64,000 nucleotides of DNA from Macrostomum lignano (taxonomy: Eukaryota): positions 1 to 64,000 of the forward strand of contig NIVC01001076.1 in NCBI GenBank assembly GCA_002269645.1, given 5' to 3'. Positions 1 through 64,000 of this stretch are shown in pieces. The position numbers and the translations under genes were made by a program. Below the pieces are notes generated by a model that was given only the letters and a program-made list of their open reading frames with translations, had not been told where the DNA came from and searched no databases. How positions within the stretch are numbered: position 1 is the stretch's first letter; each line of letters opens with the position of its first letter.

Positions 1-191
1 ATGCGGTGCCCACAGTTCGACTGCTCCGCCTTCTGGGGCCTCAGCGGGCAGCTCGAATTCGGCTGAACGGCAGGCTCCCTGTGCAGCGGAAACGGTGGAG
101 ACTCAGGCGGCTGCTGGCACCTTTTCTGATCTGCACAGACCGTGTGATAATAGCGTTGGTGCGGCTGTGACCGCTTCTTCCGAGTGTACAG
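1..191 (+). CDS. Internal coding exon (Ser/Ala-rich) of the gene continuing at 658; the gene starts left of the window
   Basis: Frame starting at nt 2 is open (CGAHSSTAPP...SSECT). GT donor (cag|gtgaga) at 192, phase 1, joins in frame to the ttattcag| acceptor at 657/658. Confidence 0.6.
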
Positions 192-315
192 GTGAGAGTT
201 TGAAGCTTGGGGATTGTGAAGATTAGGGATTATGAAGCTTGGGCTATTGTGAAGTCGGATTTTTGTTGATTAAGTAATCAACGTGCCACATAGAGCGTTT
301 TTTTTCACCATCTGG

Positions 316-540
316 CCAATCAGCGCACAAGGTCTGGGGGTGAGGGGCAGGGCGAGAGGAGAGGGGCCAGAGCTAGAATAGCCAGCCAATCAAGCGCTCA
401 AGGTCTTGGAATGAGGGGCAGGGCGAGTAGGAGAGAGGGGCCAGAGCTAGAATAGCCAGCCAATCAGCGCGCAAGGTCTTGGGTGAGGGGCAGGGCGAGT
501 AGGGAGGGGCCAGAGCTAGAATAGCCAGCCAATCAGCGAG
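316..540. repeat. Intronic ~60-bp tandem repeat rich in CCAAT boxes (about 4 copies)
   Basis: Recurring gccagagctagaatagccagccaatcagcgc...aaggtct...gaggggcagggcgag units. Confidence 0.8.
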
Positions 541-657
541 CTCTGAGGGCTCATGCCAAAAGAATGGTCAGACATTCTCATCTCATATTACACGATGTAG
601 TAAACATTAGGAATATCGTCTAATGCAATTTAAATCCCAAAATAAAAAATTATTCAG

Positions 658-3600
658 AAAGTCAAGCGGCCACGTCGCCTGTGTCAGTCTGTTCCTCCTC
701 TAAATCTAATCTCGGCGACAATGGTCCAGCAGCTGATGAGGCGTCGCCGCAGCCTGAATTGGCGCCGTTTGCTAACGCTCAGCACCTGGCGTCTGGCGCC
801 CACAATGGCGCCTCGACGTCGCCATCAGCAGCAGCCGCCTATTGCCGACTGCTCACCGACGCCGCCGCCGCAGTCGACGAAGACTATTACTCAGATGACG
901 AGGTCGCCGCTGGTGGCGGCTGCCTGTGTGTCATCTGGCCAGCCTGAGCTCCGCTGGCCGGCTGAGCATCGATGGCGAAGACCGCGGCCGGATTCTGGGG
1001 GTGGCGATTGGGCCTGGCGATGCCTGCCTAGCGATGCAGCTGGATGATGGAGCAGACGGTTGCTGTTGCTGTCTGGTGCTGGCCCGCGGCTAACCCGCCT
1101 CTGGACGGCCGCTTTGCCACCGGGCTGTCCGGCGCGTTGCGTCACCGCGCGTCGAGCAGTGCGCCAATTTGGCGCCAGCAGCAACGAAGTGAGATTCTAT
1201 TCGTTGGCGCTATTGCTAACCGGAGTGCACCAGTCGGTCAGCCTGCTGGTCACCGATACCAGCCTGATGCTGATTGACGAGACTGCCAGCCTGGCCGATG
1301 GCGTCGGTCTGCCGTCGGCGTTGCTAAGCGACCAATTCGATCGTGAAGATGGCGTCGAAAAGGACCAGTCAGCAAGCGGAGAGATTGATGTCAGAGGTCA
1401 ATCAGCAAGCGGTGAGATTGATGTCAGAGATCAGTCAGCAAGCGCTGAGATTGATGTCAGAGATCAGTCAGCAAGCGGAGAGATTGATGTCAGAGATCAG
1501 TCAGCAAGCGGAGAGATTGATGTCAGAGATCAGTCAGCAAGCGGAGAGATTGATGTCAGAGGTCAATCAGCAAGCGGAGAGATTGATGTCAGAGGTCAAT
1601 CAGCAAGCGGAGAGATTGATGTCAGAGATCAATCAGCAAGCGCTGAGATTGATGTCAGAGATCAGTCAGCAAGCGGTGAGATTGATGTCAGAGATCAGTC
1701 AGCAAGCGGTGAGATTGATGTCAGAGATCAGTCAGCAAGCGGAGAGATTGATGTCAGAGATCAGTCAGCAAGCGGTGAGATTGATGTCAGAGGTCAATCA
1801 GCAAGCGGAGAGATTGATGTCAGAGATCAGTCAGCAAGCGGAGAGATTGATGTCAGAGATCAGTCAGCAAGCGGAGAGATTGATGTCAGAGATCAGTCAG
1901 CAAGCGGAGAGATTGATGTCAGAGATCAGTCAGCAAGCGGAGAGATTGATGTCAGAGGTCAATCAGCAAGCGGTGAGATTGATGTCAGAGGTCAGTCAGC
2001 AAGCGGAGAGATTGATGTCAGAGGTCAGTCAGCAAGCGGTGAGATTGATGTCATAGGTCAATCAGCAAGCGGTGAGATTGATGTCAGAGATCAGTCAGCA
2101 GGACATGAGATTGATGTCAGAGATCAGTCAGCAAGCGGTGAGATTGATGTCAGAGGTCAATCAGCAAGCGGAGAGATTGATGTCAGAGGTCAATCAGCAA
2201 GCGGAGAGATTGATGTCAGAGATCAGTCAGCAAGCGGTGAGATTGATGTCAGAGATCAGTCAGCAGGACATGAGATTGATGTCAGAGATCAGTCAGCAAG
2301 TGGAGAGATTGATGTCAAAGATCAGTCAGCAGGACATGAGATTGATGTCAGAGATCAGTCAGCAGGACATGAGATTGATGTCAGAGATCAGTCAGCAAGC
2401 GGTGAGATTGATGTCAGAGATCAGTCAGCAGGACATGAGATTGATGTCAGAGATCAGTCAGCAAGTGGAGAGATTGATGTCAAAGATCAGTCAGCAGGAC
2501 ATGAGATTGATGTCAGAGATCAGTCAGCAAGCGGAGAGATTGATGTCAGAGATCAGTCAGCAGGGAGAGATTGATGTCAGAGATCAGTCAGCAAGTGGAG
2601 AGATTGATGTCAGAGATCAGTCAGCAAGTGGAGAGATTGATGTCAGAGATCAGTCAGCAGGACATGAGATTGATGTCAGAGATCAGTCAGCAAGTGGAGA
2701 GATTGATGTCAGAGATCAGTCAGCAGGACATGAGATTGATGTCAGAGGTCAATCAGCAAGCGGAGAGATTGATGTCAGAGATCAGTCAGCAGGACATGAG
2801 ATTGATGTCAGAGGTCAATCAGCAAGCGGAGAGATTGCCCGAAAAGTGCCAATGTCGAATGGTGACGTAGTTGCTGGTTCCGCAAGTATTTCTGGTGCTC
2901 GTATCTCGCAAGTATCTCGAGTCGCGAACTCGAATGTTAGCTCCATTAGGGGTTGTGCAGATGACAACATCCCAGATGAAGACAGTGCCGACAGCAGCAC
3001 TGAGGAGGTCGAGTGCCGGCCGCCCGCCTACCGGCTAAGCCTGTTGCGGAGTTTCCACCTGTCGGCTATTCAACTGGCCGAGCCGGCTGAAGTCGGACCG
3101 GCCGGCGGAGCCGACTGTCACGGTGTCCGGCTTCATCTAGCCGGCGAGGCTGCCTTCCCCAGCATCCTGTTGGGCCTGCCGTGCCCGCAGCTTTGCCAAC
3201 AATTGCTGACGGTTATCGCCGATTCGTCAAAAACTTTGACAGCCTCTGAATTGGAACCGGAGCCAGTTGCTTGTAAAATTAGTAATCCGGAAGCCAAGGA
3301 GAAGACTGAAGCAGATCGAACCAATATCGTCGAAGATGAAGCGTTGAGCGTAGATAAATTCGCATGTACAGTTGTGCGGTACAGCCAGCCGGGTGTACAA
3401 CTGGCCTCGGAGGCTGTCCTGCTTGCGGGCGGTAGTCAGCTACAAGTGCGCTCCTTGGCTGATGATGCAGTTCTGCTGGACCGGCGAACATCGGACTTTC
3501 ACTCCGTTCTTGTTGGTCTATTCGGCGCCAGCCTTCGCTTCATTGTTGACAGCGGAACTGTTCACGACGATTTGACGCTGCTGACCCGCGACTTGGCCGT

Positions 3601-4282
3601 CACCGAGCGTATCGTTGAGTGTCTGCGCCGCGGCGACGGAGGAAGCGTCGATCAGCAGCAGCAGTCGGCCGTTGGTCAAGAAGACAAAGCAGCCGGAGAA
3701 GACTCTGACGATCCGTCCAAGCTTTTCTATTCGACAATGCGACGCGGCAGTTTCCGCTGCCCGGGCGGCAGGCCGGTTGTGCACTATTGGCCAGGCGAAG
3801 AGCGTCTGGAACCGCTGCGCCAGCTGCTGGCCTGCTCGGAGCTGCTGTTCTACTCGCTGCTGCCTACTAATGACGTTCACGGCTTGCTTGACGAGGATCG
3901 CGACGATGCTGGTGTCGGCGGCAGGGAGGCAGACAACGAAGCTCACGGAGACGCTGGCAGTTATCCGCCTCGGGCGCTGGTGCTCACCGACTCCTGCGCC
4001 GCGCTGCTGTGGCACAACATCGCCCAGTACCCGCTGTCTAATCACGCCGACCGGCCGGCCGTCTGGCCGGAGTTTCGCTGCCAGCGTCGTTTAGCTCTGG
4101 ACGACATTGCCGGCGCTTTATTGAGAACGTTCGATCCGGCGCGTCTGCTACTGCGCTGTCGGCGAGGCGGCGACGGCTCTGAGTGGGACTTGGACTTGCT
4201 GCTGGCCGGCTCCAGAGATGCCGATCGGTTTGTTCGAAGCCTCGGCTCTCTGTTGCCCGATTTGGAGGTGAACTATTTGTGA
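658..4282 (+). CDS. Large terminal exon of a protein with PH-like segments (nischarin/STK11IP-like C-terminus, tentative), broken by 3 apparent frameshifts (~932, ~1088, ~2563)
   Basis: ORFs 681-947, a frame-2 segment 935-1093, 1060-2574 and 2072-4282 join into one reading after restoring single C's at gtc(c)atc and cgc(c)gg and 2 nt in one repeat unit. Beta-rich motifs EVRFYSLALLL..SLLVTDTSLMLIDE and ELLFYSLL..RALVLTDS..RLALDDI. Family call is from memory of motifs only. Confidence 0.5.
1363..2837 (+). repeat. Coding minisatellite, 33-bp unit (DQSASGEIDVR), about 44 copies
   Basis: gatcagtcagcaagcggagagattgatgtcaga repeated, with variants (GQSAS, SAGHE); one 31-nt unit near 2551-2581. Confidence 0.95.
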
Positions 4283-5151
4283 TTTTAACCGCCTTAAAAT
4301 ACTACTTATCAAATCAGAAAAATAGTATGAATAGCGTTTTTTGCTATTTTTCTGTATTTCCCTTAAATGTTAATCCTGTGATAAACTGTATAATTGATAC
4401 GCTCGTAGTTGTACGCTCGTACATAGATCCATTAAGCTAATTCCTTGCGTTTAAAATTAAAAAAATTCCACTTTTAAATTTGTCATGCACTTAAATTATA
4501 TACGATTATTTTAATCTCATTTTGTGCTTATTTTTCAGCAGTGTTGTCCAATCCAAATTGCCAAGTCGATTTGCTATATAGCATTGATTCGCGATCTCGA
4601 TTACTTAAAAGCATTTCGGATTTTTTCAAATTAAAGTTTCTATACCCATCCAAATTCTCTTCAAGACTGTGTGGCACTCTCTGGAGGCACTTTTCTTACA
4701 TAGTATCGGAAGTAAGAGTATTGCATATGAATATTTTCTTCATAAAAATTGAATGAATATAAAATGGACAATTAACTGAAATGAAAAGTCTAAATTAAAG
4801 TCAATAAACTTGGAGTTTTCAATATTTCTCTCGTAGTTTAATTTTATGTATTACTATGAGTAGTATAAAATAAATTTAAATCACTCTATATTCCATTCTT
4901 TATCGATGCATGAAGACAGAGTTATTTTATCTGAAAAAATACTTAATAATCGAATTTGAGAACCCTAGAGCAGAAGCAATTAGCAAATTAGCTCTCTTAA
5001 GTGTTTTTCGATACATATCGGATACTTATAATATTTCTTTTATCAGACAAAGAAAAGTTATCAGGATGAAACAATTGTTGCTTTAAATTTATTTAATATA
5101 TATTTACAATAATTATATTATATTAAACTATATTTTAAAAAAATATTCGAG

Positions 5152-5224
5152 CGACCACGCCAGGACTCGAACCTGGAATCTTCTGATCCGTAGTCAGACG
5201 CGTTATCCATTGCGCCACGCGGCC
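5152..5224 (-). tRNA. tRNA-Arg (anticodon ACG)
   Basis: Reverse complement GGCCGCGTGGCGCAATGGATAACGCGTCTGACTACGGATCAGAAGATTCCAGGTTCGAGTCCTGGCGTGGTCG: 73 nt, acceptor stem pairs, A/B boxes, ACG anticodon, downstream T-run terminator. Confidence 0.95.
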
Positions 5225-6189
5225 CTCAATAGATGCGACCACGGAAGAGCAGATTTGTTTAGAGTGAGGCGGACATTCACGTGATGTCACGTGACCTTTT
5301 GCTTACTACAAGTAAGCAAAAATCTCTCTGATATATATATATTCAGCTTATATATAGCTTAATAGAAGATTGCGTCACTCGCTAATTAAATTAAATTTAA
5401 GATAGCTTAGAGTATCAAAGTATTCATTCTTACTATTCTTATTATGTACTGTATATTAACAGTTCCGTACTCGAATATAGAGCGTATTATTTATTTATGA
5501 AATAATACGACGGGAGAAACAGTTACTATTGTGATATAATATCTTAAATACGAAAACAGAGAAAAACAGAAATCGAAGAAGAATGGTGCGGAAATCTTAT
5601 TCGCGCAGAAATTCGAGCAAAGCAATAGCTAGTAGAAGTCGGTAGACGCAAAGACAGATGGATGAAGGCTGAAGCCAAGCAAAAATGCAATGCAACAAAC
5701 CGATGAAAAAAGCGCGCAGGTGAACTACTAGTAGTAGTAGGAGGATTATCATTTTCATGCGAATAAAACATTAAACCGATATAATATGCGTGGCTTTTCG
5801 AATTATTATGACTGCATCGGCTGTCGATATGCTTTAGCGCTCACGTGCCTTGCAAATAAAATTGTGATAATAATAAATAAATTACTATACAATAGTTCAT
5901 GTTAACGAGGTACATAAATAACAAATATTTGACACAGACTTAATACTAACAGAACTGAAGAAAACTAACTCCGTATACGAATCACAAGTAGGCAGAATTT
6001 TTATTAATTACATTGTTTAATTTGCTTAAAAAGTCACTAATAAATTATTCGACATGCGCGTATTAATGTCAATAATGCCTTGTAAACTCACCGCGGCATT
6101 TTGTGTCGGTGTTTTAATGATACGAGCTCTTTTTGGCTTAGTGTGCCGTCTGTCTATATCTATTGTCCAGTGCGCTTATATATCTATTG

Positions 6190-6897
6190 CCCCATTTGTC
6201 TATATCTATGGCCCAATCCGCCTATATCTATGACCCAATCTGTCTACATCCATGGCCCAATCTGTGTATATCTATGGCCCAATCTGTGTATATCTATGAC
6301 CCAATCTGTCTACATCCATGGCCCAATCTGTGTATATCTATGGCCCAATCTGTGTATATCTATGGCCCAATCTGTGTATATCTATCGCCCAATCTGTCTA
6401 TATCTATGGCCCAATCTGTGTATATCTATCGCCCAATCTGTCTATATCTATGGCCCAATCTGTCTACATCCACGGCCCAATCTGTGTATATCTATCGCCC
6501 AATCTGTCTATATCTATGGCCCAATCTGTGTATATCTATCGCCCAATCTGTCTATATCTATGGCCCAATCTGTCTACATCCACGGCCCAATCTGTCTACA
6601 TCCATGGCCCAATCTGTGTATATCTATGGCCCAATCTGTGTATATCTATGACCCAATCTGTCTACATCCATGGCCCAATCTGTGTATATCTATGGCCCAA
6701 TCTGTGTATATCTATGGCCCAATCTGTATATCTATGGCCCAATCTGTGTATATCTATGACCCAATCTGTCTACATCCATGGCCCAATCTGTCTGTATCTA
6801 TAGCCCAATCTGTCTACATCCATGGCCCAATCTGTGTATATCTATGGCCCAATCTGTCTACATCCATGGCCCAATCTGTCTACATCTATGGCCCAAT
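6190..6897. repeat. 22-bp satellite (tatctatggcccaatctgtgta)n
   Basis: Direct inspection; this repeat explains ORFs 6101-6907, 6163-6651 and 6318-6803. Confidence 0.95.
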
Positions 6898-7309
6898 GGA
6901 TCCATAGACTGTCAAACTTGAACAAAAAGAAGCTAATGACCGTGAATAAAATAGCTCGCATCAATGCCGCAGGCAGGCGCTAACAATCAAGAAGGAGGTG
7001 CAACAGAAATACGCTTTGCATATATAAAAATTTGGTCGGAAAAAAAAACAAATAGAAAAAAGCGTCGCATCACAGAAAACAATAAAACAACGAAAACGGT
7101 TTGTTCTTTGAAAAAATAATAATAGTATAAAACAGCCTGTCAGGTATATAAAAAACTTAACTCGACTAATTGATATGTAGCCCAACTTTCTAGAATTGAC
7201 AATAATATACTGCGACTTAGCTATATAAAACAGCATTGACAAGAGGGTCAAATTAAAGCATTAACCTGTCTGGTCCTTCCTTACTCTCTCAGTTTAGAAA
7301 GAAAATAAA

Positions 7310-28338
<21,029 letters not shown>

Positions 28339-29254
28339 GGCAAACACTGTGAGCACCTAAGCGATCTGCAGTGAGAGAAGAAAACTGCGCATGAAAAATC
28401 AAAATACAAAAATCTAGCAAAGTCAAAAAAATTCAAATGCGTTAAAAATGGTCGAACAAAAGATAAGACGAGCTTGGTTAAGTTCGATTCTATTTTATCT
28501 AACACGAATAACTCTGTCTTCCAGCTGTAGTTTAAACTCCACTAGAAGATAGGAGAGAAATATAAAGAGATAAGAAGTTGCACACTTCAAACACGACCGA
28601 GACCGGCCCACCCACCCACAATTTTTCTCTTTTGTATCTGTCGGAATGCTTCTCAGCAATATAACCCTCTACTGTACAATGCGTACAGTACGATAGGCTG
28701 ATACCAAATGTACTGGCTAGTTAGTTAATAAATATAAGAACTTCTAATTTAGGCAACATATAGTTTTGGGCGTGGTGTCATCTTGTTCTGCACACAAATT
28801 TCTGAAAGTGAAGTATAAGCCAGATCTATACGCCCCAAAGATGTTGCCAACCCCGCCCTTCTACTCATGGGCACGTTATACCTTCACTTTCGCTTTATTC
28901 GAAGTAGAAACTGTTAATTAAGGTCCTTTGACTTTGTCAGAATGGCGTAATTAATTAAGAATTTTCTTAATTAGCTAGAAACTAGACCGTTTGTGGATCG
29001 AACCTTGTTGTAACTTGTATTTGATAATGGACTTCAACTTAAAGTGGCAAAGCGAGTTTTAAAGAAGAGAAATGATGAAAGCTGAGGTCTTAAGTGGCTT
29101 TGGGTGGGAGTTGAGAGCATAGATACAACTGTAAGGAATCAAGACTAACATAACATAATTTCGAGAACGAGTAACGGTGGGGGCGATTCTTCAGGGCACA
29201 ACATAGACAGCGGTTCTCTTTAAAACAGAGTATTGGCAATGAGGTTTCTATGGT

Positions 29255-29810
29255 ATTGCAACCTCACTGTTACTTTAGTGAGCATTGCAACCTCACTGTT
29301 ACTTTAGTGAGCATTGCAACCTCACTGTTACTTTAGTGAGCATTGCAACCTCACTGTTACTTTAGTGGGCATTGCAACCTCACTGTTACTTTAGTGAGCA
29401 TTGCAACCAACTATTACTTTAGTGGGCATTGCAACCTCACTGTTACTTTAGTGAGCATTGCAACCCAACTGTTACTTTAGTGAGCATTGCAACCTCACTG
29501 TTACTTTAGTGAGCATTGCAACCCAACTGTTACTTTAGTGCAACCCAACTGTTACTTTAGTGCAACCCAACTGTTACTTTAGTGCAACCCAACTGTTACT
29601 TTAGTGCAACCCAACTGTTACTTTAGTGCAACCCAACTGTTACTTTAGTGCAACCCAACTGTTACTTTAGTGGGCATTGCAACCCAACTGTTACTTTAGT
29701 GCAACCCAACTGTTACTTTAGTGCAACCCAACTGTTACTTTAGTGCAACCCAACTGTTGTTTTAGTGGGCATTGCAACCTAACTTTTACTTTAGTGAGCA
29801 TTGCAAACCA
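29255..29810. repeat. Satellite switching from a 29-bp to a 22-bp unit
   Basis: gcattgcaacctcactgttactttagtga changes to gcaacccaactgttactttagt. Confidence 0.9.
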
Positions 29811-29957
29811 ATTGTTCCTTTACTGGGATTACTTTGGCCGGCTGGATCAGTACTTTAGTGAGTGACTATATTATTATCTATAGCAGGTCTCAATTAAGCC
29901 TTTTGGATAAGCACTAGATACTCATATTATCTCAAAGCTAAGATCAAAGTTGCAAAT

Positions 29958-31157
29958 AGCTGCACCGGGTCTATGAAATTTGCTAGCAGGAAATCTGCTA
30001 GCCGAATTTTGCTAGCCGAAATGTGCTAGCCGAAATCTGCTAGCCGAAATCTGCTAGCCGAAATCTGCTAGACGAAATCTGCTAGCCGAAGTTTGCTATC
30101 CTAAATCCGCTAGCCGAAATCTGCTAGCGATAATCTAACCAAAACCGGCGAACAGCAATTTACGAAGTTGCAATTTGCTAGAGACATTTTTCTTGTCCAA
30201 TCTGGACGACTTAATCTGCCGCCTAGCCTTCGCCGTGGGTTCTCGTACATGTACGTGTTAAAATGCAATCAGTAGATGACGTCATAGACAAAATGAAAAT
30301 AAGATTTAGGTTTTAACGTAGGTGGATTGAAAAGCTCATATACAAGCTATTGAATAAAGTAAATATATTACATCCATGATCACAGGGTAAGAGCTTGTGG
30401 GCCACACCTGCATAGAGTTTTTGCTTGTACACAGTGCCATAAGCGATGGAAAATATCTATACATTAACAATACATATAGCTATAGTAAATTGTACCTTGG
30501 ACATACATGTATCTAGCTATAGATACTGTACACCAACATGTGTGTTACTGTATGCTAAAGTACTGTATGTAATGACTCTATGCTAAAACTGCACTTGGAA
30601 ATCGTCAAAATCATTTATAATTTTTTGTCCTATTTTACTCGTAGACATTTGATAATGTTTTAGCATTATCAGCTGTAAGGCCGTAGTTCAGGTAGCTCAG
30701 GCAGCTGTAGCTCAGGTAGTTAAATTTAAACTTTAAACTAAATTTACACACAACTTTCAGTCTTAATGGCTGGTAGTGGCAGTATATGGTATTTAAGTTA
30801 TATATTTATTCGTACGAATCAAAGCAGCTCAAATCGGAATCAAAACACAGCAAATAACATGCAACAGCTATGAGAGCAAGGCAGCTAGCAAAATTCCTGC
30901 TAGCAGATTTCGGCTAGCAAAATCCTCGCTAGCAAAATTCCTGTTAGCAAACTTCAGCTAGCAGATTTCGGCTAGCAAAATCCTCGCTAGCAAAATTCCT
31001 GTTAGCAAACTTCAGCTAGCAGATTTCGGCTAGCAAAATCCTCGCTAGCAAAATTCCTGTTAGCAAACTTCAGCTAGCAGATTTCAGCTAGCAGATTTCG
31101 GCTAGCAAACTTCGGCTAGCAGATTTCCTGCTAGCAGATCTCGTACTCCCAGCTGCA
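29958..31157. mobile_element. Foldback-like non-autonomous element with arms made of ~14-bp tandem repeats
   Basis: Left arm (gctagccgaaatct)n at 29980-30130; right arm (gatttcggctagca..)n at 30880-31140 in inverted orientation; the imperfect termini match each other. Confidence 0.6.
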
Positions 31158-31415
31158 CCTTACATAGCCACTGGTATCAATGGTCCACCATTTCTCAAAA
31201 AAACATTCTTTAGATATTCTTCAACCATATAAAAAGCAATTATTTCTTATTGATTTAAGGATTATAGATCTTAAATCTATAAGCTTAAGCTATCTAGCAC
31301 TAAGTCAGTATCATTTATTACAAATAGCCTGTAGTTGTAGCAAGAATTGAATCTGCTAATATGTTGATTATTATTTCAAAGCATTTTTATTATAGTAGTT
31401 ATTGAGCCATTTTAT

Positions 31416-34352
31416 TTGCACACCCGTGCAAATAGTGCTCACACCTCCTGGCATCGCGGCCAGATCATCAGGCCGCGGATGACCTCGGTTGGCTCGGACG
31501 GCCGCGCTTCGGCTGCGGCAGCAAAGCTCAGCACAGCAGGGACTGGCAGAGGTCAGCGCAGGGCACAACGCCGCACTGAGCGGCGGCGCGAGCGCAACCG
31601 GCGAGGGCGACTCCGTGGCGCGGCCAGGCGCCTGTTGTCCCCAGTCCCTGCTATTTTAACTATGGATCCGCCTGGTGGCGCCGGGGACCATAAGGCCAAC
31701 CTCCATCTGGCCCCAGCTGTACCAGGTGGCCGCCTCAGGCTCGGCACGGTGAACTGCCGAACTCTGAAGGCCCCCTGGCGTCGCACCATTCTCGTCCAGC
31801 TGGCCCACGACCTACAGCTGGACCTCGTCTCGCTGCAGGAGGTCTCTATCGTGGCTGAGCCGGGGCTCCACTCTGAGGACTTCGAAGCCGGCTGGAGCCT
31901 CCTGCACACGTCGGCAGACAACCGCGGCCGGGGCGGTGTCGGCGTACTGATCGGACCGCGCCTCCGGCAGAGCGTGCACTGCATCTCGCTGTCCCCGCGA
32001 CTGATGCGGGTCGACCTGCGACTGCGCGCCCGCTGCATCCGGCTGTTCTGCGCGTATGCACCCACCGCTGCTCACCCCGAGGAGGCTCGTGCCTTCTTCG
32101 ACTTCCTGGCTGGGCAGCTGGAAGAGGTGCCAAACCGCGACACGCTGGCAGTGCTCGGAGACCTGAACGCAGTCCCGCGGAGGTCCGAGCGCTCGCCCTT
32201 TGTCGCGGGACGCGAGAACGCCAACACCGATGCGCTGGAGGACCTGCTTGACCGGCTGGATCTGGTGTCCGCGAACACCCAGTTTCGCAAGCCCCCTGCC
32301 CGCCTGGTCACCTTCGTCGGCGCGCTTGGAGACCAGCGCGAGGCGGAGTATTCCGACATCAGCGCCGCCGTTAGAGCCGCTGCAGAGCAGACGGTCCCGC
32401 TGATGCGGCCAGCGCAGAAATCGTTGCCTGTCTGGCAGAGCGACCCCATCATCAGGCAGGCGTGGCTCAACATCGAGCGACTCCGCAGAAACCGGAGGTC
32501 CACAGGCGACGCTGAAGACGCATTTGAGCGCCTTCTTGACGAGCGGCAGCAGGCCGCTGTCGACGACGCCATAAGGTCCATCACTGCAGCCGGCCCCGAC
32601 GTGAAGAGCCGCGCAGTGTGGACGGCCGTCCGGACTCTGACGGGACGCAAAAAGCGCGTGGCGCTGAACCTGGCCAGCGACACCCCGGAGGAGCGCAGGA
32701 ATGAATTGCGCGACTTCTTCGCCGGCATCGTGAACGCGCCCACGTCGCCGCTGCCCACCAGCTTTGCGCTCCCACTGGACACGCCGCTCCCAGCTGAGGA
32801 CTTCTGCATCAGACCAGTCACCACGGAGGACGTTGTGCTGTACGCTCGGAAAACATCAGGCGGCAAGGCGCTCGGCCCCGACGAAGTCCTGTTCGAAGCG
32901 CTGCGGCTCCGCTGTGTGGCCTCCCAGGTCACAGGCGTCATGAATTGCGTGCTGGCCGGCGCTCCTGCACCTACCGAGTGGACTGTCGCGCACATCGTGC
33001 CGATCCCGAAAAAGGCAGGGACAGCGCGGAAGGAAGACCACCGCGAGATCTCGCTGATGTCCTGCACCGCGAAGCTCTTCAACCGGCTGCTGCTCGATCG
33101 TCTGCAGTAGGTGCTGGACCCGTACCTGCGGTACGAGCAGAACGGATTCCAGCCGCAACGCGGTACAGTGACACAGATCCACCGTGTCATCGAGGAGGCG
33201 CGCATCCGCCAGTCTACGCTGATCATTGTCTTCGTTGATTTTCGAAAGGCGTTTGACTCGGTGCTGAGAGCCGCGCTCCCCTTCGTCCTTCGAGCCTACC
33301 GGGTACCCCAGCAGCTAATCGACGCTGTCATGGCGCTGTATTGCGATACTCGAGCTGCTGTGGTGACGGCGGACGGCCTGTCTGACCTGTTCGATACTTC
33401 ATCAGGAGTTCTGCAGGGCGACACGCTAGCGCCGTTCCTCTTCGTGCTGCTGCTGGACTGGGTGCTTCGGACCGCACTCCCCTCGGCTAATGACGGCTCG
33501 GTCACCGCCACGGCAAAAAGCGCCTAAGCGTGCTTGGCTACGCCGACGACCTCGCCCTCTTGTCCTCGTCCGTTGAAGGCGCCCAGCGCCAGATCGACAG
33601 GTTGGTCGAGGTGGCATCGAGCGTCGGTCTGATCGTCAACACGCTGAAGACCGTGGTGCTGACTGTGCCGGCCGACATCCCAGCGGACCTGACGTGCTGC
33701 GGCGCAGACGGGCAGACGACCAGGCTTGCACGCTGCCAGCGGTTCACCTACCTCGGCGGTCTGGTGCCCCACGTGGAAGAGGACCTCCGGCGGCGCAGAG
33801 GACTTGCCTGGGCGGCCTTTCATTCGATCCGAGCCATCCTCTGGTCCGAAACGCTGCCCGACCGCCAGAGGGCTCGGCTGTGGCAGGCGGTGGTCGAAAC
33901 CATCCTGCTATACAACGCCGAGACGTGGACGCTGACGGCTACGCTAGAGCAGCAGCTGGACTCGGCGCACTCAGAGCTGCTCCGTGCGGCCTTTCGAGCT
34001 GACGAGAGCGTCGGGACCGAGGCTCTGTATGATTGGGCCAAGTTGCAGCGCCTGTCCATCATTCTGCGCCACGGCAACCTCAACTGGCGGGTCACATGAT
34101 CCAGGCCGAGGGCTATTGCCCCCAACCTGTTCAGGATGTCCTGCTGCTCACCTTGCAGGGTCCATTCAGGCGGGGTCATGCGCAAACCCGTCGATATGTG
34201 GACTGCCTGTTGTGTCACACTAGGGCACCTGACACTGCCAACGGAGAAGACTTTGTTCACTCCCAGGCCTTGTGGCGCACCATTCTAACATGCCCTGCTC
34301 TAACTGTGTCTATGCATGCAGGGTCATGTATTTGTTGTTTGTTGTTGTTGTA
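31416..34352 (+). mobile_element. Decayed non-LTR retrotransposon (APE endonuclease + RT, RTE-like)
   Basis: EN motifs GTVNCRTL, LQEV, GVGVLI, YAPT, GDLNA; RT motifs QNGF, FVDFRKAFDSV, GVLQGDTLAPFLF, YADD. In-frame stops at 33108 and 33525, an apparent internal deletion after the EN domain, and a (TTG)n-like 3' tail. Confidence 0.9.
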
Positions 34353-36478
34353 GTATAGTAGACTTATGATGCCATTTTAGCAAATAAACTTGGATAGTAT
34401 TTTATATAAAACAAAAAACTACTCTAACTTTTATTGCAAATTTATATTGATGCATTGTTGTAACTTGAATTGAATAAATTAATGTAACTAAAATAATGTT
34501 ATAATTAAATAATATATCTCTACCAATTAGATATTAAAGATAATATTAAAATAATTCTTTATTCAAAGAGACTGTTTCAAATATAGCTTATTAAAAAAAC
34601 AAAAAATGATAGCCACAGTTGCTTTGTTTGTATTTGCTATATTAATTCCTTTGTTTTTATTAATAAAAATTAAATACTAGAATAAATAATTATAAGTTAA
34701 ATACTTTAGATATAAATAGTTTCATATATAATCATTGTTTTTAAAACCATATGATTTTCATTTATATGCTAACCAAAGACTTGATAAAAATAAATAAATT
34801 CTAAACATGGTCTAAGAAACAATAAGCTTAGTGTACTGTAGCATAAGATTTAATCAGTTTATTACAATATATATAAATAACTTCTTAAAAGTTAAAAAAT
34901 ATTTGTTTTATGATAATAACGATTGCTAAAGCCAAAAAAATATTTAAGATAGTTTTGGCAAACAAGTAAACAATCTTTTAACAGTCTTGTTTCATTTTTA
35001 TTTTAAAAAGACCCTTTCCTATGAATCCTATCTAGTACTAGCAGCGACAATGGGATATCTTAATTTATCTAATAATTAAAAATGCAATGACAACATAATG
35101 TATAGGCTAGTCTAGACAATTGATTAATTTTAGGATGATCATTTTTACCCAACTACTAGGCCATTTTAACTAGGGCCTAGCACTGGATTTAAATATTTTA
35201 AATGCCAGAAAAGGTTCAGACAATACAAAATCAGTTGGACCTATTGTTAAGTTCCCATCTAGTTAAGTTCTTATCTTATCTATTAGTTTACATTAGATAA
35301 GCAAAAACGCTTTGTTTTGGGGAACAATGAAATAAAAGCGATTCTAATTTTCAAAGAGGAACTTCCTTTTGAGCTTTGTAGCTCTCATTTCAGCCTAGCT
35401 CTGGGTCAGAAGAAGTCGTCCATTCACATGGCCCTATCGGTTTGTGTTGCTGGATTGCTTTCCAGAAAAGAAACCTGTAATTTCCTAAGTTGAACTGTGA
35501 AATTATCAACAAAAAAGTGAATTACAAAAAATTTATGCGTTTTCAAAAAAGCAATTCTAAAAATGCAGGTTGCACAGCCTTAATAATATAAAATAAGAAA
35601 TAATCCGCACTTATGAAGTCGATCTTTATTTTATAGAGTATGTTTTGTTATATCGGCGAAAGTTTTATATCTAGATTACTTAAATTGCATCATGTCACAT
35701 GACACGTGCAGAGCTCGTTTTATTCTGTTCTGTTCATTTATCGTTATCGGTAATGTTAATCCTGACAATCGTAGTACGATTTTGTTGGCGTCTATAGGTG
35801 AGTCACGCAAAAAATCTAACCGCATCTGATGCTTTTATATTATAGAAAATATTGTACGGCGTACTCGCACAGCTTGGTACAATTGGAGCCTCATGCAGGA
35901 ACATTGCCTCATGCAATGCATGGGCGGGGGAAGCCTTGTGGCACCGGGGAACTTGCCCCCCAAAACAGAAAGCCTATGCGGCACACAATACATTCTGTGC
36001 GCCCCTTGAATTTACCCGTAATGAATTTTTTTTCAAAAATTGCATCGTTTACTAGCTTCAATCCTTTTTAAAATTTAATTTTAGTCCCTTTAACAACCGC
36101 AAATTTCGTTATTTCATTGTCTTTTTTTATCTAAAAATGGAGATTCGATTACTTCACTTCTTAGCTCAAGAGCCTAAACAAAGTCCTGGAAAGTACTTTT
36201 TTGCCCTACCTCCAAGCAAACTAGCTGTATTCCCTATTTTGCTATTTTTCAAAAGCATCTAAAAACGAGGCGTTTACTGGTCCACTCTTATATATCCCAC
36301 CATCCTAGTTGGGCTCCCTATACAATGTACATGGAAAGCAAAGCAATGTACATGATTTTAGAGCAGACAGAGAAGTCTAACTTCTTTGAGGAGTGTAGTT
36401 TAATTTGACTAGGGGCCTAGTACTAAAAAGTGTAATGAGCCACTATGATTATTGTTTGGTTCTCTCTCTAGTTAGCAG

Positions 36479-36914
36479 CACAGATACTAGAATAACTAGA
36501 TATGTCACTCGCAATTAAAGTTGTGAAAAAGTAGAGCCTCTACCTTTTTTCAGTAGTTGTCTACGTTAATGTAATTTAAATTTGATGTAAAAGGTAAAAT
36601 TCCTTTCTTTCCTCAGGGCTTGTGGCCTCAAGAACATATGGGGTTAAGAATGAACAAGCATTTGTTAACTCAATATACACAAATGAATGCAAGATAGACA
36701 AAACTTAGCCTGGGGGGGGCAGGCCCAATCTAGCTCAGCCAATGAGAGAGCAATAGAGAGATGTCTAGGTGCCAACACTAATTCTCTCTTGCTCTCTATG
36801 CCAAGCACTGAATTTGCCAAGCACTGAAGGCAAAAAACGCTAATTTTGCTACTGACAAAATAGTAGAGAAACACATTTTTGCAAGTGACACATCTAGTTA
36901 TTCTAGTATCTGTG
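36479..36914. mobile_element. MITE-like element with ~35-bp TIRs
   Basis: cacagatactagaataactagatatgtcactcgcaa ... ttgcaagtgacacatctagttattctagtatctgtg; the interior is homologous to 9035-9662 (inverted). Confidence 0.65.
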
Positions 36915-37234
36915 GTTAGCAGTTTCTCTCGGAAGTCCGAAGTATAGTGAATTCCTCACTGTGCAATGGGTCCATGTTTATAGCAGAAATCATGCGCTCT
37001 GGGATCCTTGCCTTCTCTAAAGGCTAAAGCAAACACTATATAATAGCATCAGTTGCTAAAAATAGCAACAGCGTCATGCAATCTGGCAATGGGGATCTTG
37101 TGTGAGGTGGTGCAATAGTTTCCTGCCTATAAATGCGAACCCTATCAAGCTTTGTTTCCATGAAGGTCAAGGAGGTTTGTTGGTCTAGTTCTATTCTTCC
37201 TCTCCAGTAAACGCAACTGCCCAATTTCTCCTAT

Positions 37235-37599
37235 TGTCTCGACTCAGTTCTCATCCTAAACTAAAACCTCTGAGTCTGCTCTGAGGCTAACATCGCCCTC
37301 TCAGCTACCCTCTCAGCCCGGCAGGATCTGCTGACCAGTAGTCTGAAATTGCAAATCCGTTGTGTTCGCTTGTCTTGTTTATTTCGTTCCGACCGGATCC
37401 TCATCTCACCAAAGGTTGAGAGTCGAGACCTGAAGGGACTGGTGGCAGCAACTACCAACGCTACGGATTAAGAAGGCTCCTGGCGAGAGAGAGAGAGAAA
37501 GCCCGAGACAACCCAAGCAGCGCAAACAAACCCCAAGAGCCCTGTGCTAGTGCTCTAGCCTGAGTAACACAGGTACAACACTGGTGACAGTGGTGGGAT
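37235..37599 (+). mobile_element. Probable LTR (TG...CA) followed by a tRNA-Leu-like primer-binding site; internal region lost
   Basis: ...gtacaaca|c|TGGTGACAGTGGTGGGAT: an 18-nt PBS-like sequence one nt after a CA end. The left LTR boundary (TGTCTC at 37235) is tentative. Confidence 0.45.
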
Positions 37600-38663
37600 A
37601 CTGAAAACCTACCAGGCCACCCAAGACAACCTCCAAAGTGACTTCAATAAAATTAAGTTTTCAGCACAGCTACTTCGAAACATTTCCTTGGCTTCATTGG
37701 GATGACGAAAAAGAGAAGTTGTTGTCTACCTGCTGTGTCACGATGTATACTATAAGTCTGTTAAAGTTTTGCTCCAAACCAGACCTTGCATTCTGACCTT
37801 GGAGAACAAACTTCTTTGCGGCATGGAAGGGGCGCCTTCAGCCTGATGTCCAAAATCGTCTAATCTAAAGCAAGCTCGGTTAGGTTTACTTTACCGAGTA
37901 CTCAAAGTATTTTCTGTCATTTTATAACTTCATTAGACCGTTTAGAGACCAAGCTCGTACGTATATACAGCCAGTTTAATCGTACTTTGTGTAAAGGAAG
38001 GAAGTGTACACAAAAACCCTATAAACCCGATACTTCCGAAACGAAATTCATCTCATCCATCCTATCTGAATTTACAATACACATAGATTCTGTCCATCTG
38101 TTTACACTCATACGGACGATGAACACTCGAAGTCTAACTCTAAATCTCTCACTGTACAAGGAATTCTCTACAATTTACTCTACGAGCTACTATAGCTATA
38201 GTAGGAAGGGCATAGAAGAGGCGCCCTGTGTTGAGTAACATTTGTTGGCTTTTTAAAAAGTTATTCAACTAGTCCAGATTTTTTGGTTAATATCGGACTA
38301 AACTCAACGCCAGGAGCTTCTCTTTCTTGGAAATTTCAAGCATTGAGTCACGCATGTACGAAAAAGGGAACTACATGTACGCTCTTGCATGTAGAAATGC
38401 ACGCCAATTTAATGTACAACAGCAGTGTACTCGTATTTTCGTCTCTCTATCCACTATGCTACATTTCTACACCCGACCCCACAAACTGTACAAAGGTGCT
38501 GTACTAATATAGCTGGAAGCAAGAAAGGAAGAAACTCTTTTGCGGGGTAGCTATTAATACTGCAAACGGTACGAGCTAGAATAAGTAGATTTTTTTGGTT
38601 TCAACTTCTTCAACAGTGTTCACAAGACTGACATATTTCTAAAACATAAATTGCAGCAACAAA

Positions 38664-39991
38664 ATGAGCGGCCTGCACTACAAGAAGGACGGGACGCTGG
38701 ACATGCGCTTTAGCTCATCAAGACAGGCTGCCGCTTCGTACCAGGTGCCTGCTGCTGCTGCAAGCTTCAGCTCTTCGAGCTCGTCTTTTGCTTCCCCGTC
38801 TCGAGGTCTTTGTGGCGACGGTCTGCACTACAAGAAGGACGGATCTCTAGACATGCGCTACAGCTCGTCTAAGCAAGCTGCTGGATCAAGCCAAGCTTCT
38901 GCAGGCAACTATGGTTCACAGAGACCAGCTCCGATCTCTTCACCAGGAGGTAACTATGGCGACGGTCTGCACTACAAAAAAGACGGAACGCTGGACATGC
39001 GCTACAGCTCATCCAAGCAAGCTGCTGGATCAAGCCAAGCTTCTGCAGGTAACTATGGCGACGGTCTGCACTACAAGAAAGATGGAACGCTGGACATGCG
39101 CTTCAGCTCGTCAAAGAAGATAGTATCGAGAGAGGCTGCGCAAGGAGGAACTTCCGGATCCAGTTCCATTGCATCGCGATTCGCTTCGCTGAATGTATCT
39201 CAGCAAGGCAACTACGGCATTCCGTCGAACGTACCAACCAAGAAGGATGGAACGCCTGACATGCGGACGAGTGCAGCCAAGGACTGGGTCGCTGAGCAAG
39301 CTCGAGTCCATGGCGAAAGCGTGCCGAGGTGGGTGCCCCGGCTCAAGGACGGTACCATCAACGAGTTCAGCCCCATTGGCAGGGTCTACAAACAGTCGTT
39401 GCCGCAGGCCAGCTGCGTCGAGTACCAAAAGAGCGACGACCAGCAGCGACGCATGGAGTATTGGGCTCGCCGAATGAGGGAGAACTCCGACTTTCAGACC
39501 CGATTCGAGACCCAGATGGAGGTCGACGTACCGGATCCTGTGCAGTCTGAGATTTCATACCAAAGTGTCGACGAGTCTTCAGAACTCGTCGAGATCGCGG
39601 CCAGTGAGCTGGATAGGATCGAGGAGATCGGCAGAGGCGGCTTCGGAGTCGTTGAAAAAGCCGTCTGGCGCGGCATGCTGGTCGCCGCCAAGCGGCTTCA
39701 TATTGATCGGATGACGCGAACGGACAAGAAGAACTTTCTACAGGAGCTCGAAATCGCCCGCACGCTGCACCTGTTTCAGCATCCCAACCTCGTGGCCACT
39801 CTGGCGTACTGCATCCAACCGCCAATCTTGGTAATGGAGCTGGTAAAGGTCGGCAGCCTCTCCTACGTGCTGCACTACAGCGAGGACGCTGACGTGGAGG
39901 CAAAAATCTGCGACGGTCGCGTTAAGCGCAAATTAGCGTACAACATCGCGGACGGCATGAGGCAGCTGCATTCGGCCGAAATTTGCCACAG
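38664..39991 (+). CDS. Exon 1 of a TKL-group Ser/Thr protein kinase with N-terminal GLHYKKDG(T/S)LDMR repeats
   Basis: IGRGGFGVV Gly-loop, VAAK, FLQELE (alphaC), ending ICH-R; donor AG|gtaaac at 39992 (phase 2). Confidence 0.9.
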
Positions 39992-40128
39992 GTAAACATC
40001 AAGGAGGACTTATTGGACCTTTTTAGAAGCACTCAGTAAAATTGCATTTTGTTTCGTCTTAGGTGTCTGAAGCTTGTGACTGTTTGCTCATTTTTGGAAA
40101 ATTTTCAAGAATATGCAGCTTTTCTGCA

Positions 40129-40996
40129 AGTAGAATGCATGAGGGGGCTTCTGGGACAAAATTTTTCACCTCCTCCATAATCCCATTAAATCCATCCATA
40201 TTATCCCTGACAGAATCAGAAAAAAGGGGGGTCGCACTCGCTCACAAAACGTCCTCCATAATCCACCTAAATCCATCCATATTATCCCTGACAGAATCAT
40301 GAAAAAGGGGAGGGGCCGCACTTGCTCCGAAAACTTCGAACATAATCCTATTAAATCCATCCATTACTATCCCTGACAGAATCAGAGCATAACAGATGTC
40401 CACTAACACCTGTTATGCTCATTGACACCGACATCCACCCATAGCATCTTCGAAACAATCAGAAAATAATCTTCATTCTTCTCCCCACATTCAATCCGCA
40501 ACATGAAACCAGATCCCTAAGACTTTAAATCATCAGCGCAGGGTCCTCACCCTTTGAAAAAAAACTAAATTCTCAATAAAAATGTTTCCGATCGTCTCTC
40601 CAGGTTCTTATTACAAAACGCACGAGCCTAATTACAAATCCAAGTACCGATGCAAACTTGAATGCAGCGAGTACATGAGAAAATATTGGCCCGACGTTCA
40701 AATCAATGTTCCTAATATTAATCTAGCTCTCCAAAGACATTGGTTTCATAAGTATGGAGTAACCTATGTAAAAGATTATGACAGCTATTATAACTTTGCA
40801 GAAATCATTAAGCAATTGTGATTTCTTACATTCTCTCAATGATCAACGTCAGTACAAACTCTTCACCGTTGAAATCAACACCCACCCCATCTTCAGTCTC
40901 AAACTGTAGCACAATCTCGTGAATCTCCTTATTACTCAATACAACTCTTTTCACTGGATTTGGTTTCTCTACCACCATCTGTCCTCCAGCAACAGA
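40129..40996 (+). repeat. Left terminal inverted repeat of the Polinton (868 bp)
   Basis: Reverse complement of 55495-56366, with about 3 substitutions and 3 homopolymer length differences; contains 3 copies of an ~85-bp subrepeat at 40170-40385. Confidence 0.97.
40582..40821 (+). CDS. Small Tyr/Lys-rich ORF inside the left TIR (79 aa from ATG); function unknown
   Basis: Open in both TIR copies (partner 55674-55940, one K/R difference). Confidence 0.45.
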   Translation: MFPIVSPGSYYKTHEPNYKSKYRCKLECSEYMRKYWPDVQINVPNINLALQRHWFHKYGVTYVKDYDSYYNFAEIIKQL

Positions 40997-41328
40997 AGAA
41001 ATCGAAAAGCAAACACAAAAGCTTACTAAAAAACATACTGAGTTCATTTATTCACAAGTATATTTACATAAAACAAAGGAAAGGAAAGGAGGAAAGAGCA
41101 GATCTGAAGGCTGCGTACGGCTGTTCAGTCCAAGGACTGGGGGAGTCGCCACACACCCCCAATTACCCCAGCTAATGCTGGTCCGCGACGCGCAAGCTTA
41201 GTTGCATGGCTGGAAATGAATAAGGTAGAGAAAGAACAAGATATTGTAGATCCTCACACAATCCAAAATCGATATTCTTCGGATCCAGAATAATATTGAT
41301 TTTCCTCCCAGTCATTTTGTGAACAGCA

Positions 41329-41757
41329 CTTTCCTGTATTGTCAGGAATTCCTGTATTGTCAGGAATTGGCACGAGTTTAAAAAAAATCCTGGAGATCCA
41401 GGAAAATGTTTAGAAGACTACTATGAGTAGCTTACATTGATAAAATCCTGGAAAAAAATCCAGTAAAAGACTTTCCTGTATTGTCAGGAATTCCTGTATT
41501 GTCAGGAATTGGCACGAGTTTAAAAAAAATCCTGGAGATACAGGAAAGTGTTTAGAAGACTACTATGAGTAGCTTACATTGATAAAATCCTGGAAAAAAA
41601 TCCAGTAAAAGACTTTCCTGTATTGTCAGGAATTCCTGTATTGTCAGGAATTGGCACGAGTTTAAAAAAAATCCTGGAAAAAAAATCTTGGAGATCCAGG
41701 AAAGTGTTTAGAAGACTACTATCAGTAGCTTACATTGATAAAATCCTGGAAAAAATT
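41329..41757. repeat. 142-bp tandem repeat x3 within the Polinton
   Basis: Units start at 41329, 41471 and 41613 (ctttcctgtattgtcaggaattcc...). Confidence 0.92.
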
Positions 41758-42716
41758 TGTTGATAACTAAGAAGTGAATCTTCATCAGCAACAAATGATC
41801 GGCGAAGTTCGTCAAACACCATTTCGGTTCTCATGGCGTAGTTGTTATCCTGGGTCTCCATGGCCGCTCTTGAACAAATTCGCTGGTTCTCAACTTTTTC
41901 ATTGAAGAAATGATGGAGAACTTCTTGAATTCTCTCTGATGCCGGTTCGTTGGCATCTAATCCTTCAACAAGGCGACCATGGAGATTTTCTAGGTCGGTC
42001 GAGTAGAACGTAATTTTTTGTGAACTAAAAACAAAGATTTAATCAAAATAAGAGATTTTTCAATTCTTAACACAGTATAGAATTTCAGTAAGTAAAAAAT
42101 GAATAAACTTACAACATAATGAAATCAGCAGCCACAACGGTGCAGTATTGCGCGACGAAGAACGTGTGCGAGCAAAATGAGCTGAATTTTCTTGCTTGCT
42201 TTAACTAGCTTCCGAGCGATCAATTCCCTCCACCCGCTTCCTTCCCTCCGGTTGTCAAAGCGGAAAGGAATGCACACGTGGAACTTGTACATTCGCAAAA
42301 TCGATTAGAGGGCTACGCCCCCCCCCTCAGCAATAGCAGTTACCCCACCCCCTTCTGCTTCTCAACATTTCAAATGCAGCTGTCGCGTTTGGCCAGGGTT
42401 GAGAATAATAGTTAAACCCTTCCCGACTCAAGCGCCCCTCTCTACCCCCCCCCATATCTTCATACCGTATAGACCAACAAGGCGGGCCACATTCCGAGGC
42501 CAAATCGGCGGGCCAACTGGCCTCGCAATTTGGCCAATAATCAATATCAATCAAGGAATCCCAAGCAGTCCATGCATGCTAATGGCGGCGAAGGGGTTGA
42601 CTTTTTATTTTCTGCTCTTAGCTCTCTGGAGAATGAGAATCTCTCTTGTGCGCAACTCTTTAGGGAATAAAAAACTGTACTTACTCAAATCCACACTTGC
42701 TCATGCCCTTCCCGAT

Positions 42717-43217
42717 TCAAGCGCCCCTCTCTACCCCCAGCTCTTTCAGCAGTCTTCCCAATTTCTTGTTAGGAGCGCACAAAACAAACCCCGCTCCTGA
42801 GCCTCCGCCCTCTCTCCTCGTGCACCAGCCCTCTCTCCCTGTGCACCCGCCCTCGCCTTCAACCCCCAACCCCAACTTTGTTTTACCAAAAATAACAGCT
42901 TTAACTAGCTTCCGAGCGATCGACTCACGAAATCCGCTTGAAGCCCCCATATGGTCTAGTCTCTTAAGCATTTCTTTGTCCCACCGATTCTTCTCCTCAG
43001 GAAAATCTCTATACTTAACGTCGTGCCACATGCAGACAGAGTCTAGCTCGTTCACAGGCTCATGCCCAGGATTTGGATTATCGTTTGTATCTAACTGTAT
43101 TTCAAGTGGATTCAAAGGCCCGCAATATTTATAGCCGGGAAGTGTCCAGCCTTTGTTTGGATGAGGAAGCTTTTCTATCAGTCCATGTGAATCTATTTTA
43201 CCACCAGAGCGCTGCAT
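42717..43217 (-). CDS. Parvovirus-VP1u-type phospholipase A2 domain protein (PLA2X-like)
   Basis: Ca-binding loop LPGYKYCGP and catalytic PVNELDSVCMWHD..Y motif. Confidence 0.85.
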   Translation of the reverse strand: MQRSGGKIDSHGLIEKLPHPNKGWTLPGYKYCGPLNPLEIQLDTNDNPNPGHEPVNELDSVCMWHDVKYRDFPEEKNRWDKEMLKRLDHMGASSGFRESIARKLVKAVIFGKTKLGLGVEGEGGCTGREGWCTRREGGGSGAGFVLCAPNKKLGRLLKELGVERGA

Positions 43218-43247
43218 TATTTTATTTAAAATTTTCTTTTTAAATAA

Positions 43248-44243
43248 ATGACAGATCAGAAACTTAAAAAACTCTACTACAGCGACAAAGGATTCTTTGT
43301 AGGAAAAAATGCAGTCACCAAACTCGCAGAACTAAGTAAGGAACCAAAAGCTAAAGTAGAAAAGTGGCTCTCTAAGCAGGCTGTCTTTCAAGTCTATTTC
43401 CCACCTGTTCAATTTACGAGACCTCACTTTAGCATCTATAAACCTAATGAAGCGCACCAAGCAGACTTATTGTTTCTCCCCAATGACTCAGGTTACAAGT
43501 ATGCTCTTACAATTATTGACATTGCTTCCAGATATAAGGAAGCTCGCCCACTCAAGACGAAGAAGTCAGAAGCAGTTGCAGCCGCCCTCCAAGATATTTA
43601 TAAAAACTCACCCCTTAGTTACCCTGAAATCTTTATGACGGACCCGGGTAAAGAATTCATGGGTGCAGTGATATCACTTCTACATAAGTATGACACAAAA
43701 ATTCGCTATGGCAGAACTGAGCTCCACAGAGACCAGGCTTTTGTGGAAAGATTCAATCTAACTCTAGCCAAGAGGCTATTCACTAAGCAGACAGCAGAGG
43801 AGCTGAAACTAAAAAGTGGCCAATACTATACCAAGTGGACAGACCGGCTCCCCACTGTTATAGAGCAACTGAACAATGAAGTCACGCGCATGACTGAATT
43901 GAAACCGTCCCATGCAATTAAACAAGACACTGTCGAACTTAAGTCATCTCATAGAACAGACACCTCAAACTACCCTAAGCTTCCAGGAGTTGAATCACCA
44001 TACATACTGACAAACTCTGAGTTTCTACGCTTTTTATATCTACCTGGAGAGCTAGAGAAAGACACCAAAAGAAGAGCTACAGATCCATACTTCAGCCTTG
44101 ATGTACATAAAATAGACAGACATTTTACCTCCGACTCTGGAGACTATTACTTTTTATCTCAAACCTTTAACCCTAAATCCCCCACGCGGTCATTCACTAG
44201 AGCTGAACTCCTAGTGATACCGGCTGACACAGAAATTAATTAA
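43248..44243 (+). CDS. Retroviral-type (rve, DDE) integrase, intact
   Basis: HQADLLFL, LTIIDIASRY, FMTDPGKEF, QAFVERFNLTL. Confidence 0.95.
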   Translation: MTDQKLKKLYYSDKGFFVGKNAVTKLAELSKEPKAKVEKWLSKQAVFQVYFPPVQFTRPHFSIYKPNEAHQADLLFLPNDSGYKYALTIIDIASRYKEARPLKTKKSEAVAAALQDIYKNSPLSYPEIFMTDPGKEFMGAVISLLHKYDTKIRYGRTELHRDQAFVERFNLTLAKRLFTKQTAEELKLKSGQYYTKWTDRLPTVIEQLNNEVTRMTELKPSHAIKQDTVELKSSHRTDTSNYPKLPGVESPYILTNSEFLRFLYLPGELEKDTKRRATDPYFSLDVHKIDRHFTSDSGDYYFLSQTFNPKSPTRSFTRAELLVIPADTEIN

Positions 44244-44259
44244 AATATTAAAATAAAAA

Positions 44260-44718
44260 ATGACAAAGATTGAAACCAGAACCATCAATAAACTCAATAA
44301 AATCATTGAATCAAAGAAACCAGGTCTTATATCAATTAAAGGTATCAAAGTAAAAATCGATCCCACGCAGCAAATACTTCAGTGTAATGAGCAAAGACAC
44401 AGCATCACAGATGAAAAGTCAGGAGGAATCCTACCATTAGCAGCTCTTATTCCAATCATTGCAGGCGCTGTGAGTGCCGCAGGTGGTGTAGCTGGAGGTG
44501 TAGCAACTGCCGTTAAAGCTGGGAATGATAGAGCCCACCAGCTTGAATTGCAAAAGATTGCAAGAGACAAAGGTATAACAATTAAGGCAGGAGATGGTTG
44601 CCCTGAGGGCTGCCCCGATCGTGATGATTTTGAGCATGAAAATTCTGTAAGCAAGTCTGACATTGTCAAAGCCATCATGACACTGCACAATGCTGGGTTT
44701 ACAATAATGCGCATGTGA
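44260..44718 (+). CDS. Adenovirus pX/mu-like core protein candidate
   Basis: KSGG-ILPLAALIPIIAGAVSAAGGVAG resembles the adenoviral pX C-terminal GG(I/F)LP.LIP.IAAAIGA motif. Confidence 0.6.
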   Translation: MTKIETRTINKLNKIIESKKPGLISIKGIKVKIDPTQQILQCNEQRHSITDEKSGGILPLAALIPIIAGAVSAAGGVAGGVATAVKAGNDRAHQLELQKIARDKGITIKAGDGCPEGCPDRDDFEHENSVSKSDIVKAIMTLHNAGFTIMRM

Positions 44719-44844
44719 TGAGGTTTAAAACCCCACTTTATCCAGCTTCATAAACCTAATACTACTGATAGGATGTAGAAACAGTTCAACTTTTCTATCA
44801 GGGTGGTCACCCTCAAAAATTTTTTTTTATTTTAGAGAAAAAAA

Positions 44845-47800
44845 ATGCCAAAAGCCAATCCAGCAAGAGATTTAGTCAACAAATATTTTTCAAAAGGTGT
44901 CTCATTTCAAGACAAAAGTAATTTACTAAGAGAAGCATGTAAACAAACGTTTAACACAGACCCTGGTCACCTGGGAAGCTATGAAAAACAGTTGGAAATC
45001 ATCAATCAATTAGAATCCAACCAGTATGCGCCTATAAAAATCCTGCAAAAGAACACCAAGAGAGGAGTCGCAACTTAGTTAACAAATATGAAACTCTCAC
45101 TGGTGAAAAAGCAAAGTACCCACAAAATAAGCAGGAACAAGAGAAATTAGAGCAATTAATCCATTTAAAAGAGTCGGAGCTTGCCATTGAAGAGATTAAT
45201 TTTGCACAGAGAAAGTTTACAGAACATTACATAGAGTACACAATCCCAATTAAGGATACCACCGCAAACATCTACGACTATAAAGACAGCATCCAATCAG
45301 TTGTTGATCACACACTCAAAACACGCAAGACCTTTAAACTACAGATATCATTCAAGATTGCGTTTTATATTCCTTCAAAACCCACTGAGCATCTCGAGTA
45401 TTACATTACAACAAAGGCGAAGCCATTCACCCCTACAGACACACTGGATCCTTTCCTTCAAGATGTCACTAAGAAAATTGAAGCGTTTACATCCAGAGGT
45501 TCCGCATGGGTCGTGGGAGGGATTCAAAGAGCGACTGTCATGGTCATGAAATATGACCCACTTAAAGCCTCCTCTTATATAGAGCTCCCGCATAAGCTAG
45601 CCGGCAAAAAAGCTTGCATAAATGTTAAAAATAAAGACAATTGCTGTGCTCTGTGGGCAGTTCTTTCTGCACTTTTTCATGATAGTGTCCCTCACCACCC
45701 CGAAAGAACCTCAAATTATCAAAATTATTTCAACTACTATCTTATCGAATGCGAAAAGAAGGGAATCAGGTTTGACAAAGGAGGCTTGGCGATCTCTCAG
45801 ATCTCAAAGCTAGAAGAAGTGTTTAATAACAAAATTAGAATCACAGTCTTTGAATGGAGTGAAAAAACTGAGAAAGTTCAACCGGTCAGATGTAGCAAAG
45901 ACGTTTTAGATCCCCGAGGGGAAAAGGCGGACTGAAGTGGATCTTCTAGTGATTGGTAATTTACTAGAGGAGGCTCACTATGTTTGGATTAAAGATCTTT
46001 CAAGACTCATTCACAAGCAGTTGAATAATCATCACGAGGCTGTTGCCATCTGCCGCTTGTGCCTTAAGCATTACAGTGGACCTGAACGCTTTGAAAAACT
46101 AACAGAGCATGAATTATCATGCGAGGATCACCCGACAAACTGCTCTCTTCCTTCAGCTGAAGAGAAGTATCTCCGGTTTAAGAACTATCACAAGATGGAG
46201 AAGCTCCCATTTGTTGTATATGCTGATTTCGAATGCTCAATCATGCCAGAAACTCAAAAACAAACTCAAACACAAAAACAAACTCAAACTCAAAAACATG
46301 TTCCCAATTCAGTAGCATATGCCTTTATTAATACAAAAGGACTTGTTGAGTATAATTATTTCTTTGGAGAGCAGTGTGTGGAGCAGTTTATTGCCAGAAT
46401 GTTAGAGTTGCAAAAAGTGATTAGCACCCTTCAACCTGTTCCAATAATGATGACTGAGGAGGATGAAAGCAATTTCCTATCAGCAACTCATTGCCACATC
46501 TGCAGGAAACATTTAACTTGCACTGATATTAAAAACCCCACCGTTAGGGACCACTGCCACTTTACTGGGAAATTTAGAGGTGCAGCGCATAACACCTGTA
46601 ATCTAAAGCTAAAATCGAACATTCATGATCTAACGATATTTTGTCACAACGCAAAGAACTATGACATGCATTTAATAGTTGAAAAAATCGGCATGATTCC
46701 AGACATACACCTTGACTGCATCGCAGAGAACAAGGAGAAGTTTAAGTGTGTTGATATTAAACAGGATAATTCGGGTAAAGGTGAAGGTTCGGGTACAGGT
46801 AAAATAAGACTGAAGGATTCATATCAATTTCTAGCTGCCAGTCTAGACGAACTAAGCAAGAATCTAAAAGATGAACAATGTACATATACAAAGATGTTTG
46901 CAAGTAAAATTTACAACAGTGATGAATCATTTAAACTCCTGAGAACCAAAGGCTTCTACCCCTATGAAAATATTACTGGGTATCACGTATTTGAAGAAGG
47001 TTTACCACCACAGGAGAAGTTCTTTTCAAAGCTAACAGACTCTGGAATCTCTGACAAAGACTATGAGCACGCGAAGCATGTCTATAATTACTTTAATTGT
47101 CAAAACTTCTTCCAGTATCACCTGCTTTACCTCTTCACAGATGTGTTTCTGCTGGCCGATGTGTTTGAAACCTTCAGATATACCTGGTACACAGCATATG
47201 GCCTCGATCCAGCACATTATGTGTCTCTGCCTGCCACTAGCTGGGAATCTTTGCTTAAAATGAAATGGGATCAAGATCCAGATTGGTACATTGAACTTCT
47301 TACAGACATTGACATGTACAATTTTGTCGAATCGTCAAAGCGAGGGGGGATCTCAATTTGCACCCATAGATATGCAAAAGCAAACAATCCCTACATTGAA
47401 TCTTACAATAAGGAGCAGCCCTCAAACTACATTACTTACTTGGACGCTAATAATCTCTACGGGTGGGCGATGAGTCAAGATCTTCCAGTTAGAGATTTTC
47501 GATGGCTACCCTCATCAGAATTCAAACGGGACTTTTCATTGGCTGCCATTTATGAAGTTGATGTTTACATTCCACCAGAGCTTCACGACTATTTCTCTGA
47601 CTTTCCACCCTTCCCAGAGAACATCAAGTGCCCGAAAATAATCGAAACTCCCAATGATAATAATGGAACTTGGCCTGTCAGGAACAGAAAAAGAACATAC
47701 AGAGAAACTAACACAGAATCTAAACAACAAGACACGTTACAAAATCCATTACAAACTGCTTCAGTATTTTATCTCACTTGGTTGCAGGGTCACCAAAGTT

Positions 47801-48714
47801 CACCGGGCTCTTACATTTACAGAGGAAGCGTGGATGAAACCCTACATTGATAAGAACACCCAGTTTAGGACCAAAGCAACCAACGACTTTGACAAGAACC
47901 TCTTTAAGTTGGCCAACAACTCTGTCTATGGCAAGACTCTTGAGAATGAGCGGAAAAGAACAAACCTGAAACTTGTTACCTCATCAGAGCCTGCTGTTAT
48001 TCAGGCAAATATGTCAAAGCCAACATTCAAAGAACTCCATATCTTTAATAGCTACTTAGGTGTGATCATATTTTACAAAACCAAGGTGACGCTGCGCAAG
48101 CCGATCTATACAGGTGTCACTGTTCTCGACGAATCAAAACGTCTGATGTACCAGTTCTTCTATGGCATGAAGCAGCAGTACAAGGATAAAATGAAACTCT
48201 TGTACACTGACACAGACAGTTTTATTATGGACATTCAAACACAAGACATTTATCAGGACATGCTGCAGCAAAAAGATTTGTTTGACTTGTCTGAGTATGA
48301 TGAATCTTGCAGGACACAGAATGGCGATCAAGTGTTTGACGCCACTAACAAGAAAGTGATTGGGAAAATGAAGGACGAGATTGCTGGTGACATAATCACT
48401 GAATTCATTGGGTTGAGAGCAAAGTCCTATTTTGTAAAATGTGAGTCGTCAGACCCAATCAAAAAATCAAAGGGAATTCCGAAACGTGTGTTAGGAAGGA
48501 AATTAATGAAGCTGAATACAGAGACGCCTTGAATTGCAACAAAAAGACATCACATGAGTTCTCAAAGCTACAATCTAAAAACCATATTATTCACACAATT
48601 CAGCAAAAGAAGATTGGACTGTCAGGTGCAGATAACAAGAGATTCATTTTTGATGACAACATTAACAGTCTACCGTTCGGGCATTGGAGATTAGGCTTAG
48701 GAGGTGGAAGTTAG
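44845..48714 (+). CDS. polB: Protein-primed family B DNA polymerase, broken by 4 apparent frameshifts (~45030, ~45935, ~47650, ~48495)
   Basis: Exonuclease VYADFE, HNAKNYDMH, LKDSYQFL; endonuclease VII-like CHIC..RDHCHFTGKFRGAAHNTCN; polymerase YLDANNLYGWAMS, KLANNSVYGKT, YTDTDS, EFIGLRAKSY; C-terminal LSGADNKR..LPFGH. Confidence 0.95.
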
Positions 48715-48789
48715 ATTCGGGCACTGGAGATTAGGAGATTAGGAGATTGGGTTTAGGTTTAAGAGAAAGTTTAATAAACCTCATAAAAA

Positions 48790-49189
48790 ATGACGACAAA
48801 TAACTTTCTTGAAGATTTGGCTAACGAACTGGAAATCCCAAACTTTAGAGGAATATTTATGAGGGACACTCTGCCTGATTTTCCTCTAAGAAAGAATGCG
48901 GCATCATGAACTTTGACACCACCGATAAGCCAGGATCTCATTGGGTTTGCTGGGTGATTGATCCCGATCGCAAGCACAAGTGTTATTACTTCGATAGCTA
49001 TGGGACGGCAGTACCAGAAGAGCTAAGAAATTATATGAAGGGGAAAAAAATAAAAAAATTTATCGCTCAGACTTTATTCTCCAAGGTCTTAGCAGTGATA
49101 TTTGCGGTGAGCTGTGCATGACTGTTTTGTATGCAATGACCAAAACACGAAAGACCTACAAGGAAATTATTCTTGGCTGTGTTTCATAG
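48790..49189 (+). CDS. Adenain-like (C5) cysteine maturation protease, 2 homopolymer frameshifts
   Basis: Reconstructed MTTNNFLEDLANELEIPNFRGIFMRDTLP..ECGIMNFD..PGSHWVCW..YYFDSYG..QGLSSDICGELC gives the His/Asp/Gln/Cys catalytic set. Confidence 0.85.
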
Positions 49190-49192
49190 GGT

Positions 49193-49906
49193 TCATTGTG
49201 CATTCCTCGTCGTCCTTCTCGTTGTCCTTCTTTCCACATAATGTTGAAGAACTTTCTCGAGTTCATTTCTCAGCTGACTCATGTCATCAGTACCGACCAT
49301 GTTCAAGTTCATTCGAATTGATTGTTCATAAAGATCCTGAATGGTTTTGAACTCATCCTCTGAAATGAACTTATCCTCGATTGCCCTTGAAATGTACCCT
49401 ATGATTGATGTGTGCACCCCTTTCTCTTTTACTTGCTTCTCCTGTAGCTGCTTTAGTTTTTTTCGCCTGTTTCGCGCTACTGCTCCAGTAATTGCTGAAA
49501 TAAGTCCACATGCAGCACCTACTGAACCAAGTGGAATTGCGATTGGGGCTGTGATGGCTGGCAACACTGAGACAGCTGCAGCAGATCCAGATAGAACAGA
49601 CACAGATCCTAGAATCATATTGCTGTAGTCGAAAAATTTACAGTGGCTGTCATAGCGCTTAATTTTCTTTGTGTTGTGAAAAATATTTTTTTCAAGATCA
49701 TCTCGCATTTTTTGAATCTCCACCAGTCGAAACTGTTGAGAGTTACAAGTAATGACGGGGTAGAGTTTTTGTTGCTCATATTGGGGTGCATTCAGATTCG
49801 GTGCCAGGTTTTGTGTGTTCGAATTCGGTGCCATTGAGTTTGGTGCTGTCGGTATTTTAGGTTCAACGTATTGAGACTGATCGTATAGAGAATTTTGTTG
49901 GGCCAT
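49193..49906 (-). CDS. Polinton membrane protein (two hydrophobic helices plus coiled coil) with N-terminal PTAP and LYP motifs
   Basis: Hydrophobic MILGSVSVLSGSAAAVSVLPAITAPIAIPLGSVGAACGLISAITGAV followed by basic RNRRKKLK; resembles the protein described in adintoviruses as gasdermin-X-like (from memory). Confidence 0.7.
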   Translation of the reverse strand: MAQQNSLYDQSQYVEPKIPTAPNSMAPNSNTQNLAPNLNAPQYEQQKLYPVITCNSQQFRLVEIQKMRDDLEKNIFHNTKKIKRYDSHCKFFDYSNMILGSVSVLSGSAAAVSVLPAITAPIAIPLGSVGAACGLISAITGAVARNRRKKLKQLQEKQVKEKGVHTSIIGYISRAIEDKFISEDEFKTIQDLYEQSIRMNLNMVGTDDMSQLRNELEKVLQHYVERRTTRRTTRNAQ

Positions 49907-49998
49907 TTTTTTCTCTAGAAAAAATAAAAAAAATTATAAAACTATCCGGTTGAAAGATCTGTTTTCTTTTTGATAATTCCATCTGCACCGCCGGTTGT

Positions 49999-50808
49999 CT
50001 AGGCGGCTCTCGTGACGCCGGAGGATCGCGAGTCCAGCAGGCAGCGGCTGGGCGGCTGACGTTTGAGAGCGTGCCGGATTACTCCGGCGGGGTCCAGAGC
50101 TCCTTCTACTCTATCTGTAGACATGACCGGACGAGCAGCAGATTCTGCTTCATCAATAGCAATATCACGAAGATTGAGTGTTCTCTCCAGACGATCAAGC
50201 CTCCTTATTATTTTACCCCAAGAGCTATACATTCCGTTTAGATAGCTACTGTGTGATACATCCTTTCTCTTTAATGCTTCAAGTCTTTCTTTGATTCGAT
50301 CATGCAACGATGTTGACTGAGTCATGAACTCTTCTAAATTCCTCACTTTACCTGTGTTGGTTGCGACGTTTTCTTTAATTCTATCATGCAACGCTGTTGA
50401 CTGGTTCATGAACTCTTCTAAATTATTTACTTTAGCTGTGTTTGTGAAAACTCCTCCTTCGAGAATACGCATCCGTCTATCAGTGGAATTTCCCAGAAGA
50501 TTAACTGATGATCTCAAGCCGTTGATTAGCGAGACTATCGAAGTTATTTCTGACCTTAGTTCATTAGTTGCGTTTAACAACGGCACATAAAGCTTATCAC
50601 TTTCAAACTTCTGCCTAGCTACTTTAAGCCTGAGATCTTCCATGTTTATTTGCAACTGGTGCATGGAGCGCTCTAGGGCTTTCAGTCTGTTTTTATTCAG
50701 TTTGATCTCTGGGATCTCTTCATCGCTGTTAATGTAGCGCTTGTCAAGGAAGGAAGTTGTGAGAGTGCTGTTGCCTGTAGTTGACTCACCTGCAAAGTTT
50801 ATCGACAT
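49999..50808 (-). CDS. Coiled-coil protein, possible fibre/spike
   Basis: Heptad pattern; internal duplication TNT(A/G)KV.NLEEFM.QST.LHDRIKE x2; N-terminal FLDKRYIN. Confidence 0.55.
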   Translation of the reverse strand: MSINFAGESTTGNSTLTTSFLDKRYINSDEEIPEIKLNKNRLKALERSMHQLQINMEDLRLKVARQKFESDKLYVPLLNATNELRSEITSIVSLINGLRSSVNLLGNSTDRRMRILEGGVFTNTAKVNNLEEFMNQSTALHDRIKENVATNTGKVRNLEEFMTQSTSLHDRIKERLEALKRKDVSHSSYLNGMYSSWGKIIRRLDRLERTLNLRDIAIDEAESAARPVMSTDRVEGALDPAGVIRHALKRQPPSRCLLDSRSSGVTRAA

Positions 50809-50824
50809 CTTTTAATAGCAAATT

Positions 50825-51625
50825 TTAAATTACAGTTCTTTTTTCTTTGCTGATAATCACAAACTGGTAAGGCTGATTCCACTTGTCATAGCAAAGATTA
50901 ACGAATTCCTCTTGTGAAATCTTTCTGCTTGAGTTTTTTGTTGGATTTATGAAATAGGCAGGCGCAATGACCTCATTGTAAAATCTTTTTAGCCTGTCCT
51001 GTGGAATGGTTGGAAACAGGAGAATCAGATTGCAGTTCCCACGAATTGTTTTGTTCGGGAGCTCGAACCAATTCTGTGCAATGTAAATTACATTGCAATT
51101 GTTATGTCGCCCTCTTGTAAAATAGTTTTCTATCTGCTTCTGTGGGCCTGTCATACAATCATCAAAGACGATCAAATGCTTTCTCCCCTTTTCTAGCTCA
51201 TCTGGTTGGGGTAGAAGTTTGGTCTTTGGATCAGCCTGTGGATCTCCATAGGTGAACACTTTAATGTTCTGCCATTTTTCATTGTCTTTGAGGTGCTTTG
51301 CATATTCAGCAGCTACAATTTCAGGGTTACTGGGAAGGCTCATTTGGTTATTAAAACATGCAATAATGTCCTCTTTGTGCAGTTTGTTTTGCAATCCAGA
51401 AATCAACATTTTATACTCATCTTGATACAGTGTGGGAGAGTAGATGTGCAGAGTGTCATAGTCGATAAAGCCAGGTCTAAGAAGCATGTTAAAGACTCTG
51501 AATGTTTTACCTGAACCTGATGAACCAACAACAATGCATCTGAAGTGACTCGGAATTGACTCGTGATGAGAAAACTTAATCTGATTACGCGTCCAGTGAG
51601 GATTGAAGTCGTTTGAAAAGTCCAT
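50825..51625 (-). CDS. A32/FtsK-like genome-packaging ATPase, intact
   Basis: Walker A VVGSSGSGKT, Walker B LIVFDD, arginine finger FTRGRH, YIAQ. Confidence 0.95.
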   Translation of the reverse strand: MDFSNDFNPHWTRNQIKFSHHESIPSHFRCIVVGSSGSGKTFRVFNMLLRPGFIDYDTLHIYSPTLYQDEYKMLISGLQNKLHKEDIIACFNNQMSLPSNPEIVAAEYAKHLKDNEKWQNIKVFTYGDPQADPKTKLLPQPDELEKGRKHLIVFDDCMTGPQKQIENYFTRGRHNNCNVIYIAQNWFELPNKTIRGNCNLILLFPTIPQDRLKRFYNEVIAPAYFINPTKNSSRKISQEEFVNLCYDKWNQPYQFVIISKEKRTVI

Positions 51626-51661
51626 TTTTTCTATGAAAAAAAAATTTAAATAATAAATAAT

Positions 51662-51808
51662 TTAGATGTGTCATTTCGGGACTTAGATGTGTCATTTTGG
51701 GACTTAGATGTGTCATTTTGGTACTTAATTGTGTCATTTCGGGACTTAGATGTGTCATTTCGGACTTAGATGTGTCATTTTGGGACTTAGATGTGTCATT
51801 TCGGGACT
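51662..51808. repeat. 21-bp tandem repeat (ttagatgtgtcatttcgggac) x7 upstream of the ATPase start
   Basis: Direct inspection. Confidence 0.93.
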
Positions 51809-51834
51809 AGTCTTGTACCCTCGGAAAGTACCCT

Positions 51835-52224
51835 TTAGTCAAATTTGAAACCACTTCCTTTTTTAATGCTAGCCCTCATCTTCTCATAGACTGCAGGGTC
51901 CACACTGTCTGGATTTGGGGCCAATGGAGCCAGCGGGGCCAGTGGAGGCTGAATCTCTTGTTTAGGTGTTACAGTATCCTTTATCTTTTTGGCTGCTGTG
52001 GCTACACTGCCAGCCGCTTCGGCAACGTTCTTGATGTTCTCTTTGTTCTCTCCAATGACCTTAAAAATCTTGGCCCCCTGAGCGATCAAATCGGCAAGAC
52101 CGTTCCCTGAGCGTTCTTTTCTTGGATAGTGGCCTGCAGGGAAAAGTCCAGATCCGCGTTTAATGAGATTAAGTTCCTCTTTGTCATAGTATTTGTCAAT
52201 GTCTTTTTCGAAAATAATTGGCAT
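51835..52224 (-). CDS. Putative virion core protein with three G-x-G motifs (likely start MPIIFEK)
   Basis: KRGSGL, RSGNGL and KKGSGF motifs; ATG at 52224 preceded by an A-run, like other genes in the element. Confidence 0.6.
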   Translation of the reverse strand: MPIIFEKDIDKYYDKEELNLIKRGSGLFPAGHYPRKERSGNGLADLIAQGAKIFKVIGENKENIKNVAEAAGSVATAAKKIKDTVTPKQEIQPPLAPLAPLAPNPDSVDPAVYEKMRASIKKGSGFKFD

Positions 52225-52240
52225 CTTTTTAAATAGAAAT

Positions 52241-53465
52241 TTATTTTTTGTTGAACCGCGAAAGCAGAAGCTCTCTCGCCCTCTTATCGATGTATTTTCT
52301 CTCAAGCATTTTATTGAGGATGTTGACAAATTCTTTTCTATTCTCATCTTTCATTCCGGTCTTTGCCGCTCCTAGAAGAACCGCTACTCGCTTGTAGATT
52401 TCAGAAATTCCTTTTCCAGTTGAGGGCGGTTGGTCTTGAGGTTGTGGAGTTGGTTGGGCTTGTGGCTGCTGGGGAGGTGATGCAAAAGACTGCTCACTTT
52501 CAGAGATGGAACTGTCATGTGGTGCCTGTCTTTGTTGAGGTGTGAAAACTCTTTGCTTGATTCTGTTCATTCGATCTGGAGAGTGTTGTTCTAAGTGTTG
52601 CCAGTCTGTCGGGTTTTGTTTCTTATATTCAGCACTTTCAAAGGGTCTAACTGCTCGAGTTGACTGAGTACTTGTTCTTCTATGGAATGTTGCTGCTGTT
52701 GTGGCGGTTGCTGTTGCTGTTGTGGTTGTTCTAGATATTTTATGACTTCCGCCTGATCTGGCAAACCGAACCATTGTTTAAAGTGCTTGTACTTTTTGAA
52801 TTTAGTCAGGTTGACACCGCTATCGTACATGTGTTTCAAACTTCTGGGACCTTTAGTATTTCTATATCTCTAACAAGAGAAAAAGTCACTAGATTTCTGT
52901 AGTTCTTTAGCTGCTTCTCAGAGATTTTCTCTTGGTTCTTGGTCATAAAAGTCAGTAAGGTGTCTGTGAAAGGAATTTTCATAGTTTCTGAGCCTTTGAC
53001 AACAGAAATATTTTCCTTATTTATGTCGATATAATATTCCACTGGTTCATTATAAATGTTTCTTCTCCACACACTTATTCCAAATACATATTTCCCATCA
53101 TGTTCTACACGCTCTACTGGTCCAAAAATTATCTGTCACTTTTAGTTCTGTTGTTGTGGTTGTGATTGTTGTGGTTGTGATTGTTGTGGTTGCGGTTGTG
53201 TCTGTGGTTGCGGCAGTATCTGTGGTGCTTCTGGAATTTTGCCCAAAACCTTTTGCACTTGGGTTTCCTGTATGTCGTCGATAGTTTCTTTGACCTGATC
53301 AATATTTTTCTTAGCTTCTCCATACCCGGGCTTATGAAACTCTGTGGCTGCTTGGACAAACTCATTGTAGGATTGTTGCTCCTTATTTATTAGCCCGGTA
53401 ACTCGTTTCTCTGCTTGTGCTAGCTTCTCCAATTCAGATATCTGCTGTGTACTTTTTCGCTTCAT
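52241..53465 (-). CDS. Gln/Pro-rich Polinton protein (about 400 aa if joined), several frameshifts
   Basis: ORFs 53142-53465, 52836-53072, 52591-52839 and 52241-52774 abut in the same direction; C-terminal GKGISEIYKRVAVLLGAAKTG..EFVNILNKML helix motif. Confidence 0.6.
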
Positions 53466-53495
53466 TTCTTATTTTATTTTATTTTTAGTTAAAAA

Positions 53496-54781
53496 ATGAA
53501 CGACCCACTGACACCAGTTTTCTACAAGATTAACAAGCCTATTTTGAGTGATAATAGCACAATCAAAGCGACTCAGGTAAGAGTTCCCAGTCAGGAAAAT
53601 CAGAATGAAACTAATCTTGGTCCTGGTCAAACACTGACATTTACATACAATGGATGTTCGTCTTTGGTTAGTGTGCACAGTCTTAAGAGCGGCTTCCATA
53701 TGACATTTCAATTCAAGACAAAGGGTGGTGCGGATGCGGCTCGTGCTAACGTTGACAAGCATGATGCGGATGTGGCTCTGATCAGTAACTTTTGGGCGTA
53801 CATGTTCAAGGAGTTTAGTGTATCGAATGGGAGCACTGAGTTGGAGCGAATCGCCAACTTTGGAATTGTCTATGACGCTCATTGTTTATCGAGAATCCTG
53901 ATTTTATTCAATTGGGAAGTGGTGCGGGTTTTATTGCAGACGAAAAAGAAGGAGATATCAATGACAGTGGTTATAAAAATAGGAAGAAGAGATACAACTA
54001 TGCATTGCAAGGTGCTGATGATGCTGCTAAGAACCCGCTGTATCGGTCTGTTGATGTATTTGTACCATTGAGATTCATGAGTGGATTCTGTAATACATTT
54101 AATCGACTGACTAGTAACTTTAGCTACACATTTAGACTGACTAGAGATGATCGCAGTAGAGTGTTGTGGACTGGGGCGGACCACACTGGGATGGCTGTGA
54201 AGCTAACCGGAATCGAGCTGTATTTGGAAGTCATTGAGCCAAAGACTGCACTAAAAGCAGACTATCTTAAGGCAATAGAGAAGGACATTGATGTTGCATA
54301 CACGGCCTACATGTGTCGAGATGAGCGAAACGAAACTAGAACAAACATCTGCATTAAAGAGGGATCATGCAGCAATCCAAGGTATATCATTATTAACATG
54401 AGAAACCCAAATAGCATTATACGCTACATGCATGGAGACGTGCGGTCCATTCAGCATGAAATCAGTGATAATCTTTACCCTGCACTGCCACAAAATGGAG
54501 ATTTCAGTCAGAACAAGATTAGCAAATTTTACAGCGAGTTGGTCGACTTGGCTGTGAAAGAGAACAATGGAATTGCTATCACTGCTCTTCAATATGGAAC
54601 TCTATATCCGATGTTTGGCGCTGATGTGTCTGCCAGACAAATGCCTACTGATAACAGCCCTGTGAATATCGTGACTAACATTGAAAGGACTGCCGCAACA
54701 CCCGTGGACCTGTACATTGTCTATGCATTTGAGAGGAAGGTGAAGCTTAACATGATCAACAATTCATCCAGTAAAGTTTAA
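53496..54781 (+). CDS. Major capsid protein (double jelly-roll, hexon-like), 1 frameshift near 53880
   Basis: About 428 aa when joined; beta-rich; DVFVPL..MSGF, PRYIIINMR, YPALPQNGDF, LYPMFGADVS motifs; located upstream of the penton candidate. Confidence 0.8.
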
Positions 54782-54801
54782 ATATTTTTTTAGGACAAAA
54801 A

Positions 54802-55665
54802 ATGGAAGCTATAGCCGAAAGACTAAACAACATTGTTTCACACTCTAAGGAGAGCATTCCTATTACAATAACCGGGCGAATTAATGACTCAAACGGGATA
54901 TTTGTTGAAAAATTAGAGCAGGCGATTCGCCTGGATCCAGGTGCTAATTACCATGTCTATCTTAACGACTTTACTGGTTGGTCAAACGTTCCCAATGTGA
55001 TGGCAGCAAATAATAAGTTTTATTACAAATGGAAAGGTGCAGCAGCAGACCCTGTGGTATTCCATGTGAGCACGCAAAGTGTGGATACCTACAATAACTT
55101 TCTAGAAAATGTCTTTACTAAGAGAGGCCATTTTGAGACACCTGATGCGAGTAAGCCAGAGAAGAAACTGTTCCCTGTCAAACTAACCTATGATCTCACT
55201 GTAATGAGAGTGGTCATGCAAGTTCACAAAGATGCGGAGGTTGAGTTTAAAGATGACACTTGGTATAGGGAACTGGGATTCGAGAAGAAAGTTTATAAGG
55301 CAGAATCCGCGGCGCGGACCGCCACTCAAGCATCGGGGACTGTTACAATGGTCCGGGAAAGTGTACGCGGTTTGTTCTTAGCACCCAATATAGCAGACAT
55401 TGTAAAGGGTTTGAATATTCTAATCAGAAGCAATCTCAGTCTTGATTGGGTATTTAAGGGAAAGCGAACGAATATTTTGTACAACATCTCCAACTCTGTT
55501 GCTGGAGGACAGATGGTGGTAGAGAAACCAAATCCAGTGAAAAGAGTTGTATTGAGTAATAAGGAGATTCACGAGATTGTGCTACAGTTTGAGACTGAAG
55601 ATGGGATGGGTGTTGATTTCAACGGTGAAGAGTTTGTATTGACGTTGATCATTGAGAGAATGTAA
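54802..55665 (+). CDS. Minor capsid protein (penton-like single jelly-roll), intact
   Basis: IRLDP...V.LNDF.GW.NVPNV..ANNKFYY, LIRSNL, NILYNI, I.LQFETEDG..VDFNGE...LTL; size and position fit. Confidence 0.8.
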   Translation: MEAIAERLNNIVSHSKESIPITITGRINDSNGIFVEKLEQAIRLDPGANYHVYLNDFTGWSNVPNVMAANNKFYYKWKGAAADPVVFHVSTQSVDTYNNFLENVFTKRGHFETPDASKPEKKLFPVKLTYDLTVMRVVMQVHKDAEVEFKDDTWYRELGFEKKVYKAESAARTATQASGTVTMVRESVRGLFLAPNIADIVKGLNILIRSNLSLDWVFKGKRTNILYNISNSVAGGQMVVEKPNPVKRVVLSNKEIHEIVLQFETEDGMGVDFNGEEFVLTLIIERM

Positions 55666-56366
55666 GAAAAAAATTACAATTGCCTAATGATTTCTGCAAA
55701 GTTATAATAGCTGTCATAATCTTTTACATAGGTTACTCCATACTTATGAAACCAATGTCTTTGGAGAGCTAGATTAATATTAGGAACATTGATTTGAACG
55801 TCGGGCCAATATTTTCTCATGTACTCGCTGCATTCAAGTTTGCATCGGTACTTGGATTTGTAATTAGGCTCGTGCGTTTTGTAATAAGAACCTGGAGAGA
55901 CGATCGGAAACATTTTTATTGAGAATTTAGTTTTTTTCAAAGGGTGAGGACCCTGCGCTGATGATTTAAAGTCTTAGGGATCTGGTTTCATGTTGCGGAT
56001 TGAATGTGGGGAGAAGAATGAAGATTATTTTCTGATTGTTTCGAAGATGCTATGGGTGGATGTCGGTGTCAATGAGCATAACAGGTGTTAGTGGACATCT
56101 GTTATGCTCTGATTCTGTCAGGGATAGTAATGGATGGATTTAATAGGATTATGTTCGAAGTTTTCGGAGCAAGTGCGGCCCCTCCCCTTTTTCATGATTC
56201 TGTCAGGGATAATATGGATGGATTTAGGTGGATTATGGAGGACGTTTTGTGAGCGAGTGCGACCCCCCTTTTTTTCTGATTCTGTCAGGGATAATATGGA
56301 TGGATTTAATGGGATTATGGAGGAGGTGAAAAATTTTGTCCCAGAAGCCCCCTCATGCATTCTACT
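55495..56366 (-). repeat. Right terminal inverted repeat of the Polinton (872 bp)
   Basis: Reverse complement of 40129-40996. Confidence 0.97.
55674..55940 (-). CDS. Small ORF in the right TIR (copy of 40582-40821)
   Basis: Identical except K/R near the C-terminus. Confidence 0.45.
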   Translation of the reverse strand: MKKTKFSIKMFPIVSPGSYYKTHEPNYKSKYRCKLECSEYMRKYWPDVQINVPNINLALQRHWFHKYGVTYVKDYDSYYNFAEIIRQL

Positions 56367-56595
56367 TCTGCAAGTCGGATTTTAGCTTTAAAGCTAAAAT
56401 TCAAAATGGATTTTTTCACTCCAAAGCCGTGAAAAACACTTGCTACAGTAATACTACATGTGAAGTAGAAAGCACAATCAGGATGTAGAAGCTCGTAAAT
56501 AGGGGTAACGATGGGCATCGCGTGTACTTAACTATCGCTTTTAGGCCTTGGATTGCTTTTAAAAGCAACAGCGCGCTAAAACTTTCTCACTTCAG

Positions 56596-57097
56596 AGATC
56601 TCAAGCCGCAGAACGTGTTGATCACTGACGACTGGACGGCCAAGATCGGTGACTTCGGACTGGCTCTGCTGCGGGACCTCACCTCGGCCTCGGTGGCCTC
56701 CGATCGCCTGCAGGAGGAGGGCTGCCACGTGTACAACCCCGCAGGTACGGCCGCCTACATGGCTCCAGAGCTGCTCGAATCAACCAAGCCGTTCGAGTTC
56801 AACTGCGACGTCTACTCGTACGGCATCCTGCTCAACGAGCTCATCTCCGAGGAGCAGCCGTACAGCAGCCAGATGCGGCAATTCGGAGGCCGAGGCCCGT
56901 TCGCAGCCGCCAACTTCGCCAAGATGGGCAACCGACCGATCATCGCTCGCGGCATCGCCAAGCCCGTGAGCGACCTAATCAACAGGTGCTGGCACGCCGA
57001 TCCGAGCAGCAGGCCGAAGTTCGAGGAGGTCATGCTCAGCATCGAGGACAAGCGGTTCGTCATTCCCAACGGCGGCGGACTTCTTGTACGAAATTGA
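56596..57097 (+). CDS. Exon 2 of the TKL-group kinase (C-lobe)
   Basis: Acceptor ttctcacttcag|A completes R; then DLKPQN, DFG, GTAAYMAPE, DVYSYG, CWHADPSSRPKF; stop at 57095-57097. Confidence 0.92.
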
Positions 57098-57894
57098 AGC
57101 TATTATTCAAAGTCTGGGACGCTTGCAATTGTAATAACCTGAATGGTTTTTGTATTCATCACTTTTATCAAAAGCATGGAAAAGGGAGTTTTAACGCTTA
57201 TTTATTCCAGAAGTCAATTACATTCCACATTCAGAATTCAATCTTCGACTTGTCTGTTTGATCAAAGGGGACGGTTGTTTTATTCAATTCTAGTTTTTAG
57301 CTCGCACTCTATAAGCATAGTGTGTTTAGTTTGCATGCTTATTGTACGTCGTCTTACGGGCCATTTTCAGTTATATTTTTATCATTACAGATTACTGTAA
57401 TCAAACATTCTTTTATGTACCTTTGCCTAAAGTTTTAGTTTTGGGTTTAATATCTGCATGCAATTTTTAGCACAAATTAGCAGGTACGACTATAATACAT
57501 ACATACATCCTTAAACAAGACGTTTTATTGTTTTGCAAGTTGTTCGGTCATAAGATAAAACGTTGCATGTTTTGTTTTCAATTAAGAATATTTTTGCCTC
57601 CTTTGTACGACCTACCCAACTTGGCGGCCTTGCACTCATAAATTGCCTGTCCGGACACTTCTGACACCAACAGAGGCATCGGTGACAGCCAAAGTGGTGC
57701 TCCGATTGCATGTAGGTCAAGTAGGTCAAACCATGGAGGAAAGAATAGAATGAAGTGCTAATCTGAGCCAGTATTTTTGTTTCGCTCGATCTTCACTTTT
57801 AGCATCCCTTCCCCCCCCCGTTCCTTCCTATTGGCTCGCGACTGCCATAGACAAACTCGTTTTCGTCTCGTTTTTTGTTTTTGTCCCCCTCTGA

Positions 57895-58050
57895 ATGTAA
57901 CACCCTCTGAAAGTAACACCCTCTGAAAGTAACACCCTCTGAATGTAACACCCTCTGAAAGTAACACCCTCTGAAAGTAACACCCTCTGAAAGTAACACC
58001 CTCTGAAAGTAACACCCTCTGAAAGTAACACCCTCTGAAAGTAAAACCCT
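57895..58050. repeat. 16-bp tandem repeat (aacaccctctgaaagt)n
   Basis: Direct inspection. Confidence 0.93.
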
Positions 58051-58501
58051 CCCTTAGATATACCTTTTCAACTTCGGATTTGTCAAAAGTAAGTTCAAAT
58101 TCGTCAGCGTATGCAAAACTATATAGCGCTCAAGGGGAAGAGAATGAGTGTCTGTTGAAATGAACAAGTCATGAGCTGAGAGTATGCGAGACAAGACGAA
58201 AGTGCCAAGAGCACCGACAACCAACGATACGATTTATTACAAACGAAGTTCAATAGTAGCCACCCCACCCAGGGCTAAAACACCAACAATGTACATTAAA
58301 ATCACGATAGAGCAGGGACATGCAAAGAGCGTGAGCCACGGACCATGAGTACACGCACAGAGTTAAGAACACAAACAATACACTGAGTAAAAGCGCACCC
58401 CAACCCCACGCACCAGGCCCAACACTGCCCCCCGCCAAAGCAAACAAACACTGAAACCACAAGAACAAAACCAAAGAGTCAAGTACAGTCACAAAGAGTC
58501 A

Positions 58502-61500
58502 CTAGACTTTATAGCAGACAGGCTGGCGAGGCCGAAGCTCGTACGGCTCTCGCTGGCCACTGTTCATTGGCGCCGCCGTTGGTTCCGGATCAGGAAGGTG
58601 CTCAACCATGGCGCCAGGAAGCTGCTCCGGCAACTCCGCCTCAGGTTCGGCCCCTCAGGCGACCCAGGCGCACTCGGCCGGCCGGTCCACTGATTCGAGT
58701 GCGCCAGCCGCAGGCCGCCGTCCGATTGGTCCGCAGGGGCTACCAGCGCCGTGTTCTGGACGTGCTGCACCACGAAGTTGGCCGGAACCGGCGAAGATCC
58801 CGGACGCATCCTCAGCCAGATTGGATCGCCCACCTGTTCAGTCATGTTTAGCGGGTGGTGAAGGCGACGACCCCACATCAGAACGTCCGGAGATGCCGCT
58901 CGATTTCCACTGGGCCGACTGGTCCTGATCGTCAGCAGCAGTTTCTGCAGGAAGTGGTCGAACGGCACCATCTTCGTCCACGCCTTGAGTCCATCCTTGA
59001 TGATCCTCACCAGCCTTTCTGCCTGACCGTTCGAGGCCGGATGGTACGGTGGAGTGTGCAGCTCCTGGCATCCGATGCTGCGCAGCCACTGGGACACTTT
59101 CTCCGACTTGAACTCCGGCGCATTGTCCGACACCAGCGTCCGAGGCACTCCGTTCCTGGCAAATACCGCTCTCAGAACCCGCAGGACACTGTCCGCAGTT
59201 CGGTCTAGCACCTGAATCGCCTCAGGCCACCCGGAGTAGGAGTCCGACAGCGGCAGTAGCAGGCCGACTCCAGAAACCTCACAATGGTCCATGTGAACCC
59301 GGGACCACGGCTCACTCTCGGCTGGCCAGGTGTCGATTCTCCGCTGCAGGACTGGCCGAGTTTCTGAGCACTGCTGGCAGCGCTCCACAAAGCTGCGAAC
59401 ATCGCGATCGAGACCCGGCTGTTAAGTTTTGGCCGAAGAATGATAACAAATTCAAAGACAACTTTTATGAGCAGCCCTTGGCTTGCTACTTTCTATAACG
59501 TTCGCTCGCTCTATAAGCGAGGTGTTTTGAACCTTTTTATTTTATACCGCTTACAAGCATAGCTTATGCTTCTCGATGTCGTGGTCTGTATCGTGGAACG
59601 AGTTTGTAACCATAGACATACAGCCACAAAGTAAATTCAGTTATAGCTAAGAGCTCGATAGCTCACACCGGCCACCAGAACTCCTTGAGATGTGCGCCTT
59701 GGTGTTGTCGGCGCTCGGATGCACCTCGTCGTGCGCCACCTCCAGAATGCGCCTGCGGAGAACAGGTGGGGGCACAATTCTGGTTCCGTGGATCACCAGA
59801 CCGTCTTCCACCGACAGCGCCTCCCGGCACGCTTTGTACGGCCTCTCCACCTGCGACACCTGGCCCCACCGACCTGTTCTGATCCTCTGCTGCAGCCGCT
59901 TCATCAACATCCTGGTTCCCTCACGAAGATCCTGCAGAGTTACAAGAGCTCCTTCTGACACGACCTCTTCATGCTCCAGCTGGTGCACAGCGTCACTTGG
60001 AGGGTCTTGGGCAGAAAAACTCAAACGAGACAAGGCATCCGCATCAACCATCAGTCTTCCTGGCACATACTCAGTAGTCAAAAGCAGATAGTCGCAGGGC
60101 CCAGCGAGTTAGTCTTGCCGACACTGTTTTAGGAAGGTTCTTGCTGGGATTGAAGATGTACTTCAGTGGCTCGTGGTCAGTCTGCAGCGTGAACTCTTCC
60201 CCAGGAGCATCTTGCGGGCTCGCTCCACCGCCCAGACAATGGCCAGCGCCTCCCGCTCAATGTTGGAGTAGTTGGCCTCAGACTTGGTCAGCGCCAGAGA
60301 GAGGTACATGACTGGGTGCCCTGACTGCACCAGCACAGCGCCCGGAGACTGCTCGCTAGCATCCACCGCAGACACACCGGCGACTTGACGTCAAACGGTT
60401 TCACACACGGATTCTAGCTCAGGCTCTGCTTCACATTGGTGAACGCCGCCTCGGCAGCCACACTCCAGTCAAACACACGGTCCGCTCGACGAAGTTCCTG
60501 CAGAGGCCGACACTTCTCAGCAAAGTTGGGAACCAATCGACCATAGAACTGCGCCAAACCCAGAAACCGCTCTAGATCCTTCTTGCTTTTCGGAGCCTCC
60601 ACATCCTGAATCTTCTGCACCATTCCCGGATCCGGCTTGATCCCCTCTTCATCGATGATGTGGCCCAGGAACTTTAGGCTTCTGGCCTCCATAATGCACT
60701 TCGCTTCGTTGATTTTCATATTAGCCGCCCTCAGCTTGTCCAGCACCTTTTCTCTGATATTCTGAAGCTCCGCCTTTGACACCGCTCCCATGAGCACATC
60801 ATCCTGGTACACGATGACACTTAGGTGCTCACCCAGCAGCTTCTCCATCTCGCGCTGGAACACAGACGGAGAAACCTTGATGCCGTACGGCAGCCTGTTA
60901 AAGCGGTAGGAGCCGAAAGGGGTGTTGATCGTGGTGATGTCTTTTGACTCATTTTCCAGCGGAACCTGATAATAAGCGTCAGATAAATCCAGTCGGCAGA
61001 ACAACTTCTTGTTTGCCATCTTTGAGAAGGCTGTCTCGATGGACGGAGTCAAGTACGTCTGGTCCTGCAACCACTGATTGACAGCAGTGTAGTATCCGCA
61101 GATCCTCACAGACATCTTGTCGGATTTCACCGTGACCACTATGGGGCTGCCCCACTCTGAGGACGTCACCTTCTCAACTATGCCCGCCTTCTTCATCAGG
61201 TCCAGCTCCTTCTTCACCAGTGGACGCAGCGCCAGCGGCAGCTCTCTGGCTGGTTGGAAAATCGGCCTGGCTCCCGCCTTCAACAGGATCTCGCCAACTG
61301 CTCCCTTGATGCCCAACAAGCTCTCGTACCTGTTGTTGCTGGGCGGCTTGGCCTCATCTGAGTGGTGAGCTGGCAGCGAGCTGAGCAGATCCCGGCCGAG
61401 CAACCCGAACTTTTGCTCGCATTCGATGACGGGCAGCTCCGCCGCAGCGAAGCGGCCATCAGGGCCGCCAGTCTCCACCAGGCACTCCAGGATGCCGAGC

Positions 61501-62599
61501 TGCTTCATCACGTGCCCGTCGTAGGCCAGCATCCGAGACTTGGGCGACTTCAGAGGCGGCCTGCCGAGTTCTTCCCAGATCTTTCTCGAGATTAGTGAGG
61601 ACGAGGCGCCGCTGTCCTTTTCCATTTTGACCTGCCTTCTGTTGATTTTCACATCGCAGAATGCAGCAGGGGTGCCCGCACCGCAGTAGAAAACCGGCTC
61701 GTCTCTGGTCACGGCTGAGTCAGAGTGCTTGGATTCGTTGGGTGCGACAAAGTGCGTCCTGGCACTCCGGCAGACCTTCGCGAAGTGGCCAGTCTTCCCG
61801 AACTTGTGACAGGTGACCTTCAGGGCCCGGCAGTCTGTTGGTCTGCGATGTTGCCCCTTGCCGCAGCGCTGGCAGCTCTGGCCTCCACCGGCTCTGGGCC
61901 TCACCATCTCAGCCACGTTGATGCTGTTGGCACCAGCAGAATCCTCTTCTGGCACCTCCTGGCTAGCTGGCGATGCCTGATGCACCGCCGAGTCTCCTTC
62001 AGCTTGGCCGGAGGCAGTCAGTGGCCCGGACAAAAATTTGCTCACTATCTGAAGTTGCTGCACGTACTCGGTGACCTGGCTCACCGAGAGCTCTGCGGAG
62101 ACTTCGCACTCGAGGACCTTGCTCCGGACCTCCTGGTTGCTGAGACCGGCGATGAGGCGCATTTTGATCAGCTGCTCAGCTGGATCAACATTCTCGCCCT
62201 TCAGCTTCTCGAATTCGCACACCACTGCCTGCTCTTGAAGTCGGGCAGCGAAGCCGGCAACCGTCTCGCCGTCTCCTTGGCGCATGGACATGAAAGCCGC
62301 TCTCTCGGCAATCAGCAGCCTCTTCTTGGGCTCCAGAAACCTCACGAGGCACTCCTTGATTTCCGCCCACTTCATCTGCGAGAGCGGTTTGGCGCGACCA
62401 GCTGCTTCACTTTGATGAGCTGTGCCACGCCAAGGCAGCCAAGGAAGGCATCGGTCAACGCCAGATTGCCGGCTGTGTCATCAGTGCGATCGGTGTCCTT
62501 CACTCCTTTTGACCGCGCCTGGGCGTCAAAGACCTCGATCCAAGCCCGCAACTCTTCAATGTTGTTGAGAGGCAGTGGGTCTCGTAGCTTTATAGACAT
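58502..62599 (-). pseudogene. Gypsy gag-pol with frameshifts, stops and an insertion
   Basis: Gag zinc knuckles (CQRCGKGQH, GHFAKVC), PR DSGAS, RT LDLSDAYYQV and YQDD, RH VDAS..YSNIEREALA, IN RVHMDH/SDNAPEF/SNGQAER, C-terminal YELRPR. Confidence 0.9.
59420..59667 (-). mobile_element. Solo LTR of a second element, inserted in the Gypsy integrase
   Basis: TG...CA ends, 5-bp TSD CCGGC (59415-59419 and 59668-59672); removing it restores FWWPGLDRDVRSFVERCQQC; AATAAA on the minus strand. Confidence 0.88.
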
Positions 62600-63171
62600 C
62601 TGAAGATCCTGCTTGCGACGCCAAAAGTTGAAATGAACAAGTCATGAGCTGAGAGTATGCGAGACAAGACGAAAGTGCCAAGAGCACCGACAACCAACGA
62701 TACAATTTATTACAAGCGAGGTTCAATAGTAGCCACCCCACCCCAGGGCTAAAACACCAACAATGTACATTAAAATCACGATAGAGCAGGGACGTGCAAA
62801 GAGCGTGAGCCACGGACCATGAGTACACGCACAGAGTTAAGAACACAAACAATACACTGAGTAAAAGCGCACCCCAACCCCACGCACCAGGCCCAACAGT
62901 GTCTATGGTAAATTTTTATAGAAAGTGACTTCGAATTCGTCTGAGTAAGTGAAATTCGTCAGTGCAAATACAGCCTGATCAAAAAAAGTGTTTGCTTTGT
63001 CCATGGTAAGAAAAGGTGTCTAGGTGTCCATGGTAAATTTAAGTAAGAAAGTGAGTGAATTTCGTCTGTGGAAAAGTAGCCCAATTGCCTGAAATCTTCA
63101 TTTCATGCTTTGATTGTTGTCAGAGATGCCCTACATGAGAACAAACAGCCAATGTAACGCACAAAGTCCCG

Positions 63172-63495
63172 TCAAGCCGACGACTGATTGCCTGCGTTGT
63201 CACAGCAGGAGGAGCAGGAAAATCTGCAACAAGCTTTTGCTGAATTTATTTGAGGGTCACAGTCGGCTTCCCTTCCACATACCTCGTCAACGCCCCGAAC
63301 ATCTCCTCGGAAAACTTTAAGTCTCACTGCACCTCCACGCGCGTTAAGATCAATCCTACTCTCATTAGCATATCTCCTGATGATGTCACTCGCAGTTGTC
63401 ATCTTGATTTCCAGTACAATTGCGAGTTGTCTCTAGTCTCGTCCTTGTTGAAAACATCGCACGAGTCTAGAGCGATCCACAGACGAAATTCTCAT
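63172..63495 (-). pseudogene. N-terminal HTH remnant of a Tc1/IS630-like transposase
   Basis: MRISSVDRSRLVRCFQQGRD*RQLAIVLEIKMTTASDIIRRY..SRIDLNARGG resembles a paired-like HTH followed by an RGG linker; one in-frame stop; no DDE domain. Confidence 0.6.
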
Positions 63496-64000
63496 GTAGG
63501 GCACCTCTGACAACAATCAAAGCATGAAATGAAGATTTCAGGCAATTGGGCTACTTTTCCACAGACGAACTTCACTCACTTTCTTACTTAAAATTACCAT
63601 AGACACCTTCTTTTCTTACCATGGACAAAGCAAACACTTTTTTTGATCAGGCTGTATTTGCACTGACGAATTTCACTTACTCAGACGAATTCGAAGTCAC
63701 TTTCTCTAAAAACTTACCATAGACACTCATTCTCTTCCCCTTGAGCGCTATATAGTTTTGCATACGCTGACGAATTTGAACTCACTTTTAACGAATCCGA
63801 AGTTGAAAAGGTATATTAGATATTCCCTAGATAGGCCACTTTGTATTGCGGCAATAGGGAAAGCGCGACCGCTGTTTTTCGTGCGAAAAAAGCCGACGTG
63901 GGTTGCTTAAATTTTGAGTTCAGTAGCTTGGGACATAGACGCTATTTTTGAGAATTTGATAGAACTTGTTATCAATTAAATAAAAAGCTACTCAATCAAA

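What the first reader, a model, noticed from the sequence alone, without database searches (positions are those of the whole stretch)
38664..39380. Kinase with a tandem KKDG(T/S)(L/P)DMR repeat N-terminus: a possible nucleic-acid-sensing kinase
Seen: four GLHYKKDG(T/S)LDMR(F/Y)SSS copies, plus PTKKDGTPDMRT and a degenerate PRLKDGTINE, joined by Ser/Gly linkers to a catalytically intact TKL-type kinase. I do not recognise this architecture in standard animal kinase families. Inference: these short basic repeats resemble AT-hook-like DNA-binding modules, which would give a repeat-sensor-plus-kinase layout analogous to PKR. The compact gene could also be a horizontal acquisition.
Basis: partly seen in the sequence, partly recalled or inferred. 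Interest (0 to 1): 0.7.

Follow-up and report, generated by a model that had tools for sequence, protein, structure and literature searches.

The report
TKL kinase with uncurated hairpin repeats
A real two-exon animal gene encodes a TAK1/RAF-like protein kinase fronted by six copies of a short, strongly conserved repeat that no database or searched paper describes; the same repeat also sits on nucleases, ubiquitin ligases and PARPs from bacteria to amphioxus, so it is probably a targeting arm, perhaps for DNA or poly(ADP-ribose).

Summary
Four near-identical GLHYKKDG(T/S)LDMR(F/Y)SSS units and two variant units precede a kinase. The single ORF stops inside the catalytic loop. The second half of the kinase lies 16.6 kb downstream, across an intron that now holds a young 16.2-kb Maverick/Polinton element. 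The spliced 609-aa protein is a complete TKL kinase with all catalytic residues, closest to TAK1, CTR1 and RAF. It belongs to a conserved, unnamed repeat-plus-kinase family found in a choanoflagellate, a sponge, bdelloid rotifers, tardigrades, a springtail and oomycetes. AlphaFold predicts each unit as a beta-hairpin with a DG turn plus a short helix, separated by disordered Ser/Gly/Ala linkers. A repeat profile finds 1217 protein clusters. Partner domains include GIY-YIG, XPG/EXO1 and APE-type nucleases, HMG box, PBZ, PARP, RBR/RING/BTB ligases and kinases. No Pfam or NCBIfam model and no searched paper covers the repeat. The only database signal is a sub-threshold match to RsmH, which causes misannotation. 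The AT-hook comparison fails on sequence. A role in binding nucleic acid or poly(ADP-ribose) is plausible from the partner domains but untested. Recent horizontal acquisition is not supported.

The parts
38664..39991 (+). Exon 1: start codon, repeat array, pre-kinase domain and kinase N-lobe up to His-Arg(AG|) of the catalytic loop
   Evidence: ORF list. Donor is CAC AG|GTAAAC. Homologs align through 39989.
38670..38723 (+). Repeat 1, GLHYKKDGTLDMRFSSSR (aa 3-20)
   Evidence: AF2 predicts a hairpin at aa 6/12 and a helix at 17-24.
38820..38873 (+). Repeat 2, GLHYKKDGSLDMRYSSSK (aa 53-70)
38964..39017 (+). Repeat 3, GLHYKKDGTLDMRYSSSK (aa 101-118)
39063..39116 (+). Repeat 4, GLHYKKDGTLDMRFSSSK (aa 134-151)
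39225..39311 (+). Variant repeat 5, SNVPTKKDGTPDMRTSAAKDWVAEQA... (aa 188-216). It is of the 'P-type' that dominates outside the kinase family.
   Evidence: pLDDT is 92-98 in AF2.
39327..39395 (+). Variant repeat 6, RWVPRLKDGTINEFSPIGRVY... (aa 222-244), degenerate hairpin plus helix
39405..39521 (+). Helical pre-kinase segment (aa 248-286). Together with repeats 5-6 it is predicted confidently (pLDDT 92-98 over aa 189-249), possibly as one compact domain; no contact data were available.
   Evidence: AF2 of aa 180-309 alone gives mean pLDDT 83. No structural relative in PDB or BFVD.
39591..39991 (+). Kinase domain, first part: G-loop GRGGFG, VAAK Lys343, alphaC Glu361, His442 and first two bases of Arg443
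39992..56595 (+). Intron (phase 2), 16,604 nt. It was 360 nt before the transposon insertion.
   Evidence: GT...AG ends; removing the intron restores CAC AGA GAT = HRD. The spliced product covers Pkinase 3-258/263 at 159.6 bits.
40129..56366 (.). Maverick/Polinton-like element within the intron. TIRs at 40129-40996 and 55495-56366 (99-100% identical). 6-bp target-site duplication TCTGCA at 40123-40128 and 56367-56372.
   Evidence: Genes: rve integrase, protein-primed PolB, A32-like ATPase, double-jelly-roll capsid-like, PLA2-like.
56596..57097 (+). Exon 2: rest of the kinase (DLKPQN, DFG 462-464, APE 499-501, C-lobe, C-terminal VIPNGG) and stop TGA at 57095-57097
   Evidence: tblastn of five homologs at 56597-57070, E down to 3e-50. 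Sequence.

Best explanation
SHOWN: this is a resident two-exon animal gene for a 609-aa, catalytically competent TKL-group Ser/Thr kinase, closest to TAK1, CTR1 and RAF. It belongs to a conserved but unnamed family with a fixed layout. The layout is an N-terminal array of about 20-residue units (L-H-Y-K-K-D-G-x-L-D-M-R-Y-S-S-S-K), then two variant units and a helical segment predicted with high confidence, then the kinase. PREDICTED: each unit is a beta-hairpin with a D-G turn followed by a short helix, and the units sit like beads on disordered Ser/Gly/Ala linkers. SHOWN: the unit is a promiscuous module, with 1217 clusters matching its profile. It is attached at protein termini to many catalytic domains: nucleases, RBR/RING/BTB ubiquitin ligases, PARP-like domains and kinases. 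It also accompanies HMG and PBZ modules. INFERRED: the array is a multivalent targeting or sensor arm that binds a repetitive or polymeric ligand. From the partner domains, the ligand is most likely DNA/chromatin, RNA or poly(ADP-ribose). Binding would concentrate kinase molecules, so they activate by proximity and phosphorylate local substrates. This works like PKR on dsRNA or TAK1 on polyubiquitin, but the protein is not a member of either family.
For: Gene and splice; one search gives Pkinase 159.6 bits over model positions 3-258/263. TKL identity: TAK1 E=4.6e-36, CTR1 7e-32, BRAF 4e-27 by sequence; Foldseek TAK1 2eva E=4e-17, TMt 0.76. All family-invariant catalytic residues are present. 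Family: 150 hits, best E=3e-112, full-length alignment at 40-51% identity. Members are named from Rotaria, Adineta, Hypsibius, Paramacrobiotus, Allacma, Ephydatia, Stephanoeca, Phytophthora and Pythium. Unit conservation: 454 units in 120 proteins, with D 99%, M 97%, R 99%, G 96% and H 93%. Within the gene, 29 synonymous against 10 conservative codon changes. Structure: hairpin plus helix per unit at pLDDT 73-82, linkers below 50, variant units 92-98. Promiscuity: 1217, 265 and 58 clusters at E<=1e-3, 1e-10 and 1e-30. The two unit variants are one motif (hhalign probability 98.6%). Partners among 113 proteins: GIY-YIG 10, IBR/RBR 7, kinase 5, BTB/BACK 4, HMG box 3, RING 3, Exo_endo_phos 2, PBZ 2, XPG_N 1 (an EXO1 of the coral Desmophyllum), PARP 1. 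A PBZ finger is interleaved within a repeat array in P0157. The repeat region has pI 9.6.
Against: No binding or activity was tested. A unit carries a net charge of only about +2 and matches no known nucleic-acid-binding fold or motif. Most DNA-related partners carry the P-type unit (GPLKKDGTPDMRYKxNK) rather than the L-type unit of the kinases. Other partners (ubiquitin ligases, a GBP/RHD3-like GTPase, a caspase-like domain, UBA) point to signalling or cell death rather than DNA. Bacterial members in Chitinophaga and Phycisphaerales look like small secreted proteins, which a nuclear ligand cannot explain. No model coordinates or PAE were available, so whether the units touch the kinase is unknown. 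Splicing across a 16.6-kb transposon-filled intron is inferred, not observed.
Confidence: 0.45

Rival explanations
1. The repeat is an assembly motif rather than a ligand reader. Hairpin units, together with prion-like Ser/Gly/Tyr linkers, would let motif-bearing proteins (kinase, E3 ligases, PARP-like, nuclease, caspase-like, GTPase) co-assemble into a signalling complex or condensate. RHIM does this for the TKL kinases RIPK1/3, and the two-repeat HET-s motif does it in fungi.
For: The same short motif sits at the extreme N- or C-terminus of many effector types: 88 proteins start with it and 63 of 336 end with it. Partners include caspase-like (P0157), GBP/RHD3-like GTPase (P0168), UBA, RBR and BTB-BACK. 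Most family kinases are non-RD (HGD); from general knowledge, that trait is common in innate-immune kinases. The linkers are low-complexity with GNYG and SYS motifs. Rotifers carry both the kinases and repeat-only proteins.
Against: Units are charged and hydrophilic, unlike known amyloid signalling motifs. Copy number reaches at least 11 regex-counted units, and 24 HMMER-matched stretches, in one protein, which fits avidity for a polymer better than templating. Nuclease, HMG and PBZ partners are typical of DNA transactions. No sensor protein such as an NLR was seen carrying the motif.
Confidence: 0.25
2. The units are regulatory elements of the kinase itself: autophosphorylation sites or pseudosubstrates (R-Y-S-S-S-K) that hold the kinase off or record its activity.
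For: An invariant Arg is followed by a conserved Ser-Ser cluster in the kinase-family variant. The array is always in cis with the kinase in this family.
Against: The same unit occurs in hundreds of proteins with no kinase. In the commoner variant the Ser cluster is replaced by x-x-N-K. In the AF2 model the Ser residues cap a helix.
Confidence: 0.1
3. In this genome the gene is silenced or crippled. The 16.2-kb Maverick in the intron, with promoters and terminators on both strands, would prevent production of a full-length mRNA. Only a truncated repeat-plus-N-lobe product, or nothing, would be made.
For: The element is very young (TIRs 99-100% identical, intact 6-bp TSD), so intact exons say little about function since the insertion. 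No AATAAA or ATTAAA lies within 500 nt after the stop.
Against: Both exons are open. All catalytic residues and canonical splice sites are kept. Large intronic transposons are commonly tolerated.
Confidence: 0.1
4. The gene is a recent horizontal acquisition from a giant virus or a protist.
For: The family distribution is patchy and includes oomycetes nested among animal sequences in a rough NJ tree. Rotifer and metagenome homologs are intronless. Giant-virus-like contigs carry single-copy KKDGTLDMRY ORFs. One motif protein has the NCLDV-type 2-cysteine adaptor.
Against: The window gene has a spliceosomal intron. Its composition (GC 58%, GC3 70%) resembles neighbouring host exons (GC3 57-67%). 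The family is present in a choanoflagellate, a sponge, tardigrades and a springtail. The tardigrade and springtail genes contain introns and sit beside ordinary animal genes. Viral kinases match only the catalytic domain, at 33% identity or less.
Confidence: 0.05

Closest known systems
Unnamed repeat-plus-kinase family (e.g. Hypsibius exemplaris OWA53669.1, Paramacrobiotus XP_055352864.1, Rotaria sordida CAF1004009.1, Allacma fusca CAG7721476.1, Ephydatia muelleri Em0008g1037a, Stephanoeca diplocostata EP00041_P033130, Phytophthora citrophthora KAK1928649.1)
   Same: Same layout end to end: L-type repeats starting at residue 3, two variant units, the LHY(C/S)ED...EAK..DGR(I/V)K insert, and a C-terminal IPN tail. 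Identity is 40-51% over the full length, E down to 3e-112.
   Different: The window protein has HRD where most members have HGD. It carries a lineage-specific intron at that codon. No member has a described function.
TAK1 (MAP3K7) and other TKL kinases (CTR1, RAF, TNNI3K, RIPK)
   Same: Best sequence and structure matches for the catalytic domain, with a Ser/Thr-type HRDLKPQN loop. TAK1 is activated by clustering on a polymer (polyubiquitin, through TAB2/3), which is the kind of mechanism proposed here.
   Different: About 31-33% identity only. There is no TAB1- or TAB2/3-binding region, because the protein ends just after the kinase domain. The N-terminal repeat array has no counterpart in those kinases.
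PKR (EIF2AK2)
   Same: Layout of tandem ligand-binding modules, a flexible linker and a kinase that activates by ligand-induced proximity.
   Different: There are no dsRNA-binding motifs (no Pfam hit). The kinase is TKL, not an eIF2-alpha kinase. Nucleic-acid binding by the repeats is unproven.
AT-hook
   Same: Short, basic, repeated, separated by flexible linkers, and found on chromatin proteins alongside HMG-type domains.
   Different: There is no Arg-Gly-Arg-Pro core and no AT_hook hit. The units contain two invariant Asp and are predicted to fold as hairpin plus helix, not as an extended minor-groove crescent.
RsmH/MraW 16S rRNA m4C1402 methyltransferase, segment around model positions 110-135 (G-F-S-F-x-x-D-G-P-L-D-M-R-M; motif letters recalled from memory)
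   Same: Local similarity of the unit to this conserved segment (PF01795, 24-30 bits; TIGR00006 positions 116-161). The match may extend into the following helix.
   Different: Only about 25 residues match. There is no methyltransferase fold, and the window protein scores below the gathering cut-off (24.4-26.4 against 27). The similarity causes repeat-only proteins to be mislabelled RsmH (P0084 and P0103; P0091 at 29.6 bits).
Short tandem ligand-binding modules such as PBZ and UIM, and the RHIM assembly motif
   Same: About 20-residue modules, often in tandem, spread over many enzyme families as targeting devices. PBZ co-occurs with the repeat and is even interleaved within an array.
   Different: There are no zinc ligands, no UIM or RHIM consensus, and no sequence or structural match.

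Membership tests
Protein kinase superfamily, TKL group | Full-length match to the Pkinase / PK_Tyr_Ser-Thr models above the curated cut-offs | tested here: met
   Spliced protein: Pkinase 159.6 bits (cut-off 31.7), model positions 3-258/263; PK_Tyr_Ser-Thr 151.7 bits.
Protein kinase superfamily, TKL group | Catalytic residues: G-loop, VAIK Lys, alphaC Glu, HRD Asp, catalytic-loop Asn, DFG, APE | tested here: met
   GRGGFG 323-328, K343, E361, H442-R443-D444, N449, D462-F463-G464, A499-P500-E501. All fall in invariant columns of the family alignment.
Protein kinase superfamily, TKL group | Nearest characterised relatives are TKL kinases | tested here: met
   TAK1, CTR1, RAF and TNNI3K lead the sequence search. 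TAK1, BRAF, TNNI3K and RIPK4/2 lead the structure search. No formal kinome phylogeny was made.
TAK1 (MAP3K7) orthologs | C-terminal TAB2/3-binding region and TAB1-binding surface | tested here: not met
   The protein ends 9 residues after the kinase C-lobe motif VIPN. Identity to TAK1 is only about 31-33%.
Unnamed repeat-plus-kinase family | N-terminal L-H-Y-K-K-D-G-x-L-D-M-R-Y-S-S-S-K units, the variant pair IPxxVPxKKDGxPDMRTxAAKxWV / PxWVPRKKDGxxD, the kinase insert LHYCED..EAKMTDGRIKK, and the C-terminal IPN | tested here: met
   All are present and aligned. E=3e-112 to the best member with 99-100% query coverage.
AT-hook | Arg-Gly-Arg-Pro core flanked by basic residues | tested here: not met
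   No GRP in any unit. No AT_hook family at E<=1 on exon 1, E<=10 on a two-unit segment, or E<=0.01 on the spliced protein.
PKR / eIF2-alpha kinases | dsRNA-binding motifs plus a kinase domain of the eIF2-alpha kinase subfamily | tested here: not met
   No dsrm hit. The best kinase relatives are TKL, not EIF2AK.
RsmH/MraW methyltransferase (PF01795) | SAM-dependent methyltransferase fold matched over the model, above the gathering score | tested here: not met
   Only model positions 113-135 of 309 match, at 24.4-26.4 bits against a cut-off of 27.
PBCV-specific basic adaptor domain (PF08789; a lead from memory) | Match to the Pfam model | tested here: not met
   Absent from the listed Pfam hits, even at E<=10, for repeat segments, viral single-copy ORFs and short repeat proteins. 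It could still be among the 13 of 38 families not listed in the census. One motif protein does carry the related NCLDV 2-cysteine adaptor (P0153, 22.5 bits).
DUF7360 (PF24059) | Match above the gathering score | tested here: inconclusive
   A repeat unit of the PARP-linked protein P0105 scores 26.5 bits against a cut-off of 27.6. There is no hit for the window protein. Nothing was found about this DUF.
Maverick/Polinton (the element in the intron) | Protein-primed PolB, rve integrase, packaging ATPase, double-jelly-roll capsid, long TIRs, 6-bp TSD | tested here: met
   PolB_2 43.5 bits, rve 39.7 bits, Pox_A32 27.4 bits (all above cut-off). DJR-like is only 19.5 bits, below its cut-off. TIRs of about 868 bp at 99-100% and TSD TCTGCA. 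An adenain-type protease was not detected.

The most novel reading that the evidence does not exclude
The K-x-D-G-x-[LP]-D-M-R hairpin unit is a previously unrecognised, ancient class of targeting module found from bacteria to chordates. It would read a polymeric nucleic-acid-type ligand: DNA ends or chromatin, RNA, or poly(ADP-ribose). On that reading, this family is a nucleic-acid- or DNA-damage-activated TKL kinase of non-vertebrate animals and oomycetes. Its sister architectures would deliver nucleases, ubiquitin ligases and PARPs to the same sites.
Probability: 0.3. Interest if true: 0.75.

Novelty: new variant of a known kind. Interest (0 to 1): 0.55.

Why it matters
If the inference holds, it defines a new small protein module. 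The module is large in reach: 1217 clusters at 50% identity, found in corals, amphioxus, hemichordates, rotifers, tardigrades, fungi, oomycetes and bacteria. It has no database model and no mention in the papers searched. It would give a handle on how many invertebrate nucleases, E3 ligases, PARPs and kinases are targeted. For the kinase family, it suggests a ligand-clustered MAP3K-like sensor in lineages noted for desiccation and radiation tolerance (bdelloids, tardigrades). That link is speculative. In practical terms, the finding exposes a recurring misannotation of repeat-only proteins as RsmH. It also shows that this kinase gene can be read correctly only across a 16.6-kb intron filled by a transposon.

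Tried and rejected
- AT-hook: no GRP core and no Pfam hit.
- RsmH homology: a 25-residue local match below cut-off, so a misannotation trap. I did not read the RsmH structure papers.
- PBCV basic adaptor domain (from memory): no listed Pfam hit.
- EF-hand loop and tankyrase-binding motif (RxxPDG): rejected by eye, because the key positions are not met.
- Neuralized NHR similarity: E about 1, ignored.
- Giant-virus origin: IMG/VR kinases match only the catalytic domain. The motif pattern finds only single-copy small ORFs, plus at least one chance hit, L090.
- Structural relatives of the pre-kinase domain: none in PDB or BFVD; best E values were 4.6 and 2.3.
- Literature: searches for motif strings, accession numbers and DUF7360 found nothing relevant.
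- Host identification: the exact-protein look-up found nothing. The search with the SHANK-like PDZ exon gave only two weak hits. Rfam and tRNA scans gave one tRNA-Arg. The host remains an unidentified holozoan, most likely an animal.
- Bacterial gene neighbourhood in Chitinophaga: uninformative.
I replaced it with a concatenated-unit probe.
Full report
**Observation.** GLHYKKDG(T/S)LDMR(F/Y)SSS(R/K) occurs at residues 3, 53, 101 and 134. PTKKDGTPDMRT follows at residue 191 and PRLKDGTINE at residue 225. A degenerate DNA pattern for KKDGxLDMR(Y/F) matches four times in the window, against 0.00 expected from shuffles. The copies are 64-89% identical at the DNA level. Across the 18-codon core, 29 codon differences are synonymous and 10 are conservative replacements (T/S, F/Y, K/R). 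The peptide is therefore kept by selection rather than being a fresh duplication. The first 185 residues are 22% Ser, 13% Gly and 11% Ala.

**Gene structure.** The ORF ends at ...AEICHR, followed by GTAAAC, in the middle of the kinase catalytic loop.
- tblastn with five full-length homologs places the missing half of the kinase at 56597..57070, with E down to 3e-50.
- The junction is CAC AG|GTAAAC ... CACTTCAG|A GAT CTC. This is a phase-2 intron whose removal restores His-Arg-Asp.
- The spliced 609-aa product covers the Pkinase model from position 3 to 258 of 263 at 159.6 bits.
- The intron (39992..56595) is 16.6 kb because it contains a Maverick/Polinton-like element at 40129..56366.
- The element has terminal inverted repeats of about 868 bp that are 99-100% identical, and a 6-bp target-site duplication TCTGCA.
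- Read piece by piece, the element carries rve integrase, protein-primed PolB, A32-type ATPase, double-jelly-roll capsid-like and PLA2-like genes.
- Before this recent insertion the intron was 360 nt.
- Splicing across the element is inferred; I have no transcript data.

**Kinase.** All residues that are invariant in the family alignment are present: GRGGFG, Lys343, Glu361, His442-Arg443-Asp444, Lys446, Asn449, Asp462-Phe463-Gly464 and Ala499-Pro500-Glu501. The closest solved relatives by sequence are TAK1 (E=4.6e-36), CTR1 and RAF. By predicted structure they are TAK1 (2eva, E=4e-17, TMt 0.76), BRAF, TNNI3K and RIPK4/2. It is a TKL-group Ser/Thr kinase, not a TAK1 ortholog: identity is about 31-33% and the protein ends just after the kinase domain. 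Most family members have HGD (non-RD), whereas the window protein has HRD.

**The family.** A protein search found 150 relatives, with a best E of 3e-112 and 99-100% coverage.
- Thirty-seven of them align end to end at 34-51% identity with the same layout. The layout is repeats from residue 3, then the variant pair IPxxVPxKKDGxPDMRTxAAKxWV and PxWVPRKKDGxxD, a helical stretch, the kinase with an LHYCED..EAKMTDGRIKK insert, and a C-terminal IPN.
- Named members come from bdelloid rotifers (Rotaria, Adineta, Didymodactylos), tardigrades (Hypsibius, Paramacrobiotus), the springtail Allacma, the sponge Ephydatia, the choanoflagellate Stephanoeca, and oomycetes (Phytophthora, Pythium, Globisporangium).
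- All are labelled only 'protein kinase domain-containing' or 'unnamed'.
- The tardigrade and springtail genes have introns and sit beside kinesin and RabGAP genes. The rotifer and metagenome copies are intronless.

**Unit anatomy.** From 454 units in 120 proteins the consensus is S-G-L-H-Y-K-K-D-G-(T/S)-L-D-M-R-Y-S-S-S-K-x-A. Conservation is H 93%, D 94%, G 96%, D 99%, M 97% and R 99%.
- AlphaFold2 on the family alignment (mean pLDDT 77) gives every unit a two-residue-turn beta-hairpin around Asp-Gly.
- A short helix follows, starting at the Ser cluster, with pLDDT 73-82. The linkers fall below 50.
- The two variant units plus the next helices reach pLDDT 92-98, and they do so even when folded without the kinase. 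They may form a small domain; no contact data were available.
- That domain has no structural relative in PDB or BFVD; the best E values are 4.6 and 2.3.
- Model coordinates and PAE were not available, so contacts with the kinase are unknown.

**The unit is a promiscuous module.** A 21-position profile of the unit, searched against 1.84 billion representatives, finds 1217 clusters at E<=1e-3, 265 at 1e-10 and 58 at 1e-30.
- Outside the kinase family the dominant form is G-P-L-K-K-D-G-T-P-D-M-R-(Y/F)-K-x-N-(K/R).
- Profile-profile comparison shows the two forms are one motif (98.6%). The window protein carries both forms.
- Among 113 of these proteins, the Pfam partners are GIY-YIG (10), IBR/RBR (7), kinase (5), BTB/BACK (4), HMG box (3), RING (3), Exo_endo_phos (2), PBZ (2), XPG_N (1), PARP (1) and RHD3/GBP-like GTPase (1). 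UBA and the 2-cysteine adaptor appeared in the per-protein scans.
- Examples are an EXO1 of the coral Desmophyllum, BTB-BACK proteins of Porites, a 1365-aa amphioxus protein with 24 matched stretches, and a caspase-like protein whose PBZ finger sits inside the array.
- Two chytrid proteins look, by eye, like PD-(D/E)xK nucleases.
- Further hosts include Saccoglossus, Atractiella and chytrids. Bacteria are also represented (Chitinophaga, Phycisphaerales), where small apparently secreted proteins carry three units.
- Arrays sit at protein ends: 88 proteins start with a unit and 63 of 336 end with one.
- Giant-virus-like contigs carry ORFs of about 95 aa with a single unit.

**Comparison with known families.**
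- No Pfam or NCBIfam model covers the unit.
- The only recurring signal is a 25-residue match to a conserved RsmH segment: 24-30 bits against a cut-off of 27. It has led to repeat-only proteins being called RsmH.
- DUF7360 grazes one PARP-linked relative below its cut-off.
- The AT-hook is excluded: there is no GRP core and no hit.
- PKR is excluded as a family: there is no dsRBM and the kinase is TKL. It remains a fair analogy for the layout.
- Searches for the motif strings, accessions and DUF7360 found no relevant paper.

**Horizontal transfer.** The window gene has an intron. Its GC (58%) and GC3 (70%) match the neighbouring SHANK-like exons (GC3 57-67%), while flanks and intron stubs are 36-39% GC. 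The neighbour with a PDZ exon and a proline-rich exon marks the host as a holozoan, most likely an animal. The family spans a choanoflagellate, a sponge and protostomes, so vertical descent with losses explains the animal copies. In a rough NJ tree the oomycete clade nests among animal sequences. That hints at transfer somewhere in the family's history, but the tree is not decisive.

**Mechanism.** What is shown is an intact TKL kinase, a conserved array of small folded units on flexible linkers, and reuse of the unit as a terminal appendage on many enzymes.
- What I infer is that the array is a multivalent targeting or sensing arm for a polymeric ligand, and that binding clusters the kinase for activation by proximity.
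- The partner set (four nuclease classes, HMG box, PBZ, PARP) and the basic pI of 9.6 make DNA/chromatin, RNA or poly(ADP-ribose) the best guess for the ligand.
- I put the layered statement at 0.45, with the nucleic-acid or PAR part alone at about 0.3-0.35.
- The main rival (0.25) is an assembly motif that joins motif-bearing effectors, as RHIM does for RIPK kinases. The ubiquitin-ligase, caspase-like and GTPase partners, the non-RD kinases and the prion-like linkers favour it.
- The secreted bacterial members are not explained by either idea.

**Verdict.** The finding is real and more than ordinary. It is one member of an uncharacterised kinase family carrying an uncurated, widespread repeat module. 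The general idea of a sensor arm on a kinase remains the best working model.

Noticed in passing
window 40129-56366: A young Maverick/Polinton-like element lies inside the kinase intron. It has TIRs of about 868 bp at 99-100% identity and a TSD of TCTGCA. Genes seen: PLA2-like (42717-43217, -), rve integrase (43248-44243, +), Adeno_PX-like (44260-44718, +), protein-primed PolB (45937-47850, +), A32-like ATPase (50825-51625, -). The capsid-like reading frame is divided between overlapping ORFs 53496-54071 and 53882-54781. No protease was detected.
   Followed up: partly
window 7310-13135 (minus strand): A SHANK-like host gene: a PDZ exon (10873-11355; Pfam PDZ 46.6 bits; nearest named relative 'SH3/ankyrin repeat-containing protein'), a long Pro/Gln-rich ORF (7310-8668) and a further ORF (12152-13135). 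It marks the source as a holozoan, most likely an animal. The species could not be identified.
   Followed up: partly
window 5151-5224 (-): A tRNA-Arg (anticodon ACG). It is the only Rfam or ARAGORN hit in the window.
   Followed up: no
window 31416-33110 (+) and 58564-62375 (-): Other mobile elements. A LINE-like ORF with an APE-type endonuclease domain sits in a 64.6% GC block. An LTR-retroelement pol lies on the minus strand (protease and RT at 60414-62375, integrase at 58564-59388).
   Followed up: no
window 1060-4282 (+): A long ORF built from an in-frame 11-aa tandem repeat (DQSASGEIDVR, dozens of copies). It runs into a non-repetitive part of about 450 aa with no Pfam hit. This is either a repeat-rich exon or a satellite that happens to be open.
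   Followed up: no
window 6100-6900, 12100-12850, 14000-14830, 17100-18430, 19750-21080, 22760-24220, 27450-28160: A dense series of mini- and microsatellites with strong strand skew. They produce many spurious long ORFs.
   Followed up: no
L085-L092 (IMG/VR contigs of 38-344 kb): Giant-virus-like contigs encode ORFs of about 85-110 aa with a single K(R/H/Y)KKDGTLDMRY unit followed by a helix-like stretch. Two of these contigs also carry a TKL-like kinase elsewhere (L010, L012). This could be viral mimicry or capture of the host motif.
   Followed up: partly
P0084, P0103, P0091 (relatives, not in the window): Repeat-only proteins are annotated as '16S rRNA C1402 N4-methylase RsmH', or score as such: P0091 reaches 29.6 bits against the Pfam cut-off of 27. 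The cause is the unit's resemblance to the DGPLDMRM segment (letters from memory). This is a systematic misannotation.
   Followed up: yes
L093 11822-13610 and L003 16968-17872: In a tardigrade and in one metagenome contig, a second kinase of the same family lies a few kb downstream of the first. These look like tandem paralogs. The tardigrade copy appears to lack most of the repeat array.
   Followed up: no

What the first reader, a model, noticed from the sequence alone, without database searches (positions are those of the whole stretch)
40123..56372. Near-complete Polinton/adintovirus-like endogenous virus inside the single intron of a kinase gene
Seen: a 16,238-bp element with AGTAG..CTACT ends, a 6-bp TCTGCA duplication, ~99% identical TIRs and about 13 genes. 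Removing it leaves an ordinary 360-bp intron. Known: 6-bp TSD, rve integrase, pPolB, A32 ATPase, C5 protease and jelly-roll capsids define Polintons/Mavericks. Inference: a recent, possibly virion-competent lineage in this host, with accessory genes (PLA2, pX-like, 2-TM, fibre-like) suggesting a full infection cycle.
Basis: partly seen in the sequence, partly recalled or inferred. Interest (0 to 1): 0.9.

Follow-up and report, generated by a model that had tools for sequence, protein, structure and literature searches.

The report
Young Polinton virus in kinase intron
A 16-kb Polinton (a virus-like jumping element of a well-known class) recently inserted into an intron of an animal kinase gene; it is one of some hundreds of young copies that swap capsid and packaging genes and include fold-back defective forms, which makes this host a good place to look for the still unseen particles of animal Polintons.

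Summary
Confirmed: a 16,238-bp element (40129-56366) with AGTAG..CTACT ends, a TCTGCA duplication and 868/872-bp inverted repeats, in a kinase intron. Two other contigs hold the empty site (one TCTGCA; introns 360 and 342 bp). It encodes rve integrase, pPolB, adenain-like protease, A32 ATPase, double jelly-roll capsid (Z 25, sibling copy), penton (Z 13), PLA2 and pX-like proteins: a Polinton/Maverick with an Alpha-adintovirus-type polymerase. The family is large (526 terminal motifs), young, under purifying selection on capsid genes (dN/dS 0.06-0.25), and mosaic: two ATPase and two capsid types occur in all four combinations on one polymerase background. Five fold-back defective elements carry exact 6-bp duplications, pointing to free linear replication and help in trans. 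Expression, free DNA and particles are not shown; 'fibre-like' is unsupported. New member of a known kind; large expansions, selection on capsids and module exchange are published for other hosts.

The parts
38664..39991 (+). Host protein kinase, coding exon 1 (N-terminal short repeats, kinase subdomains up to HR)
   Evidence: same exon in empty loci L001, L002
39992..56595 (+). Host intron (GT..AG); 360 bp without the element
   Evidence: RNA contigs join exon 1 to exon 2 (loose end at 56593 in X18)
40123..40128 (+). Target-site duplication, left copy (TCTGCA)
   Evidence: single copy in empty loci
40129..40996 (+). Left terminal inverted repeat, with ~80-bp subrepeats, a 79-codon ORF (40582-40821 +) and an inverted 175-bp copy of the penton 3' end (40822-40996)
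   Evidence: the extension is shared with copy C187 at another site (L038)
40997..42700 (.). Variable left-arm region: three ~130-bp repeats and a 102-codon frame without Pfam match; siblings carry other cargo here
42717..43217 (-). Phospholipase A2-like protein (parvovirus VP1-type), 166 aa, open
   Evidence: PF08398 50.3 bits, cut-off 23.9; YKYCGP and WHD motifs
43248..44243 (+). rve (DDE) integrase, 331 aa, open
   Evidence: PF00665 39.7 bits, cut-off 32.6; D, D, E motifs
44260..44718 (+). Adenovirus pX-like protein with a hydrophobic segment, 152 aa, open
   Evidence: PF05829 30 bits, cut-off 25; hydropathy
44836..48714 (+). Protein-primed DNA polymerase B with an endonuclease-VII-like insert; frameshifts near 45040, 45910, 47670 and 48490 as assembled
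   Evidence: PF03175 43.4 bits, cut-off 25.8; PF02945 below cut-off; motifs; breaks; relatives 43-48% identical, the named ones mostly marine invertebrates
48790..49189 (+). Adenain-like cysteine protease; frameshifts near 48890 and 49050 as assembled
   Evidence: PF00770 19.3 bits on an 80-aa piece, cut-off 21.3; H, D, Q, C motifs in order
49193..49906 (-). 237-aa protein with a ~50-residue hydrophobic stretch (membrane hairpin), function unknown
   Evidence: Atlas 0.93 to unnamed clusters from molluscs and Nucleocytoviricota
49999..50808 (-). 269-aa coiled-coil protein, variable among copies; no support for a fibre
50825..51625 (-). A32/FtsK-type packaging ATPase, 266 aa, open (type A allele)
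   Evidence: PF04665 27.4 bits, cut-off 22.8; Walker A and B; two alleles
51835..52347 (-). 170-aa basic protein, unknown
   Evidence: dN/dS 0.3-0.4
52241..53465 (-). ~400-codon Gln/Pro-rich gene, in several frames here (breaks near 52620 and 53130); one frame in several siblings; no Pfam family
53496..54781 (+). Double jelly-roll major capsid protein (type A); frameshift near 53890 as assembled
   Evidence: sibling protein P0014 (99% identical to both pieces): pLDDT 92; Z 25.0 PBCV-1, 21.5 Sputnik, 20.2 mavirus; PF21738 below cut-off
54802..55665 (+). Single jelly-roll penton (minor capsid), 287 aa, open
   Evidence: pLDDT 77; Z 13.0/12.5 PBCV-1 capsid chains, 12.6 mavirus penton, 12.1 aviadenovirus chain; minor-capsid hits in BFVD
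55495..56366 (-). Right terminal inverted repeat with the 79-codon ORF (55674-55913 -)
   Evidence: ORF dN/dS 0.32-0.39 over 29 open copies
56367..56372 (+). Target-site duplication, right copy (TCTGCA)
56596..57097 (+). Host kinase coding exon 2

Best explanation
A Polinton/Maverick (adintovirus-type endogenous virus) that its rve integrase inserted very recently into one of the three copies of a kinase intron that the assembly holds. It belongs to a family of some hundreds of young copies. Most likely cycle: a copy leaves the chromosome or is copied out, replicates as free linear DNA by protein-primed strand displacement, and is re-inserted with a 6-bp duplication at sites without sequence preference (insertion chemistry shown; free stage inferred). 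Template switches during that stage lengthen the terminal repeats (175 bp in this copy, several kb in fold-back defectives), and recombination between co-resident lineages shuffles two ATPase types and two capsid types (pattern shown; timing inferred). Defective forms lacking integrase or capsid were inserted with help in trans (inferred). Capsid, penton and ATPase are kept by purifying selection, so the lineage probably still passes, or recently passed, through particles (inferred, about 0.6). The host transcript is spliced across the intron; whether this holds for the filled allele is unknown.
For: Ends, duplication and empty sites. Hallmark genes and folds. 526 terminal 20-mers, 0 for the control; integrase 121 scored of 1755 candidates, all 90-100% identical; capsid C-half 131 of 606, 95-100%. 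Exact 6-bp duplications in 13 of 17 full-length siblings with both ends read, all hexamers different. dN/dS among close copies: capsid 0.16, penton 0.25, ATPase 0.13, integrase 0.16, pPolB piece 0.16; between types 0.09, 0.06, 0.03 with dS above 1. All four ATPase x capsid combinations among 14 copies with exact duplications (5, 5, 2, 2). Five of five fold-back elements examined have exact duplications and unmirrored flanks; one is held twice with the same structure. Short-read contigs show internal-deletion joints and one opposite-strand joint (table 5).
Against: This copy is broken in 11 places as assembled; 0 of 14 siblings have all nine tested genes in one frame, and pPolB is in one frame in 1 of 14. 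Some siblings carry in-frame stops and retroelement insertions, so part of the family is truly dead. At least one contig joins the left flank of one insertion to another right flank (C2793 vs C3908), so chimeric joins or ectopic crossovers occur and could inflate mosaicism. RNA-run cover of the element is flat and follows the DNA profile, repeats included, so transcription of its genes is not shown. No free ends or particles could be examined.
Confidence: 0.85

Rival explanations
1. The family spreads only as an intracellular self-synthesising transposon; the capsid module is a recent relic or serves inside the cell, and no infectious particles form any more. Mosaics and fold-backs arise after insertion by gene conversion between chromosomal copies or between the two arms.
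For: No fully open copy among 14 as assembled; real stops and nested insertions in some; no expression shown. Conversion that keeps both flanks would also keep the duplication.
Against: Purifying selection on capsid and penton even among copies under 10% apart; both capsid types have recently expanded (30 of 97 scored matches at 93-100% to type B, 67 at 83-85%, none between); the repeat extension of this copy recurs at another insertion site (C187), so such rearrangements are transposed.
Confidence: 0.3
2. This particular copy is truly decayed: its 11 frameshifts are real and it is a dead passenger of an active family.
For: 11 frame-changing indels against 36 private substitutions in 12,964 bp; the count is at or above the upper end of the error estimates (about 8 from twice-held insertions; fold-back arms 18 gaps in 20.5 kb, 12 of them in one comparison).
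Against: Three twice-held insertions differ by 43 indels and only 25 substitutions in 32,169 bp, one pair by 12 indels and 1 substitution; P(11 or more) = 0.17 at that rate; no substitution in the outer ~680 bp of the repeats means little time to decay.
Confidence: 0.35
3. The filled locus is an assembly chimera.
For: Chimeric-looking joins exist in this assembly; the DNA run X2 gives a contig through the empty form.
Against: Exact duplication of the one hexamer present in two empty loci, collinear flanks; in run X9 the flank contig begins exactly at 56366, the point where filled and empty forms part, and carries the window's base at 56463 where both empty loci differ (weak, one contig).
Confidence: 0.04

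Closest known systems
Polintons/Mavericks of animals with pfam03175-type pPolB (Alpha adintoviruses of Starrett et al., PMC8502044; group 2 / pPolB1 of Jeong et al., PMC10748475)
   Same: 6-bp duplication, long inverted repeats, rve integrase, pfam03175 pPolB, adenain, FtsK/A32 ATPase, double jelly-roll capsid, penton, PLA2 and pX-like domains; pPolB 43-48% identical to 120 listed proteins, the named ones from corals, a sea anemone, a sea slug, a crinoid and a snake.
   Different: PLA2 and pX are separate genes on opposite strands around the integrase, not the PLA2X fusion described for Mayetiola-class modules; the capsid forms its own clade whose nearest relatives are unnamed (68-78% and about 45%); placement against named adintoviruses was not possible.
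Expanded polintovirus families of stony corals (PMC11131425) and vertebrate Mavericks (PMC8097293)
   Same: Hundreds of copies per genome; purifying selection on morphogenesis genes used as an argument for particles; most copies degraded.
   Different: Here the copies are very close (pPolB C-terminal part 95-99% in 14 of 14) and show gene-sized allele shuffling and fold-back defectives with exact duplications; I saw neither in the passages read.
Module exchange in Polisuviricotina (Starrett PMC8502044; Jeong PMC10748475; Barth et al. 10.64898/2026.10.13.758929)
   Same: Replication and morphogenesis modules reassort.
   Different: Those cases are between distant clades or concern pPolB replacement; here two sister capsid types (83% aa, synonymous sites saturated) and two ATPase types are shuffled independently among co-resident copies in one genome.
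Snap-back/defective genomes of linear DNA viruses such as adenovirus and AAV (recalled, no call)
   Same: Head-to-head duplicated arms with loss of the other arm.
   Different: Here they are fixed as chromosomal insertions with target duplications.

Membership tests
Polinton/Maverick | Long terminal inverted repeats with AG..CT ends (terminal rule recalled) | tested here: met
   868/872 bp, 863 matches
Polinton/Maverick | 6-bp target-site duplication | tested here: met
   TCTGCA twice; once in two empty loci; exact in 13 of 17 full-length siblings
Polinton/Maverick | Retrovirus-like (rve) integrase | tested here: met
   PF00665 above cut-off, DDE motifs, open frame
Polinton/Maverick | Protein-primed family B polymerase | tested here: met
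   PF03175 above cut-off; exonuclease and polymerase A, B, C motifs present, spread over frames
Polinton/Maverick | A32/FtsK packaging ATPase | tested here: met
   PF04665 above cut-off; Walker A and B
Polinton/Maverick | Adenain-type cysteine protease | tested here: met
   PF00770 E 0.001 on a piece, just under the cut-off; H, D, Q, C motifs in order
Polinton/Maverick | Double jelly-roll major capsid protein | tested here: met
   Model of natural sibling P0014, pLDDT 92; top 16 PDB matches are capsid or scaffold chains of the PRD1-adenovirus lineage, Z 25.0 (rmsd 4.9, 360 aligned) down to 8.9
Polinton/Maverick | Single jelly-roll penton | tested here: met
   Window protein; mavirus penton Z 12.6 (rmsd 7.2, 237 aligned), PBCV-1 chain Z 12.5 (rmsd 3.0, 131 aligned); next group Z 7.5 and below
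Polinton/Maverick | Terminal-protein and vOTU domains at the pPolB N-terminus (PMC11071308) | tested here: inconclusive
   A Cys-containing motif is present in the N-terminal piece; no Pfam hit, no model made
Alpha adintovirus | pfam03175-class PolB | tested here: met
   definition from PMC8502044 section 3.1
Alpha adintovirus | PLA2X fusion gene of Mayetiola-class virion modules | tested here: not met
   PLA2 (42717-43217 -) and pX-like (44260-44718 +) are separate genes
Alpha adintovirus | Capsid clusters with the Mayetiola reference | not testable with these tools
   No named reference among sequence hits; tree holds unnamed rows only
Adintovirus as a virus | Free-ended genomes or particles | not testable with these tools
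   All 24 listed runs are contigs, which cannot show ends
Polinton-like viruses (PLV) | Most lack pPolB and rve integrase (abstract of PMC5499653 in listing) | tested here: not met
   Both genes present; pPolB nearest to animal-genome proteins

The most novel reading that the evidence does not exclude
The host carries a living Polinton virus population caught in a burst: free linear genomes replicate, throw off fold-back defective genomes that integrate with helper function, and two old capsid types and two packaging ATPases reassort among them; particles are still made. It would be a much-sequenced animal (runs from 8 studies hold the element) in which Polinton virions and defective-interfering dynamics could be seen directly.
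Probability: 0.3. Interest if true: 0.8.

Novelty: new member of a known kind. Interest (0 to 1): 0.5.

Why it matters
Particles of animal Mavericks had not been observed according to PMC8097293 (2021), and my search of 2023-2026 papers (listing only) showed no title reporting them. A host with hundreds of very young copies, filled and empty alleles, selection on capsid genes and integrated fold-back defectives is a strong candidate for finding free genomes or virions by observation alone. The fold-back insertions are a fossil record of the inferred free linear stage. The single insertion itself, and a virus-like element in an intron, are ordinary for this class.

Tried and rejected
IMG/VR scan with the capsid alignment: 170 pattern matches, none confirmed. 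PDB sequence searches: nothing useful for the pPolB piece (5 rows, E 0.59 and above) or the capsid profile (0). Earlier findings of the scan: nothing. No RNA holder on record in the run list; two guessed-RNA runs proved to hold spliced kinase contigs and no intron cover, but their cover of the element is flat and follows DNA, so trace DNA from hundreds of copies or intronic read-through explains it: no evidence on expression. Depth ratios were not used as copy numbers. 'Fibre' rejected as unsupported. Sequence-specific targeting rejected: 14 different hexamers. My first reading, that the copy is plainly dead, was weakened by the twice-held insertions. Fold-backs as chimeric reads rejected because flanks are not mirrored and duplications are exact. 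Candidate twin pairs that turned out to be different insertions (C2087/C1330, C1304/C1604, C186/C714) were left out of the error estimate; L051/L053 gave no alignment; C2793/C3908 was left out as a suspected chimera. Whole-element DNA search scored only 2 of 1958 candidates and is no count. One literature search timed out. The host was not identified by any search; flatworm names in searches were a recalled guess.
Full report
Observation. The terminal inverted repeats are 868 and 872 bp with 863 matches, 4 substitutions and 3 gaps; the substitutions all lie in the inner part, none in the outer ~680 bp. It sits in intron 39992-56595 of a 609-aa host kinase; without it the intron is 360 bp. The genome holds two further copies of this kinase locus, both empty with one TCTGCA (L001, intron 360 bp, 609 aa; L002, 342 bp, 594 aa). 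Window flanks differ from L001 by 15 substitutions and 2 gaps in 3,506 bp. In independent short-read contigs, run X2 passes through the empty form; in run X9 the flank contig starts exactly where filled and empty forms part and carries the window's base at 56463, a weak hint that X9 holds the filled allele.

Genes. Pfam gives PLA2 (PF08398), rve integrase, adenovirus pX, DNA_pol_B_2 and Pox_A32 above their cut-offs, and Peptidase_C5, Endonuclease_7 and DJR-like below; catalytic motifs are present. The window's penton folds as a single jelly roll (pLDDT 77; Z 12.6 to mavirus penton, 13.0 and 12.5 to PBCV-1 chains, 12.1 to an aviadenovirus chain, 11.7 to Sputnik). The major capsid was modelled from a natural sibling protein 99% identical to the window's two pieces: pLDDT 92, Z 25.0 PBCV-1, 23.9 faustovirus, 21.5 Sputnik, 20.2 mavirus. 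pPolB relatives number at least 5,106 of 8,000 scored candidates; the 120 listed are 43-48% identical and the named ones come from animals, mostly marine invertebrates. The 237-aa protein has a long hydrophobic stretch and unnamed look-alikes. The 269-aa protein is coiled coil; nothing supports 'fibre'.

State of this copy. As assembled, pPolB, protease, major capsid and a ~400-codon gene are split: 11 frame-changing indels and 36 private substitutions over 12,964 bp against siblings. Siblings are broken too, each at other places: of 14, none has all nine tested genes in one frame and pPolB is in one frame in 1. But three insertions that the assembly holds twice (same flanks) differ by 43 indels and 25 substitutions in 32,169 bp, one pair by 12 indels and 1 substitution; that rate predicts about 8 frameshifts here, P(11 or more) = 0.17. 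The arms of fold-back elements differ less (18 gaps in 20.5 kb, 12 in one comparison). So many breaks may be long-read indel errors and some may be real; this cannot be settled with contigs. In-frame stops in 10 of 121 scored integrases, 3 of 131 capsid halves and 10 of 136 pentons (best-scoring matches, biased to intact) and nested retroelements show real decay in part of the family.

Family. The terminal 20-mer matches 526 times (268 + 258; control 0), about 260 element equivalents before merging twice-held loci; first-look candidates were 606 for the capsid half and 586 for the penton. I read both ends of 17 full-length siblings (13 chosen from paired termini among the first 100 listed, 4 more met while seeking twins): 13 have an exact 6-bp duplication, 1 has 5 of 6, 3 none; all hexamers differ. 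Nei-Gojobori dN/dS between natural open frames (pairs not independent) is 0.13-0.27 for core genes among copies under 10% apart, including capsid 0.16 and penton 0.25.

Mosaicism. In 14 siblings the pPolB middle and C-terminal parts, protease and membrane gene are 93-99% identical to the window, while ATPase (79-80 or 95-98%), the ~400-codon gene (67-70 or 90-95%) and capsid-penton (75-80 or 93-98%) fall into two types. A type-B capsid query gives 30 of 97 scored matches at 93-100% and 67 at 83-85%, none between. The types are sister clades (100/100), with dS above 1 and dN/dS 0.03-0.09 between them. Among 14 copies with exact duplications, the window included, ATPase/capsid combinations are A/A 5, B/A 5, B/B 2, A/B 2. 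Matching duplications argue against simple chimeric joins, which do occur (C2793).

Fold-backs. Five of five head-to-head pairs followed up are single elements with one arm at both ends, exact 6-bp duplications and unmirrored flanks; four carry the capsid arm at both ends, and one has the integrase arm twice and no capsid; one is held in two contigs alike (the middle of C2140 was not read). The window's own left repeat is lengthened by 175 bp of the penton end, as in copy C187 at another site. The simplest reading is template switching during strand-displacement replication of free linear DNA, then integration with help in trans; arm conversion after insertion is the rival.

Expression. Runs X11 and X18 contain spliced kinase contigs and no intron cover, so they are RNA; their cover of the element is flat, includes the repeats and follows the DNA runs, so it shows nothing about element transcription.

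Comparison with what is known. All defining features of Polintons/Mavericks that could be tested are met. By polymerase it is Alpha-class in the sense of Starrett et al. (PMC8502044; section 3.1 and passages read), but PLA2 and pX are not fused, so I do not file it under the Mayetiola-class genus. Domain architecture of pPolB: PMC11071308 (passages). pPolB swaps and a survey counting 748 pPolB1 genes in 8 of 73 flatworm genomes: PMC10748475 (passages and two supplement rows); if the host is a flatworm (my recalled guess, untested) this family may already be inside that count. Hundreds to thousands of copies in corals: PMC11131425 (passages). Purifying selection on morphogenesis genes, copy numbers up to 287, particles unobserved: PMC8097293 (passages). 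Module reassortment: 10.64898/2026.10.13.758929 (abstract and one section). Orthopolintovirales insertions in Rhabditophora: 10.1101/2025.04.19.649669 (passages; its supplements are closed and may list this host). Searches for a description of this family or of fold-back Polintons found none in the listings (titles and abstract starts only; subscription journals and Repbase not covered).

Verdict. A real, very recent Polinton insertion, new member of a known kind. The single locus is ordinary for the class; the value lies in the family: young, large, selected for capsid function, shuffling capsid and ATPase types and leaving integrated fold-back defectives. Shown: insertion, empty sites, gene set, folds, copy abundance, selection, mosaic and fold-back patterns in the assembly. 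Inferred: free linear stage, help in trans, particles. Interest 0.5; novel case probability 0.3, interest 0.8.

Noticed in passing
L037+L061 (C975), L062+L035+L036 (C633), L063+L064 (C1652) = L065+L066 (C276), L067+L068 (C1584), L069+L070 (C2140): Fold-back elements of about 8.5-15.5 kb: one has the integrase arm twice and no capsid, four have the capsid arm at both ends; arms 98.6-99.97% alike; exact 6-bp duplications, unmirrored flanks.
   Followed up: yes
L021, L022: A 0.64-0.72-kb derivative made of terminal-repeat sequence only, one insertion held in two contigs, with a 6-bp duplication.
   Followed up: partly
L031, L032: A family terminus inserted into the pPolB gene of another copy (near window-equivalent 47916), same flank in both contigs.
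   Followed up: partly
L029:5100-9700, L008:2270-4070: Ty3/gypsy retroelement sequence inside sibling copies.
   Followed up: partly
L020:7594-8415, L024:7800-8564 and relatives: Two families of 240-274-aa cargo ORFs without Pfam match in the variable left arm of siblings (6 and 2 frames).
   Followed up: partly
L047/L048 (C2793) vs L049/L050 (C3908): Same left flank, different right flanks; only C3908 has the matching duplication: an assembly chimera or ectopic crossover.
   Followed up: partly
window 40582-40821 and 55674-55913: 79-codon ORF inside both terminal repeats, kept open across siblings with dN/dS 0.32-0.39, no Pfam match.
   Followed up: partly
window 38664-39300: The host kinase begins with several short repeats (GLHYKKDGTLDMR-like); a partial inverted copy of the gene lies about 65.5-66.0 kb along the same contig and beside both empty loci.
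   Followed up: no
window 58000-63800: Ty3/gypsy-type retroelement remains: rve piece 58564-59421, gag-pol-like frame 60414-62477 (read by eye, motifs recalled).
   Followed up: no
window 31479-33110: 543-aa frame that reads like the endonuclease and start of the reverse transcriptase of a non-LTR retroelement (motifs recalled, no family scan).
   Followed up: no
window 1200-30200: Dense minisatellite arrays (units of 8, 11, 13, 16, 21, 22, 33, 37 and 51 bp).
   Followed up: no
P0015-P0024, P0001-P0013: Unnamed capsid relatives at 68-78% and penton relatives at 55-64% identity in ENA, JGI and Logan assemblies, on short contigs: related lineages exist elsewhere.
   Followed up: partly
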